DNA of 62,361 bases, the filler included. It is 4 parts of 4 records of this genome, joined end to end, with 100 filler letters (N's around TTAATTAATTAA, not from the genome) between each part and the next. Parts side by side here need not be neighbours in the genome. Positions count along the whole stretch, not along the records: positions 1 to 30,834 come from SRR20825019_3005; 3 more parts are not named here. One strand, given 5' to 3'. Numbering within the stretch: the first letter of the stretch is position 1; the number at the start of each line of letters is the position of its first letter. Positions 1 to 62,361 of this stretch are shown one piece after another. The position numbers and the translations under genes are program-made. The notes under the pieces were generated by a model. That model was not told the DNA's origin. It did not search any database and saw only the letters and a list, made by a program, of their open reading frames with translations.

Positions 1-1506
1 ATTTAAGTCAACTTTTTCTAGGACGAGACAACCCGTTAAAAACACCTCTTGAGCATACATTGGGAAAATCCCTGAAGTAACCATTCCCTCAGAATAGTTA
101 TAACCAAGTTGTCGAAACCAATTGTTTTCAATGGGTGCCTCGCTGGGTTGTGGAGGGTCTAATTGCGACAAATCTCTTTTCAGTATCGTGAGCTCCTCAT
201 TTTTTAGAGAAAACCAATAAACAGAATTATTCCTCTGAAAGATAAGTGGCACAGTTGCTTCGGTATCCATTTGAAATAAACTCATTGAAGAGGCTCCGTC
301 ATGTCGATACAAATAAAAAGATGAGTCGTTCCCATTTGTTTGTTTAATATACAAGACGCTATCCTCCGTTAAGAAATAAGCTGGTTTATTCTCAAAATAA
401 CTAAAATCCCCCACTGGGAATCCATTCACACATGTTGGAAACGAGGTCTTTGGCCCTTTGGCCAAATCAGAGTACAACGCAATACTGTCATTTGGAGAGA
501 TGTATGCAAGTTCTTGTCCATAAGACAAAGACGTAGCATTGATATATCCGCCACCAAGATTCTCTAAAAAAGTAGGGTGTCCAGACTTCAATTGTTCAGT
601 GTACATTACTGGCTCGAATTGTGTCGGGTTAATCGTATCCCCTAATAAATAGACCGCTTCCTGTAAGCCCATAAATTGCATATAGAAGCCCGAGTCTTTG
701 AACCATAATGATCTTGCACGGCTTCCATTGTATTCCGTAAAAAAACTAGTTCCAAGAGTTGTGAAATTTGTCCTCCATACTTCCCATTCACCAGACGAAT
801 TCTTAATGTTAAAGTACATATAAGTAACATCTTCTCCTATCTTCAAAAAACTTGGGTACTGAAAGCTCGCAAAAGAGTAAAAACTTAACGCTTGTTGACC
901 CGCTATATAATCGTACAATACAAAATTTCCACTGCTCTCAGTAACTATTAAAACACGATTATTCTTGGTTTCCATAGAAACTATCGGGTCAGAGGATTGA
1001 AATACTATTTGCGTTCCTGAAAGCGTTCCATCACTCTCCCAAACACAGTGCATTTGATTATAAAACCCATTGATATAGAACCGATTATCACACATTAGAG
1101 CATGCCTTGGAGAATACTTGTCTGGATTGGTGTCAAACTTCTCATTTATTGGTATCGCTGTTATTGAAACTCCCAACGTATCCACGAAATTCAATGAGTG
1201 CAGTACACCACTAGAGACATATTCTTCCGAAATATAAAAAACTCCTGACTCACTCCTCCAATGACTCTCTGCATATCCATGACTCACAGCTAGTTCGTTT
1301 AGGGATTCATCAATGGAATTATACAGCCACAACTGACGCTCGAACTTTCCTTTTTTCTTTGTGAGGAAGAACAAATTATTTCCATTTCCTTTAATCGGAC
1401 GAACCTCCACAATACTGTCATCTACAAAAGAAGAAATAACCGTTTGCGCATTGGAATCAATACAGAGAAAGCAAATGAGTACTAAGATTATTTGGGACCG
1501 AATCAT
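1..1506 (-). CDS. Secreted hypothetical protein, ELWxxDGT-like repeat (3' end runs off the window)
   Basis: Not in the ORF track because it has no stop. ATG at 1506 gives MIRSQIILVLICFLCIDSNAQ (Bacteroidetes signal peptide ending A-Q) and contains CVWESDGTLSGTQ. The frame was stop-free in every segment I checked. Confidence 0.7.
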   Translation of the reverse strand, partial: MIRSQIILVLICFLCIDSNAQTVISSFVDDSIVEVRPIKGNGNNLFFLTKKKGKFERQLWLYNSIDESLNELAVSHGYAESHWRSESGVFYISEEYVSSGVLHSLNFVDTLGVSITAIPINEKFDTNPDKYSPRHALMCDNRFYINGFYNQMHCVWESDGTLSGTQIVFQSSDPIVSMETKNNRVLIVTESSGNFVLYDYIAGQQALSFYSFASFQYPSFLKIGEDVTYMYFNIKNSSGEWEVWRTNFTTLGTSFFTEYNGSRARSLWFKDSGFYMQFMGLQEAVYLLGDTINPTQFEPVMYTEQLKSGHPTFLENLGGGYINATSLSYGQELAYISPNDSIALYSDLAKGPKTSFPTCVNGFPVGDFSYFENKPAYFLTEDSVLYIKQTNGNDSSFYLYRHDGASSMSLFQMDTEATVPLIFQRNNSVYWFSLKNEELTILKRDLSQLDPPQPSEAPIENNWFRQLGYNYSEGMVTSGIFPMYAQEVFLTGCLVLEKVDLN

Positions 1507-1684
1507 TCTAAAGTCAGGTTCATTGAATGTAAATTTGAAAAAAAGATGTCCAAATGGCAATTAAAATGTCGAAATTTTAAATGTTTAAGGGCTTATTCTT
1601 AAAAGAAACTATCAAAATATGCATTCTATCTCTAGAAAAAATTACCGTTAGACAATATTTTAACCTAAAAAGAGATCTTCCAAT

Positions 1685-2260
1685 ATGACAGAAAAGCTAG
1701 TAGAACATATCAAACACTTCATTCCCGTTTCAGCAGAATTGGAGAACATGTTACAAGAAATTTGCACACTAAAAACTGTTGAAAAGGGAGTGTTTTTGCA
1801 TAAGCCAAACAGAATTTGTGAAGATGTCTATTTCATCAACTCTGGACTCTTGCGGCTCTTCTACAAAAAAGAAGACAAGGAAATTACAGACGATTTTTCA
1901 GCAGAGGGAGAATGGCTTACGTCCATTTATAGCTACATGAAAAACGTGCCCGACCATTTTTACATGGAAACGCTTGAAAGATCTGAACTAGTGAAAATAA
2001 ACCTTGCTCAATTTGAACAATGTTTCATCGACTTTCCTGAAATGGAGAGGTTTGGCAGATTGTTAATCTCTCATTATTTTATTGAAAAATCTGAAAGAAT
2101 TATCTCGCTTCAGTTTCACAGTGCCAGAGAAAAATATGCCTTTTTTTGCCAAACATCAAAGAACAAGGCTGCGAGAGTTCCGCTTGGCATGCTAGCATCT
2201 CATTTAGGAATCACTCAAGAAACATTGAGCAGAATAAGATCAGATAAAGATCCTTTTTGA
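1685..2260 (+). CDS. Crp/Fnr family transcriptional regulator
   Basis: cNMP-binding domain (VYFINSGLLRLFY) and C-terminal HTH LASHLGITQETLSRIR. Confidence 0.92.
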   Translation: MTEKLVEHIKHFIPVSAELENMLQEICTLKTVEKGVFLHKPNRICEDVYFINSGLLRLFYKKEDKEITDDFSAEGEWLTSIYSYMKNVPDHFYMETLERSELVKINLAQFEQCFIDFPEMERFGRLLISHYFIEKSERIISLQFHSAREKYAFFCQTSKNKAARVPLGMLASHLGITQETLSRIRSDKDPF

Positions 2261-2300
2261 TCTATGTCAAATTCACCAATTTTGTTGTTCTGTACATTTG
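2256..2300 (+). promoter_or_regulatory. Crp/Fnr-type box plus Bacteroidetes -7 element for the 2325 gene
   Basis: Palindrome TTTGA-TCTATG-TCAAA (2256-2271) overlaps the regulator's stop codon; TACATTTG (TAnnTTTG) at 2293-2300. Confidence 0.7.
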
Positions 2301-2324
2301 TAAACACAACAGAATTATAGAAAA

Positions 2325-2846
2325 ATGAAATCAATAAACGTTTTAATTAGGATTACTTTAACCGCCCTTCTCGTAGTATGGGCAATAACTCCCTATTGGA
2401 ACAAACCTTCGAACGAAAGTGCTTTGGGTGAAATCATGTCCATTGGTGTTTTGGGCAGCGTAATCATTATGAGTTCCTTTTTTGTTTTCGTTGCTTTCTA
2501 TTGTATTACACTCCAAAAATGCTTCGCCTTAATTAGGCCTGAAAACAGAAAAACAAAGCCAACTTCGGTTTGGTATATGTTTGCTATTCCGTTCAATTTT
2601 GTTGAGGACTTTTTCATTGTTATTCATTTAGCCAACTCCATCGAAGAAGAAAAAAAGACGAATAAAAAACTCGGAAATATCTCCGATTTCGGAATGGTAT
2701 CTGGGATTGGCTGGAGCATTGCACAAGTAATGTCCTTTATTCCAACAATTGTCGGTCAGATTTCTGGCTTGATAGGAATGATCTTGGTGATATTCCACTG
2801 GGTGCAAATTGCAAAAATCAACCGTTTACTCAAGGCGGTCGATTAA
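2325..2846 (+). CDS. Hypothetical multi-pass membrane protein
   Basis: Several hydrophobic segments; motif RPENRK..P..VW...IP. Confidence 0.75.
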   Translation: MKSINVLIRITLTALLVVWAITPYWNKPSNESALGEIMSIGVLGSVIIMSSFFVFVAFYCITLQKCFALIRPENRKTKPTSVWYMFAIPFNFVEDFFIVIHLANSIEEEKKTNKKLGNISDFGMVSGIGWSIAQVMSFIPTIVGQISGLIGMILVIFHWVQIAKINRLLKAVD

Positions 2847-2974
2847 ATTTCTAAATTTCGTTCAGTTGCGGAGAAAACCTTTCCTGAACAGTTGTTCTCA
2901 ACTTTACCTTTCTTCCGTTTCGAACGCAGAAACAAGCAAAGAATTATCTTTGAGGCTCACGTCAAAAGCTAGCG

Positions 2975-3652
2975 ATGAATCAAGCACTCAAAAATTTAAT
3001 TGAAGCCGAGCGAAAAGCCGAAGTTCTTTTCAAAACAATTGAAGACCGACAATTGGTTGTTGCTGGGAAAACAGAAAAGGAATTAAACACTGAAGTTTTT
3101 GAATTGGCGCTTGAATTATTTGGCATCAAAAAATACTGGCACAAACGCATTGTTCGGGCGGGAGAAAATACGTTATTACCGTATCAAGGAAATCCTCCTG
3201 ATTTAATTCTTCGAGAAGATGAAATTGTCTTTTTCGATTTCGGTCCAGTCTTCGAAGACTGGGAAGCAGATTACGGAAAAACGTACGTGCTCGGAAATGA
3301 TCTGAAGAAACTACAACTACAGCGAGACACTGAGCTCGCCTGGATTGAAGGAAAGGCGTATTTCGATGCGCATAGGGACTCAATTACTGGGGCGCAATTT
3401 TATCAATACACGTTTGATCTAGCGAAAAAGTACGGTTGGCACTATGGAAATCATCATTGTGGTCACCTCATCGGGAACTTTCCACATGAGAAAATTGTGG
3501 GGGAAGAAGAAATCAATTATATCCACCCAAACAACCATCAACGGATGAGTGATCCGGACCAGCACGGAAATGATCGATTCTGGATTTATGAAATTCATTT
3601 TGTAGATCTCGATGAAAAAATCGGCGGATTTGTGGAACGATTGGTGTCATAA
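2975..3652 (+). CDS. M24 family metallopeptidase (Xaa-Pro aminopeptidase-like)
   Basis: FFDFGPVFEDWEADYGKT, HHCGHLIGNFPHE and WIYEIHF metal-ligand motifs. Confidence 0.88.
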   Translation: MNQALKNLIEAERKAEVLFKTIEDRQLVVAGKTEKELNTEVFELALELFGIKKYWHKRIVRAGENTLLPYQGNPPDLILREDEIVFFDFGPVFEDWEADYGKTYVLGNDLKKLQLQRDTELAWIEGKAYFDAHRDSITGAQFYQYTFDLAKKYGWHYGNHHCGHLIGNFPHEKIVGEEEINYIHPNNHQRMSDPDQHGNDRFWIYEIHFVDLDEKIGGFVERLVS

Positions 3653-3739
3653 AAAAACGCCGACCATGGAGAAATGGACGACGCTCTTTAACTAACGCTT
3701 AATTAACTGTTCTAAATTAGGGAGCGTTTATTTAAAATT

Positions 3740-5230
3740 TTACTGGACAACAAATCGTGCAAACGAAGTGCTTCCATCTTTGAACGTGCATTGAACAAAA
3801 TATACACCGTCTTGAAGTTGATTAATATTCAATTCCAGATCGTTTCCTATAGTTGTTCTTGTTAAATCCAACAGGTTTCCATTGATATTTCTAATCGTGA
3901 GTTCTTGCAAATCGCTTTCGTCAACACCTGAAATTCGCACCTTTTCTTTTGCTGGATTTGGATAGATACTAATTTCTTTCACTTGCTGCGTTTTTGCAGA
4001 GATAACGTCTGAATATACTGACGTTCCATCAGTGTCGACTTGTAACAAACGGTAATAATTTGTTCCCGAAGCAGGCGATTTATCCAAGAAATCATACGAT
4101 CTCAATTCCATAGAGTTTCCAGCACCAGGAATCACTGAAATAGTTTCCCAGAAACCTAAGTCTGTAGAGCGTTGAACAGCAAAATAATTGCTATTTCTCT
4201 CCGATTGCGTTGTCCAACTAAGTTGATTTTCTCCACCAAAAGACTTCACATCCCATGAGCTTAACTCAACTGGGAGAATGAGAATTCCACAGTTTGTTGT
4301 TGCCGTTCCTCCGTTGTTGTTCACACTAATATTTTGAATCGTATTTGCATAATTGGTTACCAACAAAACATACACTTCGGTAGTGTTCACATTTGATAGA
4401 TTCACCTGTTCTACTTCAGAAGTTGAATAACTACAATCTTGTGGCACACCGTAATTATTACAATTCGACGTCGCCTGAGTTAAGTTTGTGTAAGGTCCCC
4501 AGATTGCAAAATCTACATCTGATCCAGCGGAAATATCAATCACCAAGTTTCCTCCTTGTGCTATTTCCAAGTAATACCAAGATGGATTTGGACTTGTTTG
4601 TAAACAACCATAATTATTTCCTGGGTTTGACTGAGATGCTGGAGTTGCTCCTGTGTTTGCCGTAAAATTAATTGGTGTTCCTGAACAAATTGGCGATGGT
4701 GAAGAACACGTTGCGTTGGACGCTAATGGTGAAGGAAACGTGAGACAAATAGAAAATGTTCCCGTTGCATTATTTCCGTTACCATTACCATTACCAGCTC
4801 CTCCATATTTCCAAAATCGAATGTAATAAACGTTCCCTGGAATTAAACCTGTTGCATTAATTTGAGGCATCAGCCCTGGTCCTGAATCATCGTCGCATTG
4901 GATTAGATTAAAGTTACTTGGGCAACCTCCACTATACAAAGCCATTCCACCGTCATTAATAGAACCTGCAGTTGTTTGAATGTTTACCGCTCCACCTGGA
5001 GGAGCAATAAATGAATACCAAACATCTGGAGCTCCAGGACTCGCACATGGTGGTGTTCCCGCATTCGCAGCATTCGACGAATAAGTTGCGCCAGCTGTAG
5101 TTCCGTTGGTGTTTACACAATTGGTTCCAGCGACTAAAAGAGGAGGAAATGGAATTCCACATGGCGTGTTGGACTGTCCAATTACAATGGACGATAGGAA
5201 GAATATAGTAAGTAGTAAAATAGTTTTCAT
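3740..5230 (-). CDS. T9SS (type A CTD) secreted Cys-rich protein
   Basis: Signal peptide; DVWYSF...CDDDSG and NYGCL..PNPSWYY..DVDFAIWGP domains; LPVEL Ig-like domain; C-terminal IYPNPA...GVYFV sorting domain. Confidence 0.88.
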   Translation of the reverse strand: MKTILLLTIFFLSSIVIGQSNTPCGIPFPPLLVAGTNCVNTNGTTAGATYSSNAANAGTPPCASPGAPDVWYSFIAPPGGAVNIQTTAGSINDGGMALYSGGCPSNFNLIQCDDDSGPGLMPQINATGLIPGNVYYIRFWKYGGAGNGNGNGNNATGTFSICLTFPSPLASNATCSSPSPICSGTPINFTANTGATPASQSNPGNNYGCLQTSPNPSWYYLEIAQGGNLVIDISAGSDVDFAIWGPYTNLTQATSNCNNYGVPQDCSYSTSEVEQVNLSNVNTTEVYVLLVTNYANTIQNISVNNNGGTATTNCGILILPVELSSWDVKSFGGENQLSWTTQSERNSNYFAVQRSTDLGFWETISVIPGAGNSMELRSYDFLDKSPASGTNYYRLLQVDTDGTSVYSDVISAKTQQVKEISIYPNPAKEKVRISGVDESDLQELTIRNINGNLLDLTRTTIGNDLELNINQLQDGVYFVQCTFKDGSTSFARFVVQ

Positions 5231-5257
5231 AGAATCTGTTTTAAATATGTTGGAGTA

Positions 5258-5692
5258 TTAAAAATTAAGGATGTCTTGTTTTGTAAGCTCTTCTCCTATT
5301 AATACCAAAATGTGTGGAGCGTCATAAATTTCACGGAGGTCAGTTTCTTCTGCCATGTATTCGCTTCGCTTTACAATTTTAACTCCTTGATGAGTCGCCA
5401 ACCACTCTTTAATAAAATTTGATGTATTCAATTCCTCTTCGGTTTGTGTCAGATTATTTAATGAGGAAGCTTCAATGTTTATATCCTTTGAAATGGCCGC
5501 GTCTGAACCATCTATAAAAACAACATTTCTAGAAATTTCTTGTTGAACTTCCTTATCAAGCTTTGAAAAGCTTTCTTGAGTCATCATTAATGCCGTTGGA
5601 TTCGCTTTTTGCAATGCTATTAAATCTGCTTGTTCTTGGGAGAATGATTGCAGGGAGAGCAATGTAATAATTAGTGTAGTGTATGTTTTCAT
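5258..5692 (-). CDS. Secreted hypothetical protein
   Basis: Signal peptide from MKTYTTLIITLLSLQSFSQ. The track start at 5713 lies inside the promoter -10 motif, so ATG 5692 is preferred. Confidence 0.7.
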   Translation of the reverse strand: MKTYTTLIITLLSLQSFSQEQADLIALQKANPTALMMTQESFSKLDKEVQQEISRNVVFIDGSDAAISKDINIEASSLNNLTQTEEELNTSNFIKEWLATHQGVKIVKRSEYMAEETDLREIYDAPHILVLIGEELTKQDILNF

Positions 5693-5707
5693 CTTTTCAA
5701 TTTTGCC

Positions 5708-5739
5708 ATACATACGTCCCTAATTGAATCTTGGATTTT
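5708..5739 (-). promoter_or_regulatory. Candidate ECF sigma promoter, copy 1
   Basis: AAAATCC-N16-CGTATGTAT on the minus strand; same core as 6041 and 9440. Confidence 0.75.
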
Positions 5740-6040
5740 TTGATCACCTCTTTTCGATCAAACACCCACTTTCAAAGATCAAATCAGACCTCCCACTGTA
5801 TATTTAAATAAACTGTTGATTTATTGTTCAGAAATAGCTCGTTATTAAACCATCTTCTTATTTCATTAAACTTTAATAAGGCAAATAAGGGTCAAAGATG
5901 AAAGGGTTCAGCTATTATAACTCTGATAATTAATCCTATATGATCAAATTACTAAAAAAATAATTTTTAAGTATAAGTGCTTGATAAACAACACCTTAAC
6001 AAGATTATAACTACAAAAACCATCCTTTTTTCAACTTTTA

Positions 6041-6072
6041 AAAATCCGAAACAGGAAAGCCAGCGTATGTAT
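6041..6072 (+). promoter_or_regulatory. Candidate ECF sigma promoter, copy 2
   Basis: AAAATCC(6041-6047)-N16-CGTATGTAT(6064-6072). Confidence 0.8.
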
Positions 6073-6094
6073 GTCGAATTTAAAAAACAACGAA

Positions 6095-7087
6095 ATGAAA
6101 CATTCAAAAAAATTAGTACTATCCTTCCTTGCGTTAACCGTAGTATTCGGAATGCAATCTTGTAAGAAAGACGATGTTGAGCCAACACCAACACCAACGC
6201 CGGCAATGATGTCCGCAACATATAACTATGAGTTCAACAATGGACAAGTAGTTCCTGCCGCGGCTTACGACGGAACACACATGGACAATCTTACTGCAAG
6301 TTTAAAAGTAGAAGAGACCTCTTCAACAACTTCAAAAATTACGGTGACCTTAACTAATACAGTTGCTGGTCAAGTTTATCACACACATGCACATGATGCA
6401 GCAGATCCAAACACAACGCCAAACGGGACTCCATACAACGAGACACCAAACACGGCGGTTTACACTAAAATGATCATGGGTAATGGTGGAACTGTTCAAG
6501 TATCACAAGATGTTAACATGAGCTATAGTGCAATTACAGGTACTTACGATGGATTCCTTGTAGTACATGATCCTTTACAACCATTAACAACTGTGGATAT
6601 CTCAACGTATTTGATCGTAGGTTCATTTGCACGTACTCAAGCTGCATCAAACCTTTCAGGTATGACTTTCCCTTATGCATTTAATACAGGTCAAGTAGAT
6701 CCAAATTACGCATACAGTGGAGCACATGCTGCAACATTATCAGGAAAAGTAAAAGTTCAAGCATTGGCTGATGGAACATCAAGAGTTTCTGTAATGTTAG
6801 ACAACACATTGAGCGGAGAAACGTACCACGTTCACTCTCACGACATGGCAGATCCGAATACAACACCAAACGGAACACCATATAACGAAACACCAAACAC
6901 AGATGTATGTACAATGATGATTATGGGTAACGGCGGAACTGCTGGAAACACTCAAATGAGCTCAATGTCTTACACTGATATCACAACAACTTACAACGGA
7001 TTCTTTGTGGCACACGACCCACTTCAAGCAATTACAACAGTTGATCCAACGACTTATGTATTGTTAGGAGTATTCGCAAGAATGTAA
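6095..7087 (+). CDS. Lipoprotein with two tandem His-rich CHRD-like domains
   Basis: Lipobox MQSC-KKDD and Pro/Thr linker; two ~145-aa repeats, each with YHxHxHDxADPNTTPNGTPYNETPN and GFxVxHDP. Confidence 0.8.
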   Translation: MKHSKKLVLSFLALTVVFGMQSCKKDDVEPTPTPTPAMMSATYNYEFNNGQVVPAAAYDGTHMDNLTASLKVEETSSTTSKITVTLTNTVAGQVYHTHAHDAADPNTTPNGTPYNETPNTAVYTKMIMGNGGTVQVSQDVNMSYSAITGTYDGFLVVHDPLQPLTTVDISTYLIVGSFARTQAASNLSGMTFPYAFNTGQVDPNYAYSGAHAATLSGKVKVQALADGTSRVSVMLDNTLSGETYHVHSHDMADPNTTPNGTPYNETPNTDVCTMMIMGNGGTAGNTQMSSMSYTDITTTYNGFFVAHDPLQAITTVDPTTYVLLGVFARM

Positions 7088-7094
7088 CAAAATT

Positions 7095-7116
7095 AAAAGC
7101 CCCCTCGGGGGCTTTT
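7095..7116 (+). terminator. Intrinsic terminator
   Basis: AAAAGCCCCC-TC-GGGGGCTTTT hairpin right after the 7087 stop. Confidence 0.8.
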
Positions 7117-7168
7117 ATTACCACTTTAATTATCTATTGAATGGAATTGAGTATTTTGGTACTCGTAT

Positions 7169-7732
7169 ATGGTAGACCAAGAAAAAATCGAAGGCTTAGT
7201 GATCCAACTTCAACAAGGAGATGAGAAAGCTCTGTCTACACTCTACGACATGTACAGTTCTTCCCTTTACGGTTTAGTTTTAAAAATTGTGAGGGATGAC
7301 GGATTAGCCCAAGATGTTTTACAGGATTGCTTTGTGAATATTTGGAAAAAAGCAGCTTCCTATTCTCCATCAAAAGGTTCATTTTTTACTTGGATGCTCA
7401 ATATCTGCCGAAATAAGTCGATAGATGAGCTCAGAAAGATTGAGAGAACAAGAACAGGAAATGATGAATTATCGAATTCGGGAATTTCTACAAACAATGG
7501 ACTAGATACAAATATCGATACCATTGGAATTAAAGACATAATACATAAACTTCCTAAGGAGCAACAGGTGATAATTGATTTCATCTACTTCAGAGGATAC
7601 ACACAACAAGAAGTTTCAGATGAGCTTGACATTCCTTTAGGGACTGTAAAAACAAGAGCTCGGATGGCGTTAATAGAATTAAGAGAAAGTTTTACAATAC
7701 TGATTTTACTGTGGATATTAAAGAATACATAG
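7169..7732 (+). CDS. ECF RNA polymerase sigma factor, SigK-like
   Basis: AQDVLQDCFVNIW, FFTWMLNICRNKSID, YFRGYTQQEVSDELDIPLGTVKTR. Confidence 0.95.
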   Translation: MVDQEKIEGLVIQLQQGDEKALSTLYDMYSSSLYGLVLKIVRDDGLAQDVLQDCFVNIWKKAASYSPSKGSFFTWMLNICRNKSIDELRKIERTRTGNDELSNSGISTNNGLDTNIDTIGIKDIIHKLPKEQQVIIDFIYFRGYTQQEVSDELDIPLGTVKTRARMALIELRESFTILILLWILKNT

Positions 7733-8565
7733 CATCTGGCATACTCGAAAGTTATGCGTTAGGATTCGCCTCAGACCAAGAGCGTCGTGAGGTGGAGTGC
7801 TTGAGTTCTATCTACCCAGAACTGAAGGACGAGTTGTCATTAGTTCAACAATCTCTTGAAAACTACGCCGAAACGATTGCGGTATCTCCTCCAATTTCTT
7901 TGAAGGAAAATATTCTTGCAGCAATAAAAGATGTTGAGCAAGATGCACCGCATGAAAAAGAATCAAAATTAAACGTAGTTCCTTCGGAAGCTGCTAAAAA
8001 CGAAGACGAGAAAACGACTAAAATCATCCGAATGGATCGCTACCTAAAAGTAGGAATTGCTGCTTCATTCACATTGTTAGTTGGACTTGGGGTTCTTTAC
8101 CAATCGTCTAATCGCTCAAATAGAGAACTTCGCAGTGATCTTGCTTCTGTAGAATCTAAAATCGATGCTCAGTATCAGGAACAACTCGCTACATTAAAAG
8201 ACTCACTTTCTTTGAATTCATCGCGTGAACAATTGATGCTCGCAGATGGTACAAGAGAAATTGTCCTGGCTGGAACAGATATTAGCCCGCTTTCAAAAGC
8301 ACGCGTATTCTGGAATGAAGAACAAGAACGATTTATGTTGGTTTCTGACGATCTTCCTACACCAGAATCTGGTAAACAATATCAACTTTGGGCAATCGCC
8401 GACGGTACTCCAGTAGATTTAGGCGTGTTAGACAAATCATCGAAGTTGACTGTTCCAAAAGACATTTCCCTAGCTAAAATTCAAGCGTTTGCAATTACAC
8501 TTGAGAAAGATGGTGGAAGTCCAACTCCTACATTGGATCAAATGTACGTAGTGGGAAGTATCTAG
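7711..8565 (+). CDS. Anti-sigma factor, RskA family
   Basis: N-terminal YIASGILESYALG, one TM helix, C-terminal GKQYQLWAI...AFAITLE..GGSPTP; overlaps the sigma gene. Confidence 0.92.
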   Translation: MDIKEYIASGILESYALGFASDQERREVECLSSIYPELKDELSLVQQSLENYAETIAVSPPISLKENILAAIKDVEQDAPHEKESKLNVVPSEAAKNEDEKTTKIIRMDRYLKVGIAASFTLLVGLGVLYQSSNRSNRELRSDLASVESKIDAQYQEQLATLKDSLSLNSSREQLMLADGTREIVLAGTDISPLSKARVFWNEEQERFMLVSDDLPTPESGKQYQLWAIADGTPVDLGVLDKSSKLTVPKDISLAKIQAFAITLEKDGGSPTPTLDQMYVVGSI

Positions 8566-8569
8566 AACA

Positions 8570-9244
8570 TTATTCCCATAAATCAACAATTCCCATTTTT
8601 CTTAATTCATCAAAATACATTTTGACCGCTTTCGGTTCATCATCGTAAAAATCTTCCCAGAACGAATACCTTTCTGGAACGTATTTTCCATTTGAGAACG
8701 CTTCTATCTCTATGGTTCCTTCACCGAAAGCGTCTGTTGTAACACAATACAGTTCAGAAATTGAATCCAAATTAATTTGAAATAACTCCGCAGGAACAAA
8801 TCCAGATGGGAGAAAGTCATTTGTTTTATCAACGTAGTTTACCAACATGGTATGGTTTCCCTTCTTTATCCCTGAGATTATCTTCAAAAACTCATAGCTC
8901 TCCCCTTCAACAATTTGCCAATTCCTGATTTCATTTCCATCATAATTCAACGCGTGTTGCTTTATGCACTTTCCCTTAATTATCTTTGAATTACGATTAA
9001 TCAGTTCCTGTTCAAATTCGTTAATTAATCTTTCAGGGAGGTTTGATTTAATGAACTGCTTCAGCTGACTTATGGAGAACCCCTTATAATCTGCACTGAT
9101 AAGTTCCAAATAATTATCTTCCCCAATCAAATTTTCAACCTCCAACGAAATCTGACTGTAAATCCATTTCGTAAACTCACTCACTTTTTGAACTGACAAT
9201 ACAATCTCAAATAAATCTGACCCAATTTTATTGTTCTCTTCCAT
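8570..9244 (-). CDS. Hypothetical protein
   Basis: 224-aa ORF convergent with the anti-sigma gene; no family recognised. Confidence 0.65.
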   Translation of the reverse strand: MEENNKIGSDLFEIVLSVQKVSEFTKWIYSQISLEVENLIGEDNYLELISADYKGFSISQLKQFIKSNLPERLINEFEQELINRNSKIIKGKCIKQHALNYDGNEIRNWQIVEGESYEFLKIISGIKKGNHTMLVNYVDKTNDFLPSGFVPAELFQINLDSISELYCVTTDAFGEGTIEIEAFSNGKYVPERYSFWEDFYDDEPKAVKMYFDELRKMGIVDLWE

Positions 9245-9439
9245 ACATTGTTGTCTAGATCCTTGGATAGATCATAACCTTCTTTTCGAAAAGTAAAAAA
9301 TCCTGAGAATTTCTGACAGATAAAATAATAGAACCAGTAGATCTCTGGGGTAAATTACTAAATACTTCAAAAAAATAACGCTCTGTAACCCCCATTTTTA
9401 AAGGGTCTTGAAATTATTTTCAAAAAATATCACTTTTTG

Positions 9440-9471
9440 AAAATCCAAAACTCAAACACAGGCGTATGTAT
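9440..9471 (+). promoter_or_regulatory. Candidate ECF sigma promoter, copy 3
   Basis: AAAATCC(9440-9446)-N16-CGTATGTAT(9463-9471). Confidence 0.8.
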
Positions 9472-9508
9472 CTCGAATTTGAAAAACAAACAAGAAAAAT
9501 AAAACAAC

Positions 9509-10057
9509 ATGAAAAAGAACATTTTATTAGTAGCAGGATTAGTACTTAGCCTTTCAGCAACCACTTTCGGTCAAACAACAATGGTAGGTGGAGAGCAAAT
9601 GTATCCAAAGAAAAACATCGTAGAAAACGCTGTAAATTCTAAAACACATACAACATTAGTAGCAGCGGTAAAAGCAGCAGGATTAGTAGAAGCACTTCAA
9701 GGTGATGGACCACTTACTGTTTTCGCTCCAGTAAACGATGCTTTTGAAAACTTACCAGAAGGAACAGTAGCAACGCTTTTGAAACCAGAAAACAAAGAAA
9801 CGTTGACGAAAGTTCTTACTTACCACGTGGTAGCTGGTAAATATGATTTCAAAGCAATCAGTGATCTGATCAAAAAAGGAAAAGGAAAAGCAACATTAAC
9901 AACATTGAGCGGTGGAACACTTACTGCAATGATGAATGGTGAGCACAACATCAGTGTAATGGATGAAAACGGAAACACAGCAAACATTACAGTTTACGAT
10001 GTATATCAGTCGAATGGAGTAATCCACGTATTGGATGCGGTAATGTTGCCAAAATAA
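9509..10057 (+). CDS. Fasciclin (FAS1) domain protein
   Basis: TLVAAVKAAGLV, TVFAPVNDAF, LTYHVV, SNGVIHVLDAV; signal peptide. Confidence 0.96.
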   Translation: MKKNILLVAGLVLSLSATTFGQTTMVGGEQMYPKKNIVENAVNSKTHTTLVAAVKAAGLVEALQGDGPLTVFAPVNDAFENLPEGTVATLLKPENKETLTKVLTYHVVAGKYDFKAISDLIKKGKGKATLTTLSGGTLTAMMNGEHNISVMDENGNTANITVYDVYQSNGVIHVLDAVMLPK

Positions 10058-10085
10058 TACTCATATAGTGTAGTTGGTTAGGTCT

Positions 10086-10112
10086 GGGACTCATTTATTG
10101 AGTCCCTTTTTT
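10086..10112 (+). terminator. Intrinsic terminator
   Basis: GGGACTCA-loop-TGAGTCCC followed by T6. Confidence 0.8.
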
Positions 10113-10232
10113 GTGTCCCTACTTTCCCAATCGCGATTCTTTACTGATTTCGCTCATTAACACATTTCAACCTGTTTCTTTGACCTACGATATGTAAAAA
10201 CTAAAATTTTAGGGTTATACTTGGGAAACGGA

Positions 10233-13200
10233 ATGAAAGAAGTTGTACTCGGTTTTGGAATTTTTCTATTTGCATTACTAAGCGCGTGTAATCAATATCC
10301 ACAAGACCTGTCGATTTCAGAACCTGAAAACCAGTCGTTTATACTTCAAAACAAAGAAGGTGAACAAATTAAAACTGGACAACCCTACTCATTTGTGGGT
10401 AGTTTGATTCCAGATTCGAATGTTTCCATCACTTCTACCACACTAACAAGTCTTCATACTTTTCCAGAACCTCTCCTTAAATCTTACCTTCATCCAAAAA
10501 GCAAAACACTATCCTTCAGTACAAAACCGAGAGAAATTCGGTTTGGAAAAGGAAACTTCGACCCTATAACGACTATTAAAATTGGGACTCCGAAAAAAAT
10601 CCACATTGACCCAATAATTTCTCAAGCACTCCCCTTTCAAAATGAGATTCATGAAAAATTGAGTTATAAAACATTGGGCGTTTCTCAAGGACTAAAATCT
10701 ACATTTGTTTCTTCCGTTTTTCAAGACAGTCGGGGTTATTTTTGGCTCGGAAGCAGACGTGGACTCACCAAATATGATTCGTACTCTTTTCAATATTATC
10801 CCTTTGTTCGCGATGGTCAACGCAAAGAAATTAGTGCCATAAACGAGGACAAAAAAGGAAATATTTGGTTGTCATTTGGTTCGTTAGGCGGACTTGTGAA
10901 GTTTGATGGAAAAGATTTTTATGAATACACCGAAGGCGCTGGTCTATCTATTGGAGAAGATTATTTAGGCATCATTCACTGTGATAAAAAAGGAAATATT
11001 TGGCTGAAGTCTGAAACAAAAATCATTCGCTTCGATGGCAAGACATTTACGTGTTTTCCCTATCAATTTCAGAACCTTAAAAACCTAAACATTATCATTC
11101 GCGAGAATGCACAAGGAAATTTTTGGCTGAGTGCACTTGGTGGCGTTTGTCAGATTAGCGGCAACACAATGAATTACTATCCCATCGAGGGAAGAGGTGA
11201 AAACAACCTTTGTCACCCAATTATGGAAGATGACCGAGGACTCATTATTGCCACTGGAACCAGCATTGCTCTGCTCAAGAACAATTCACTTTCAATTTTT
11301 CCTTCCTCTTTTATCCGTGATCACGAAATTAGGAATGCGCTAAGCATTGGGAATGATTTTATTCTTGCCGCAGAAGACAAGCACAATGCAATTTGCTCCC
11401 TTCAAGATGATGTTTTGACCGTTATAGCCGAAAATGCTCCTTTGTTTACGGGTGCCGAACCGCTCTTCGTTGATAGATTTAACACAATTTGGTTCAACGC
11501 CTCCAGCTCGGGAGTTCAAGTATACAATCCACAGGGATTCAATCACTTTAAGTTTGAGGCGCTCAATAAAGGAGGTCATATTTCCGCTCTCATTGAAGAT
11601 CGTAATGGAAATACGTGGTTTGGTTCACACGGTTTTGGGCTGTACAAATTTGATGGTGAAAATCACTCCTATTACTCGCTAGGGGAGAATAAATCCGGCA
11701 TTGCAATTCGATCACTTCTTGAAGATCGCCAGGGAAATATTTGGGCTGGAACAGTACATGAAGGACTTTTTAAAATTGAAAATGCGCAAAGTAATCAGCC
11801 AACGGTAACACAATACAACTGCTTTCCAGACAGTTCATTCAGCGTGTTCTCTCTTACAGAAGATCTTAAAGGAAACATTTGGATAGGAACAAGAACCAGA
11901 GGAATCCTCAAATTCGACGGAAAGAACTTCACGCAGTATGCTGTCCCGCAAAAAGACCCAATTAATAGTGCCAACAACATTCGTACGCTCATCACCGATC
12001 GAAAAGGAACTATTTGGGCGGGAGCTCAAGATGGAGGAGTTCGCAAATTTGACGGCAAAAAATGGACGTGGTATTCTGAGAAAGAAGGATTGAGCAGTAA
12101 TCACGTTGTTTCATTATTGGAAGACTCAAAAGGAATCATTTGGATAGGAACCACGGATCAGGGCGTCGATAAATTTGATGGTAAAACGTTTACGAATATT
12201 TCTGTTGAAGATGGTTTAACGAGTAACGCCATCTGGACGATCACCGAAGATGCTGATCAGAACATCTGGCTCGGAGCTGACATTTGCTTAAATGTTCTTT
12301 TGCAAAAAAGCGGATCAACAGAAGTAAAAGTAAAAACGTACTGCAATTTGGATGGTTTGGAAGGGGCTGAGTTCTATGCAAACGCAACGATGTTGGACCG
12401 CAATAACAAATTGTGGTGGGGAACTGATCAAATGGCCGTAATGACTCCGAATCCAGGAAGTTTAGCCAACAAGGGAGATGCGCTTATTTCATTAGAAGAA
12501 ATCAATGTCGTAAATAATCGCGTTGATTTTAAGCAACTCAAAGACTCCATTGCACAAGGGAAAACGTGGAAAATCAACGCTGAGCAACATATCGATCTGA
12601 GTACACTTATTTTTGATGACGTAGCACCATTTGCAAACTATCCAATTCATTTGCGTGTTCCTGCACAACTCAATGATTTGACCTTTGTTTTTTCCGTGAG
12701 TGAAACCGTTGATCCTTCAAACATCGAGTTCAGTTATTTCATGGAAGGCATCGATAAAGACTGGAGTCTCCCAACGCGTGTGAATAGAATCGATTATCGC
12801 AGTCTGAAGGCTGGAAAATATACCTTAAAGGCGCGCGTTTCGGAAATCAAAGGTCTTTGGAGCGAACCATACGAATACTCATTTATTGTACTTCCATATT
12901 GGTGGCAAACATGGTGGGCAAATTGTATCTGGTTTGCACTCTTCGTTCTGTTGATTCTCTCCGGATATCATCTACTCACCATTCGGAAAAGAGAAAAGGA
13001 AGACGCTCAACGCATTAAAGAAATGGAGGCTATGAAAAGTAGACTTTACTCTAATATTACACATGAATTCAGAACACCGCTGACGCTCATTATGGGAATG
13101 AATGATCAAATTTCGAATCATGAAAAAGAAACGACAATCATTAAACGAAACAGTGAAAAACTCCTTCTCCAAGTAAATCAACTCTTGGATGCCGCAAAAT

Positions 13201-14567
13201 TTGAATCTGGGAATTTGCAATTATCGCTAGTTCAAAGCGACATAGTTCATTATTTGCGCTTCCTTACTGAGTCATTTTACGTACTTGCAACTGACAAAAA
13301 CATCCAACTCACCTTTTATTCAGAAGAAGATGAACTCTTCATGGATTACGATGAAGAAAAAATTCAGGCCGTCGTTTACAATTTACTGTCGAACGCGATT
13401 AAGTTTACACCAAACGATGGAGCCATCATTTTTCACGTTTCCGTTTTAAGCGAAAAAAAGCAACCTCTTCTCCGACTGAAGGTGAAGGATACAGGCGTTG
13501 GAATTTCAGAAAGTGACCTCCCAAAAATCTTCGAGCGGTTCTATCAGGCAACAAATAAAACAAAGATTGGTGAAGGAACAGGAATTGGTTTATCGCTAAC
13601 AAGGGATTTAATTCATTTGATGGACGGAGAAATAGCTGTGGAAAGCGAAATCACCAAAGGAAGTGAATTTATCGTCACTTTGCCCATTCGTACGAATGCA
13701 GAAAAAGTGAGTCAAAAAGAATTCGCTCAGCCAATCGGAATGATTGGAAAAGGAACTGAATCGATGACCCTCGAAGGCAACGACCCAAGCGAGAAAGATG
13801 ACAAAAAGCACGTGTTGATTGTGGAAGACAATCCAGAAATTGCTCAATTCCTTGCTGAAATCCTTCGTTCTACTTATGTAATTCACATTGCTGAAAATGG
13901 AAAATTGGGCTTGGAAAAAGCAATAGAACTCATTCCCGACGCCATTATTAGCGACATCACCATGCCTGAAATGGATGGTTTCGAACTCTGTGAAACGGTG
14001 AAAAAAGACCAACGTACGAGCCACATTCCCATCATTCTTCTGACCGCAAAAACCACTCAAAGTGATCGCATTGATGGATTAAAACTTGGCGCCGATGCTT
14101 ACCTCACAAAACCTTTCAACCGTGAAGAATTAGAAGTCCGCTTGGAAAAACTCATTGAGCTTCGTAAGAAATTACAGAAATATTATGCCGCACTGCTTGC
14201 ACAAACGGCTCCAACTCAAGATCACCTTCGTGGCAATGAAATTAATCCTACGGAAGAATCTTTTCTCCAAAAACTCATTGAAATAGCTGAAGAGCATTAC
14301 GCGGATTCAGAGTTTGGTGTGCCGGAATTGGCAACCCACATGAACGTAAGTCAAATGCAAGTCTATCGAAAACTCAAAGCGCTTACGGATAAAACACCTT
14401 CCCAATTTATACGTTCCATTCGGTTACAAAAAGCGATGGAATTAATCACTCAGGGTGAATTAACCATTTCAGAAATTGCGTATTCCGTCGGTTTTTCTGA
14501 TCCAAATTACTTTTCGAAGACATTTCACAAAAAATTTGGCAATCCACCGATTCACTTTCGCAAATAA
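10233..14567 (+). CDS. Hybrid two-component sensor-regulator (beta-propeller sensor, HisKA, HATPase, REC, AraC HTH)
   Basis: Repeated EDxxGNIWxG blades, TM after PYWWQTWW, NITHEFRTPLT, NLLSNAIKFT, GTGIGL, SDITMPEMDG, IAYSVGFSDPNYFS; lipobox-like LLSAC. Confidence 0.95.
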   Translation: MKEVVLGFGIFLFALLSACNQYPQDLSISEPENQSFILQNKEGEQIKTGQPYSFVGSLIPDSNVSITSTTLTSLHTFPEPLLKSYLHPKSKTLSFSTKPREIRFGKGNFDPITTIKIGTPKKIHIDPIISQALPFQNEIHEKLSYKTLGVSQGLKSTFVSSVFQDSRGYFWLGSRRGLTKYDSYSFQYYPFVRDGQRKEISAINEDKKGNIWLSFGSLGGLVKFDGKDFYEYTEGAGLSIGEDYLGIIHCDKKGNIWLKSETKIIRFDGKTFTCFPYQFQNLKNLNIIIRENAQGNFWLSALGGVCQISGNTMNYYPIEGRGENNLCHPIMEDDRGLIIATGTSIALLKNNSLSIFPSSFIRDHEIRNALSIGNDFILAAEDKHNAICSLQDDVLTVIAENAPLFTGAEPLFVDRFNTIWFNASSSGVQVYNPQGFNHFKFEALNKGGHISALIEDRNGNTWFGSHGFGLYKFDGENHSYYSLGENKSGIAIRSLLEDRQGNIWAGTVHEGLFKIENAQSNQPTVTQYNCFPDSSFSVFSLTEDLKGNIWIGTRTRGILKFDGKNFTQYAVPQKDPINSANNIRTLITDRKGTIWAGAQDGGVRKFDGKKWTWYSEKEGLSSNHVVSLLEDSKGIIWIGTTDQGVDKFDGKTFTNISVEDGLTSNAIWTITEDADQNIWLGADICLNVLLQKSGSTEVKVKTYCNLDGLEGAEFYANATMLDRNNKLWWGTDQMAVMTPNPGSLANKGDALISLEEINVVNNRVDFKQLKDSIAQGKTWKINAEQHIDLSTLIFDDVAPFANYPIHLRVPAQLNDLTFVFSVSETVDPSNIEFSYFMEGIDKDWSLPTRVNRIDYRSLKAGKYTLKARVSEIKGLWSEPYEYSFIVLPYWWQTWWANCIWFALFVLLILSGYHLLTIRKREKEDAQRIKEMEAMKSRLYSNITHEFRTPLTLIMGMNDQISNHEKETTIIKRNSEKLLLQVNQLLDAAKFESGNLQLSLVQSDIVHYLRFLTESFYVLATDKNIQLTFYSEEDELFMDYDEEKIQAVVYNLLSNAIKFTPNDGAIIFHVSVLSEKKQPLLRLKVKDTGVGISESDLPKIFERFYQATNKTKIGEGTGIGLSLTRDLIHLMDGEIAVESEITKGSEFIVTLPIRTNAEKVSQKEFAQPIGMIGKGTESMTLEGNDPSEKDDKKHVLIVEDNPEIAQFLAEILRSTYVIHIAENGKLGLEKAIELIPDAIISDITMPEMDGFELCETVKKDQRTSHIPIILLTAKTTQSDRIDGLKLGADAYLTKPFNREELEVRLEKLIELRKKLQKYYAALLAQTAPTQDHLRGNEINPTEESFLQKLIEIAEEHYADSEFGVPELATHMNVSQMQVYRKLKALTDKTPSQFIRSIRLQKAMELITQGELTISEIAYSVGFSDPNYFSKTFHKKFGNPPIHFRK

Positions 14568-14605
14568 CTCACAAACAGTTTTTTAGAAGTTATTCTACAC
14601 TCGTT

Positions 14606-14673
14606 TTGTAAAATAATTCCAGCCATTTTTTGCTCTTTGTAAACAACGTCCTACAGATTGTAAAATAGCTACA
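14606..14673 (+). promoter_or_regulatory. Candidate HTCS/AraC operator direct repeats
   Basis: TTGTAAAATA (14606), TTGTAAACAA (14637), TTGTAAAATA (14658); spacings 31 and 21 bp. Confidence 0.55.
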
Positions 14674-14759
14674 GGACATTCGTTCCTCATGCTATCATCT
14701 TTGCAATAACACTTCGATAATCCATTTAGAAAATCGAATGTGAATAAATAATGTAACAG

Positions 14760-15134
14760 ATGAAAAAAATAACACGGCTCATTAATACTCACAGTTATCG
14801 CCTAGTTGCGACCTGTCTATTTGTGCTGGGATTTACATTTCTGTCTTTGAGTCAAAACAATGTTTGGATCTATGACTCTGCCGACAATGCTACAAAAAGC
14901 GTAAAGATCATTGAGCGCGGAGCCGGTGTATCGGAAGTCTCTCTTCTTCTAAAAAAAGACCATGGTTGGCAAAAATGTACCATTGTTTCCATCGACATTA
15001 TTCAAGAATATATAAAAGTACAGCTGACCTCCACTAAAGAAATTTATGAGTTGTTCATTGATTGGAGCAATGACAAAATCGTTGTAATGGATTCAAAAAA
15101 TCATAAAAAAAGCTATTGGCTTAGAAAAGCATAA
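14760..15134 (+). CDS. Small secreted protein, paralog 1
   Basis: Signal peptide; EYIKV..IYELFIDW..YWLRK shared with the next two ORFs. Confidence 0.75.
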   Translation: MKKITRLINTHSYRLVATCLFVLGFTFLSLSQNNVWIYDSADNATKSVKIIERGAGVSEVSLLLKKDHGWQKCTIVSIDIIQEYIKVQLTSTKEIYELFIDWSNDKIVVMDSKNHKKSYWLRKA

Positions 15135-15157
15135 ATCTTAAACCAAAATCTAATAAA

Positions 15158-15514
15158 ATGAAATGCACACTAAAAATAACCGGGTTCCTCCTATTCTTCC
15201 TCGCCTTGAGCGCATTCAATCAAAGTTACGCCCAAACAACTATTTGGAAGTTTGATGCCGCAACCAACGACGGAGGAATGGTTCAAATTACCTCCAACGG
15301 AGATGGCGAAGTAACAAAAGTTCAACTTGGAAAAAAAGGAGATGCCGCCTGGACGGAAACGACCATTCAACATGTTGACGATTACCATGAATACATTCGT
15401 GTAAAATCCGCACAAACGGGTCGTGTTTATGAACTAAACGTTGATTGGTACGGAGGAAAACTCGTAAAAACGCTTCCAGAAGGAACAGAACACACCTTTT
15501 GGCTTCGCAAGTAA
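15158..15514 (+). CDS. Small secreted protein, paralog 2
   Basis: Signal peptide (AQ); WKFDAA, EYIRVKS..GRVYELNVDW, FWLRK. Confidence 0.8.
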   Translation: MKCTLKITGFLLFFLALSAFNQSYAQTTIWKFDAATNDGGMVQITSNGDGEVTKVQLGKKGDAAWTETTIQHVDDYHEYIRVKSAQTGRVYELNVDWYGGKLVKTLPEGTEHTFWLRK

Positions 15515-15538
15515 ATAACCATCTAACATTTAAACATT

Positions 15539-15895
15539 ATGAGATCATTAAAATTAACAGGACTATTAATGCTATTACTCACACTAAATTCATTCAATCA
15601 AAGCATTGCACAAACAACAACATGGCGCTTTGATGCGGCCAATAACAGCGGATATACCGTGAGAATTACAGCCAGTGGAGAAAATCACTCTATTTCGAAA
15701 GTAGAATTAGGAAAAGTGGGGTCTAATTGGGTAGCCGCAGCTATTCAAGAAATGGACGACTACGAAGAATACATTCGGATCAAATCTGGTTCTACTGGCC
15801 GTATTTATGAATTATATGTCAACTGGGAAACAGGGAAGCTTACGCAAGTGAACCCAGAAGGAACAAAAGAAGTTTATTGGCTCAAAAAGTCATAA
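15539..15895 (+). CDS. Small secreted protein, paralog 3
   Basis: Signal peptide (AQ); WRFDAA, EYIRIKS..GRIYELYVNW, YWLKK. Confidence 0.8.
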   Translation: MRSLKLTGLLMLLLTLNSFNQSIAQTTTWRFDAANNSGYTVRITASGENHSISKVELGKVGSNWVAAAIQEMDDYEEYIRIKSGSTGRIYELYVNWETGKLTQVNPEGTKEVYWLKKS

Positions 15896-15911
15896 ACAAT
15901 TTCAAGCTAGA

Positions 15912-15954
15912 TGGAAATAGGGAGGATTAAACCCGTGATCACTCTCTATTTCCA
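15912..15954 (+). terminator. Hairpin after the paralog triplet
   Basis: TGGAAATAGGGAG...CTCTCTATTTCCA inverted repeat; no clear U-tract. Confidence 0.45.
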
Positions 15955-16023
15955 CTCTAGATTCTATCCTCTTTATTATCCCCATGACGATAAATCATTA
16001 AATGGTTATTAAAAACCAACTTT

Positions 16024-16671
16024 ATGAAAATAACAATTACACATACGATTCTCGCCATTTTAGCCCTTACTTTAATGACCACAACGGCAAATGCACAGTG
16101 CTATTCTTGCGGATACCAAAACGACTGGAAGAAAAGTTCAAAAAAACTCAGAAAACCACTGAAAAGCATAGCTCCAACCGCCAAGAAAGTAAAATGGTAC
16201 TCGTGCGAATCAGGATTTATTTTTGGGATTCAAGACTTCGGAGATTCAACTAAAACATACATTTTTTCTGAGGAGAAAACATGGTTAGGAACCGAAACAC
16301 GCTCTGTTGTTCAGGTTACAAAATACATCGACACAGAAATTTACACTGATGAACAGGAAGAAATCGTTACTTGTCCGAGTCCAAACATACTGCCAAAAAC
16401 GCTTTGGCCATTGGTAGCAAATGTATTTCAGTTAGACGATTTGAACACCCTAACTACCGAAGACGGGGCTCCTTTTTGGGTATGCGATCTTTTCAAAGTA
16501 GAGTTTCCAGAGAATCACGTTGTCTCTATCCATGAAGGTACAACTACCCTATACGTTGTCAGTATGGATCACATTCTAAGTTTTTACGACGGTTCCGAAG
16601 AAATTAGCTTTGATAATCCCCTTGAGATGTCAACGCTTTATCTCGAGCCTGAATTTATCTATACCGAGTGA
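16024..16671 (+). CDS. Secreted hypothetical protein
   Basis: Signal peptide ending ANAQ, followed by CYSC. Confidence 0.7.
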   Translation: MKITITHTILAILALTLMTTTANAQCYSCGYQNDWKKSSKKLRKPLKSIAPTAKKVKWYSCESGFIFGIQDFGDSTKTYIFSEEKTWLGTETRSVVQVTKYIDTEIYTDEQEEIVTCPSPNILPKTLWPLVANVFQLDDLNTLTTEDGAPFWVCDLFKVEFPENHVVSIHEGTTTLYVVSMDHILSFYDGSEEISFDNPLEMSTLYLEPEFIYTE

Positions 16672-16896
16672 ATTAACAAGCCCTAGATTACAGTCGAAAG
16701 AGTACACTACAAAAAGAATAATGCCAACCACCATCACGCTGATTAGATCAGGTGAAGAAAGCCCGTCGGAAATTTATTTCGGCGGGCTTATCCATTGAAA
16801 AAACCTCAAGTTTCTTGGATTGATTACATCTAAAGCACTCCAACACATCCCTCTCCGCCTCAAACTTTTATCTTTAGCGAAAACTTTACTTCTTTC

Positions 16897-18846
16897 ATGG
16901 TAAGAATGATCATTGCACTGTTTCTGTTTTTCCCTGTGTTTTCATGGGGTCAAATTTCCCAGTTTGATGTAAGTAGTTCAAAAATTTCCCTTCCTATCAC
17001 TACCACGTTAGGTTCGGATCAGGTGCTTAAACTTGGTTCTTCTTTGCTCTCCACGCGAGGAAATGATTATGTCGCTCCAAAAAACAACCTCGCTAACTAT
17101 TTTCAAAGCGCAATAACATTCGAAGAAAAACTTAACCATCCAGAACGGGTTTTTAAACTAAAAATAGACCTTTTCTATTGGTACACCATCACTCAAGAAG
17201 ATGAAAAAGCACTTCAGCTTGGTAGTGAATTAGAGGTGCTTTGCAAAAAATATGAAATAGAAGACGAGAAGTATTTCGTGATGGCTTTGTTCGATCTCTA
17301 TAAAAAATTGGAGCTTTTTGAAGGTATGCTCGGGCTTGTTCCCGAACTCCATCGCATGAACGATTTGTACGGAGGTGTGCGAAATCCTAATTATTCCATC
17401 GAATTTGATCTAGCAACGATTCAATACAGCATTGGAAATTACGAGGAAGCCATTAAAGGTTATTTATTTCAATCGGCTATTTTTAGTAAAAAAGGCGACC
17501 AACTATTCAAGGCGAGCATGTACAATAATGTTGGGTTATGTTATCGTTCACTCAACAATCGAGTGAAAGCCGAAGAATACTTCAAACTTGCCATCAAAGA
17601 ACTAAAAATGCCCTCAGAATTGGTCGGAGAAATTAAAGAATCCATTTATCTCGATTACTTTGAAGACATCATTCGCGCCAACTTGGGTGAACTCGAGATT
17701 CAAAAAGGAAACTATGCTGCCGCTATTTCAGGCTATAAGAAAGAACTCTCTTGGAGAGGAAAAATAGACGAAAAAAGCACCTACATAAACGCTTACTTCA
17801 ACCTTGCCAACACCTATTACTTGATCGGTGAATACGGTCAATCGCTTCGTTATCTAGACAGTGTATTTACAGATGTTGGCAGAGTACAAACGACAAAAAC
17901 ACACATTAAAGTACTCGAACTTAGAGGCAAGTTAGCGCTTGCACAGAATAATCAACTCGCTGCGGATGCTTATTTTAGGCGAAAAAACGAAATGTCGGAC
18001 TCGCTCCTGCAGCTAGGAATTAGTCGACGGCACCTTTTGGCCACCGCTCGGTTCAAAACAGAAGAAAAAGAAAAGCAAATCAATGTTCTGAAAGAGGAAG
18101 TTAGCGTCGCTGAAAGGATCAAACGTTACCAACTCATTGCCATTGTTCTTATTGCTGCTATTCTGGTTTTACTCACCTACTTTTATCTTCGAATTGTCAA
18201 ACATCGAAAGCAACTTTCTCAGCAAAAATCACTTTTAGAAACTTCTCTGAAGGAAAAAGAAGTTCTTCTCAAAGAGGTACATCATCGCGTAAAAAACAAC
18301 CTTCAAGTGGTTTCGGGAATTCTACAGCTTCAATCTACCAAGCTCACGGACAGTTTAGCTTTGCGTGTTTTTGAAGAGTCTCAACAGCACATTCAAAGCA
18401 TGGCGTTAGTTCACCAAATGCTGTACAAGGACAATGAAAACAGCGTTATTAATGTCCAAGACTACTTAGAAAAACTCGTTTTAGCGTCGTTGGAGTCTCA
18501 TTCAGAAACGCATGTTGAAACAACGTTAGAAATTACAATTCATGGAGATCTACACTTAGACAAAGTAATTCCACTTGGGTTAATCGTAAGTGAGTTAATT
18601 ATCAACTCATTAAAACATGCTTTCAAAGAAACTTCTGGGGAAATTAAGCTGACTTTACGAAAGAATGATTCGTCATTGTTCGAATTTATCTATACCGACA
18701 ACGGATGTGGTTTTACAGATGACGTTTCTACCTCATCCAACAACTCAATGGGATTAAAATTAGTTCGTATGTTAGCCGAAGAAATGCAAGGGGACATAAC
18801 TATCTCTGGAAAAAACAGCTTTAAATGTGTATTGATCTTTCCATAA
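16897..18846 (+). CDS. TPR-containing sensor histidine kinase (HisKA_2 type)
   Basis: TPR helices, TM, EVHHRVKNNLQ, ELIINSLKHAF, DNGCG, SMGLKLV. Confidence 0.93.
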   Translation: MVRMIIALFLFFPVFSWGQISQFDVSSSKISLPITTTLGSDQVLKLGSSLLSTRGNDYVAPKNNLANYFQSAITFEEKLNHPERVFKLKIDLFYWYTITQEDEKALQLGSELEVLCKKYEIEDEKYFVMALFDLYKKLELFEGMLGLVPELHRMNDLYGGVRNPNYSIEFDLATIQYSIGNYEEAIKGYLFQSAIFSKKGDQLFKASMYNNVGLCYRSLNNRVKAEEYFKLAIKELKMPSELVGEIKESIYLDYFEDIIRANLGELEIQKGNYAAAISGYKKELSWRGKIDEKSTYINAYFNLANTYYLIGEYGQSLRYLDSVFTDVGRVQTTKTHIKVLELRGKLALAQNNQLAADAYFRRKNEMSDSLLQLGISRRHLLATARFKTEEKEKQINVLKEEVSVAERIKRYQLIAIVLIAAILVLLTYFYLRIVKHRKQLSQQKSLLETSLKEKEVLLKEVHHRVKNNLQVVSGILQLQSTKLTDSLALRVFEESQQHIQSMALVHQMLYKDNENSVINVQDYLEKLVLASLESHSETHVETTLEITIHGDLHLDKVIPLGLIVSELIINSLKHAFKETSGEIKLTLRKNDSSLFEFIYTDNGCGFTDDVSTSSNNSMGLKLVRMLAEEMQGDITISGKNSFKCVLIFP

Positions 18847-18858
18847 ACATTAACTAAA

Positions 18859-19578
18859 ATGAGTCAGAAAGTATACGTCGTTGAGGACATGGCCGTGACA
18901 CGAGCTTCCATTATTTCCACCCTTGAACAAAATGACATTCAAGTACTGGGAAGCGCAGCGAGTGCTGAAATTGCTTGGAACGAAATTCAAGAATTAGCTG
19001 TTGATCTCGTCTTGATAGATATCAATCTTGCAGGAGAAAAAGATGGATTGTGGCTTGCTTCGCAAATAAAAGCCTCCCTTCCAATTGGCATTCTCTTTCT
19101 TACGGCGTACGGTGATCGAGATACGCTTGAAAAAATTAAACATGCCAATGCCGATGGCTATATTCAAAAACCGTTCAAAGCTCCTACATTGATCGCGAAT
19201 ATTGGAATTGTCATTCAGAATCTTGCTACAAGAAATTCAACCATTGAACCTCCCAAGCAAAGCGAAATCATCGTAAAAAGCGGAGGAAAACAAGTGTTTA
19301 TTCATCCTTCAGATATAAAATTCATTCGCTCCGATGGTAATTACTTAGAAATTATCTGCTCAAAAAAGCGCGAGATTACACGCATGAAAATCGGAGATCT
19401 TCTACAAGAACTTCCGGAAGGACAATTTATTCAGGCGCATCGGAGGTATGTGGTAAATGTCGGAAAGATAAACGCCGCAAATACAAATACGATCTGGATT
19501 GGCGAAGAAAAAATTCCAATTTCCGAGTCGTATAAAAAGCACGTTCAGGAGATTTTAAATCAAGCAAAAATACGCTAG
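18859..19578 (+). CDS. LytTR family response regulator
   Basis: REC (LIDINL, FLTAY, YIQKPF) plus LytTR (SDGNY, FIQAHRRYVVN, IPISESYK). Confidence 0.93.
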   Translation: MSQKVYVVEDMAVTRASIISTLEQNDIQVLGSAASAEIAWNEIQELAVDLVLIDINLAGEKDGLWLASQIKASLPIGILFLTAYGDRDTLEKIKHANADGYIQKPFKAPTLIANIGIVIQNLATRNSTIEPPKQSEIIVKSGGKQVFIHPSDIKFIRSDGNYLEIICSKKREITRMKIGDLLQELPEGQFIQAHRRYVVNVGKINAANTNTIWIGEEKIPISESYKKHVQEILNQAKIR

Positions 19579-19682
19579 AGCTCATACTTCACTAAAATCA
19601 TGTGATCCATCACATTGATTTGTTCGTAGAAAGCTGAATTGTTACTTTTATAACGCAAATAACTGTAAATCAAACAATTCAC

Positions 19683-20768
19683 ATGAAATTCATTTCCCTA
19701 GCACTGATTTTTGTGGGCTCGCTTTATGCACAACTGCTTCAGGCTCAATGTGCACCATACACAAACTCCACTTCTACGGCATACGCTTCCAACAATGGTC
19801 AACGTGGTTGTATGTTTAACATCAACGCCACCAATACCATCACAATTACCTGTTTCGATGCCAACTTGTACGCTGGTACAACTGCGAACTACGAGATTTA
19901 CTATCGCACAGGAACTTTTATTGGAAATGAGAGTAATGCTGGTGCTTGGACATTGGTAGGAACAACAACAGGGCTAACTTCCGCTGGAAACAATCTTCCA
20001 ACACCTATTCCAATTCCTGTAAACATAACAATCCCCGCCGGTCAGACTTACGGCTTTTACATAACAAACGATTTCGGAGGAGGGACAAGTTATACAGACG
20101 GAGTAGGAAACTCAACAGTTCTTGCGACTGATCCTAATTTTTCTCTAACTGGAGGAGTTGGAAAATCATATCCCTTTGGACTCACGTTCAATTTTAGAGA
20201 TTTTAATGGAACAGTTCACTACATTCTAGGAACACCACTTCCTGTTGAACTTTCTTCTTTCTGGGTTACTCCACAAAATAATCAAGCACGACTAAACTGG
20301 CAAACAGCTTCCGAAATAGACAACGATTTTTTCACTATTGAACGATCTTCGGACGGAAACTCTTGGCAAGAATTATCACGTGTGAATGGAGTTGGAAATT
20401 CTTCTGTTACACACTCATATTCATACATCGATGAGCAACCCTTGGCCGGAACGAGTTACTACCGATTGGTTCAAACAGATATTGACGGTGAAACGTCTAT
20501 TTCTCAAGTACGATCATTTGTTTTAAAAACGGACTATTCGGAGGATTTCGTTGTTTATCCAAATCCATCAGTAGATTTCATTACAGTGCCTGGAAGCGGA
20601 GATGATTTAAGCGAAGTAAGCGCTTATGATTTACTCGGAAGAAAAATCGCTTGTGAGATTCCACAATTGATCCTCTCAGATGGAATTAGGCTAGATATTT
20701 CAAGAGTTCCAACAGGACCATTCATTTTAAAATCTGGAAACAGATCCTGCATAGTTTTCAAAAAGTAG
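19683..20768 (+). CDS. T9SS-secreted protein
   Basis: Signal peptide, LPVELSSF Ig-like domain, VYPNPS C-terminal domain. Confidence 0.85.
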   Translation: MKFISLALIFVGSLYAQLLQAQCAPYTNSTSTAYASNNGQRGCMFNINATNTITITCFDANLYAGTTANYEIYYRTGTFIGNESNAGAWTLVGTTTGLTSAGNNLPTPIPIPVNITIPAGQTYGFYITNDFGGGTSYTDGVGNSTVLATDPNFSLTGGVGKSYPFGLTFNFRDFNGTVHYILGTPLPVELSSFWVTPQNNQARLNWQTASEIDNDFFTIERSSDGNSWQELSRVNGVGNSSVTHSYSYIDEQPLAGTSYYRLVQTDIDGETSISQVRSFVLKTDYSEDFVVYPNPSVDFITVPGSGDDLSEVSAYDLLGRKIACEIPQLILSDGIRLDISRVPTGPFILKSGNRSCIVFKK

Positions 20769-20808
20769 TTTAGATTATTAGATGTATCAAAGTCACAATA
20801 TGCAGGGA

Positions 20809-20838
20809 GTCCCGTCTATTAATTAGATGGGATTTTTT
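20809..20838 (+). terminator. Intrinsic terminator
   Basis: GTCCCGTCTA...TAGATGGGAT followed by a T-tract. Confidence 0.7.
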
Positions 20839-21011
20839 CGTTTTAGTCACTAACCTCATCTAAATCGGTAATTTTGTCAGCTTTACTTTACTCGAAAGCC
20901 TAGTTTAATGACTTTTTGTCTGTTAAATTGAGTTGGTATATAACTTGAGAAAGAAGAAACAGAACCGAATAGGGTTTAAACAAATTAAAAAAACAATTAA
21001 AAAGAAACAAT

Positions 21012-21467
21012 ATGGGATTTATTATGAAAAATGCGGGACACTTATTGAACAGTATTCCGTCAATGGTAGAAGAGAATTTTCCACGCGATTTTAAAGAGTG
21101 GGTAGATACGAATGTTGTGAACAAGTGGAACTCTCCGTCTGTAAACATTCAAGAAAAAAAGACGCTGTATGTTCTAGAGGTTGCAGCTCCAGGTTTCAAA
21201 AAAGAAGATTTTAATATCTCTTACCGAAACGAGCGACTGGTTATTTCCGCTGAACAAAAAGCATCGGAAGAAACATCAGAGGATGCAGGAAAGTACACTC
21301 GCCGCGAATTTAACTATGCACGTTTCGAGCGCGCATTCAAACTCGCAGAGAAATGGATCGAAAGTGACAAAATTCAAGCGAAATACGAAGATGGAATACT
21401 CTCCGTTTCAATTCCGAAAAAAGACACGACAGCTACAGACTATGACCACAAGATTGTAGTGGAATAA
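21012..21467 (+). CDS. Hsp20/alpha-crystallin small heat-shock protein
   Basis: PSVNIQE, AAPGFKKEDF, RREFNYARFERAF, AKYEDGILSVSIPK. Confidence 0.95.
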   Translation: MGFIMKNAGHLLNSIPSMVEENFPRDFKEWVDTNVVNKWNSPSVNIQEKKTLYVLEVAAPGFKKEDFNISYRNERLVISAEQKASEETSEDAGKYTRREFNYARFERAFKLAEKWIESDKIQAKYEDGILSVSIPKKDTTATDYDHKIVVE

Positions 21468-21490
21468 GAAGAAAAATTGGTTAGAGAGAG

Positions 21491-21517
21491 AGGGGATGCG
21501 AGAGCGCCCCTTTTTTT
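21491..21517 (+). terminator. Intrinsic terminator
   Basis: AGGGG..GC-GAGA-GCGCCCC followed by T7. Confidence 0.7.
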
Positions 21518-21635
21518 ATGCGCTAAAATTGAGTCAGCGCAACATAATGATCTGTTTTTGCAACAAAACAACAATCCGTTACTAACCCGATTTTGTAGGT
21601 TTGTTGGTATAGAATACTAACTAACTACTTTTAAA

Positions 21636-23609
21636 ATGTATAACCTAGAAGTTCACTATCTCGATGTCGGTCAAGGCGACTGTACTCTAATTGTTATTCG
21701 AGGCGAAGAGGAAGAAAACCAAACAACAGAATTTGACGAGCGAATACTTAAAACTATTCTGATCGATTGTGGGACGAAAGGTACCTCAACTATTGCTGGA
21801 AATGATTATTTCGCTAGTAGTACCGTGCCCTGGCAGGTATTAAACAGAAAATTACAACAACTACGAATACAGAGAATTGATATTTTAATCGTTACTCACT
21901 TTGATGAAGATCACTTCAATGGGATTGTAGCCATGCTTGAAGAATATCAAGCAATTGGCGAAAACCCGACTAGGAAAGAGCACATTCGCCTAAGAGGTTT
22001 ACTTACCGGAACGAAAATCTACGATCAAGGTGTTATCTTCCTAAAATCCCATGCTGCGTTCAGATCAGAACCCCCTGAATACTTTTCCATGTTGAATTCT
22101 CATAATTTAAGAGAGCAACCAATATGGTGGGATGCTGACCGAGAAGAAGAATATGATTCCGCGGAAACCTTCCGAGAAACTCTAACAAATTTTACGTACA
22201 ATACTGGGTTTGGACCTACATCAATATTACCAACAAAGAATAGAAAAGATCCTACTACGTCCTTTACGGGACAGGAACTATACGAAAAATACAGTAACGT
22301 TATTAAAAATAATAGAATAGAACGCCAAACGGAGCGCGTCTTTGTGGGTCATTTTACACAACATAAGGATGGGATAGGTCCTATTCTAAGCGATGCTTTT
22401 GATCCTAATGCAGGACCTGTCCCAGATGTCGCTCCTCCAGATTGGGTGCGCATTCAAAAAAAGCTATGGGGGCCAACCTCGTCCGTTCTAAATGAGGAAT
22501 ACATCTCTGATAGAAATTCTTTTTGGACGTGGGCTCGTAAATCGACCAATTTAACGATCCCTGGTAGAAGTAGTAGACCATCAAAGAGAACTAAAGGGTT
22601 TCGTTATATTCCCATTGAAAGAGCCCCTGAAATGTACTCTGTAAATGCACTTCCGTTAGACCACCTTATTGGTGAAGACATCCTCTTCGATACGTTTAAA
22701 GGGGCAATTCAGTTCACTTGTATTGCCGCAAATGGTCGAGCATTAAAAGAAATTGAACAAAATGGCCTCGATGAACACGGCAAGCCAATAAAAACTATAC
22801 GTACAAAGCGGGCATATTCGGGACAAGGAACCGACAATCACTTCGGTCTTGGTTTTCTCCTTAAGTATGAAAATTTTACTCATTGGTTCGGAGGAGATCT
22901 TGAACAAGAACAAGAAGAGGCAAGCATTGATGCAATGCATATGTTAGCTCCAAAAGGTCTCACTGCGATGAAAGCCAGTCATCATGGTAGCAACAAGGCT
23001 TCAACAAATATTTTTTTACGAGAATTGACCCCGGCCGTGGTGTTTATTTCCGCTGGAAAAGATGGAAACCAACTTCCTGGTGTTGAAACACTTAATCGTC
23101 TCAATAATCATTCATTTGTTAAGCATGTATTTATGACGGGAACCGATGAATACAAAGAAAAAAATATGAGCCGTCTACCAGATAACTTTCCCTATAATTT
23201 AACAATTACTACACCAAACAGCAAGTTTTTTATAGCCGGATCGGAAGATGCGCCAGGTGATATTAAATTGAGTGTATCTTCTACTGACGCCTTGGAAATG
23301 TCTGGAAAAGTAGAGTTTATTGACCAAAATAGATTGTTTTACTTGAAGGATCCTTCTTCCTTCTCTCGATCCGTAGAACTATTCAGGAAACCTGCACCAA
23401 GATTCTTACAATTGTCTTCGCTAGATATTATTGAATACGTCGATACTAACAACGATCGAATGGATGTTGATCCTGAATTTACTAATGATGTAATTCTCAT
23501 TCGTCCATCGCACATACATGATTCGAACCCAGAGAAAACAATTCTGAGGGGAACGATAAAATCACAAATCAACAGAATTTCATTCCAAAAACCAACCACT
23601 AAAGAATAA
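21636..23609 (+). CDS. ComEC/Rec2-like metallo-beta-lactamase-fold hydrolase with large insertions
   Basis: LDVGQGD, LIDCG, THFDEDH (HxDxDH), GGDL, KASHHGS, FISAG; no signal peptide or TM; TAGGTTTG -7 element at 21596-21603. Confidence 0.85.
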   Translation: MYNLEVHYLDVGQGDCTLIVIRGEEEENQTTEFDERILKTILIDCGTKGTSTIAGNDYFASSTVPWQVLNRKLQQLRIQRIDILIVTHFDEDHFNGIVAMLEEYQAIGENPTRKEHIRLRGLLTGTKIYDQGVIFLKSHAAFRSEPPEYFSMLNSHNLREQPIWWDADREEEYDSAETFRETLTNFTYNTGFGPTSILPTKNRKDPTTSFTGQELYEKYSNVIKNNRIERQTERVFVGHFTQHKDGIGPILSDAFDPNAGPVPDVAPPDWVRIQKKLWGPTSSVLNEEYISDRNSFWTWARKSTNLTIPGRSSRPSKRTKGFRYIPIERAPEMYSVNALPLDHLIGEDILFDTFKGAIQFTCIAANGRALKEIEQNGLDEHGKPIKTIRTKRAYSGQGTDNHFGLGFLLKYENFTHWFGGDLEQEQEEASIDAMHMLAPKGLTAMKASHHGSNKASTNIFLRELTPAVVFISAGKDGNQLPGVETLNRLNNHSFVKHVFMTGTDEYKEKNMSRLPDNFPYNLTITTPNSKFFIAGSEDAPGDIKLSVSSTDALEMSGKVEFIDQNRLFYLKDPSSFSRSVELFRKPAPRFLQLSSLDIIEYVDTNNDRMDVDPEFTNDVILIRPSHIHDSNPEKTILRGTIKSQINRISFQKPTTKE

Positions 23610-23611
23610 TC

Positions 23612-26600
23612 ATGGAAAAAGAACTAACCATTGGTGACTCACTGTTAATAAGTCTTGACCAACTAGATTCAGCAGTTACCAAACGACTACTGTACAATCT
23701 AACAGACGATCAAAGGAGCTTAACAATTGAAGAAATAACACTACAAGATCAGATTCAAATTATTTCTGGAAATTTAAATAACATCACTTGGTCGATTCCA
23801 GGTATTTTACCTACCATAATAGATCTTTACTTAACAATTAGAGTCGAGTATATTGCTCACCAGAACCTTGTGCAAATAGAAAAAATATCCGGTGTATTTA
23901 CGCTAGACAATGAACATGTTCCATTCATTGGAAGAGAGACAAAAACGGGGGAAATACTTTTACACATTGATTCCGAGTCGAGCTCGAATCTTACATGGAA
24001 CAAAATATACACCCTTTTTCCCGCAACAAATAATCAAATTGAAAACATTTTGTCCACTCAAGAGCAACTTCTCTCGTCTGACATATTGATTGGTCTTGAA
24101 GGTGGTTTCATGACACTCTTGCACTCTACTACCTTTCAACTAAATAGTCAGTTTATTCCACTTCTCAAAAACGGAATAGCCGATGATTCAACGATAACCT
24201 TTACGCACTTTTTGCCAACTGGATCCGCACCGACACCACCTCTTCATTCTTGGTTTGCCCAAGGTAATTTCACTATCAAGAATTCACCGTACTTTAGTAT
24301 AAGACCTTCGCTAAACGGAGGTATGCATGCAGACCTTTTTTCTGGAGACAATGGTCTTCCGAGTCTTTCCGAAATTGCTGATTTCTTTGGATTTCACGAG
24401 CTTTCTGGCAAGCTAGCCTCATCATTCGAAGCACTACCCTTTTTCAAGAGTTCACTAATTGATGAATTAACCTTAAGCCAACTGTCTTTTACCATAGGTA
24501 CAGATCGTAGTTCATTCATCGATGCAACTATTTCCGGATCAACCAAATTAGACAACTATCAATTCAACTTCTCCTTCACACTTCCTCATTTTTCGCTAAA
24601 CCTAGCATTGGAAAAAACTACACCCATTCCCGTTAATGTCATTGTTAACTCATTTTTTCCAGGCGGAGTAGGACTCTCCGACGGCATGGAGATTTCTCAA
24701 TTAGAAGGATCTATTAACACAGAACCCCTCTCTATTGAATTTGGGTTGAGTGTAAAAAATATTTGGAAATTTGACATTGGAAAAACTCCTTTCGAGTTAC
24801 AAGAAGTAAGTGTTTCCTTCCTAAAACGACGAGACCAAAATAGTAGAGGTAGTATTCGCGCCCTGCTCCAATTAGGCTCTGTTGACTTTCAGTTATCTGC
24901 TGCAAATCAAGCGGAAAGCAGTTCCGAAGGATGGTTATTCGAAACAATTGTCGCCCAAAACGCAGGAATTAGCTTAAAAAATATCGTATCCCAATTTGCG
25001 GAGTGGTTTCACTTTGAATCGCCAAAGGATTTGCCCAATATTACACTGAATGACATTCACCTAAGCTTTCACACTAAATCGCATGAATTTAGACTTAGTG
25101 GAACTGCTATTCTTGAAGAAAATTTTGGCGCACTACAAAAAGGTGAAATTACTCTTTCAGTTGGCCTTTCAAAAGAACAAGGTGATGAGAAGCATACACT
25201 CGAAATTATTTTAAACGGAAGCATAACCATAAATCAAGCTGTACTGGCATTCGAAGCGAACTTCGGCACATCTGATTGGGGCTTTCATCTCAACTGGAAC
25301 GAAACCGAAGGAGTCAGGTTAAATTTACTAGAACTCGTTCATGCAATTGACCCAAACGCTGATTTATCAAGTATTCCACAAGAAGTTACAAACGCCTTTA
25401 CCATTTCATCGGCCGATTTATCTTACCAGCATAACAATCGTGAAATTTCCATGTCCATGTCCACAAAAGGTGGAGAACATGCCGTCTTTTCGGCCCAAAA
25501 ACCAAATGGAAAACTTGATGTACTTTTAGGTGTTGGTTACAAAAAAGCAGAAGACCTTCCTACTAACCTTGGAAGTCAACTATCGAATATTAAGAATATT
25601 GACCTAAATGAACTTTGGTTTCTTGTAGGAAAACTATCCTCTGGAAATTCACTCCCAGAACTCCCCATTGTATTTCCTTTCGACTTTAAAACGAACGACT
25701 CTGAGGCTTTCATAAAACTAATGGCTGTTCTTGATCTAGAATCTGGTCATAGTCACCCTGGTTTGGCTTCCCTTAAAGAGCATTTACCAGATCCTGAACT
25801 AATTCTTATTGCAGCTATAACTGAAAAGAAAGGAGAGGTTGGCATTACCCTTAAAGCCGAACTATCAGGAGACCTTGAAATTCCATTAAGCGATGAAAAC
25901 GTGCTAGCTTTGGAAGATTGTTACCTTCAATTCGATTATCACGATAGCCTTTTTGAAATAATCCTCGGAGGAACGATGCACTTCGTTATTGATCATTTAC
26001 CCATTTCTCCTTCTCTTCAACTCATAGTAAGTAATCATGGATTAGAAGCCGAAGTAGACTTAACATTTGGTGACGATATCCACGAAGGTTGGCACCCATT
26101 TGGCATTGAAGGACTGACCGTAGATAAAATTGGACTCCTTCTCGGTATCGACTTTGAAACCTCTGGGATAGAATTTGGTCTCTTTGGAAAATTTTCAATT
26201 ACCGATCAAAAGCATGGTTCTGAAGCTAAGAAGAACAATATAGACTTCGGAATAGTGCTCGAGATGATTGGTGAGGTTCCAAACCCTGAATATTTTGCGT
26301 TGAATATTCAAGAGATTGATTTTACCGAACTCGCAAAACTATTCATCGGAACCTCAAAAGATGGAACCAACTCAATAACTTCTACCTTAAAAGGTGAAAA
26401 TCTGTCTATTTATTGGGCGGAAAAAGTGCTTACACTTCCTGATGGGACAAAAACAAATCCATTATTTGGACTGCATGGAGAGTTTGATATTTTTGGATGG
26501 AAAGCGTACGCCCATCTGGACGTTCATGCGGATTCTGGAATTCGTGGTGATGCTCAAACCGATAAAATTGATTGGGGAATTTTTCAGCTTTCAGGGAACG

Positions 26601-28021
26601 GCAAGGAACTAATCATATACAAAGACAATCAAGGAAATATTGTTTCTAATGCAGACATCCGTAATCGCTCTGAAGACCAAACCGTAAAACCTTTTACGAT
26701 AGTCCATGCTGGTGGTCCAGTTATTCATTTCGACAGTTCAACGTCTCCCTTTCTAAATGCGAGTATTCATGCTAGGCTTCTCAGTTTTATTCACGCTGAA
26801 CTGGACGCTGAAATAACCAATACTGGATTCCTTTTTAACCTTCACTTTGAAATAGAACATATAACCAATTTTAGGTTGCACTGTGAACTTAAGGAAGGTA
26901 CAGATCTTACTGTAGATGGAAATTTCTTCGCTGGAATTCAGCTAGAACCATTAATTACTGCATTCAATCCTTTCCCAATTGAATTGGGTGTATTTGCAAA
27001 CATTCATCTGCACGTGAACGCAGCCGAACCACAAAAGTTTCAGTTATCCCTAAACGGAGGATTAGATGTTATGGGGGTAGAAATTCCATTTGTTGCCGTT
27101 AATGTGAAAGACTTCCCCGAAGACGCTAAGTTAATTCCACTCTGGCTTGCCGTTACTTTCACTGAAAATATTTTCCCAGGACTTCATGAATTATTTCAAA
27201 AGGCGTATGACGAACTCAAAAGTCAGCACAAACCCTTTGATGAGGCCAAGTATGCAGCTGCACTTGAGTTATTAGACTTTGCAGAGGCATGGAAAACATT
27301 TGTAGAAGAAGACATTGAAGAACTGAACCGTGAGCTTCATACTTCTGCACAAACTGCACGTGATTTGGCTAAAAAGATAACCAATCAGTTAGGCACCACC
27401 AGAAATGAAGGAAACAGCCTTAATAATAACGTAAAAGCCAAGCATGTTAGTGAAACAAAGCGATTAGATGAACAGGCCAAGCAGGTTGTAGATCAATCTC
27501 TGACCATTCGACAAAAAACATTTGATCGAAATGCGATTTGGATTGCTAATCACAGGAGGGAAATTAGAGAAATTAAAGATGAACAAACTCTTCTTCGCTC
27601 CACCATTAATGCATTTTGGGATGAACATGTACAAGAGTTCTCATCTGCAAAAACACCATCGGAGTTTCACCTTAAACTAATCGAAGTGAGCGAACTTGTT
27701 CAACAGCGAGTAGAAGCGCTAAAACTTCCCATTCCCGATGAGCATTTAACCTCTTTTGAAAACGGAGAACACCTTCATCGTACCAATGCTACTAACGATG
27801 ATTACAATCACTTCTTAAATGTCGAAGCCCGTTATCAACTATACCCCGAAATTAGCGGTAAATATACACCTCAAGCGGTCAATCATCATGCAACGATGAT
27901 ACGCACAGAACGTGTTTCAAGTGCCCGAGAATTGGCCATTACATGGGAAGCTGAACAACAAGCAACAACAATTATTGAACGAGCGCTTGAAGAAATGCGC
28001 GCTTTTTCAGCATCTAACTAA
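23612..28021 (+). CDS. Giant hypothetical protein: long amphipathic beta-strand region plus C-terminal helical/coiled-coil region
   Basis: 1469-aa ORF starting 2 nt after the MBL gene; alternating hydrophobic strands for ~1170 aa, then a charged helical tail. Confidence 0.8.
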   Translation: MEKELTIGDSLLISLDQLDSAVTKRLLYNLTDDQRSLTIEEITLQDQIQIISGNLNNITWSIPGILPTIIDLYLTIRVEYIAHQNLVQIEKISGVFTLDNEHVPFIGRETKTGEILLHIDSESSSNLTWNKIYTLFPATNNQIENILSTQEQLLSSDILIGLEGGFMTLLHSTTFQLNSQFIPLLKNGIADDSTITFTHFLPTGSAPTPPLHSWFAQGNFTIKNSPYFSIRPSLNGGMHADLFSGDNGLPSLSEIADFFGFHELSGKLASSFEALPFFKSSLIDELTLSQLSFTIGTDRSSFIDATISGSTKLDNYQFNFSFTLPHFSLNLALEKTTPIPVNVIVNSFFPGGVGLSDGMEISQLEGSINTEPLSIEFGLSVKNIWKFDIGKTPFELQEVSVSFLKRRDQNSRGSIRALLQLGSVDFQLSAANQAESSSEGWLFETIVAQNAGISLKNIVSQFAEWFHFESPKDLPNITLNDIHLSFHTKSHEFRLSGTAILEENFGALQKGEITLSVGLSKEQGDEKHTLEIILNGSITINQAVLAFEANFGTSDWGFHLNWNETEGVRLNLLELVHAIDPNADLSSIPQEVTNAFTISSADLSYQHNNREISMSMSTKGGEHAVFSAQKPNGKLDVLLGVGYKKAEDLPTNLGSQLSNIKNIDLNELWFLVGKLSSGNSLPELPIVFPFDFKTNDSEAFIKLMAVLDLESGHSHPGLASLKEHLPDPELILIAAITEKKGEVGITLKAELSGDLEIPLSDENVLALEDCYLQFDYHDSLFEIILGGTMHFVIDHLPISPSLQLIVSNHGLEAEVDLTFGDDIHEGWHPFGIEGLTVDKIGLLLGIDFETSGIEFGLFGKFSITDQKHGSEAKKNNIDFGIVLEMIGEVPNPEYFALNIQEIDFTELAKLFIGTSKDGTNSITSTLKGENLSIYWAEKVLTLPDGTKTNPLFGLHGEFDIFGWKAYAHLDVHADSGIRGDAQTDKIDWGIFQLSGNGKELIIYKDNQGNIVSNADIRNRSEDQTVKPFTIVHAGGPVIHFDSSTSPFLNASIHARLLSFIHAELDAEITNTGFLFNLHFEIEHITNFRLHCELKEGTDLTVDGNFFAGIQLEPLITAFNPFPIELGVFANIHLHVNAAEPQKFQLSLNGGLDVMGVEIPFVAVNVKDFPEDAKLIPLWLAVTFTENIFPGLHELFQKAYDELKSQHKPFDEAKYAAALELLDFAEAWKTFVEEDIEELNRELHTSAQTARDLAKKITNQLGTTRNEGNSLNNNVKAKHVSETKRLDEQAKQVVDQSLTIRQKTFDRNAIWIANHRREIREIKDEQTLLRSTINAFWDEHVQEFSSAKTPSEFHLKLIEVSELVQQRVEALKLPIPDEHLTSFENGEHLHRTNATNDDYNHFLNVEARYQLYPEISGKYTPQAVNHHATMIRTERVSSARELAITWEAEQQATTIIERALEEMRAFSASN

Positions 28022-28033
28022 AACCACAAAAAA

Positions 28034-30139
28034 ATGTCAAACGATAAAGTAAGCAAACTCGAAGAACTACTCGCCACATACGATGATAGTGTTCTGGATT
28101 TAGTGCATGAACACATGCAACAAAATAATAACGATGTTCGAGAGATGCGCATCGACGGTCACCCTGACACCCAAGCAGTTATTGATCGGGCACATGCGCT
28201 CCTGAATCAAGCAAATAGAATGGGACAGATTCATATCACAGAGCATCATACTGGAAGTCCACGTATTTTCTTCTCAGCAGGTAAAACCGTTAGCATGTGG
28301 AAAAACGGCGAGATTTCAAAAGTCCATATCGGTAAGAATTCTCATCCCGTGCGATCACTCACGTTCTCTTCCTACAAAGGAGCAGATGGAAAAAATTATG
28401 AGTTTGTTCACTTTCTTCTCGAAAAAAACACCATTCAACATCAACAAATTTCCATTAGTCTAGGAAATGATCAACAACAAATTCCAGGAAGCACCATTTT
28501 CGATATTGTTTACAACAATTATGATGCTTATTACTTGACCAATGAAGGGTTAGGAGTCGTTGAAATCACCTTTAACCACACAAAAGAGCAAACCATTATT
28601 CATCATGGTCACCGTAACATTCAAATTCCAGGTGGATTTACAGAAAAATCTAGAATAGAACCACGAATGACATTGGATGCTTCCAAAAAGCGCATGTACA
28701 TAATGGATCTAAATCGCGGTATCATTATGCTCGATTTAAACGCAAAAAATCCAACCCCCATACAAATCTTCACACTAAACCAACTCGCTTCACCTGTTAG
28801 CATTGCGTTTGATGAAGAGCAGCGGTTTTTACTAATTCACGATTCAGCTACCAAAAAAATATATGCTCATTCTGTAGATGCTAAATCTTCTTATCCAGCA
28901 TTTGCAAACTTTGGTCAATACCTTAAATTCCCTTCGGAATCTTTGCAATCTGGGACTGAATTTACCTTTAGTTGCTGGCTTAAGAAAGACGGTGTTCGCT
29001 CTAAAAGTTGGGAAGATCGATACAAAGACAGGCTATTAGGATTTCACTTTAGTCAAGACGAAAACTACCTTGTTTACCAGTACATTGTAGATGGAAAGCC
29101 CGTGAGCGAAACCCTTTATTTAGGAAATCTACAACGAGATAGCTGGTTTCATTTTGCATGGGTAAAACGAGGTCGTGAGTTCGAATTTTTTATAGATGGA
29201 AAAACGATTGGAACAACCTATGCTCCTGAATCGATTGATACATCTCGAAGAATTCCTAACAATCCCTTTGAATTCAACTTTAGTGTTCCTGGATATTTAG
29301 CTTCAGAAATTAGACTTTGGAACGTAGCCAAAGCGGCTAGTGAAATTAAAGATGCCATGAAACGATGGGTGACTAATCAACCCGAGATTGAAACCCTCTC
29401 GGGCTATTGGAGGCCAGAAGTAAATAACGGGGATACACTTTGGAAAAGTTCCGACCCAACAATTAAAGATTTGTCTGGACACGGAAATCACTGTGTTGGG
29501 AAAAGCATCCAATGGAAAATGGAAAGCTCTCCTTTAGATAAACTCATTCCTATTTATTCCACAAATTCTTGGAGTCGTCCTCATCAAGGGTTCACAGTAG
29601 ACTCACCTTTAAATCATATTTATTGGGTAGAAAATAAAATCGGTGGAAAAAACTTACTATTCAGGGGAAGTACATTAGCACACCTACCTGCAACACTTGT
29701 TTCAAATGTGCCAAACGACATCTTCGGTATTCATGCGGTAAGTGGCAGCAATAATGCATTTGAAGAACTCATATTAGCGCACAAAAAACGTCGAGACGCT
29801 TTTCAAAATATGATCCAAGAAATTTCTCATCAATTTGAAAGTGGACATCAGAATGTCATTCAAAATCATACGACTGTTTTAAATGCACATGGAACGGCTG
29901 ATGATCATGCTCAAAATGCCCAAAACAACAGAGAAGAGCGGAACGAAGTGCAACAGCAATTCGCTATTGTACTAGATGAAATGCATATCGCTGAAAAGAC
30001 GCTGGAACGCGAAACCGCAGACAAGCGTATTGCGGCAATAGCTCGAGCTCAGGAAATCGTATCAAACGCACATCTTGAGGCAAGTCGAATTAGACGAGAA
30101 ACGGGAGAACGCCTTTTAGCGGAAAGACGAAAAAAATAG
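28034..30139 (+). CDS. Beta-propeller-like + LamG/concanavalin-like + coiled-coil protein
   Basis: LamG motifs FTFSCWLK, WFHFAWV, FFIDGK, SEIRLWN, LSGYW, DLSGHGNH; blade-like LDASKKRMYIMD, SIAFDEE, TVDSPLNHIYWVE. Confidence 0.8.
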   Translation: MSNDKVSKLEELLATYDDSVLDLVHEHMQQNNNDVREMRIDGHPDTQAVIDRAHALLNQANRMGQIHITEHHTGSPRIFFSAGKTVSMWKNGEISKVHIGKNSHPVRSLTFSSYKGADGKNYEFVHFLLEKNTIQHQQISISLGNDQQQIPGSTIFDIVYNNYDAYYLTNEGLGVVEITFNHTKEQTIIHHGHRNIQIPGGFTEKSRIEPRMTLDASKKRMYIMDLNRGIIMLDLNAKNPTPIQIFTLNQLASPVSIAFDEEQRFLLIHDSATKKIYAHSVDAKSSYPAFANFGQYLKFPSESLQSGTEFTFSCWLKKDGVRSKSWEDRYKDRLLGFHFSQDENYLVYQYIVDGKPVSETLYLGNLQRDSWFHFAWVKRGREFEFFIDGKTIGTTYAPESIDTSRRIPNNPFEFNFSVPGYLASEIRLWNVAKAASEIKDAMKRWVTNQPEIETLSGYWRPEVNNGDTLWKSSDPTIKDLSGHGNHCVGKSIQWKMESSPLDKLIPIYSTNSWSRPHQGFTVDSPLNHIYWVENKIGGKNLLFRGSTLAHLPATLVSNVPNDIFGIHAVSGSNNAFEELILAHKKRRDAFQNMIQEISHQFESGHQNVIQNHTTVLNAHGTADDHAQNAQNNREERNEVQQQFAIVLDEMHIAEKTLERETADKRIAAIARAQEIVSNAHLEASRIRRETGERLLAERRKK

Positions 30140-30150
30140 TCTCTACAAAC

Positions 30151-30194
30151 AAAAAACCAAGCGTCTGATGTAATATCAAACGCTTGGTTTTTTT
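30151..30194. terminator. Bidirectional intrinsic terminator
   Basis: AAAAAACCAAGCGT...ACGCTTGGTTTTTTT between convergent genes. Confidence 0.85.
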
Positions 30195-30269
30195 ATAATC
30201 TATTTTCTGCGAATTGCGTGCTTAATTTTGACAAAAAAGTTGAACTCTTAAATCCTAGTTCGGTTAGAG

Positions 30270-30833
30270 TTATTCTATGACAAACTGCTGTGTCGTTTTG
30301 TCTGTCACTAAGAAATAAATTCCTGGAGCAACATCAATGTCTACTGCAGTGATTCCTTGTTTCGGAAGTATTCTCGCTACTTCCTTACCGATTGGGTCTA
30401 CAATTTTAATGATTTCGAAGATTTCCGGTGATTTTATTTCAAGTGTAAACGTTCCATTATTCGGGTTCGGATACAGACGAATCATTTTTGAAGATTCAAC
30501 CTCTTCCAATCCAACATTTGCTACTTCAACGCATGCTGACGTATCTGAACAACCATTTTCAGTAACAATCACGGCATAATTTCCATTCACACTTGCAGTA
30601 AATGTATCATTGGTTTCTCCCACAATTGGAGCGTTTCCATTGTCGCAATCAATCCATTGGTAGACTGCTCCCGAAGGACTCGCAATAAGCGTTGGAGAAT
30701 TATCGGAAATTGACGCGGTTGCTGAGTTAATCGTTAAGTCAAGTGTCACAATAGAATCGCAGCCAACGGAGTTCTGTAAAGTAAATGTTGCTGAATTATT
30801 GGAAGAGTTGTATGTAATTCCATCCATCCACGT
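30270..30833 (-). CDS. T9SS-secreted protein, C-terminal part (5' cut by contig end)
   Basis: GCDSIVTLDLTIN repeat, YQWIDC, LYPNPNNG...GIYFL CTD. Confidence 0.85.
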   Translation of the reverse strand, partial: TWMDGITYNSSNNSATFTLQNSVGCDSIVTLDLTINSATASISDNSPTLIASPSGAVYQWIDCDNGNAPIVGETNDTFTASVNGNYAVIVTENGCSDTSACVEVANVGLEEVESSKMIRLYPNPNNGTFTLEIKSPEIFEIIKIVDPIGKEVARILPKQGITAVDIDVAPGIYFLVTDKTTQQFVIE

Positions 30834-30834
30834 G

Positions 30835-30934
30835 NNNNNNNNNNNNNNNNNNNNNNNNNNNNNNNNNNNNNNNNNNNNTTAATTAATTAANNNNNNNNNN
30901 NNNNNNNNNNNNNNNNNNNNNNNNNNNNNNNNNN
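30835..30934. other. Artificial contig linker
   Basis: 44 N + TTAATTAATTAA (stops in all frames) + 44 N; composition changes abruptly. Confidence 0.98.
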
Positions 30935-31654
30935 CTGGCAAGCAGGTCCCCAGCGAGGAGCGGAACTGGGCAGTGTGCCGGCGGCGGGCGGCGCGCACCC
31001 TCACAGCCTTATGGGATGGGGATCATGTGAACTAACCTCGGATCACTGTCGTTCCCATTCCTGGGAACTCCCAGACCCGCGCTCGGGGCCGCCTGCTCGT
31101 CGGCCGAGTGATGAATCATAATTTATTCTGATTAGTTTGAAACAGCTGAGCCCCGCGGAGCCCCCAACTGAACCCCATGGCGCCCTTCCGAAGTGCACGA
31201 TCACGGATCCGATCCGCCTGCCGCGGGGTCGTCACTGGTGAGGTGTCGGCGTAGGTAACGAGATGTTTGAGTTTGTCCGCAGTGTTCGCGGCACCCAGGG
31301 GCACTCCCAAATGACTCAACCGGGCCGGGCGGCTGACGGCAGAAGCGGCCCGTTTGCAAATCAAATCAGTGGGGCGCCGAACGACAAGCCGGACAGTCCG
31401 ATCACCACGAATTTCTATATTTAGAACCAATGCTCCCTCAAGCGTTCCCAGTTACCGAGCACCCTGCATGCTGCTAACAACCGTCACTGCCTCAGTGATG
31501 GCAGCCCGACTCGCGGCGGCTGCTGCGGCTGCTGCTGTTGACCGCAGGGCGTGTGACTGCCTTCCTCACGCTGGCACGTTCACACTACAAATATGAAAAA
31601 GAACCAACCAGCCCTAGGCGGGGCCCGGGGTGAACTTGTTTGTGGTGACCTGAG

Positions 31655-32602
31655 ATGAAGAGGCCTCCTTTCGTTCCATCTGTGGTGATCCCTGAGGAGC
31701 AGCGGTGGGGCTTCACCACTCTTGATGTTGCCGCGGGCCTGCCCCACGCCAACCCCGCCATCAATGCCGCCAGCCTCCCCGAGTCACGCTCCCCGCACCC
31801 CTTCCGCCTGCTACAGTACAACGTGTGGTTCGGCAGCTTCGAGAACGACCGGCGGATGAGTTATCTGGGGCGGGTGATCGAGGAGTGCCAGCCTGACGTG
31901 ATATGCATGCAGGAGGTCACGGATGAACTGCTTTGGCACATGGGTCACAGCGACTGGTTCCGCCACTATCGCCGGTCACACGACCGTGTAGAGAGGGAGG
32001 TCGGATACCAGGAGATGATCTTCTCCCGAACCGGCTTCGGCTCCGTAAACACTGGGCTGTTTGAAAACTCGAGGATGGGACGCGGCTGGACCATTGCCAC
32101 CGTCCCGGTGTGTGTCTCTCCCGCAGGCACGGGGGCGCCGTTGAGTGTATGTGTGGGGACCTCACACCTTGAGAGCCTGGGCGGAGAAGTGAACAGCACC
32201 CTCAGGGGGGCCCAGCTATCCCAATGCCTCCACCGGGTCCGTGGCGTCTCACAGCGAACGACGGGTGGCTATCGGAGTGTGTTTGCGGCTGATACAAACA
32301 TGCTTCCGTCGGACCCGGATGAGTTGCTCCCCGCGGGCTGGGTGGACGCGTGGCGTGCCTTGAATATGCCGATGGAGCTGGATGTCTGCGCGACGTATAA
32401 CGGAAGGATGAACCCGGTAGTGATGGGGGATGTTTATGTCAGTCGCCTCGATCGAATCTACGTCGATGCCGCGGCGACGGGCGGCCAGGGCGGTATCACA
32501 CCGCGTTCGTGTGCCCTGGTGGGGACGGAAGCGGAAGGAGAGGTCCCTTCTGTCGTTCCGAGTGACCACTACGGGTTGCTGCTGGAGTGTGACATTGCTT
32601 GA
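31655..32602 (+). CDS. TDP2-like EEP (endonuclease/exonuclease/phosphatase) protein, eukaryotic
   Basis: YNVWF, DVICMQEV, SRMGR, TSHLES, ADTN, WVDAW, SRLDRI, PSDHYGL; the 5' end could have upstream exons. Confidence 0.85.
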   Translation: MKRPPFVPSVVIPEEQRWGFTTLDVAAGLPHANPAINAASLPESRSPHPFRLLQYNVWFGSFENDRRMSYLGRVIEECQPDVICMQEVTDELLWHMGHSDWFRHYRRSHDRVEREVGYQEMIFSRTGFGSVNTGLFENSRMGRGWTIATVPVCVSPAGTGAPLSVCVGTSHLESLGGEVNSTLRGAQLSQCLHRVRGVSQRTTGGYRSVFAADTNMLPSDPDELLPAGWVDAWRALNMPMELDVCATYNGRMNPVVMGDVYVSRLDRIYVDAAATGGQGGITPRSCALVGTEAEGEVPSVVPSDHYGLLLECDIA

Positions 32603-32750
32603 ATTCTTGGCAAATCACTGGAACATTCGCGACTATGCCGCCTCCCTCCTACCGAAGCACTGCGCAGCAATGAGCTTGCCATCCAAATCCCGGACTGTGG
32701 CGCGTGTCCGGATCTAGACGATATCGCCTTACGACTGCCGTCCGCATGAT

Positions 32751-35700
32751 TTAAAGGACAAAAATGGTCTCTTTCACCATGGTTGAGAATCGTTCCGACA
32801 GGGCAGTGGCACGCAGCCTCTGGGATGACGTGGGTGTGCTGCCACTGTTCTCGTCATCGGCACCAGTACGCTCCTTGTACAAGGCAGGGCGCGGCCGCCG
32901 GGCCTCGGAGCCACCGCCATCCCGTTTGGGGGGTGGTGTGGGGCGGAGCATGGTTGAATGATCAACAGATACCTTGCGGGTGGATTCCGGTGCCGCCTGG
33001 GTGCCCAGGGCGGCGGCCTCCTCAAGTGTGAGTTCCTCGGAGAGCCGTCCTTGCAGGAATGTTGCCAGTCTCAGTAGCGGCTCGCCTAGCGATGTGGACG
33101 CGATGCCGTCGTCCGTCAGGATGGCTTGGATGGCGGTCACCATCCGGTTGACCACCGACGCCCCGTTGGTCCCGCCCGCCTTGCCCACGCCAATCTTTGC
33201 CATCTCTCTCGCATATATAGCCGCCAGCCCCTCCAGAATGTCGAGCATCAATAGGGTTCGGTTCCGGTCGTCACTCGACACATCCTCCATCTTCCGCGCA
33301 GTGTCAATGCTGTTCACGGCGTTGGCCAGGCATCTGGTTACAGCTTCGTCGTCGGCGCCGGCTTCGCAAGCCTCGAGCAGGTGGAGCGCGCCGAGGAACA
33401 TCGAGCAGTCTATGACAATTGGGATGCGGTGCCCTTCGGTCGCCATGGGTCTGCGGGCACGCGAGTCAGCTCGATCGGACAGGGACAGGAATTTACGCAC
33501 AAGATCACGGTCGTAATCATGGTTTTTGCTCCTACCAAACTTCCGGCAAGCATCAGGATCCGAGCATGGTAGTACAACGCAAAGAACTCGGTGAGACTCT
33601 TGATGTCGCTGTATATCTCGCTGATGGACTGGAGCTCACTCGCCACCTTAAGGAGCCTCTCCACAGTGACATCCGCATCAATAAACACCGGGACCGATGC
33701 CGAGACCATCTCATACACCTGTGCCACAACGGATTTGAGCATCAAACTTTGTCACGCACGTGCACCCCCACCGACCTTCATCACATGACCACCCGCCCCC
33801 CGGGGCTTCTTTGAGAGCCCTGCGGCCTCGACAATCCTGCCCATCCTAACCAAGGTGGACTGGAGAGACTGCCAGTCCGCCGCTCGCGTTAGGGCGAATA
33901 TCATGTGATTGAACGCGATGAATTTGTGAGGCAACTTGTTGCTCTTGTCAACCTCTGTGTTGGCAAAGTCGAGCAGCCTCGATGCCACTCCATAGTTGAA
34001 GCTTCGGATCTCATACGCCGCGCTGGAACCTCCGAATGGCTGCGCGAATCAATTCCGGTCAGACATCGCCACAAAAACACACACAACTCCTCACCATGTG
34101 CCAGGGGAAACTCCACTGCTCCTCGATCGCCTTTTGATTGGAAGCGACCCAGCTGGTGAAGATGCTGTGGTCTTCGTGTGACGGGGCCAGCTTCGTGCCG
34201 GCGAAATATGCGCTCCACCGCTCCAGAGTCATGGCCTGCATGACTGCTGCCTTAATGGCTTCCACGTCCTCCGGCGGGACCCCCTCTCTCCACCGCGCCT
34301 CCACCGCCTCCACCGCGACAGGGACGATCGGCATTAGGTCAAAGAGCGGCTCATATCCGCGCCCTCCGGTGATCACACTGAACGCGGCCTGTGACAGGAG
34401 CGAAAATCTATCCGGCAACGACTTCGCCTCGCTGCCCTTCATAACGTCACTGCCCAGCAACAACAGCAGCCGCTCAAGGACCAGCTGTCGTTGGTCTTTC
34501 ATTCCCGGCAAGAAGAACATAGTCCCCATCAGCTTCTGCAGCAGCTCCAGCTCCTGCAGAAGGGCACGCCTCCACTGCTCTCTGCGTCTCTCCGCGCTGC
34601 CTCCTCCGAGGTCATTCGGTGACATCCGGACGCGCCTGGAATCATAACTCGAAGTTCTGCGCCCGTGCGAAGGGAGGTCGTAGGAAGAATTTCTCCGGCC
34701 TAATGGACGGAACAACGACGCCTCCTCCTCATCGAACCACACCCTGATGAGCTCATTCGCCTGGAGCCACCGCTCGATGGCCATGATCGACTCGCGCTCG
34801 GTCGGAGATCGCTTTCCCACAAGAACCATCCCCAACTTCATTATCGCAAGCACATATTCCACCCTGTACGGAGTGTCGGTGATTCCACCCCTAAGCATGT
34901 CATTGACCGCGATCTCGAGCACAGGAATGATTGCGTCGTTACCGGCCGCATCCGCCGCCGCGCCCTCCACGTGGTAGAAGGCCTGGAGTCCGCGGCCCAG
35001 GGCCGCGATCTGCATGGCATTGGTTGATATCCCCATGCCGACGACGTCTACAAAAGACAGGACGTCCCGGTTGCTGATCGCAAACTCAGGGAAGGTCCTG
35101 AAGTCGGAGTAGCGGGCGATGGTGGATGGCAACACCCGGATGTCGGATCGCGTGCAGAGCCTCTTGAAAAAGTGGCCCCAGTGGAGGTAATCTCGGATAC
35201 AGCCTTTGATGCCCGGCATCAGGATGTGCATTTGGCCGGTCAGCGCCTCCAGAGCCATCGCGGCGGGATCGGACACTCGCGCCTGGACCTTCACTGCGGC
35301 TGCCTCGGCCTCCTTCGGCTTCTTTTCCAACGATGGGCGGGTGAAGCGGCGCGCGATGTACCGAGCAGAATATATCCACAGCCGGTGCCCGGCGATCGAG
35401 CGGCCGCCGCTGGCGAAGACGTTATTGATGTATTTCAGCCCGAGCATAATGTAGTCATAATCGGCGGGGAGCGAGCCGGACTTCTCACTGGCCGCCCGCA
35501 GCACGCCACCGAGAATCTTCTTGTGAGCACGATAGAACAGTTCCGCCACAAGGATTCTGACCCAGTCGGGATTGGTCATATGCTGAATGAGCACCAGGAG
35601 GTGACGGACGTTGATTCCTGCAGTGTGCATCTCAGCAGTGAGATCGATGCCTACAAGAGGTTTCTCAGACAACCAGCGCGCGAAGTTCGGTATGGATTCC

Positions 35701-37977
35701 TCCAACATATAATCGTAAGCCTGGTGTGCCACCCGCTCGTGCTGGACGCGCTGGGATTCTTTGGACATATTCCATGGCGTGAACACGTCACTGACCATGG
35801 CCTCGGGATTGCTCAGAACGAACTCTCCTCTGAAGAGGCGGTACCACAGCGGGGCACTGCTGCGGTCGCGTTTGCTGCCGGCGTCGAGAGGCTCCGGAGG
35901 GAAGATTCGCGCAAAATCCAGGCAGTAGAGCTTGTCATCCATCCTGCAAAACAGCGGTGAGCCGACATCCATACACCACAATCGCATCACAATACCCGCG
36001 ATGAATCTCGAAGTCGCCACACAGAGCCATGTCGACTCCGGCCACCTGGTGCAGCTCAAGGTTCAGCCGCTGCCCCAGGGCCTCGGCCACGCGCGCCGCA
36101 GCAATGTCATCCTTGTGGCACGTGGAGCCGCCATCCGCCGACCCATATACAAGTGTGTCCTCAGCCACCGGAAGGATGCTGCAGCGCTCATCAGAACGAG
36201 TCGACCGCGGGCCCGATCGTACAAGTACCTGCTGGCGACGACTCGGTGGCCCTTATACGTCACTACGCATGAGAGCGGGACTGACATTCCCTCCACCGTA
36301 TCCCCCAAAGAGTCCGTCGCGAGGCATCGGTAAACGGCGTCGAGCCCCTTGATTTCATGCTGGGCAGCCTTGGCCGCGTTATCATCACCGTTATAGATCC
36401 CATATACATCCACCGCGAACTGGGTTCAGCGTTGTCAGCACCCGCCCGGGCATACCTGATGGAACGCACCTTAAAGAGAATGCCCCCCGCCACAAACTTG
36501 AAGCCGCCAGCAACGCCTAGGCGCATCGGAAGGTCAGCACGGCTAGGATATTACGCAGTCTGGGCCATCCACTTACCACCGATGTCGGCGGGTTTGATAG
36601 ACTTGTCCTCCGTCTTCAGGTGATACTCACTGACAATGACGCGGGTGTACATCTCTGCAGTGCCGCAAAACGACCACGACAATGCCCCCACCTCGGTGAG
36701 CAACTTCAGTTCCATCGAGCGATTGTTCTGTTTCCGCGCCTCGGAAAGACGATTGAGAACCGCCCTGAATCGGTTCAACTGGGCGGCATCGTCAGTGGCG
36801 ACAAGAGAGGGCGCGGGGCAACGGAACCCACCCAAAAGTACCGAGTGAAGGCCTCCGTTTCCGACTCGTTCTCAATCAACGCCGCAAGCTCCTCCCGCTA
36901 AGACATGACCACAGTCCTTAGTCCGGGTCTACGACTGCACGACACCAGACCCACCTCCGCCTGCGCCTGCGCGGTGCTCCCCTTCATAGAGTACAAGTCC
37001 TTGTAGATCTCGGTATAGTCATACTTGACCCTGTCCCCATTGACTGCTTCATCATACAAGTACCAATTCCGCGCCAATTGCATCTGTGGATACTCCGAGG
37101 ACTCCCGCCGGACGCCGGGGGGCGGTTCTTCAATCGCCGGGTCGCCAATCGTAGCGCTTTCATAACGCGACGCCGCGGCCTCGGGCTCATGGGCCTGTTC
37201 CTGTGACTTCTTCAGCGCGTGGCACAGGCACGTGGCGCACTCAAACTCGCAGTACAACCCCACTGCGCTGACCCGGCACGATGGCTGCACCGGCGAGCAA
37301 TTGACCAACTTCTGAGCGAAGAATATCACAGACTCCTCCTCCAAGTTCCTCACATAAGCCGCTAGGGCCGCGCGGAGCGGGGCGGCCTCGGGGCGGATGC
37401 GGGAGCCATCATTGCCGCCCCCCTTCTCCATCCTCCGCCGGGTGTAGTCCGCCACCACTTCGGGAAAATAGGAGTGGTCCGTCGCGTCCTGGGAATCTAG
37501 TCAGTGACACAAGGGCCAGCAGGAGTTACAGGGCCCTACGTTATAAGCAAGAACCTGGGTGGATATCATGGATGCGAACGACTTAGTTGAGACACCGCCC
37601 GCCCCCAAGGTCTCCAGCGCCCCCATCACATCGTCCGATACCCCCGACCGCCCGCCCACGTCTATGACGCCGGCAGTACTTTCGTTGTCCTCACTATCGC
37701 TGGCGGCGTCGGTCGCCTCGCCGGGGACGTGCGGCGTACTGAACGACAAGGTGGGCACGGCGCCCGTGGGACCACTCCACACAACGCTCGCTGCAAGACT
37801 GGCTGGCCCGACCTCGGTCAGCTCGGCGCCGACCTGCCGGGCCCCGTTCACCAGGCTGCACAGCGCTGACTGAAGCGCCGTGGCCTCAGCGGAGCTCATC
37901 CTTACTCGCTGCTGGAAGCCCTCGCCCTGGTAAGAGAGTCTCGTATCTATAGTCTCAACAACGCGTGGGCCCGGCAC
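32751..37977 (-). CDS. Spliced Clu (clustered mitochondria)-domain gene, at least 10 introns; 5' end uncertain
   Basis: Removing GT-AG introns 37489-37539, 36898-36954, 36779-36831, 36517-36576, 36420-36469, 36179-36228, 35944-35995, 34040-34094, 33719-33775 and 33451-33500 joins the ORF pieces in frame and restores Clu motifs: IKPADIGG|VAGGFKF..GILFK|FAVD..AAKAAQHEIKG..YKGHRVVAS|SILP..LVYGSADGG..EIHRG|MDDKLYCLDFARIFPPE. Confidence 0.85.
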
Positions 37978-38943
37978 CGCTCCCCAGCTGACACGATGGT
38001 CGCCTCTGGCATAGGCTCATAGCGGCCGGGGCCTAGCGGTCGTGGCGCATCTAGCCTCCGGCTGGCCTGGTGGCCCGGGCGGCCTTGGTATCCGGACGGG
38101 TAGGCATGACAGGCGGCCGGAGACCCGGCAACACGAAGTTGGCCTGCCGCCGGCCTCCCTTGCCGGCCGGCGCCACTCAGGCGTTCCGGTTCTCGTGTTC
38201 AGTTGGGGAGCGTCTGGTCGCGGGCTCAGTGGCAGGGTCGGCCCCCACCGGGCCCGGCCAGGGGCCACCCGGGCCACCGACGCATCCCACGGCGACCCGG
38301 GAGGGCGTGCCGCAGGGACCGGCTGGTGCGGTGGGTCGCAATCACTGAATCGCCATACGGTTCCCGGCCGCGGCTGCCCGCGCCGGCTGCCTGGCGCGCC
38401 GGAGCCCAGTCCTGGCTTGGCCAGGTTGCCGAGTTCGGTGGGGCCATCGCCACCACGGTTCCGCAATCAGTAACCGTCGGGCGGCTCGTCTGCAGGCGGG
38501 ACCGGCGTTCGGATCGCCGGCTCGCGCGCCCGGCGATACCGGGGCTCAGTGGGCGCCCCCCGGTGCGCCGTTCGGCAGGCGTTGACAAGGGCGCCGCGCC
38601 AATGCGAGCACGTCCACCGCGCCGGTCAATTCGAATTGCTGAGCGTACAAGCAAACTCCGATACTAGGCCAAATTTGGAAATGGATACAAATCCTCCGGG
38701 AGAGTCGTCCCCAGTCACGGTGCGGTTCAGGTGTTGTGGTCATCACGACTGATCGAGAATACCGACCGTGAAGTTATCTCCAAATAGCGGAACTCCATCA
38801 GGCTGACCGGCTTGCTTGCGGAGGATGGGAACTAAGCGTTCGGCTCGTCTTGCCAGCCCCCGGGGCGGCCCGCGGCCCGGCGGCCGCCCGGCCGCGCCGC
38901 CTGAGCCGGGCCCGGGCCCCCGGCAAGGTTCCAGGGGGGGGGT

Positions 38944-39043
38944 NNNNNNNNNNNNNNNNNNNNNNNNNNNNNNNNNNNNNNNNNNNNTTAATTAATTAAN
39001 NNNNNNNNNNNNNNNNNNNNNNNNNNNNNNNNNNNNNNNNNNN
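38944..39043. other. Artificial contig linker
   Basis: Same N-TTAATTAATTAA-N structure. Confidence 0.98.
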
Positions 39044-39354
39044 GCGCCGTCATGGAATTTCAGCCCGTCGCGCAGGGTGAAGCTCCAGATCTTGCCGTCC
39101 TCGGATGTTTCCCAGGTGTCGACCATCTGCGGCTGCGGTTTGAAGTCCTCATCCATCGCGAAGAGCGTGTCATAGATGAGATAAGCGTGGTTGCGGGTGA
39201 TGTAGGCCGTCGTCCAGATCGGATCGAGGTTCTTCAGGTCCGCATGCGGGATAACCCGCAGAACCGTCTCAGCGCTCGCCAGGGTCGGTGTCCCTACCAA
39301 TGGCAGGGCCACGACCGCGAGAGCCATCAGGCTGCGTCGTGTCCAACGAATCAT
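39044..39354 (-). CDS. ABC transporter substrate-binding protein, family 5 (3' truncated)
   Basis: Tat-like TRR signal; LDPIWTTAYITRNH, YDTLF, FTLRDGLKFHDG. Confidence 0.9.
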
Positions 39355-39530
39355 ATTCAATATCCCTGTTCCGTATTTTTAGGTTAGGCGCGAGGTTGGC
39401 CCCGTCAGTTACCTATTTTGGAGCGTTATTTTTTGCACCGCACCATGTGCGAGTCAATAAATCCGCAGGGTTGAACACGAAATATTTTTGCAATGGAGAC
39501 GTATAATCCGCCCGGCGAGGCAGCCTGCAT

Positions 39531-40160
39531 TCAGGTCGCGGACACCGCCCGCATCTCACCGACTCCCTGCCGGATAATCTGGAACGAAGACCAGCAGAAC
39601 AGGCTTGCCATCACGCCTGCGACGGCAAGGTCAGGCCAGCCGGTTCCGCTCTGCCAGACACCGGCAGCGGCGAGGACCACGGCAACATTGCCGATCGCGT
39701 CATTGCGCGAGCAGAGCCAGACGGAACGGACATTGGCGTCCCCGTCCCGGAACCGGTAGAGCAAGCCGACGCTGGCCATGTTGGCGACAAAGGCCAGAAC
39801 ACCAACCACACTCATCACGGCAGCCTCGGGCACACCGACCACCAGAACCTGATACGCGGTCGAGCCAAACACCCAGACCCCCATCAGAGCCAGGGATATC
39901 CCCTTGAACAGCGCGGCACCGGCCCTGACATTCGCCGCCTTGCCGATGACATAGAAGCTCAGGGCATAGGTTGCGGTATCGGCCAGAAAATCGAGCGCAT
40001 CCGCTTTCAGCGCCATCGATCCGGCACCAAACCCGGCCGCCATCTCGACAACGAACATTACCCCGTTGATCAGAATTACAGCCCAGAGCGCCCGACGGTA
40101 AGCCGCTGACATTCCTTCGAAAACCACATTCTCATGATCGTGACCACAACAGCCGGCCAT
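39531..40160 (-). CDS. Cation efflux (CDF-like) metal transporter
   Basis: N-terminal CCGHDH, ALKADALDFLAD, NVRSVWLCSRNDAIGN. Confidence 0.9.
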   Translation of the reverse strand: MAGCCGHDHENVVFEGMSAAYRRALWAVILINGVMFVVEMAAGFGAGSMALKADALDFLADTATYALSFYVIGKAANVRAGAALFKGISLALMGVWVFGSTAYQVLVVGVPEAAVMSVVGVLAFVANMASVGLLYRFRDGDANVRSVWLCSRNDAIGNVAVVLAAAGVWQSGTGWPDLAVAGVMASLFCWSSFQIIRQGVGEMRAVSAT

Positions 40161-40195
40161 GGCTCGCTCCTCGACAAATCACCTCGTTGACCCTA

Positions 40196-40226
40196 AATAT
40201 GGGAGCTACAGCGACTGTAGGTTCAA
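40196..40226 (-). promoter_or_regulatory. MerR-type promoter/operator for the transporter
   Basis: -35 TTGAAC, 19-bp spacer holding the dyad CTACAG-N3-CTGTAG, -10 CATATT. Confidence 0.85.
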
Positions 40227-40255
40227 GAGAGAATGAGCGACAAATCGAGAATGCC

Positions 40256-40741
40256 ATGACGCAACCTGCCATCACCGATACAGCCCCGCGTTATCCGATT
40301 GGCGATCTTGCCCGTCAGACGGGTACAAAGGTGCAGACCATTCGCTATTACGAGTCCATCGGCCTGTTGCCGAAACCCGCACGCACGGCAGGTAATCAGC
40401 GGGTCTACGGCCAAGATCAGCTCGACCGGCTGGGCTTCATAAAACATGCCCGCGACTTTGGTTTCCCCCTGGACGCCATCCGCGAATTGCTGGACATGAC
40501 CGATCGGCCCGCCGCTTCCTGCACAGAAGCGGACGAAATTGTCAGCCGCCACCTGGGCGAAGTCCGGAAACGGATTGGCCGTCTGCAAGCTCTGGAAGGA
40601 GAACTGGCCCGGATGCTGAAAAGCTGTTCGCACGGAACCGTGGCGGACTGCCGGGTTATCAACGTGCTGTCGGATCACGAAAAGTGTTGCACCACCAGCC
40701 ACGAGCCGGTGGAGACCATGCCGTACCGGGCGCCGGATTAG
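40256..40741 (+). CDS. MerR family metal-responsive regulator (CadR/ZntR-like)
   Basis: IGDLARQTGTKVQTIRYYESIGLL, RTAGNQRVY, Cys residues SC...C.....C; ATG 40256 preferred. Confidence 0.92.
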   Translation: MTQPAITDTAPRYPIGDLARQTGTKVQTIRYYESIGLLPKPARTAGNQRVYGQDQLDRLGFIKHARDFGFPLDAIRELLDMTDRPAASCTEADEIVSRHLGEVRKRIGRLQALEGELARMLKSCSHGTVADCRVINVLSDHEKCCTTSHEPVETMPYRAPD

Positions 40742-40980
40742 CTCTCGTCCTCCGGATCGCCCGCCCGCTCGTCATAGCCATGCTTGGAGCTGTAGAAGGC
40801 CAGCCACATCAATCCGCCCCCCAGTAGCAGAGTGAAGAAAGACCCGATAGCCAGAGCGATGAAGCCATGGATGCTGATCTGAACCTCGTCATCAATGGCA
40901 AACCACATCTCCCACACGCCCCAGAGGGAGAACCCCAGAAGCGCAAAAAGACCTACGGCGAGCAGAATTATATTACGCAT
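40738..40980 (-). CDS. Small membrane protein
   Basis: Two TM helices; LMWLAFYSSKHGYDE tail. Confidence 0.75.
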   Translation of the reverse strand: MRNIILLAVGLFALLGFSLWGVWEMWFAIDDEVQISIHGFIALAIGSFFTLLLGGGLMWLAFYSSKHGYDERAGDPEDES

Positions 40981-41060
40981 TGCCTATCGCCCAACATGAT
41001 TTGACCAAACTCAGAATATGGGCGCACTCTCGCTCTAATCGACAAAAACGGGAACAGTTT

Positions 41061-41765
41061 ATGACGTGGTCAATCGTCGCACGCGATCCTAAAAGCGGCC
41101 GTTTCGGCATTGCGGTCTCGACCTGTGCTTTCGCCGTCGGCGCCATCTGCCCCTGGTCCCGGGCCGGTGTCGGAGCCATTTCCACCCAGGCCCACACAAA
41201 TCCGCTGCACGGCCCGCTCGCGATTGACCTGATGACGCGCGGCCTGCCGGTGACCGAAGCGCTCATCATGACACTGGCTCACGACGAGGGCCGGGAAATC
41301 CGCCAGGTGCACGGTGTCGATGCCAAAGGAAATGTGTTCGCCCATACCGGCGCAAACTGCGTCGACTGGTGCGGGCATCTTACGGGAGACAATGTCACCG
41401 TCGCCGGCAACATGTTGTCCGGTGCCGCCGTGGTCGCGGACACCCTCGCCCGCTATGAAGCAACACCCGAACTCGAATTCGGCGACCGCCTGCTGACGGC
41501 CCTCGAAGCGGGAGAGGCCGCCGGCGGCGACAAACGCGGCAAACAATCCGCGGCCCTGCTCATCCAGGGCAGCGAGCCCTATGCCGAAGCCGACATCCGC
41601 ATCGACGACCACCCGGAACCGGTCACCGAACTGAGACGACTGTTCGGTATCTATGCAGGAAGCCGCCGCGCCTATATGCGCACCATGGGCGGGATCGGAG
41701 ATTTTGCGGGTATTGTTGATGACGCGGAGCGGGATGCTTTTGTTCAGCGGGAACAGGACCGTTAG
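41061..41765 (+). CDS. DUF1028 family (Ntn-hydrolase-like) protein
   Basis: MTWSIVARD, GAISTQA, AGNML, AGGDKRGKQSAAL, RIDDHPEPV. Confidence 0.9.
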   Translation: MTWSIVARDPKSGRFGIAVSTCAFAVGAICPWSRAGVGAISTQAHTNPLHGPLAIDLMTRGLPVTEALIMTLAHDEGREIRQVHGVDAKGNVFAHTGANCVDWCGHLTGDNVTVAGNMLSGAAVVADTLARYEATPELEFGDRLLTALEAGEAAGGDKRGKQSAALLIQGSEPYAEADIRIDDHPEPVTELRRLFGIYAGSRRAYMRTMGGIGDFAGIVDDAERDAFVQREQDR

Positions 41766-41773
41766 CGCGCCAA

Positions 41774-42553
41774 TCAAGTTGCAGAAAAATCCGAATACCC
41801 CCTCACCCGGTGCATCACCGAATGATCCCGGTCGATCTCACCAAGCGGGCATATATCCCAGTCCCAGGATCGGCCACCTGACGGAAGCGGCACGTCGTGC
41901 AGGGCCGAAACAGTCGCCGTGAGCACGCCGGAGCGGTCCCGGATGACGTGTGCCTCGTCGGCAACCAGTGCCACGGGGCACTCGAACGCGCTGAGATAAT
42001 CGAGATGCGCGCGGACAAGAGCCTTCCCCAGTTGCTCGCTTTCCGCCTCGCTTTGCTGGAATCGCTTCTCCAGATAAAGGTTCGGCACGACGGAGAGCTG
42101 GGACAGGATGCTGGCGGAGATCACCAGCGAGATTGACGGGTCGTCCAGATAGGCCGTCGGCTGTGTCAGCCCGGTGTTTCCGTCGGCAAGGGATGTGAGC
42201 GAAGCGGTGACGTCGAGCGTGACCAGCTCTATTCGCTCCTCCAGCCGCGCTGCGCGCCGGGCCGGTGTCATGAAGAGAAGGTCTGCCAGAATGACGCGCC
42301 GGAACATGCCGAGCAGATCCGCCAATGGGATGTCATGCAGCAATCCGGCACCGAAGATCAGAACTGTGTCCCGCGCGTTGCATTGTCCGGCCGCCTCCAG
42401 CATCAGTTTGCGGCTTTCTTCCAGATGCGAGGCCCATGCTTTCCGGTTCCGCCGATACCGGCTCTCGATACCGACACATTCCCGCAAATACCCCATCCGC
42501 CGGTAAGGCTGCGGGCACGGAGTTGTGAGATAGGTGAAGCATTCGCGAATCAT
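41774..42553 (-). CDS. Hypothetical protein, possible Rossmann/SAM-like fold
   Basis: Start MIRECFTYL preferred; VLIFGAGLLHDIP..VILADL. Confidence 0.7.
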   Translation of the reverse strand: MIRECFTYLTTPCPQPYRRMGYLRECVGIESRYRRNRKAWASHLEESRKLMLEAAGQCNARDTVLIFGAGLLHDIPLADLLGMFRRVILADLLFMTPARRAARLEERIELVTLDVTASLTSLADGNTGLTQPTAYLDDPSISLVISASILSQLSVVPNLYLEKRFQQSEAESEQLGKALVRAHLDYLSAFECPVALVADEAHVIRDRSGVLTATVSALHDVPLPSGGRSWDWDICPLGEIDRDHSVMHRVRGYSDFSAT

Positions 42554-42614
42554 CCGGTAATGGTAGAGGCACGGGAGGCCCGTTCCAAGAGCGGCCCTCC
42601 CTGCCATCCAGCGA

Positions 42615-43916
42615 TCAGGCCCTGCGCACGGCCCCGCTCTCTTCATCCCAGCGCCAGGCTGGTTCACGCGACCTCACCTCCACACCGCCGATCCAGCGCG
42701 GCGCACCCGCGATACTCAGGTAATCCAGCTTCCCCGCCAGCACCCGCCGGCCTGCCTCCGTCAACGCATAGGCACGTTTCGGCCAGGGCAAATCCGCCGT
42801 CTCCGGGTCCGCCGCGATAACCGGCTCCGTGCTGGCAGAGAGATCTTTGAGAGCATGCCAGAACATCAGGTCTCCGAGAAACGGCAGCGGCTCATGCCGG
42901 GTCATCAGGGCTTGAAAGATCCGGCCTGCCGTTAGCTTCTGACCATCGGCCCCGGCAAGGATCGACAGCGACAACGCCTGTGTCAGGCCCAGCCCCGTGC
43001 GTGCCGAGGGCAGCTCCCGCAGATGCCGCCGCAGCGCCGGCGCCATCAACGGCAACGCGGGCGTACCGTCACGGGCGATCCGGGCAAGCTCTGTCGGGTC
43101 CGGGTCCGTCACCGCGTTCCAGACTTCAGCGCCAAGCGCAAGCTGGCCCTCCGTCACAGGTTTCAACTCGTTCTCCCAGAGCCAAAGCAGCACTTCGGGA
43201 TGCAATTGGCCGAGCCCGACAAAGCCCTGCACGCCAGGCACCTTGCCGACACAGATCATCTGCAGGTCCGGGCGCTCATCAAGCCGGGAGAAATGCGCCA
43301 GCAGGCGGGCGAGGATCAACTGGTCGTAGCTGTCATGCTCGAACCAGAGCGTTACCCGGTCTTCCGCCCCGAGCGCATCGACCTTGTCATATTCAGCAGC
43401 AAGCTTCTTCCGCGTCTCCGCAGCCTCGCGGCTGTAGCCTGACACGATGAATTCCGCGCGCTTATCCAGAAATTCCGCCCGGTCGAGGCGCGGCACGGGG
43501 CCTTGGCAATAGGGATCGGAGAACTCGACGAAAGCACCGGCAAAGCCCGCGACCTTGAGGCTATGCCGGATATCCTCGCCACACCGGATATGCACCATGT
43601 CGGCGCTATCCGGCACCAGCGGGCGCCCTGCCTCCATGCGCTGGCGGGCTATGCGCAGCGTATCGATATGCGTCTTCATGCGCGGCCAGCTTGGAAAGCC
43701 GTTTTCCCGCGCAATAACAAGGTGCGCATCGGCAAGCTGCTGCCCGGCCGCAACACCCTTCGGATGATGAGCCTCCCATCGAGCAACAGCGTCCACATCA
43801 TCGTCACGGACAGCTTTGAGAAGCTCTTTCGCACGCTTTTTCTGTTGTTCGAGATTCAGCCGTCCGCCGAAATAATCACGCGGAACGGCCAGTGCCGGCT
43901 CGTTGGCTTTAGACAT
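42615..43916 (-). CDS. DUF1835-domain protein with small N-terminal helical domain
   Basis: N-terminal LNLEQQKKRAKELLKA...LADAHLVIARENGFPSWPRMK; HIRCGEDI, DPYCQGPVP, LWFEHDSYDQL, GLGQL, FLGD, RWIGGV; RBS GAGGG before ATG 43916. Confidence 0.85.
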   Translation of the reverse strand: MSKANEPALAVPRDYFGGRLNLEQQKKRAKELLKAVRDDDVDAVARWEAHHPKGVAAGQQLADAHLVIARENGFPSWPRMKTHIDTLRIARQRMEAGRPLVPDSADMVHIRCGEDIRHSLKVAGFAGAFVEFSDPYCQGPVPRLDRAEFLDKRAEFIVSGYSREAAETRKKLAAEYDKVDALGAEDRVTLWFEHDSYDQLILARLLAHFSRLDERPDLQMICVGKVPGVQGFVGLGQLHPEVLLWLWENELKPVTEGQLALGAEVWNAVTDPDPTELARIARDGTPALPLMAPALRRHLRELPSARTGLGLTQALSLSILAGADGQKLTAGRIFQALMTRHEPLPFLGDLMFWHALKDLSASTEPVIAADPETADLPWPKRAYALTEAGRRVLAGKLDYLSIAGAPRWIGGVEVRSREPAWRWDEESGAVRRA

Positions 43917-44035
43917 ACGATTCCCTCGTCGCTTATCGCCTGTGTCCGCCAACAGGCAAGGAAATCGATCTATGATAGATCAGTCGGGATGGGCGCAGCC
44001 CTTTCCGCGGACAGGACGCCGAGAGGCGTTGGCGG
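43917..44035 (-). promoter_or_regulatory. Structured 5' leader (candidate cis-regulatory RNA)
   Basis: Several hairpins, a possible pseudoknot and an RBS-sequestering stem (see findings). Confidence 0.55.
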
Positions 44036-44084
44036 AAACAATACAGCCCCGCCCCGCGCGATCAAGCCTGTCGCGCAAAGAACA

Positions 44085-45017
44085 TCACTCGGCTGCACGC
44101 GCCGCCGCCGGTTCCTCTTCGAGAATGCCAAGATCGTCAAGATACCGTTTGAGCCCGTCGACGAACCTGCGAACCTTCAGTGGCACGAACCGGTTCGAGG
44201 GATAGACCACATGCACGGCCTGTTTTGGGTAATGCCAGTCCGGCAGAACCGCTTCGACCGAGCCGCTTTCCAACATGGCGCCGAGAAATGGCGTATGCAC
44301 GAGCCCGATCCCGATCCCGGCGAGCAATGCCTGATGCACCACCGTCTTGTGGTCGGAGCGCAGCACCGGCTTTACCTGCACTTCGGAAACACGCCCGTCC
44401 GGCCCGGCAAGGGGCACGCGGTCTCCGGTGACGACATGGGCGTAGAGCAGGTAATCATGTCCGGCCAAATCCTCCGGCGTCTGCGGCCGGCCCCGACGCT
44501 CCAGATACTCCGTCGTCGCGGCAAGTGTGCGCCCGATCATGCCGAGCCTGCGGACGATCAGCCGATCATCGTCGAGCCGCCCCATACGGATCGCAACATC
44601 CGTCCGCTCCTCGATCAGATCTACGAACCGGTCGGTCAGCGAGACATCGAGCAGGATGTCCGGATGCTCCTTCTTGAAGGAAATCAGATAGGGGCTGAGG
44701 ATATCCGCGCCGAACCCGACGGGCGCGCCAACCGCCAGCCGTCCGCGCATCGCTGTTTCCTCACTCCCCACCGCCCGGTCCGCAGCCTCAAGCCGGTCCA
44801 GAATATCCCGGGCATGATCGAGATACCGTGCGCCGTCTTCTGTCTGCAGCACGCGCCGGGTGGTACGATCAAAAAGACGGACGCCGAGATGTTGCTCAAG
44901 CGCACGGATCTGCTGGCTAACCGCCGGCTGCGTCAGGCCAAGCTCCCGGGCGGCGGCGGAAAAGCTTCCTGTCTCGCAGGCACGGACAAAACTGGTTAGG
45001 GCGGTCAGACGATCCAT
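44085..45017 (-). CDS. LysR family regulator
   Basis: MDRL..FVRACETGSFSAAARELGLTQPAVSQQIRALE..LFDRTTR. Confidence 0.95.
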   Translation of the reverse strand: MDRLTALTSFVRACETGSFSAAARELGLTQPAVSQQIRALEQHLGVRLFDRTTRRVLQTEDGARYLDHARDILDRLEAADRAVGSEETAMRGRLAVGAPVGFGADILSPYLISFKKEHPDILLDVSLTDRFVDLIEERTDVAIRMGRLDDDRLIVRRLGMIGRTLAATTEYLERRGRPQTPEDLAGHDYLLYAHVVTGDRVPLAGPDGRVSEVQVKPVLRSDHKTVVHQALLAGIGIGLVHTPFLGAMLESGSVEAVLPDWHYPKQAVHVVYPSNRFVPLKVRRFVDGLKRYLDDLGILEEEPAAARAAE

Positions 45018-45168
45018 GGTGTGGCTATACGCGCGCTCCAAGTAGATCATTCATAAAATATTCTAATCAATCCTATAAATTATTCGCAGATTTCAATATT
45101 TCAACCGCCGCTAACATCTCGGTCGAACCGGCACGGGCCGGTACAGCATTTCTGACCGGGAGTTTCCA

Positions 45169-46143
45169 ATGACGATCAATCGCCGCACCATGATGACCTG
45201 CGCCGGACTGGCTGCCGTGACCACCATGGCCGGCACGCTGCCCGGAACTACGGTTGCAGCGGCAACGCCCAAAGCCGGCACCCCTCTTCCGGGCGTCCTC
45301 CGCCGCAGGATCGGCGACATCGAAGTCACCGCCCTGCTCGACGGCTATCTCGATGTGCAGGAAAAGCTGCTGGTCGGCTTTGATCCGGCCGAAGCACGCA
45401 AGCTCGCCGACGCCGCGTTTCAGACGCCGGGGGCGCAACGCATTCCCGTCACGGCCTACCTTGTGAATACCGGCGGCAAACTCATTCTCGTCGATGCCGG
45501 TTCGGCCGATACGTTCGGACCTACCCTCGGCAAGCTGCCCGAGGCCTTGCGTGCGGTCGGCGTGACGCCCCCCGATATCGACATGCTGGCGATCACCCAC
45601 CTGCATCCGGACCATATCAACGGCGCCCTCAAGCCGGACGGCTCGGCCCTGTTCCCGAACGCGGAACTGGTGGTCTCCGAGACCGATCACACATTCTGGC
45701 ACGATGACGGTTTCCTCACTCAGGCGGACGAGCATGTCCGTGGCTTCTTCCACGGCGCACGCAAGGGCGTGGCGGCGTACCAAAAACGGTTACGGCTGTT
45801 CACTGACGGTGCGGAAATCGCCCCGGGCATCCGGGCAATGGCCTTGCCCGGTCACACACCGGGACATACCGGGTTCCGCATCGATTCCGGCGAGGACAGC
45901 CTGCTGATCTGGGGTGATGTCGCCCATATAGCCACCTACCAGTTTGCCCGGCCGGACTGGGGAATTTCCTTCGATACAGATATCGAACAAGCGCGCACAA
46001 CACGGAAGAAAGTGTTGGATCAGGTCGCGACGGACCGGCTCATGGTCGCGGGCATGCATCTGCCCTTCCCGGGATTCGGGCATGTCGCACGCGAGGGAAA
46101 CGGCTACCGGTTCGTCCCGGCGGAATGGCCGTATGCGTTCTGA
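45169..46143 (+). CDS. Tat-exported MBL-fold hydrolase (methyl-parathion hydrolase/lactonase-like)
   Basis: NRR Tat signal, THLHPDH, PGHTPGH, WGDVAH, GMHLPFPG. Confidence 0.9.
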   Translation: MTINRRTMMTCAGLAAVTTMAGTLPGTTVAAATPKAGTPLPGVLRRRIGDIEVTALLDGYLDVQEKLLVGFDPAEARKLADAAFQTPGAQRIPVTAYLVNTGGKLILVDAGSADTFGPTLGKLPEALRAVGVTPPDIDMLAITHLHPDHINGALKPDGSALFPNAELVVSETDHTFWHDDGFLTQADEHVRGFFHGARKGVAAYQKRLRLFTDGAEIAPGIRAMALPGHTPGHTGFRIDSGEDSLLIWGDVAHIATYQFARPDWGISFDTDIEQARTTRKKVLDQVATDRLMVAGMHLPFPGFGHVAREGNGYRFVPAEWPYAF

Positions 46144-47205
46144 TCAACTGTCCGGGTAAAGTGCCGAACGATAGGCGAAGACGCCCGGCAAGCCGCCGGT
46201 ATGGATGTAGAGCACGTTCTCCATGCCCTCGAAGGCGCCCACGCGGGTGAGGCCGATCAGACCGGCCAGGCTTTTTGCCGTATAGACCGGGTCGACAATC
46301 AACGCTTCCAGACGGCCAGCGAGCTCGATGGCCTCAAACGTGCTCTCCACCAGCCTGCCATAACTCGGGCCGAACCAGTCGTCATGGCATTGCACGTCGC
46401 TCTCGGGAACAGTCTCGCCGCACCCGAGCATGTCTTCCGCCAGCCGGGTGATGGAGAGGACGCGCTCTGTCTGACTCTTCGCGTCCCGGCGCACGCAAAT
46501 GCCATGCACCGGCGTGGTATAACCGGCAAGGCGCAGCCCAAGCAGGGTGCCGACATGTGTGGCGGCACTGCCGCTTGGTACCACCACGGCATCAAACTGC
46601 ATGCCGCCTTCACTGGCCTGCTGAAGCAGCTCGATCGCGCATTGCATATAGCCGAGGGATGTCAGCGGCTTGGTGTCCGCCGACAGGGTGAAGAGGTAGG
46701 GGTTCTTGCCGTCCCGCTTCAGCCGCGCCGCAATGCTGTTGAGATTGGCATCCGCCGCCTTCTCGTCCTCGCCGAGCGGGAAGTGGTGCATGTGGGCGCC
46801 GAACATCCGATCCAGCAGCACATTGCCGGACTTGTGATATTCCTCGCCCATGCCCTCGACCCGGTTCTCAAGCTGGACATGGGCCTCCATGCCGAGCCTG
46901 GCCGCGAAGGCGGCCGCCGTGCGCATGTAGTTCGACTGCACCGCCCCGGTGATCACCGCCGTATCGGCCCCGGCGGCTTTTGCGGCGCCGAAGGAGTATT
47001 CGAGCTGGCGCACCTTGTTGCCGCCCGTGGCGACACCGGTGCAATCGTCCCGCTTCACCCAGAGTGATGGCACCGGCCCGCCAAGCTCCTCCGAGAGATG
47101 CCCGGCCAGCCGTTCCATTTTCTCCAGCGGTGTCGGGAAATGTCCGAGCCGGACGCGCGGAAATCCATCCAATCGGTCTTGCAGCGCGTCCGGCCCCGTC
47201 ATCAT
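46144..47205 (-). CDS. D-cysteine desulfhydrase / ACC deaminase family PLP enzyme
   Basis: PTPLE, KRDDCTG..GGNKVRQLEY, GAVQSN, DPVYTAK, YIHTGG. Confidence 0.92.
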   Translation of the reverse strand: MMTGPDALQDRLDGFPRVRLGHFPTPLEKMERLAGHLSEELGGPVPSLWVKRDDCTGVATGGNKVRQLEYSFGAAKAAGADTAVITGAVQSNYMRTAAAFAARLGMEAHVQLENRVEGMGEEYHKSGNVLLDRMFGAHMHHFPLGEDEKAADANLNSIAARLKRDGKNPYLFTLSADTKPLTSLGYMQCAIELLQQASEGGMQFDAVVVPSGSAATHVGTLLGLRLAGYTTPVHGICVRRDAKSQTERVLSITRLAEDMLGCGETVPESDVQCHDDWFGPSYGRLVESTFEAIELAGRLEALIVDPVYTAKSLAGLIGLTRVGAFEGMENVLYIHTGGLPGVFAYRSALYPDS

Positions 47206-48986
47206 TCCATGCCTTCAAGTTCGGTGATGAAGCCGTCGATCACATCCAGCCCCTTGGACCAGAAGGCCGGATCGCTGGCATCCAGCCCGAAGGGGGCGAG
47301 CAATTCCTTGTGGCGCAGGGTGCCGCCGGCGGACAACATCTCCAGATACTTCTCCGCGAAGCCGTCCTCGGCATTCTGGTAGACCGCATAGAGCGAGTTC
47401 ACCAGGCAGTCGCCGAAAGCATAGGCATAGACGTAGAACGGCGAATGGATGAAATGCGGGATATAGGACCAGAAGGTCCGGTAATCATCGTCGAACTTGA
47501 TCGCCGGGCCGAGGCTTGCCGTCTGGGTCTCGATCCAGATATCGCCGAGATCTTCCGGCATCAGCTCACCCTCGCTGCGGGCCGCATGTACCTTGGTCTC
47601 GAATTGATGGAAGGCGATCTGCCGGACCACCGTGTTCAGCATGTCCTCGACCTTGCTGGCCAGCATGGTGCGGCGCTGTTTCGGATCGGTCTTGGAGGCC
47701 AGCACGGCACGGAAGGTCAGCATCTCACCGAAGACCGACGCTGTCTCGGCAAGGGTTAGCGGCGTGTCGGACAGGAGCTGCCCCTGCTTGCCGGCAAGCA
47801 CCTGATGCACACCGTGACCGAGCTCGTGAGCCAGCGTCATCACGTCCCGGGTCTTGCCCTGGTAGTTCAGCAACAGATAGGGATGCGCGCTCGGCACCGT
47901 CGGATGGGCGAAGGCACCGGACGCCTTGCCCGGGCGCACCGGCGCATCGATCCAGGCATTATCGAAGAACCGCTGGCCGACCGCGGCCAGATCCGGTGAA
48001 AAAGAGCCATAGGCATCAAGCACGGTCTTCTGCGCTTCGGCCCAGGGGATCGTGGTGTCGTCATCGTCCGGCAGCGGCGCGTTACGGTCCCAGTAGTTCA
48101 GCGCATCGACACCGAACCATTTCGCCTTCAGCGCATAATAGCGGTGCGACAGCCGGTCATAGCTGCCCGTCACGGCATCGGACAATGCCTGCACCACCTC
48201 GTCCTCGACCTGATTGGCCAGGTTGCGCCCCGAGATCGGCCGCTCGTAGCCACGCCATTTATCCTCGATGGACTTGTCCTTGGCGAGCGTGTTGGTGACC
48301 AATGCGAAGAGGCCGATATTCTCTTTCAGCACACCGGCGAAGCTCTTCGCCGCTTTCTCGCGGATCGCGCCGTCCTTGTGGCTCAGCTTGTCCAGAACCT
48401 CTGCGGAGGTGAGCTGTTTGCCGTCAAACGGAAAGCGCAAGCGGGCGAAAGTCTCGTCGAAAAGCCGGACCCAGGCGGATTTTCCCGTCACGGACTTCTC
48501 GTGCAGCTTCTCCTCGATCTCATCGGAAAGCTGATGATCACGGAAGGCCCGGACGTCACGCAGCCACGGCTTGTAGAAGGCAAGTTCCGGTGCTTTCAGG
48601 CTGATCTGGAGATCCGCCTCCTCAATCCGGTTGATCTCCAGAGTGAAGAACAGCAGATCAGTGCCCGCAGCGTTGACCTTTTCCTGCATGGACTGGAAGA
48701 ACTTGCCATTCTCGGCGCTGCTCATATCCCCCGCATAGACAAGATAGGCATAGGACATGATACGTCCCGTGATCTCGTCCATCAGCTCATAGGCCTGGAT
48801 AGCCCGGCCAAGCTCCGTGCCGTCAAGACCGGCGACCTTTCCGGCATAACGCTGCTTGAAAGCCTTGGCATCCGCTGCAAGCTTCTCCAGGTCCTTGGTC
48901 AGGGCCTCCGAGTCCGGTCCTGGATAGAGATCGGACAGGTCCCATTCGGGGAGAACGCCAAGTTCGGATTGTGCGGCATCGGCCAT
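47202..48986 (-). CDS. pepF: M3 family oligoendopeptidase F
   Basis: WDLSDLY, GKASGAF, TLAHELGHGVH, AETAS, PHFIHSPFYVYAY; start may be a few codons upstream. Confidence 0.93.
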   Translation of the reverse strand: MADAAQSELGVLPEWDLSDLYPGPDSEALTKDLEKLAADAKAFKQRYAGKVAGLDGTELGRAIQAYELMDEITGRIMSYAYLVYAGDMSSAENGKFFQSMQEKVNAAGTDLLFFTLEINRIEEADLQISLKAPELAFYKPWLRDVRAFRDHQLSDEIEEKLHEKSVTGKSAWVRLFDETFARLRFPFDGKQLTSAEVLDKLSHKDGAIREKAAKSFAGVLKENIGLFALVTNTLAKDKSIEDKWRGYERPISGRNLANQVEDEVVQALSDAVTGSYDRLSHRYYALKAKWFGVDALNYWDRNAPLPDDDDTTIPWAEAQKTVLDAYGSFSPDLAAVGQRFFDNAWIDAPVRPGKASGAFAHPTVPSAHPYLLLNYQGKTRDVMTLAHELGHGVHQVLAGKQGQLLSDTPLTLAETASVFGEMLTFRAVLASKTDPKQRRTMLASKVEDMLNTVVRQIAFHQFETKVHAARSEGELMPEDLGDIWIETQTASLGPAIKFDDDYRTFWSYIPHFIHSPFYVYAYAFGDCLVNSLYAVYQNAEDGFAEKYLEMLSAGGTLRHKELLAPFGLDASDPAFWSKGLDVIDGFITELEGME

Positions 48987-49098
48987 CTGAGTATCCATTC
49001 GTTTCATAATGTGAGCGAGAACGCTCAACCGGTCGTTCGTCTGTTAGTCTCAACCAGAGCCACCGGGAAATGAGCGGCCATGGGAGGAAATACCAATA

Positions 49099-50892
49099 AT
49101 GGACTACAAGGCAGTACGAAATCTCGCAACGCTGTTCTTCGATCAGTCTGCAGCACTCTCCGACCGGCCGTTCCTGTGGGCCAAGCAGAACGGCACCTAT
49201 CAGCCCATGACCTATGGCGAGGCCGGGGATGCCGTCCGGCGTTTCGCGAAAGCTCTGCGGGCGAGCGGGATTGAGAAGGGTGATCGCGTCCTGATCGTAT
49301 CCGAGAACCGGCCGGAATGGGTGATCGCGGACCTTGCAATCATGGCGACCGGTGCCATCGCGGTCCCGACCTATACGACCTACACCACCGACGATTACCG
49401 CCATGTGCTTGAGGATAGCGGCGCGAAAGCCGCCGTCGTGTCTACCGGCCGCCTGGTGGAAAAGGTTCTGCCCGCCGCCGAGGGAGCAGCAGGCTGTACG
49501 ACGCTGATTACAGTAGAAACTCTCGCCGAGACGCCCGACAGCACGCTCACCATCACTGATTGGGATACGTTCCTGCAGCGCGGCGAGACCTCGGAAGAAG
49601 ACCCTGCCGACTGGGCCGCGACGCTGCAACGCGACGAGGTCTGCAGCCTGATTTACACCTCCGGTACCGGAGGCCGTCCCAAGGGGGTAATGCTGACGCA
49701 TGGCTCACTGCTGGCCAATTGCGAGGGAGCGCATGACCTGCTCAGCGGCCTTGGCCTGGATCATGAGGTTTTCCTCTCTCTGCTCCCCCTCTCCCACTCC
49801 TATGAGCATATCTGCGGGCTACATTTCCCGATCTCCATCGGGGCGGAGATTTACTATGCGGAGGGTCCAGAAAAGGTTTCCCTGAATCTGACCGAAGCCC
49901 GGCCGACGATCATGACCGCCGTCCCGCGGCTCTATGAGGTTTTGCATGACCGAATTTGTCGCGGCGTCGATGCCAAGGGTGGACTGAGTGCGAAACTGTT
50001 CCACCGCACAGTCGCGCTCGGCGGCAAGGCTTACAGCAACCCGAAGAGCCTCTCTTTGCTCGAACGCGCCGAAAATGCCCTGCTCGATATAGCGGTGCGC
50101 AAGAAGGTCGCCGGACGTTTCGGCGGCAGGCTGAAAGCTTTCGTCTCCGGGGGAGCAGCACTCAATCCGGATATCGGAATCTTCTTCCTGTCTCTCGGAA
50201 TTCGTATTCTGCAAGGCTATGGCCAGACCGAAGCGTCACCCGTCGTGGCATGCAATCGATGCTCCCCGAACAAGATCCATTCGGTCGGCCCGCCTCTGAA
50301 GGATGTCGAGGTCCGGATCGCAGAGGACGGAGAGATCCTGGTAAGTGGCGAATTGCTGATGAAAGGCTATTGGGGCGATCCGGAAACGACTGCCCGCACC
50401 ATCATCGACGGCTGGCTGCATACCGGCGATATCGGCCGGATCGATGAGGACGGCTACATCCACATTACCGACCGCAAGAAAGACATCATCGTCAATTCCG
50501 GCGGCGACAATATCGCGCCGGCCCGGGTCGAGGGCCAGATGACCGTCGAGCCCGAGATCGCCCAGGTCATGACCTATGGCGATAAACGCCCGTATCTTGT
50601 GGCCGTCGTGGTGCCGGAACAGACATTCATCGAGGAATGGGCCGCGACGCGCAACACCGAGCCGGCACTCTCCACACTCCGGGAGGACAAGGAGTTCGTG
50701 AAAGCCGTCGGCGCGGCTATCGAGCGCGGAAACGGCCGGCTTTCACAAACGGAAAAAGTTCGGCGATTCATTCTTGCCGATGAGGCCTTTACTACAGAGA
50801 ACACCATGATGACCCCAACCCTGAAACTGAAGAGGCACTTGATCCGGGATGCTTATGAAGACCGGCTGGTTGCTCTCTACGCACGGAGCTGA
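49099..50892 (+). CDS. Long-chain fatty acid--CoA ligase
   Basis: IYTSGTGGRPKG, QGYGQTE, WLHTGDIG, ITDRKKD, TPTLKLKR. Confidence 0.93.
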   Translation: MDYKAVRNLATLFFDQSAALSDRPFLWAKQNGTYQPMTYGEAGDAVRRFAKALRASGIEKGDRVLIVSENRPEWVIADLAIMATGAIAVPTYTTYTTDDYRHVLEDSGAKAAVVSTGRLVEKVLPAAEGAAGCTTLITVETLAETPDSTLTITDWDTFLQRGETSEEDPADWAATLQRDEVCSLIYTSGTGGRPKGVMLTHGSLLANCEGAHDLLSGLGLDHEVFLSLLPLSHSYEHICGLHFPISIGAEIYYAEGPEKVSLNLTEARPTIMTAVPRLYEVLHDRICRGVDAKGGLSAKLFHRTVALGGKAYSNPKSLSLLERAENALLDIAVRKKVAGRFGGRLKAFVSGGAALNPDIGIFFLSLGIRILQGYGQTEASPVVACNRCSPNKIHSVGPPLKDVEVRIAEDGEILVSGELLMKGYWGDPETTARTIIDGWLHTGDIGRIDEDGYIHITDRKKDIIVNSGGDNIAPARVEGQMTVEPEIAQVMTYGDKRPYLVAVVVPEQTFIEEWAATRNTEPALSTLREDKEFVKAVGAAIERGNGRLSQTEKVRRFILADEAFTTENTMMTPTLKLKRHLIRDAYEDRLVALYARS

Positions 50893-51038
50893 CAGGCAAG
50901 CTGGCAAATGCTCTCTTACAAAGCGCGAAACAAAACTGGCAAAACGCCTTCGGGTTTGTTTAAAATCAACGTGGTTACTGCCTAGAACAGGGTGATCGAC
51001 TCCAGCCAAAACGGTTCGGAAATGAAAGGCTCAGAACA

Positions 51039-51929
51039 TTGAGCAACTACAGCACAAAGCCGAATCCGCATTACGGGCATCGCGTTCTTGATCCAATGCC
51101 AACGCGGGAGGCTCTCGATCACTTTTATGCAGAACAATATTACGACCTCATAGAGCAAGGTAAACTGGCCGTCGATATTGCGCGCGCCAACCGGGGCGGT
51201 GCAGAGGCGACGGACCAGGAAAAATGGCTCCGCGAAACCGTCCATAAAGACGTCATCGACATTCTGCTGGAGTATGCGCCCGGGAAACGGGTTGCCGAGG
51301 TGGGGTGCGGGCTCGGCGAGCTTGTCGGAGACATGAAACAGGCCGGACTTGAACCGCTTGGCATCGATTTGGCTGGCGATGCCATCGCCGCGGTCAGGTC
51401 CAAGGGGCTGGACGCTCTCGAAGGATCCTTGGACGGGTTATTTCAAGATGGTGCCATCCGCCCTGAGAGCCTCGACGCCATCGTCTTCAACAACGTTCTA
51501 GAGTTCACTCACGATCCGGCAGATAACCTGAAGATTGCGGCGAAGATATTGAAGCCCAGCGGGGTTTTGTTGGTTCGGGGCGGAAATGACTTTAATGCCC
51601 TGCAGATGGCTGCGGTCGATTCTCTTGGTCTGGGAGAATGGTGGGTCTCACCGCCAGGGCACATCAACTACCTCACCTTCGATGCCGTCGAAGCCATGAT
51701 GCACGATGTCGGAGTGATGCCCTTCCATCGACACGGCGAGTTTCCGATGGAGCTATGGCTTCTGCTCGGCTTTGATTATATTTCAGACCGTACACTCGGT
51801 GCCGATTGCCACAACAGGCGTGTCGCATTCGAACGGTCTGTCCCAACCGATGTCCGCAGACGCCTCTATAAAGCCTTCGGGCAAGCCGGACTCGGCCGGA
51901 CGATGGTCATCGCCGGGAGGCGCGCCTAG
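51039..51929 (+). CDS. Class I SAM-dependent methyltransferase
   Basis: VAEVGCGLG, NNVLEF, LKPSG, PPGHINY. Confidence 0.88.
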   Translation: MSNYSTKPNPHYGHRVLDPMPTREALDHFYAEQYYDLIEQGKLAVDIARANRGGAEATDQEKWLRETVHKDVIDILLEYAPGKRVAEVGCGLGELVGDMKQAGLEPLGIDLAGDAIAAVRSKGLDALEGSLDGLFQDGAIRPESLDAIVFNNVLEFTHDPADNLKIAAKILKPSGVLLVRGGNDFNALQMAAVDSLGLGEWWVSPPGHINYLTFDAVEAMMHDVGVMPFHRHGEFPMELWLLLGFDYISDRTLGADCHNRRVAFERSVPTDVRRRLYKAFGQAGLGRTMVIAGRRA

Positions 51930-51938
51930 GAGACGAAG

Positions 51939-52718
51939 ATGCGCGTTGCGATCATGCAACCGACATGGCTTCCCTGGATGGGATATTTCGATCTGATCGA
52001 CCAAGTCGATCAGTTCGTCTTCCTCGATACCGTGCAATTCTCCAAGCAATCCTGGCATTGCCGCAACAGGGTCAAGACCAGCCACGGCAGCAAGTGGATC
52101 TCGCTGCCTGTTTCCGCCCGCTTCAGCGAAGGTACCAGTCTCGACACTGCGGTTGTTCACCCTGAACGCCGCATGCGGAAATTCGCAAAGACCCTGCATC
52201 AGGAATATGCGAGCGCTCAGGCCTTTGATAAAGAGTTTCCGGCATTGGCAGATCATTTATCATCCATTTCTGACAGCGCCTCCCTCGCGGACGTAAACAT
52301 CGCTTTCATCCACTTCGCGATGGAGCGTCTAGGGATCGACACGCAAACGGTCCGCGCTCAATCCCTTCCCAAATTCGATGGCCGCGTGATGCGCCTGATT
52401 GAGATTTGCCGCCTTTACGGCGCCGATACTTATGTCAGCGCCCCCGGCTCCGCGGACTATATTGGACTGGATGGCATAAAGCGTTTCGAAGAAGCAGGCA
52501 TCGATGTGGTATTCCAGCGCTATGATCACCCGATCTACCCTCAGTGCGGATCCGGTTTCCTGGGCTTCATGTCGATCGTAGATCTGCTACTTAATGCCGG
52601 AGAACAGGCCGGAGCAATACTTCGCTCAGGTCACCGCGATCCAATACCAGCTCTCGAATTCTTCAGTATTTCCAGGAGTGAGTCCGGTGGACGAGAAAAC
52701 AATTACGGCGCAGCTTGA
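51939..52718 (+). CDS. WbqC family protein
   Basis: AIMQPTWLPWMGYF, FVFLDTVQF, RNRVK, YPQ..GF...SIVDLL. Confidence 0.92.
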   Translation: MRVAIMQPTWLPWMGYFDLIDQVDQFVFLDTVQFSKQSWHCRNRVKTSHGSKWISLPVSARFSEGTSLDTAVVHPERRMRKFAKTLHQEYASAQAFDKEFPALADHLSSISDSASLADVNIAFIHFAMERLGIDTQTVRAQSLPKFDGRVMRLIEICRLYGADTYVSAPGSADYIGLDGIKRFEEAGIDVVFQRYDHPIYPQCGSGFLGFMSIVDLLLNAGEQAGAILRSGHRDPIPALEFFSISRSESGGRENNYGAA

Positions 52719-53325
52719 TACATGGCGGGGCCGGTTCGGCGATGCCTATGCCGAACGTAACTCCGCAACCGCCGAACGTGTGCGCGACTACACTCGCGCG
52801 TACGCGAAAATGTGGGAGTGCATGGCCGCCGACCCGCCATCGACCATTCTGGAATGTGGCTGCAATGTCGGTATCGCCCTGCGGGCACTGTCGAACATCA
52901 CCTCCGCTGAACTCCATGCGATCGAGCCGAATGCAAAGGCCCGTGCCAAAGCGATCGCAGCGGGCGTAACAGCCAAAGGCAATATCGTCGAAGGCTGGCT
53001 ACAAGCGATCCCGTTTCCAGACCGTCATTTCGACATGGCATTTACATCTGGCGTCCTTATCCATGTGGAACCGGATTCTCTGGATACGGCCCTTTCAGAA
53101 CTTGGACGTGTTGCAAACAAGTACGTGTTGATGACGGAATATTATTCCAAACACCTTCAGGAGATTGAGTATCGCGGCCAGAACGAGATGCTTTGGAAAG
53201 CGGACTACGGTGAGCTTTTCATGGAAAAAAACCCGGGTTGGCGTCCCGTTGAAGCCGGGTTCTTTTGGGATAAACTGACCGGGTTTGGTGATTCAAACTG
53301 GTGGGTTTTCAAGCGCGAAGAATAG
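52687..53325 (+). CDS. Pseudaminic acid biosynthesis-associated methylase
   Basis: WRGRFGDAYAERN, LECGCNVG, FTSGVLIH, EYY, YRG, LWKADYG; GTG 52687 with an AGGAG RBS. Confidence 0.85.
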   Translation: MDEKTITAQLDTWRGRFGDAYAERNSATAERVRDYTRAYAKMWECMAADPPSTILECGCNVGIALRALSNITSAELHAIEPNAKARAKAIAAGVTAKGNIVEGWLQAIPFPDRHFDMAFTSGVLIHVEPDSLDTALSELGRVANKYVLMTEYYSKHLQEIEYRGQNEMLWKADYGELFMEKNPGWRPVEAGFFWDKLTGFGDSNWWVFKREE

Positions 53326-53337
53326 CTGGGCTGTATA

Positions 53338-55314
53338 TTGATGGCACCGGCAACAGGCACGGAAAACCAGGCAACCAGCAATCTCGAGCAACTGTTCACT
53401 GAAGCAATTGCACAGCACGAAGCCGGGCGCCTGGATATAGCGCGACCAATCTATGAAAAGCTACGATCGGCCGTTGGACCCAACCCGGACATATTGCATC
53501 TTCTGGGGACGCTTTATTTCCAGCAAGGCTCATCGAACAGAGGTGCTCGCCTTATCCGGCAGGCAATTATTCTGCGGCCCGATCCAGCATCTTACTATGA
53601 TCATTTAGGCAGTGCGGCTCGCGCATCGGGAAGTCCAAACCTTGCAACCTCGGCCTATCGGCGCGCATGTATTCTTAATCCCTCTTCCGGTACGGCATTC
53701 CTGAATTCCGCTATCGTCGCTCTTGAGACGGGGCATCTGGAGATCGCACTTATTAATGCGGAGCAATCAGTCCGCCTCATGCCCGACAATGCCGAAGCGT
53801 GGTTGAGATTCGGTTGTGCCCTGTACACGAGTGGCAAGCTCGAAGATGCCGCCTCAGCCCTGGCGCAGGCTCGTGACCGCTCCCCCGGCGCTGTCGAGCC
53901 TTATTTTCACCTGCATGCCACCTACAAATCCCTCAAAGACATTCCCGCAGCCGATCATGCCGCCATGCAAGGCATCCTGCTGGACCCACAGCGACACGAG
54001 ATCTATGCTAACTTTCGGAGCGGTGACATTTCAAACGTCACCAGGTGGGAGAGTGCCTTCCCGAAACGGCTCGCAACTATTCTCCACCCCATTTCGGCAA
54101 GGACATGGAGTCAACTGGCTGCAGAATATTATGCAGACCTGGCCTACCAAGCGTGCGCCGACGCAGCGCGCCGCTCGGTTGTTTTAGCTCCAGAACTCGG
54201 CAGCGCTTATAATTCTCTTGGCACTGTCACCTATCAACTCGGTGCATTCGAAAATTCTATCCGGATATCCCGCAAAGGAATGGTGGTAGAACCCGGTTTC
54301 GCTGATATGGCCTATAATCTCTCTCTTTCCTCTTTTTGCCTGCAGGATGCGGAAACCGGATGGCGCTATTGGCCATACCGGCTTGCAATGAAATCATCTC
54401 CCAAAAGAATTGGACTCCCTTCTCATCGAAGCGAAACCACCACACAACCAGCGCATCTGCTTGTGGCTTCGGAACAGGGGATTGGCGACGACATCCGGTT
54501 TCTGAGCTGCCTCCCGGACCTTCTGAAGGATGCGGACACTGTCACGGTGGAAACCGATGTGAGGCTGCACAGTTTCCTGAAACGTACTTTCCCGAACATC
54601 AAATTCATCGACAAGCAGGTTCGCCCAGGCCCGCATGGAGAAACTACATACGACTACCGCAAGGTCGTGCAGGAGCACGGGTTCACACACTATCTTTATA
54701 GTGGCGACCTGCCCGCGCTCTATCGCACACAGCCTCTCAGCCAGCCTGCCCGGCCCGGTTATCTAAAAATGGATGGGTCTGCCAAAGCTGAATGGCAAAG
54801 CCGCCTCAGCAAGCTAGGCAGCGCACCTTACTTAGGCATCTGCTGGCGCAGCGGCACACTGATAACCACGCACCGTTCAATCCACTACAACACGCTCGAT
54901 GAGCTGATCCGGGAAATTCCGGCGGATGCCTTCACGCTGATAAACCTGCAGAACGGTGATGCGCGCGAGGAAATCGAATCTGTTCGTGCTGAATATGGCG
55001 TGACCATTCATGACTTCCCCGACCTGGACCAGACAAAAGAACTCGACCAGGTCGCAGCTCTGATATCCTGTCTGGATCTTGTTCTAACGCCATCAACGGC
55101 AGTGCTCGCGCTCTCTTGTTCGGCCGGTGCGCCGTCCATCGGATTGGGTAAAGCATATTTCTATTTCGGCGACGGCTGGGACCCGCTATTCCCGAACCAC
55201 TACCCCATCATGAGGCCTTCGGATCCGACATATATTCCTGACCGCCCGCAACGGGTCGGTGAAGCAGTCCGTTACTTCCTCGAACACGGAAAATTGCCGA
55301 TCAGGAAACCTTGA
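53338..55314 (+). CDS. TPR + GT-B glycosyltransferase (FlmG/FlbA-like)
   Basis: N-terminal TPRs; LVASEQGIGDDIRF, GICWRSG, INLQNGD, DLVLTPSTAV. Confidence 0.75.
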   Translation: MMAPATGTENQATSNLEQLFTEAIAQHEAGRLDIARPIYEKLRSAVGPNPDILHLLGTLYFQQGSSNRGARLIRQAIILRPDPASYYDHLGSAARASGSPNLATSAYRRACILNPSSGTAFLNSAIVALETGHLEIALINAEQSVRLMPDNAEAWLRFGCALYTSGKLEDAASALAQARDRSPGAVEPYFHLHATYKSLKDIPAADHAAMQGILLDPQRHEIYANFRSGDISNVTRWESAFPKRLATILHPISARTWSQLAAEYYADLAYQACADAARRSVVLAPELGSAYNSLGTVTYQLGAFENSIRISRKGMVVEPGFADMAYNLSLSSFCLQDAETGWRYWPYRLAMKSSPKRIGLPSHRSETTTQPAHLLVASEQGIGDDIRFLSCLPDLLKDADTVTVETDVRLHSFLKRTFPNIKFIDKQVRPGPHGETTYDYRKVVQEHGFTHYLYSGDLPALYRTQPLSQPARPGYLKMDGSAKAEWQSRLSKLGSAPYLGICWRSGTLITTHRSIHYNTLDELIREIPADAFTLINLQNGDAREEIESVRAEYGVTIHDFPDLDQTKELDQVAALISCLDLVLTPSTAVLALSCSAGAPSIGLGKAYFYFGDGWDPLFPNHYPIMRPSDPTYIPDRPQRVGEAVRYFLEHGKLPIRKP

Positions 55315-56374
55315 TCCGGTTCACATGCCCCATCTTGCGGCCCGGGCGGGCTTCCGTCTTGCCATAGAGATGCAGCTTCGCATTCGGCTCGGCCGCAACA
55401 TCCAGCCATTGACCCGCTTCGTCACCGATCAGGTTCTGCATCACAGTCGGGAACAACATGCCCACCGGGCCCAGCGGAAGCCCGGTCACCGCGCGCACGA
55501 ATTGCTCAAACTGGCTGGTCGCACAGCCATCCTGCGTCCAGTGCCCGGAATTATGCGGACGCGGGGCAACTTCGTTCACAAGAACATCGCCTTCTGCAGT
55601 CACGAACATTTCGACAGCCAGAAGCCCGACAAGTTCCAGGCGTTCCGCCAGGGCAACCGCCGTGGCCCGCGCGGCCTTCTCCGTCGCTCCAGAAATTTCC
55701 GCCGGCACGGTGCTTGTGCTCAGGATGTGATCGACATGGTGATTTTCAGCAACCGGGAAGGCCAGCGCCGTTCCGTCTAGCCCACGCACCACGATGACGG
55801 AAACTTCTTTGTCGAAGGAGACGAAACCTTCAAGCACCGCGTCGTCGGTCTTCAACGACTCCCAGGCCGCCGCGAGATCCGTCTCTGCCGTGATCTTGAT
55901 CTGGCCTTTTCCGTCATACCCGAAACGGCATGTCTTGAGCACCGCCGGACGGCCGATTTCCTGTACCGCGTCCCGTAACTGCTCCAGGCCGGTGACATGA
56001 CGATAAGGTGCCGTCTGCGCCCCCGCGTCCCGGGCGAAATCCTTTTCCGCGACCCTGTGCTGCGAAACGGCGAGAACACTCGGTTGCGGACGCACCGGGA
56101 CAAGCTCCGATAGGCGCTGCACGGTGTCGACGGGAATATTCTCGAACTCATAGGTAATGACGTCGACGGACGCCGCGAACTCCGCCAGCGCCTTCTCGTC
56201 TTCATAAGCCGCGACCGTGGTCTTCTCGGCCACCTGCGAGGCAGGACTGTCCTCTTCCGGCGTGAAAATATGACACCGGTAACCAAGCGGGGCCGCCGCC
56301 AGGGCAGTCATGCGGCCAAGCTGACCGCCGCCGATAATCCCGATGACCGAACCGGGAGCCAGAACATCAGTCAT
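55301..56374 (-). CDS. purK: N5-carboxyaminoimidazole ribonucleotide synthase
   Basis: GIIGGGQLGRM, TYEFENIP, GYDGKGQ, NEVAPRPHNSGH, RPGRKMGH. Confidence 0.97.
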   Translation of the reverse strand: MTDVLAPGSVIGIIGGGQLGRMTALAAAPLGYRCHIFTPEEDSPASQVAEKTTVAAYEDEKALAEFAASVDVITYEFENIPVDTVQRLSELVPVRPQPSVLAVSQHRVAEKDFARDAGAQTAPYRHVTGLEQLRDAVQEIGRPAVLKTCRFGYDGKGQIKITAETDLAAAWESLKTDDAVLEGFVSFDKEVSVIVVRGLDGTALAFPVAENHHVDHILSTSTVPAEISGATEKAARATAVALAERLELVGLLAVEMFVTAEGDVLVNEVAPRPHNSGHWTQDGCATSQFEQFVRAVTGLPLGPVGMLFPTVMQNLIGDEAGQWLDVAAEPNAKLHLYGKTEARPGRKMGHVNRIKVS

Positions 56375-56833
56375 CAGGCATCCACCGGAACGTCGCCAAC
56401 CGAATCTGTTTGCGCCTTCCGCCAGGCATCCAGCCGGGCATGCAGATCCTCATCTCCGTTTGCCAGGATCGCGGCAGCAAGCAGCCCTGCATTCTTCGCA
56501 CCGGCCTTGCCTATGGCGAGCGTTCCAACAGGAATCCCTCCCGGCATCTGCGCAATGGAAAGGAGACTGTCCATACCCTTCAGCGCCTTGCTCTCGACCG
56601 GAACCCCCAGCACGGGAAGCGTGGTCTGCGCGGCGACCATGCCCGGCAGATGCGCGGCACCGCCGGCACCGGCAATGATGACCTGAATTCCCCGCTCCCG
56701 CGCCGTCGCGGCATACTCCGCCATGCGGGCCGGTGTCCGGTGTGCGGAGACAATCCGGGTCTCGTGCGGCACGTCGAGAGCGTCAAGAATAAGAGCGGCT
56801 TCCTTCATGGTTTCCCAGTCAGACTGGCTGCCC
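56374..56833 (-). CDS. purE: N5-CAIR mutase (5' truncated)
   Basis: [32 protein letters not shown]. Confidence 0.97.
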
Positions 56834-56933
56834 NNNNNNNNNNNNNNNNNNNNNNNNNNNNNNNNNNNNNNNNNNNNTTAATTAATTAANNNNNNNNNNN
56901 NNNNNNNNNNNNNNNNNNNNNNNNNNNNNNNNN
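56834..56933. other. Artificial contig linker
   Basis: Same N-TTAATTAATTAA-N structure. Confidence 0.98.
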
Positions 56934-57004
56934 CAGAAAGGTGTTCACGGACTCCTCAAGGGCGCCGAGTTCTTCATCGCTAAACAGGATGGTGTCGAGT
57001 TCGC

Positions 57005-57181
57005 TCATGAGTCGGTGGACTCACGCTCTGTCAGGGGCGCTTCGACGCGGTGGGTGCGCTCGGCGATAGCAAGTTCAATCACCGTTCCCATCGGTCGGCG
57101 CTCGATGCGAGCAAGATGGCGAAGAGCTTCGCGGGTCGTTTTGGTAATATAGACAGTAGTTCTATCAGAGTTGTGCGGCAT
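57005..57181 (-). CDS. Small ribbon-helix-helix-like DNA-binding protein
   Basis: 58 aa, MPHNSDRTTVYITKTTREALRHLARIERRPMGTVIELAIAER...; its stop overlaps (ATGA) another ORF, MSELDTILF..., that runs off the contig. Confidence 0.6.
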   Translation of the reverse strand: MPHNSDRTTVYITKTTREALRHLARIERRPMGTVIELAIAERTHRVEAPLTERESTDS

Positions 57182-57362
57182 GACTGTTCCTATATTGAAG
57201 TAATACAGGCAATTATATAGAAATCACTGATAAATATCTAGTAGTAAAATAAAATAGAAAGCGACTTCTGGATGGGGGTCAATATTGGATAATTCTTCTA
57301 AGGCTTCGGTGTTTGTGAAGCAAGTATAGTGTTTTGTCTGAAGTAGTGGTATAAACAGAAAA

Positions 57363-59048
57363 TTATGCTGCGTTCTCTTGCTTTGATAAGATGGTGTTCC
57401 AATCGACGCTATCGAAAACAGCCTTATTCAAAGCCTCTTGGCGAGCTTCGATAGAGAAGCCATGGATGTAGCGGGCGCCGGATGATTTATCAGCATGGCC
57501 CGCGATTGCATCGTTAAGCTCTTTGCTCACACCAGCCAGCGACAGTGCGGTTTTGAGGGTGTGTCGGAACGAGTAGAAATGCTTCTTCTGATCATGGATT
57601 TTTAGTGACGGGAGGTAGGTCCGGTTGAACCATCTCGGGAGGCGATCACTATACTTACCTGACGCCGTTGGGAGCCAATCTGGGAAGAGCCGTTTCTCTC
57701 CCGACTCACGCAAAGCCGAAACTCGGTTCATTAGGCCCAAATCAATTAGGCGCTGGTGCACAGGAACAAGCCTGATGCTCGCGTTGTTTTTCAGGTTTTC
57801 TGCGAAATCAAAAACAAGCACACCACGCTCTTGTCTTATGCGGTCGAGCTGAATCTGAGCAATTTCTGAGGGTCTGGCGCCTGTGTGTAGTGCTACCAGC
57901 AATGCCCACTGCCGTGTTTCCAATAGCGCACCGGATGCAAACAGCGGTGGGCTGAATATTTTGGCGAGGTCTTCTGGACTGAATTGCACCCTTGGAGGGT
58001 CTTTCTGCCCAGCTCCTTCTTCTACCCGAACTCCGGCAGCGGGGTTGTCTGGGATGATGCCGTTGTTTGCCATCCAAGAGAGAATAGCCTTGATGTGAGC
58101 AAGCCATTTGTCGCTGATTGTGCCTGGATTCAGTGTTGGAAAAGGCTTGGCTCGTTTCTCATTTGCATCAATAGCTTCCGGTAATGTCAGGCCTGGAAAC
58201 CGTTTCACATAATTGCTCGGAACACGAAGCAGGGCGCGTTTATAAGCAAGCATATCTTGCCGTGAAATGTCGCATACCGGCTTCAGTTCGCCGAAGAACT
58301 CTTCGAGCATCCGAACCGCAACAGCATGCTCTTTCGCAGTGGCTGGTCGAATGGCTGTCCGCTCCTCATGGAACATGGGAAGCAGCTCGCCCAATGTCTT
58401 ATACGAGTGTTCGCTGAGGACCCGGCCCCGTCCTAGTTCGCTTAAGGTCGGTGGAACAGGAGGCTTCTGGTCAAGCAGGATCGGAAGCGACGGTTCTGGC
58501 AGCATGACTATACCGTTATCGCGCTCGCGTGAACGCGCTAGCGCTTCCAGTTTTACTCCGGCGAGCACCTGTAGCAACTCGCGGCGTTCCGGGGTGCCGT
58601 GGATTGCAGTCGCTTCACCTCTTTCCGCGATCTCGTCAGCGGCCCAACCTAATATTACTTCTGCCTCCTCCTCATCCAGGCGACCCGCAGCCAAGCGACG
58701 CAGAGAAGTCGCCAGTGCGTTGCTGGTCAGTTCGTTAAACTCTCTGATCTGGTTCTCGCCTGCCTGCGCGCGACTATCGTCGTCTCTTTCAAGCTCTCGT
58801 TTGTAGAACTCCCTGACAACCTTCGTCAGTGGAGGCGTCTCGGACGCAAGTTGGTTTTTCGCCTGATCGATTTTTTCGAAAAGATGAGCGACGACTTTAT
58901 GAAGATTGCGCTCGGCAGTCCGCTTATCGGGCCCAAGCGGTTCACGCAGTTCTGTCTTTCCAATGATGCGGCGCAATTCTGGTGGCACTACAACGCGGGC
59001 ATAAAACCGTCCGTCGCGGTTTAAAATGTGCTTGGTTTTCCCCGCCAT
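57363..59048 (-). CDS. Tyrosine recombinase/integrase with DUF6538-like N-terminus
   Basis: RFYARVVVPPEL; catalytic TGARPSEI, KN, YSFRHT, AGH, RY. Confidence 0.92.
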   Translation of the reverse strand: MAGKTKHILNRDGRFYARVVVPPELRRIIGKTELREPLGPDKRTAERNLHKVVAHLFEKIDQAKNQLASETPPLTKVVREFYKRELERDDDSRAQAGENQIREFNELTSNALATSLRRLAAGRLDEEEAEVILGWAADEIAERGEATAIHGTPERRELLQVLAGVKLEALARSRERDNGIVMLPEPSLPILLDQKPPVPPTLSELGRGRVLSEHSYKTLGELLPMFHEERTAIRPATAKEHAVAVRMLEEFFGELKPVCDISRQDMLAYKRALLRVPSNYVKRFPGLTLPEAIDANEKRAKPFPTLNPGTISDKWLAHIKAILSWMANNGIIPDNPAAGVRVEEGAGQKDPPRVQFSPEDLAKIFSPPLFASGALLETRQWALLVALHTGARPSEIAQIQLDRIRQERGVLVFDFAENLKNNASIRLVPVHQRLIDLGLMNRVSALRESGEKRLFPDWLPTASGKYSDRLPRWFNRTYLPSLKIHDQKKHFYSFRHTLKTALSLAGVSKELNDAIAGHADKSSGARYIHGFSIEARQEALNKAVFDSVDWNTILSKQENAA

Positions 59049-59065
59049 CGAACATTCCCAGAATC

Positions 59066-59092
59066 CATGTTTTGTAACATGTTCTGTAACAT
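59066..59092 (+). repeat. 12-bp tandem repeat upstream of the integrase (candidate arm site)
   Basis: CATGTTTTGTAA-CATGTTCTGTAA-CAT. Confidence 0.7.
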
Positions 59093-59157
59093 CAAAATGG
59101 GTGAAAATATCAATTATCTCGGTAAGTTATAGGATTTCTGCGGGGTCTTGCGTTGCT

Positions 59158-59184
59158 TGGCGGAGTGTCCCTCTCTCTCCGCCA
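59158..59184 (+). other. att site: tRNA-Ser-like 3' end fragment
   Basis: TCCCTCTCTCTCCGCCA (59168-59184) ending in CCA, preceded by the inverted TGGCGGAG; no full tRNA present. Confidence 0.7.
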
Positions 59185-59244
59185 GTTTCCCTGCTCCCTA
59201 TATAGTGCAGTAATTTCAATGCCTTGAATGGGTCGGGGTGTGCG

Positions 59245-59268
59245 TTGTCCCACACGTTTGTCCCACAC
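59245..59268 (+). repeat. Direct repeat outside the att site
   Basis: TTGTCCCACAC-GT-TTGTCCCACAC. Confidence 0.7.
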
Positions 59269-59384
59269 ATATTGTCATTTTTGGGTCGCCTACGGCGAGT
59301 ATCGCTTGACTATTATTGCAAGCGATGCACGAGTAAGCGCACTGATGTTTTCAGTTCGCACGAGTCTTGTTGGACTAGTCTCCC

Positions 59385-60014
59385 ATGGCTGACCTTGCTC
59401 CGAACCCTGATACGCCGCCCGATTTTCTTGCATGGGGAAAGCTGCTCGTTGATTTCGTTGATGCTGTGGCTTGGCCGGTCGCAGCAACGGTCATCCTGCT
59501 GGTTTTCAAGAGGCAATTGAAGGACCTCATCCCCTTCTTGAAGCGACTCAAGGCTGGCTCCCTTGAGGCGGAGTTCGATTTCGAACGTGGTGTACGCGAA
59601 GCAGCCGAAGTCGTTGAGGAAGACGGCCTTACAGCACCTCTTTCTACCGATACCGAGTATGACGACTGGGTTGTCAGCACAGCCAGAGCTGAACTCCTAC
59701 GAAAGGGGCAGCTCGACCCGCGCTCCGCAGTGCTTGAGGCGTGGATACGAGTGGAGCGTGCCCTTGAGCGGGCGGTGAGTGATAATGCGCTCCATACACG
59801 CAGCAAGTCGCCAACCGCACTCATGAAGCTACTGCTTCAAGAGCAGAAAATTTCTCCAACGGAAGTCGCTGTATTCCATGACTTGCGCTCACTGCGGAAC
59901 GAGGCAGCTCATGCAGATGATTTCTCACCGTCGTTTGAGGCCACAGAGTCGTTTCTAGCGATGGCAGCGCGCCTGGAGTGGGCACTCAATCGAGCTTCCC
60001 GCAACGACCAGTAG
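59385..60014 (+). CDS. Membrane-anchored protein with HEPN-like C-terminal domain
   Basis: TM AVAWPVAATVILLVF; PRSAVLEAW..VE; LRSLRNEAAH (RxxxxH). Confidence 0.75.
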   Translation: MADLAPNPDTPPDFLAWGKLLVDFVDAVAWPVAATVILLVFKRQLKDLIPFLKRLKAGSLEAEFDFERGVREAAEVVEEDGLTAPLSTDTEYDDWVVSTARAELLRKGQLDPRSAVLEAWIRVERALERAVSDNALHTRSKSPTALMKLLLQEQKISPTEVAVFHDLRSLRNEAAHADDFSPSFEATESFLAMAARLEWALNRASRNDQ

Positions 60015-60283
60015 GTCCATCGCAGAGTTGACTTCGATCGACTCGTTGTGAGACGGGCTTCTTCATATGAGTGGATTCGACCTCAGCCATTCAAGTTTAC
60101 TTGCCGAGTTGCGAAGCAGCCTTCTGTGCTGCGAGTTCTCACATTTCCCCCATAGCCCCCTTTGGCCGCAACAATACTCGGTCGAGGCGGTGCAAGCACC
60201 GGGAGGACGTCTTGGTCCCAACGCACCTACAACAGCTCGTATGCGACTTCGACTCGGACAACCGACAGCAGGGGATCGCGGCC

Positions 60284-60880
60284 ATGGCCGTATGGGTCAG
60301 GGACCAACTCGCTAGCTGCATTCACCCAGATGCATCCGTGGTCTCCATCGACGGGCTTGACGGTGTCTGCAAAACAACGATGGGGGAGCAACTCAGCCAC
60401 GTTCTTCAATTCGGTCATGTCGACCTTGATCATCATCTTAGACGCGAACAGGGCATGTTCCTTGAAGCGCTGAACTTCTCTGACCTGAAGAAAGCGATGT
60501 CAGAAGCCGTCACAGATCGTGGAGGAGTGGTTGTCACCGGGTGCCTCATGGACGAGGCGCTCAAGCCCTGTGGGATGCGCTCAGACTACCGCATCTATGC
60601 TGTGCGTACGCGTGCGATGAGCATAGGGCACGGGGAGATCAGTGACTGCGTGCGGGATTATGAGATTCTGTACGGCGAAGAGACGGCCAGCGAGTGCATC
60701 GCAGAGCAAGAGGAGCAGCTACAAAAATTCAGCGCCATCGCAGCCGAACTCGAAGGAATGGACATCGGAGGCGAACTCCCTACGCTCTCCGGCTTAACGC
60801 GTGAACTCATCAACTATCATAAGCGGTCGCGTCCTCATGACGACGCGGATCTGATCGTGAAGGTCAGGGAGTCTCTCTAG
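60284..60880 (+). CDS. P-loop kinase-like protein with atypical Walker A
   Basis: SIDGLDGVCKTT then HVDLD; start uncertain (track start 60071). Confidence 0.55.
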   Translation: MAVWVRDQLASCIHPDASVVSIDGLDGVCKTTMGEQLSHVLQFGHVDLDHHLRREQGMFLEALNFSDLKKAMSEAVTDRGGVVVTGCLMDEALKPCGMRSDYRIYAVRTRAMSIGHGEISDCVRDYEILYGEETASECIAEQEEQLQKFSAIAAELEGMDIGGELPTLSGLTRELINYHKRSRPHDDADLIVKVRESL

Positions 60881-61073
60881 GAATCACGCGGCAACTGTTT
60901 TTCATGAACAACCGGCCTATCTGCAAACGACCGCTTCCAGACATTTCCGAAACGCCAAGTTTTTTTATCTGGTGCATCACACAAGAGTTTGTCCCGATGT
61001 TCGCCCTTGCTGGCCGACCACACGATCTCACCGGAACCCGCCGCCTGATGACCCAGGCGGCGGGTCGCTGCCG

Positions 61074-62361
61074 TTACGTGCTCCGCACGCCCACTTCCGC
61101 ATTGGCATGGGGCCAGGGTTTGCGTTTGTTGAGGTAAAAAACCACGGCAAACACGGCGAGCGCGGCGATGTTGACATAGAGGTGGGCCGGCCACATCAGG
61201 GCGAAGCCGACCGCGCCGATCACCGCGCGTTCAAGCAGGTTCATCTTGTTTTCCCAATGGCCATCCAGGGCCGCGCAGAGCGCCCAGAAGCCGAAAACGG
61301 CGAACCCGAACACTTCCAGCATCTCCCCCCAATTACCGCTCATGAGCGGCGTGAAGGCGATCAGGAAGGGGACGAAATACAGCCCTTTGGCAATTTTCCA
61401 GGAATAGAACCCGGTCAGCATCGGCGGCGATTTGGCGATGGCGGCGGCGGTGAAGGAGGCCAGGCATACGGGCGGAGTCACGTTGCTGTCCTGGGACAGC
61501 CAGAACACGATCATATGCGCCGACAGCAGGGCGGTCGCCAGAACGGGCGCGGTGAAGGCCGTGTCATACAGCAGGGACAGGCTTTCAAACGGCATGCCCT
61601 TGATCAGCGCATGGGCCTGATCGAATGGCATCGGGCCGGCGAGGGCTGCGATGGATTCGGGCGCGGTCAGCATGAAGATCGCCTTGGCGGCGTCCGGCAG
61701 GGTGCCGCTCACCAGCTGTTCGATCAGCTGGTCCTGCAGGATAAGCTGGTTGAGCGCGGGGGCCGAAAGGGTGCCCAGAACGATATAGGCGGCGGTGACC
61801 GGCAGGCCCATGCCCAGAACGAGGGAGGCCAGGGCCACCAGGATGATGGCGATGGAGAGGGAGCCGCCTGCCCAATTGGTGATCATCAGCGAGAAGGTGT
61901 TGCCGAGGCCGGTTGTTGAAATGACATTGACGATGAGGCCGACGGAGCACAACAGGATGGCTGTCATGATCATGTTCCGCGACCCGAGCTCAAGGGCGGC
62001 GATGATCTCTTTCAAGCCCATGCGGTTCGGGGTCAGCCAGGACGCCCCGATACAGGTCAGGATTGCGAAACCGGCGGCATATGTCGGCGTGTAGCCGATG
62101 ACCAGCATTCCGATCAGCAGGGCGACCGGGATGATGAAGGGCGGGCCGCCTTCCTTGAAGACCTGCCAGACGGTCGGCGAATTCTCGTCCGGCGGCAGGA
62201 TGGCGTTCACCTTCCGCGCCTCGATCCGGACGAAGAAGGCAACGGTCAGAAAATACAGGATGGCGGGCAGGATGCTGACCATCACGATGGTGGTGTAGGG
62301 AAGCTGGGTGATGGAGGCCATGACGAAGGCGCCGGCGCCCATGATCGGCGGCATCAGCTGC
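61074..62361 (-). CDS. TRAP transporter fused permease (4TM/12TM), 5' truncated
   Basis: QLMPPIMGAGAF, LGMGLPVTAAY, SNVTPPVCLA. Confidence 0.93.
   Translation of the reverse strand, partial: QLMPPIMGAGAFVMASITQLPYTTIVMVSILPAILYFLTVAFFVRIEARKVNAILPPDENSPTVWQVFKEGGPPFIIPVALLIGMLVIGYTPTYAAGFAILTCIGASWLTPNRMGLKEIIAALELGSRNMIMTAILLCSVGLIVNVISTTGLGNTFSLMITNWAGGSLSIAIILVALASLVLGMGLPVTAAYIVLGTLSAPALNQLILQDQLIEQLVSGTLPDAAKAIFMLTAPESIAALAGPMPFDQAHALIKGMPFESLSLLYDTAFTAPVLATALLSAHMIVFWLSQDSNVTPPVCLASFTAAAIAKSPPMLTGFYSWKIAKGLYFVPFLIAFTPLMSGNWGEMLEVFGFAVFGFWALCAALDGHWENKMNLLERAVIGAVGFALMWPAHLYVNIAALAVFAVVFYLNKRKPWPHANAEVGVRST

What the first reader, a model, noticed from the sequence alone, without database searches (positions are those of the whole stretch)
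21596..30194. Self-contained three-gene operon: ComEC-like MBL hydrolase, 1469-aa beta-rich giant, propeller/LamG/coiled-coil protein
Seen: three co-oriented genes with 2-nt and 12-nt gaps, a TAnnTTTG promoter element in front and terminators on both sides. None has a signal peptide or T9SS CTD, unlike most large proteins on this contig. The MBL keeps its metal motifs but has long insertions and lacks ComEC membrane helices. Known: ComEC-type MBL domains act as nucleases/phosphodiesterases, and LamG domains bind glycans or receptors. Inference: a multi-subunit enzyme + scaffold/translocator + receptor-binding assembly, such as an unrecognised toxin-delivery or anti-phage system. The giant resembles DUF6603-type beta-rich proteins by eye only. 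I cannot match this trio to a named system.
Basis: partly seen in the sequence, partly recalled or inferred. Interest (0 to 1): 0.85.

Follow-up and report, generated by a model that had tools for sequence, protein, structure and literature searches.

The report
Modular three-part nuclease-delivery toxin candidate
Three neighbouring bacterial genes belong to a widespread, unnamed gene cassette that pairs a swappable enzyme (often DNA-cutting) with a giant greasy-faced sheet protein and a sugar-binding partner, which looks like a new kind of protein toxin, possibly aimed at single-celled eukaryotes, although neither the complex nor its toxicity has been shown.

Summary
The three genes, gaps and flanking hairpins are real; the promoter motif is weak. 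The trio is conserved. The giant heads an unannotated family (584 clusters at 50% identity) seen in seven phyla. In 22 of 42 loci with both flanks visible the order is cargo, giant, propeller/lectin partner; 15 of these carry the ComEC-type MBL. Three full-length proteins fuse MBL and giant. The first slot also holds DNase I-like enzymes, an M91-like peptidase or unknown proteins. The giant models as a long beta-meander with one hydrophobic face and about 300 residues of helices; no clear structural match. It is a sister of DUF6603 proteins, not a member. Gene 3 is a YWTD propeller with an inserted LamG domain and helical ends. 12 of 23 MBL cargoes carry NLS-like basic clusters (controls 19 of 185), but the window's own MBL lacks a strict one. 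Defence genes are rare nearby (2 of 94). Best reading (0.5): a signal-less modular toxin that delivers a gated nuclease, plausibly into eukaryotic cells. Export route, complex formation and target are unshown.

The parts
21485..21522 (+). Hairpin plus T-run ending the upstream Hsp20 gene; 5' boundary of the unit
   Evidence: -18.1 kcal/mol, no shuffle control; sequence
21596..21603 (+). TAnnTTTG, a possible Bacteroidota -7 promoter element (motif recalled); weak
   Evidence: 8% by chance in this spacer; 3 of 18 related loci have it
21636..23609 (+). Cargo (A): 657-aa ComEC/Pce-type MBL hydrolase, probable gated DNase; about 230-aa insertion between THFDEDH and GGD; internal PSKRTK at residues 315-320 (nt 22578-22595); last His replaced by Leu
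23612..28021 (+). Giant carrier (B): 1469 aa, no Pfam family; amphipathic antiparallel beta-meander followed by long helices
24299..25411 (+). Giant residues about 230-600: tandem ~115-aa repeats of up to six strands plus a helix; region shared with DUF6603-containing giants
   Evidence: hhalign 87-97% between repeats; HMM E 3.5e-68 and 2.5e-52 to L104 and L109
26414..26478 (+). Family signature W-x-E-x4-L-P-D-G in the conserved core (residues about 740-1180) that replaces DUF6603
27125..28018 (+). Giant residues 1172-1469: long amphipathic helices (apolipoprotein or ATP-synthase-b-like by composition only)
28034..30139 (+). Binding partner (C): 701 aa; N-terminal helices, YWTD-type beta-propeller, inserted LamG, closing blades, C-terminal helices
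   Evidence: (pLDDT 60)
28913..29347 (+). LamG (Laminin_G_3) domain, residues 294-438 of gene 3
   Evidence: E 1.1e-7, above the curated cut-off
30148..30198 (.). Inverted repeat with A- and T-tracts, probable bidirectional terminator; 3' boundary
   Evidence: -22.0 kcal/mol

Best explanation
The operon encodes a modular protein toxin made without export signals. SHOWN: a fixed gene order across phyla; an exchangeable first gene; natural fusions of the MBL to the giant's N-terminus; a conserved giant with an amphipathic beta-meander and terminal helices; a third protein with a conserved propeller-plus-helix end and variable lectin-type domains. INFERRED: the three form a particle. The cargo docks at the giant's N-terminal end, the helical tails of B and C pair into a stalk, and C's LamG or other lectin domains bind glycans on a target cell. 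The giant's hydrophobic face binds lipid or membrane and helps the cargo cross it. The MBL is a pro-DNase held shut by its long insertion, which would explain the lack of an immunity gene, and is opened by proteolysis in the target. NLS-like tails on many MBL cargoes point to a eukaryotic nucleus, for example of a grazing or host protist. Release is probably by lysis or vesicles (not shown).
For: Order cargo-giant-propeller partner in 22 of 42 loci with both flanks visible, MBL in 15 including the window (classes assigned by hand; several loci are near-duplicates). Full-length orthologous trio in L096 (39/34/35% identity) and L070 (29/27/24%), with gaps of -14 to +5 nt. MBL-giant fusions P0008, P0014, P0016 and L068 (L068 is nearly the same as P0008). 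First slot in 47 loci where it is visible: MBL 21, EEP 8, helical unknown 4, ~850-aa unknown 2, M91-like peptidase 1 (E 7e-5, under cut-off), DUF4135 2, other or none 9. The EEP cargoes' nearest solved relatives are DNase gamma and DNase I (E 1e-9 to 2e-8), so two unrelated nuclease folds share the slot; neighbouring tips of the giant tree carry different cargoes (L101/L069; L020/L005). Third slot carries LamG, PA-IL, crystallin, WD40 and LDLR-B domains, and its C-terminal part is homologous between the window's group and the wider family (hhalign 97.8%, E 1e-12). Strict basic clusters in 6 of 13 window-clade MBLs (1.4 expected by shuffling) and 6 of 10 other MBLs, against 19 of 185 control ORFs. 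Defence MBLs of this type are DNases gated by insertions (passages of PMC12799240, and bioRxiv 10.1101/2025.11.14.688446). Patchy spread: 9 of 401 genomes of one family, 5 of 151 of another.
Against: The window's own MBL has no strict basic cluster (only PSKRTK) and lacks the last His. L096, L097, L098, L102, L103 and P0014 also lack a strict cluster, as do all 7 EEP cargoes. Basic tails could simply bind DNA, and related sequences are not independent. No secretion genes or signals were found in the cassette; only L028 has a VgrG-like neighbour. Pce/CbpE phosphorylcholine esterases are also among the MBL's nearest solved relatives, so the substrate may not be DNA. In 11 of 47 loci the first slot holds no recognisable cargo, and 20 of 49 have no propeller partner; 6 of these have a radical-SAM gene instead. 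The giant shows no predicted membrane-spanning helix or pore. Residues 1-274 of the giant were not modelled.
Confidence: 0.5

Rival explanations
1. A lipid- or nutrient-scavenging machine: the lectin partner holds the giant on a surface, a phosphodiesterase (MBL or EEP) clips head groups or DNA, and the hydrophobic sheet collects or channels lipid, like a bridge-like lipid transfer protein or a lipoprotein particle.
For: One strand face is 78% hydrophobic and the other 24% (alternation 2.97 versus 1.29 +/- 0.14 shuffled); repeats of strands plus a crossing helix resemble the RBG description in PMC7613979; apolipoprotein-like C-terminal helices (compositional); Pce/CbpE among the MBL's nearest structures.
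Against: Peptidase-like, helical and unknown cargoes occupy the same slot; the EEP cargoes are DNase I-like; NLS-like clusters; no export signal or membrane anchor; a 2% patchy distribution.
Confidence: 0.17
2. An intracellular anti-phage system: gene 3 or the giant senses infection and releases a gated MBL DNase that kills the infected cell.
For: No export signals; best family hits are defence MBLs (PADLOC LmuA E 1e-23; Avs1a E 1.6e-10); gating insertions as in HamM and Avs1a; an S8 peptidase follows the pair on a Paenibacillus plasmid.
Against: All these hits are partial and far below cut-off; no protease, ATPase or NLR sensor in the window's cassette; only 2 of 94 neighbouring proteins from 31 loci hit PADLOC at E<1e-15; lectin-type domains in gene 3 suggest action outside the cell; NLS-like clusters have no role in a bacterium.
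Confidence: 0.13
3. A structural scaffold that is chemically modified by neighbouring enzymes (radical SAM, FAD oxidase, methyltransferase-like, LanM-like) and displays interchangeable enzymes on the producer's own surface or in its matrix; not a weapon.
For: FAD_binding_4 oxidase follows gene 3 in several loci (7 Pfam hits; cluster c2); radical SAM follows the giant in 6 loci; DUF4135 precedes it in L019/L056.
Against: None of these genes is in the window's operon or in the 7 other window-clade loci with the downstream side visible, so they are dispensable here; no anchor or signal.
Confidence: 0.12
4. The three genes travel together but their products do not form one machine.
For: The giant occurs without a partner or cargo in some loci (L009, L019, L053, L071); no interaction data.
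Against: Fusions of MBL and giant; overlapping or abutting reading frames at 24-39% identity; order kept across phyla while cargoes swap.
Confidence: 0.08

Closest known systems
DUF6603 (PF20248) giant-protein cassettes (uncharacterised)
   Same: N-terminal repeat half of the giant is homologous (A4 profile positions about 207-711, E 3.5e-68 and 2.5e-52); an enzyme gene can sit in front (S8 peptidase in L109).
   Different: The window giant has no DUF6603 hit, nor do 30 family members or 13 further ORFs tested beside the two DUF6603 giants (one more was an unrelated neighbour); a different core and helical tail replace it; the downstream genes are different families.
Streptomyces umbrella toxin particles (UmbA/B/C; PMC11062931, passages read)
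   Same: Multi-protein particle logic: variable toxin, coiled-coil stalk, diversified lectin domains for target binding.
   Different: No ALF repeats, no trypsin-like UmbA, no Tat or Sec signals, no immunity gene; the cargo is a separate gene or N-terminal fusion rather than a C-terminal domain.
Protease-gated MBL nucleases of anti-phage systems (HamM, Avs1a, CanC; PMC12799240 and bioRxiv 10.1101/2025.11.14.688446, passages read)
   Same: ComEC-related MBL with HxDxDH-type motif and long insertions that could block the active site.
   Different: No partner protease or sensor; scores far below the Avs1a cut-off (40 versus 420 bits); partners are a beta-meander giant and a lectin/propeller protein.
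Bridge-like lipid transfer proteins (RBG superfamily: VPS13, ATG2, AsmA-like; PMC7613979 Introduction read, PMC13542527 passages)
   Same: Long repeated antiparallel meander with a crossing helix and one hydrophobic face.
   Different: Repeat about 115 aa with four to six strands rather than five strands in 150 aa or more; no membrane anchor; present in monoderm phyla, so not an inner-to-outer-membrane bridge.
AB-type toxins such as cytolethal distending toxin and Tc toxins (recalled, not fetched)
   Same: DNase I-like or other variable enzyme plus lectin-bearing and carrier subunits encoded in one operon.
   Different: No sequence match of the giant or gene 3 to their subunits; RHS/Tc chains appear in Foldseek only at background level (TM 0.08 or less).

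Membership tests
DUF6603 family (PF20248) | Pfam DUF6603 domain above cut-off | tested here: not met
   No hit for the window giant at E<=0.1; the model is in the library and hits L104 and L109 at about 500 bits
DUF6603 family (PF20248) | Shared N-terminal beta-repeat region | tested here: met
   E 3.5e-68 and 2.5e-52
ComEC DNA-uptake protein | Membrane competence domain in front of the MBL | tested here: not met
   No Competence hit; 38 versus 190 bits; best hydropathy 1.05
ComEC/Pce-type MBL fold | Metal-binding motifs DxGQGD, HxxxDH, GD, HH | tested here: met
   the final His seen as HP in 10 of 18 relatives is absent in the window
ComEC/Pce-type MBL fold | Metal-dependent nuclease activity | not testable with these tools
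   needs an assay
AVAST I / Hachiman / Lamassu / Canu nuclease-protease defence | Adjacent trypsin-like or caspase protease and sensor ATPase | tested here: not met
   No such domain in the three genes
AVAST I / Hachiman / Lamassu / Canu nuclease-protease defence | Insertions that block the active site | tested here: inconclusive
   About 230 extra residues are present; the MBL was not modelled
AVAST I / Hachiman / Lamassu / Canu nuclease-protease defence | Location in defence islands | tested here: not met
   2 of 94 neighbours hit PADLOC at E<1e-15; only genes within four positions and 100-900 aa were scanned, and no control set was run
RBG / bridge-like lipid transfer proteins | Repeat of five strands plus crossing loop, 150 aa or more | tested here: not met
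   About 115-aa repeats with six, six and four strands before each helix versus the definition
RBG / bridge-like lipid transfer proteins | Single sheet with one hydrophobic and one polar face | tested here: met
   whether the hydrophobic face is concave could not be seen (no coordinates returned)
RBG / bridge-like lipid transfer proteins | Structural match to VPS13, ATG2, TamB or AsmA-like chains | tested here: inconclusive
   a 1195-residue model weakens single-domain matches
Umbrella toxins | ALF-repeat ring protein with Tat signal; trypsin-lectin UmbA | tested here: not met
   No ALF or trypsin hit; no signal-like N-termini
AB / polymorphic toxin (works-like claim) | Variable enzyme module on a conserved carrier | tested here: met
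AB / polymorphic toxin (works-like claim) | Adjacent immunity gene | tested here: not met
   No small ORF between or beside the three genes inside the terminators; fits a eukaryotic target or a gated enzyme, but also a non-toxin
AB / polymorphic toxin (works-like claim) | Export, complex formation and entry into target cells | not testable with these tools
   needs experiments

The most novel reading that the evidence does not exclude
A new class of bacterial toxin particle in which a lipid-binding beta-meander giant, resembling a lipid-transfer bridge or lipoprotein belt, replaces the pore or needle of known toxins and, guided by a lectin/propeller partner, carries a protease-gated DNase with a nuclear-import signal into the nucleus of a protist predator or host.
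Probability: 0.25. Interest if true: 0.92.

Novelty: categorically new. Interest (0 to 1): 0.76.

Why it matters
The central protein belongs to a large family with no annotation, no clear solved relative and no paper found in nine searches, yet it sits in a fixed cassette with swappable enzymes across seven phyla. If it delivers those enzymes, it is a protein-translocation principle unlike pores, needles or RHS shells, and a candidate weapon in bacteria-protist interactions. It would also give a function to the sister DUF6603 cassettes. Even under the rivals, it would be a lipid-bridge-like protein with no membrane anchor or a new defence architecture. The window's trio is a minimal version (no accessory enzymes, terminators on both sides), so it is the easiest member to test.

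Tried and rejected
Word-indexed protein searches found only 2 relatives each for the giant and gene 3. The search for related loci found none with a 3-sequence alignment. No phage record matched the giant and the motif scan of viral contigs gave 0. ESM Atlas gave only unnamed clusters for the giant and for the 878-aa cargo, at low recognition. Fold searches of the giant gave no clear match: Foldseek PDB TM 0.11 or less, with ApoB100 at rank 2; VIA-align best Z 9.6 at rmsd 23 to generic beta-barrels, with no VPS13, ATG2, TamB or YhdP chain among the 50 rows shown; viral library TM 0.14 or less. These absences do not exclude kinship. Complex prediction of the giant's residues 1174-1469 with gene 3 returned no verdict (score 0.00, alignments not used); it is counted neither for nor against. 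The helical cargo family has no solved relative. Apolipoprotein and ATP-synthase-b hits to the giant's tail were rejected as compositional, since designed helical bundles score as well. The ZorA and RNA polymerase F hits were rejected for the same reason. The promoter motif was downgraded. 29 of 68 motif-scan loci were false positives and were dropped; L104 and L109 (DUF6603 type) were left out of the tally. Earlier-finding look-ups by place, sequence and two word sets were empty. No whole genome is held for the window.
Full report
OBSERVATION. The three ORFs are as described: 657, 1469 and 701 aa at 21636-23609, 23612-28021 and 28034-30139, with 2- and 12-nt gaps and a strong hairpin on each side. 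They lie on a 30.8-kb contig of 38-40% GC with T9SS-tail proteins, so a Bacteroidota host; the rest of the window is three unrelated contigs behind N-linkers. The operon's GC matches its contig. The TAnnTTTG element is present but weak (8% by chance; 3 of 18 related loci).

THE GIANT IS A LARGE UNNAMED FAMILY. It has no Pfam hit. A profile of three sequences found 584 representatives at E<=0.001 and 202 at E<=1e-30 among 1.84 billion; none of 30 tested has a family-level Pfam match to the core. An AlphaFold2 model of residues 275-1469 (54 sequences, pLDDT 78, pTM 0.47) shows about 45 strands with short crossing helices, then long helices from residue 1172. Strand faces alternate strongly: 78% versus 24% hydrophobic, 2.97 versus 1.29 +/- 0.14 in 1000 shuffles. 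Residues 230-600 are ~115-aa tandem repeats (hhalign 87-97%). This half is homologous to two DUF6603-containing giants, but DUF6603 itself hits only those two of 16 proteins tested. The window's giant is therefore a sister lineage. The pattern recalls the repeating beta-groove of lipid bridges (PMC7613979, Introduction read), but repeat length and strand number differ.

GENE ORDER IS CONSERVED. Motif scans gave 31 genome and 37 metagenome loci, of which 27 and 12 encode the giant. With two plasmid loci, 13 loci cut from whole genomes and the window, 55 loci were tallied by hand; several are near-duplicates. Record titles span Bacteroidota, Chloroflexota, Planctomycetota, Actinomycetota, Bacillota, Pseudomonadota and Acidobacteriota (phylum placement of some names recalled). 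Upstream, in 47 visible cases: MBL 21 (one fused), EEP 8 (one split), a helical unknown 4, an ~850-aa unknown 2, M91-like 1, DUF4135 2, other or none 9. Downstream, in 49 visible cases: propeller-type partner 29, radical SAM 6, two unannotated ~340-aa proteins, a short helical protein 2, other or none 10. Of 42 loci with both sides visible, 22 read cargo-giant-propeller and 15 of those have the MBL. L096 and L070 carry full orthologous trios at 24-39% identity with abutting frames. Three of the ten longest-type hits I printed (P0008, P0014, P0016) begin with the MBL fused to the giant. The family is patchy: 9 of 401 genomes in the family of a Crocinitomicaceae record and 5 of 151 in another. 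On a midpoint-rooted tree of 52 cores the window groups with those Crocinitomicaceae-type loci, all with MBL cargo where visible, and cargoes differ between neighbouring tips elsewhere (no clade test run).

THE CARGO. The MBL's nearest solved relatives are ComEC and Pce/CbpE; defence MBL models hit partially. It has 325 residues between motif 2 and GGD, against 101-301 in 16 relatives measured and about 230 fewer in a ComEC-type chain. Related defence MBLs are DNases gated by such insertions and opened by proteases (passages of PMC12799240; bioRxiv 10.1101/2025.11.14.688446). The alternative EEP cargoes are closest to DNase gamma and DNase I. Strict basic clusters occur in 6 of 13 window-clade MBLs (1.4 expected), often as a bipartite pair at the C-terminus, and in 6 of 10 other MBLs at varied positions, against 0 of 7 EEPs and 19 of 185 control ORFs (Fisher p 0.004 for the clade versus 14 of 123 low-GC controls, not corrected for relatedness). 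The NLS patterns are recalled. The window's MBL is a negative: it has only PSKRTK, and it lacks the last His.

THE PARTNER. Gene 3 has LamG at 294-438. Its model (8 sequences, pLDDT 60) has helical ends and four-stranded blades on both sides of LamG, and Foldseek returns LRP2, LRP4 and LRP6 propellers (E about 1e-9, low whole-chain TM). Relatives keep the closing blade and helical tail (hhalign 97.8%) but vary in LamG, PA-IL, crystallin and WD40 content, from 466 to 1934 aa; a Paenibacillus plasmid has the bare propeller form followed by an S8 peptidase.

MECHANISM. Conserved carrier, swappable enzyme in front and diversified lectins behind is the logic of AB and umbrella toxins (PMC11062931, passages). 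I put a delivered toxin at 0.5, and about half of that on nuclear delivery into eukaryotes. Steps shown are genetic and structural-prediction only; assembly, export, membrane crossing, activation and target are inferred. Rivals are lipid or nutrient scavenging (0.17), anti-phage defence (0.13; 2 of 94 neighbours hit PADLOC), a modified surface scaffold (0.12) and no complex (0.08).

NOVELTY. Nine paper searches found no description: DUF6603 0 papers; term sets gave 0; two searches gave one unrelated paper each; two searches served for comparison systems. The library lacks most subscription journals, and supplements were not read, so a mention in large bioinformatic surveys is possible. Two earlier scan notes on DUF6603 cassettes describe a similar layout of exchangeable enzyme and variable binding proteins; they are unchecked AI notes and are not counted as evidence. 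Verdict: a real, conserved, uncharacterised multi-gene system with no named counterpart; interest 0.76.

Noticed in passing
window 30835-30934, 38944-39043, 56834-56933: The window is four contigs joined by N-runs around a TTAATTAATTAA linker. The second (about 30935-38943, 59% GC) looks eukaryote-like (eIF3_p135 and EEP hits); the third and fourth look bacterial. Adjacency across linkers means nothing.
   Followed up: partly
window about 14760-15900: Three tandem paralogous ORFs of 118-124 aa (cluster c78); the first has no Pfam hit.
   Followed up: no
L005, L010, L017, L020, L030, L033, L045, L069, L101 downstream of gene 3: A ~500-aa FAD_binding_4 oxidase, often followed by a ~255-aa protein that looks like a SAM methyltransferase by eye (no Pfam hit), extends the cassette.
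   Followed up: partly
L004, L008, L011, L016, L024, L046; L019/L056: A second subtype has a radical-SAM gene right after the giant; L004 adds further radical-SAM and glycosyltransferase genes, and L019/L056 have two DUF4135 (LanM-type, recalled) genes in front. The giant's repetitive tail may be a modification substrate.
   Followed up: no
L028:15902-20065: A VgrG-like baseplate gene (Phage_base_V, Phage_GPD) and DUF6352 follow the trio, the only link to an injection system seen.
   Followed up: no
L047:12852-13454, L071:5437-5919, L001:12860-13615: Cell-wall hydrolases (GH108-like; PG-binding/M74) lie within a few genes of the giant in three loci, a possible hint of lysis-coupled release.
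   Followed up: no
L099:7830-12119, L031, L003, L102: Broken or split reading frames in the giant or cargo in four loci; decay or assembly error not distinguished.
   Followed up: no
window genes 2 and 3; L096, L070: Histidine is 3.6-5.0% in the giant and partner of the window's clade versus 1.7% in neighbouring proteins; could reflect pH sensing or metal binding.
   Followed up: no
P0113 residues 1327-1390: One giant carries its own mannose-binding B-lectin domain, as if the binding module were fused to the carrier.
   Followed up: no
window 16897-19578; L097, L098, L026 upstream: A TPR histidine kinase and response regulator pair lies shortly upstream of the cassette in several Bacteroidota loci; may be regulatory or chance.
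   Followed up: no
L071:8177-11284: A lone distant giant on a Mycetohabitans rhizoxinica plasmid among IS elements; the genus lives inside fungi (recalled).
   Followed up: partly
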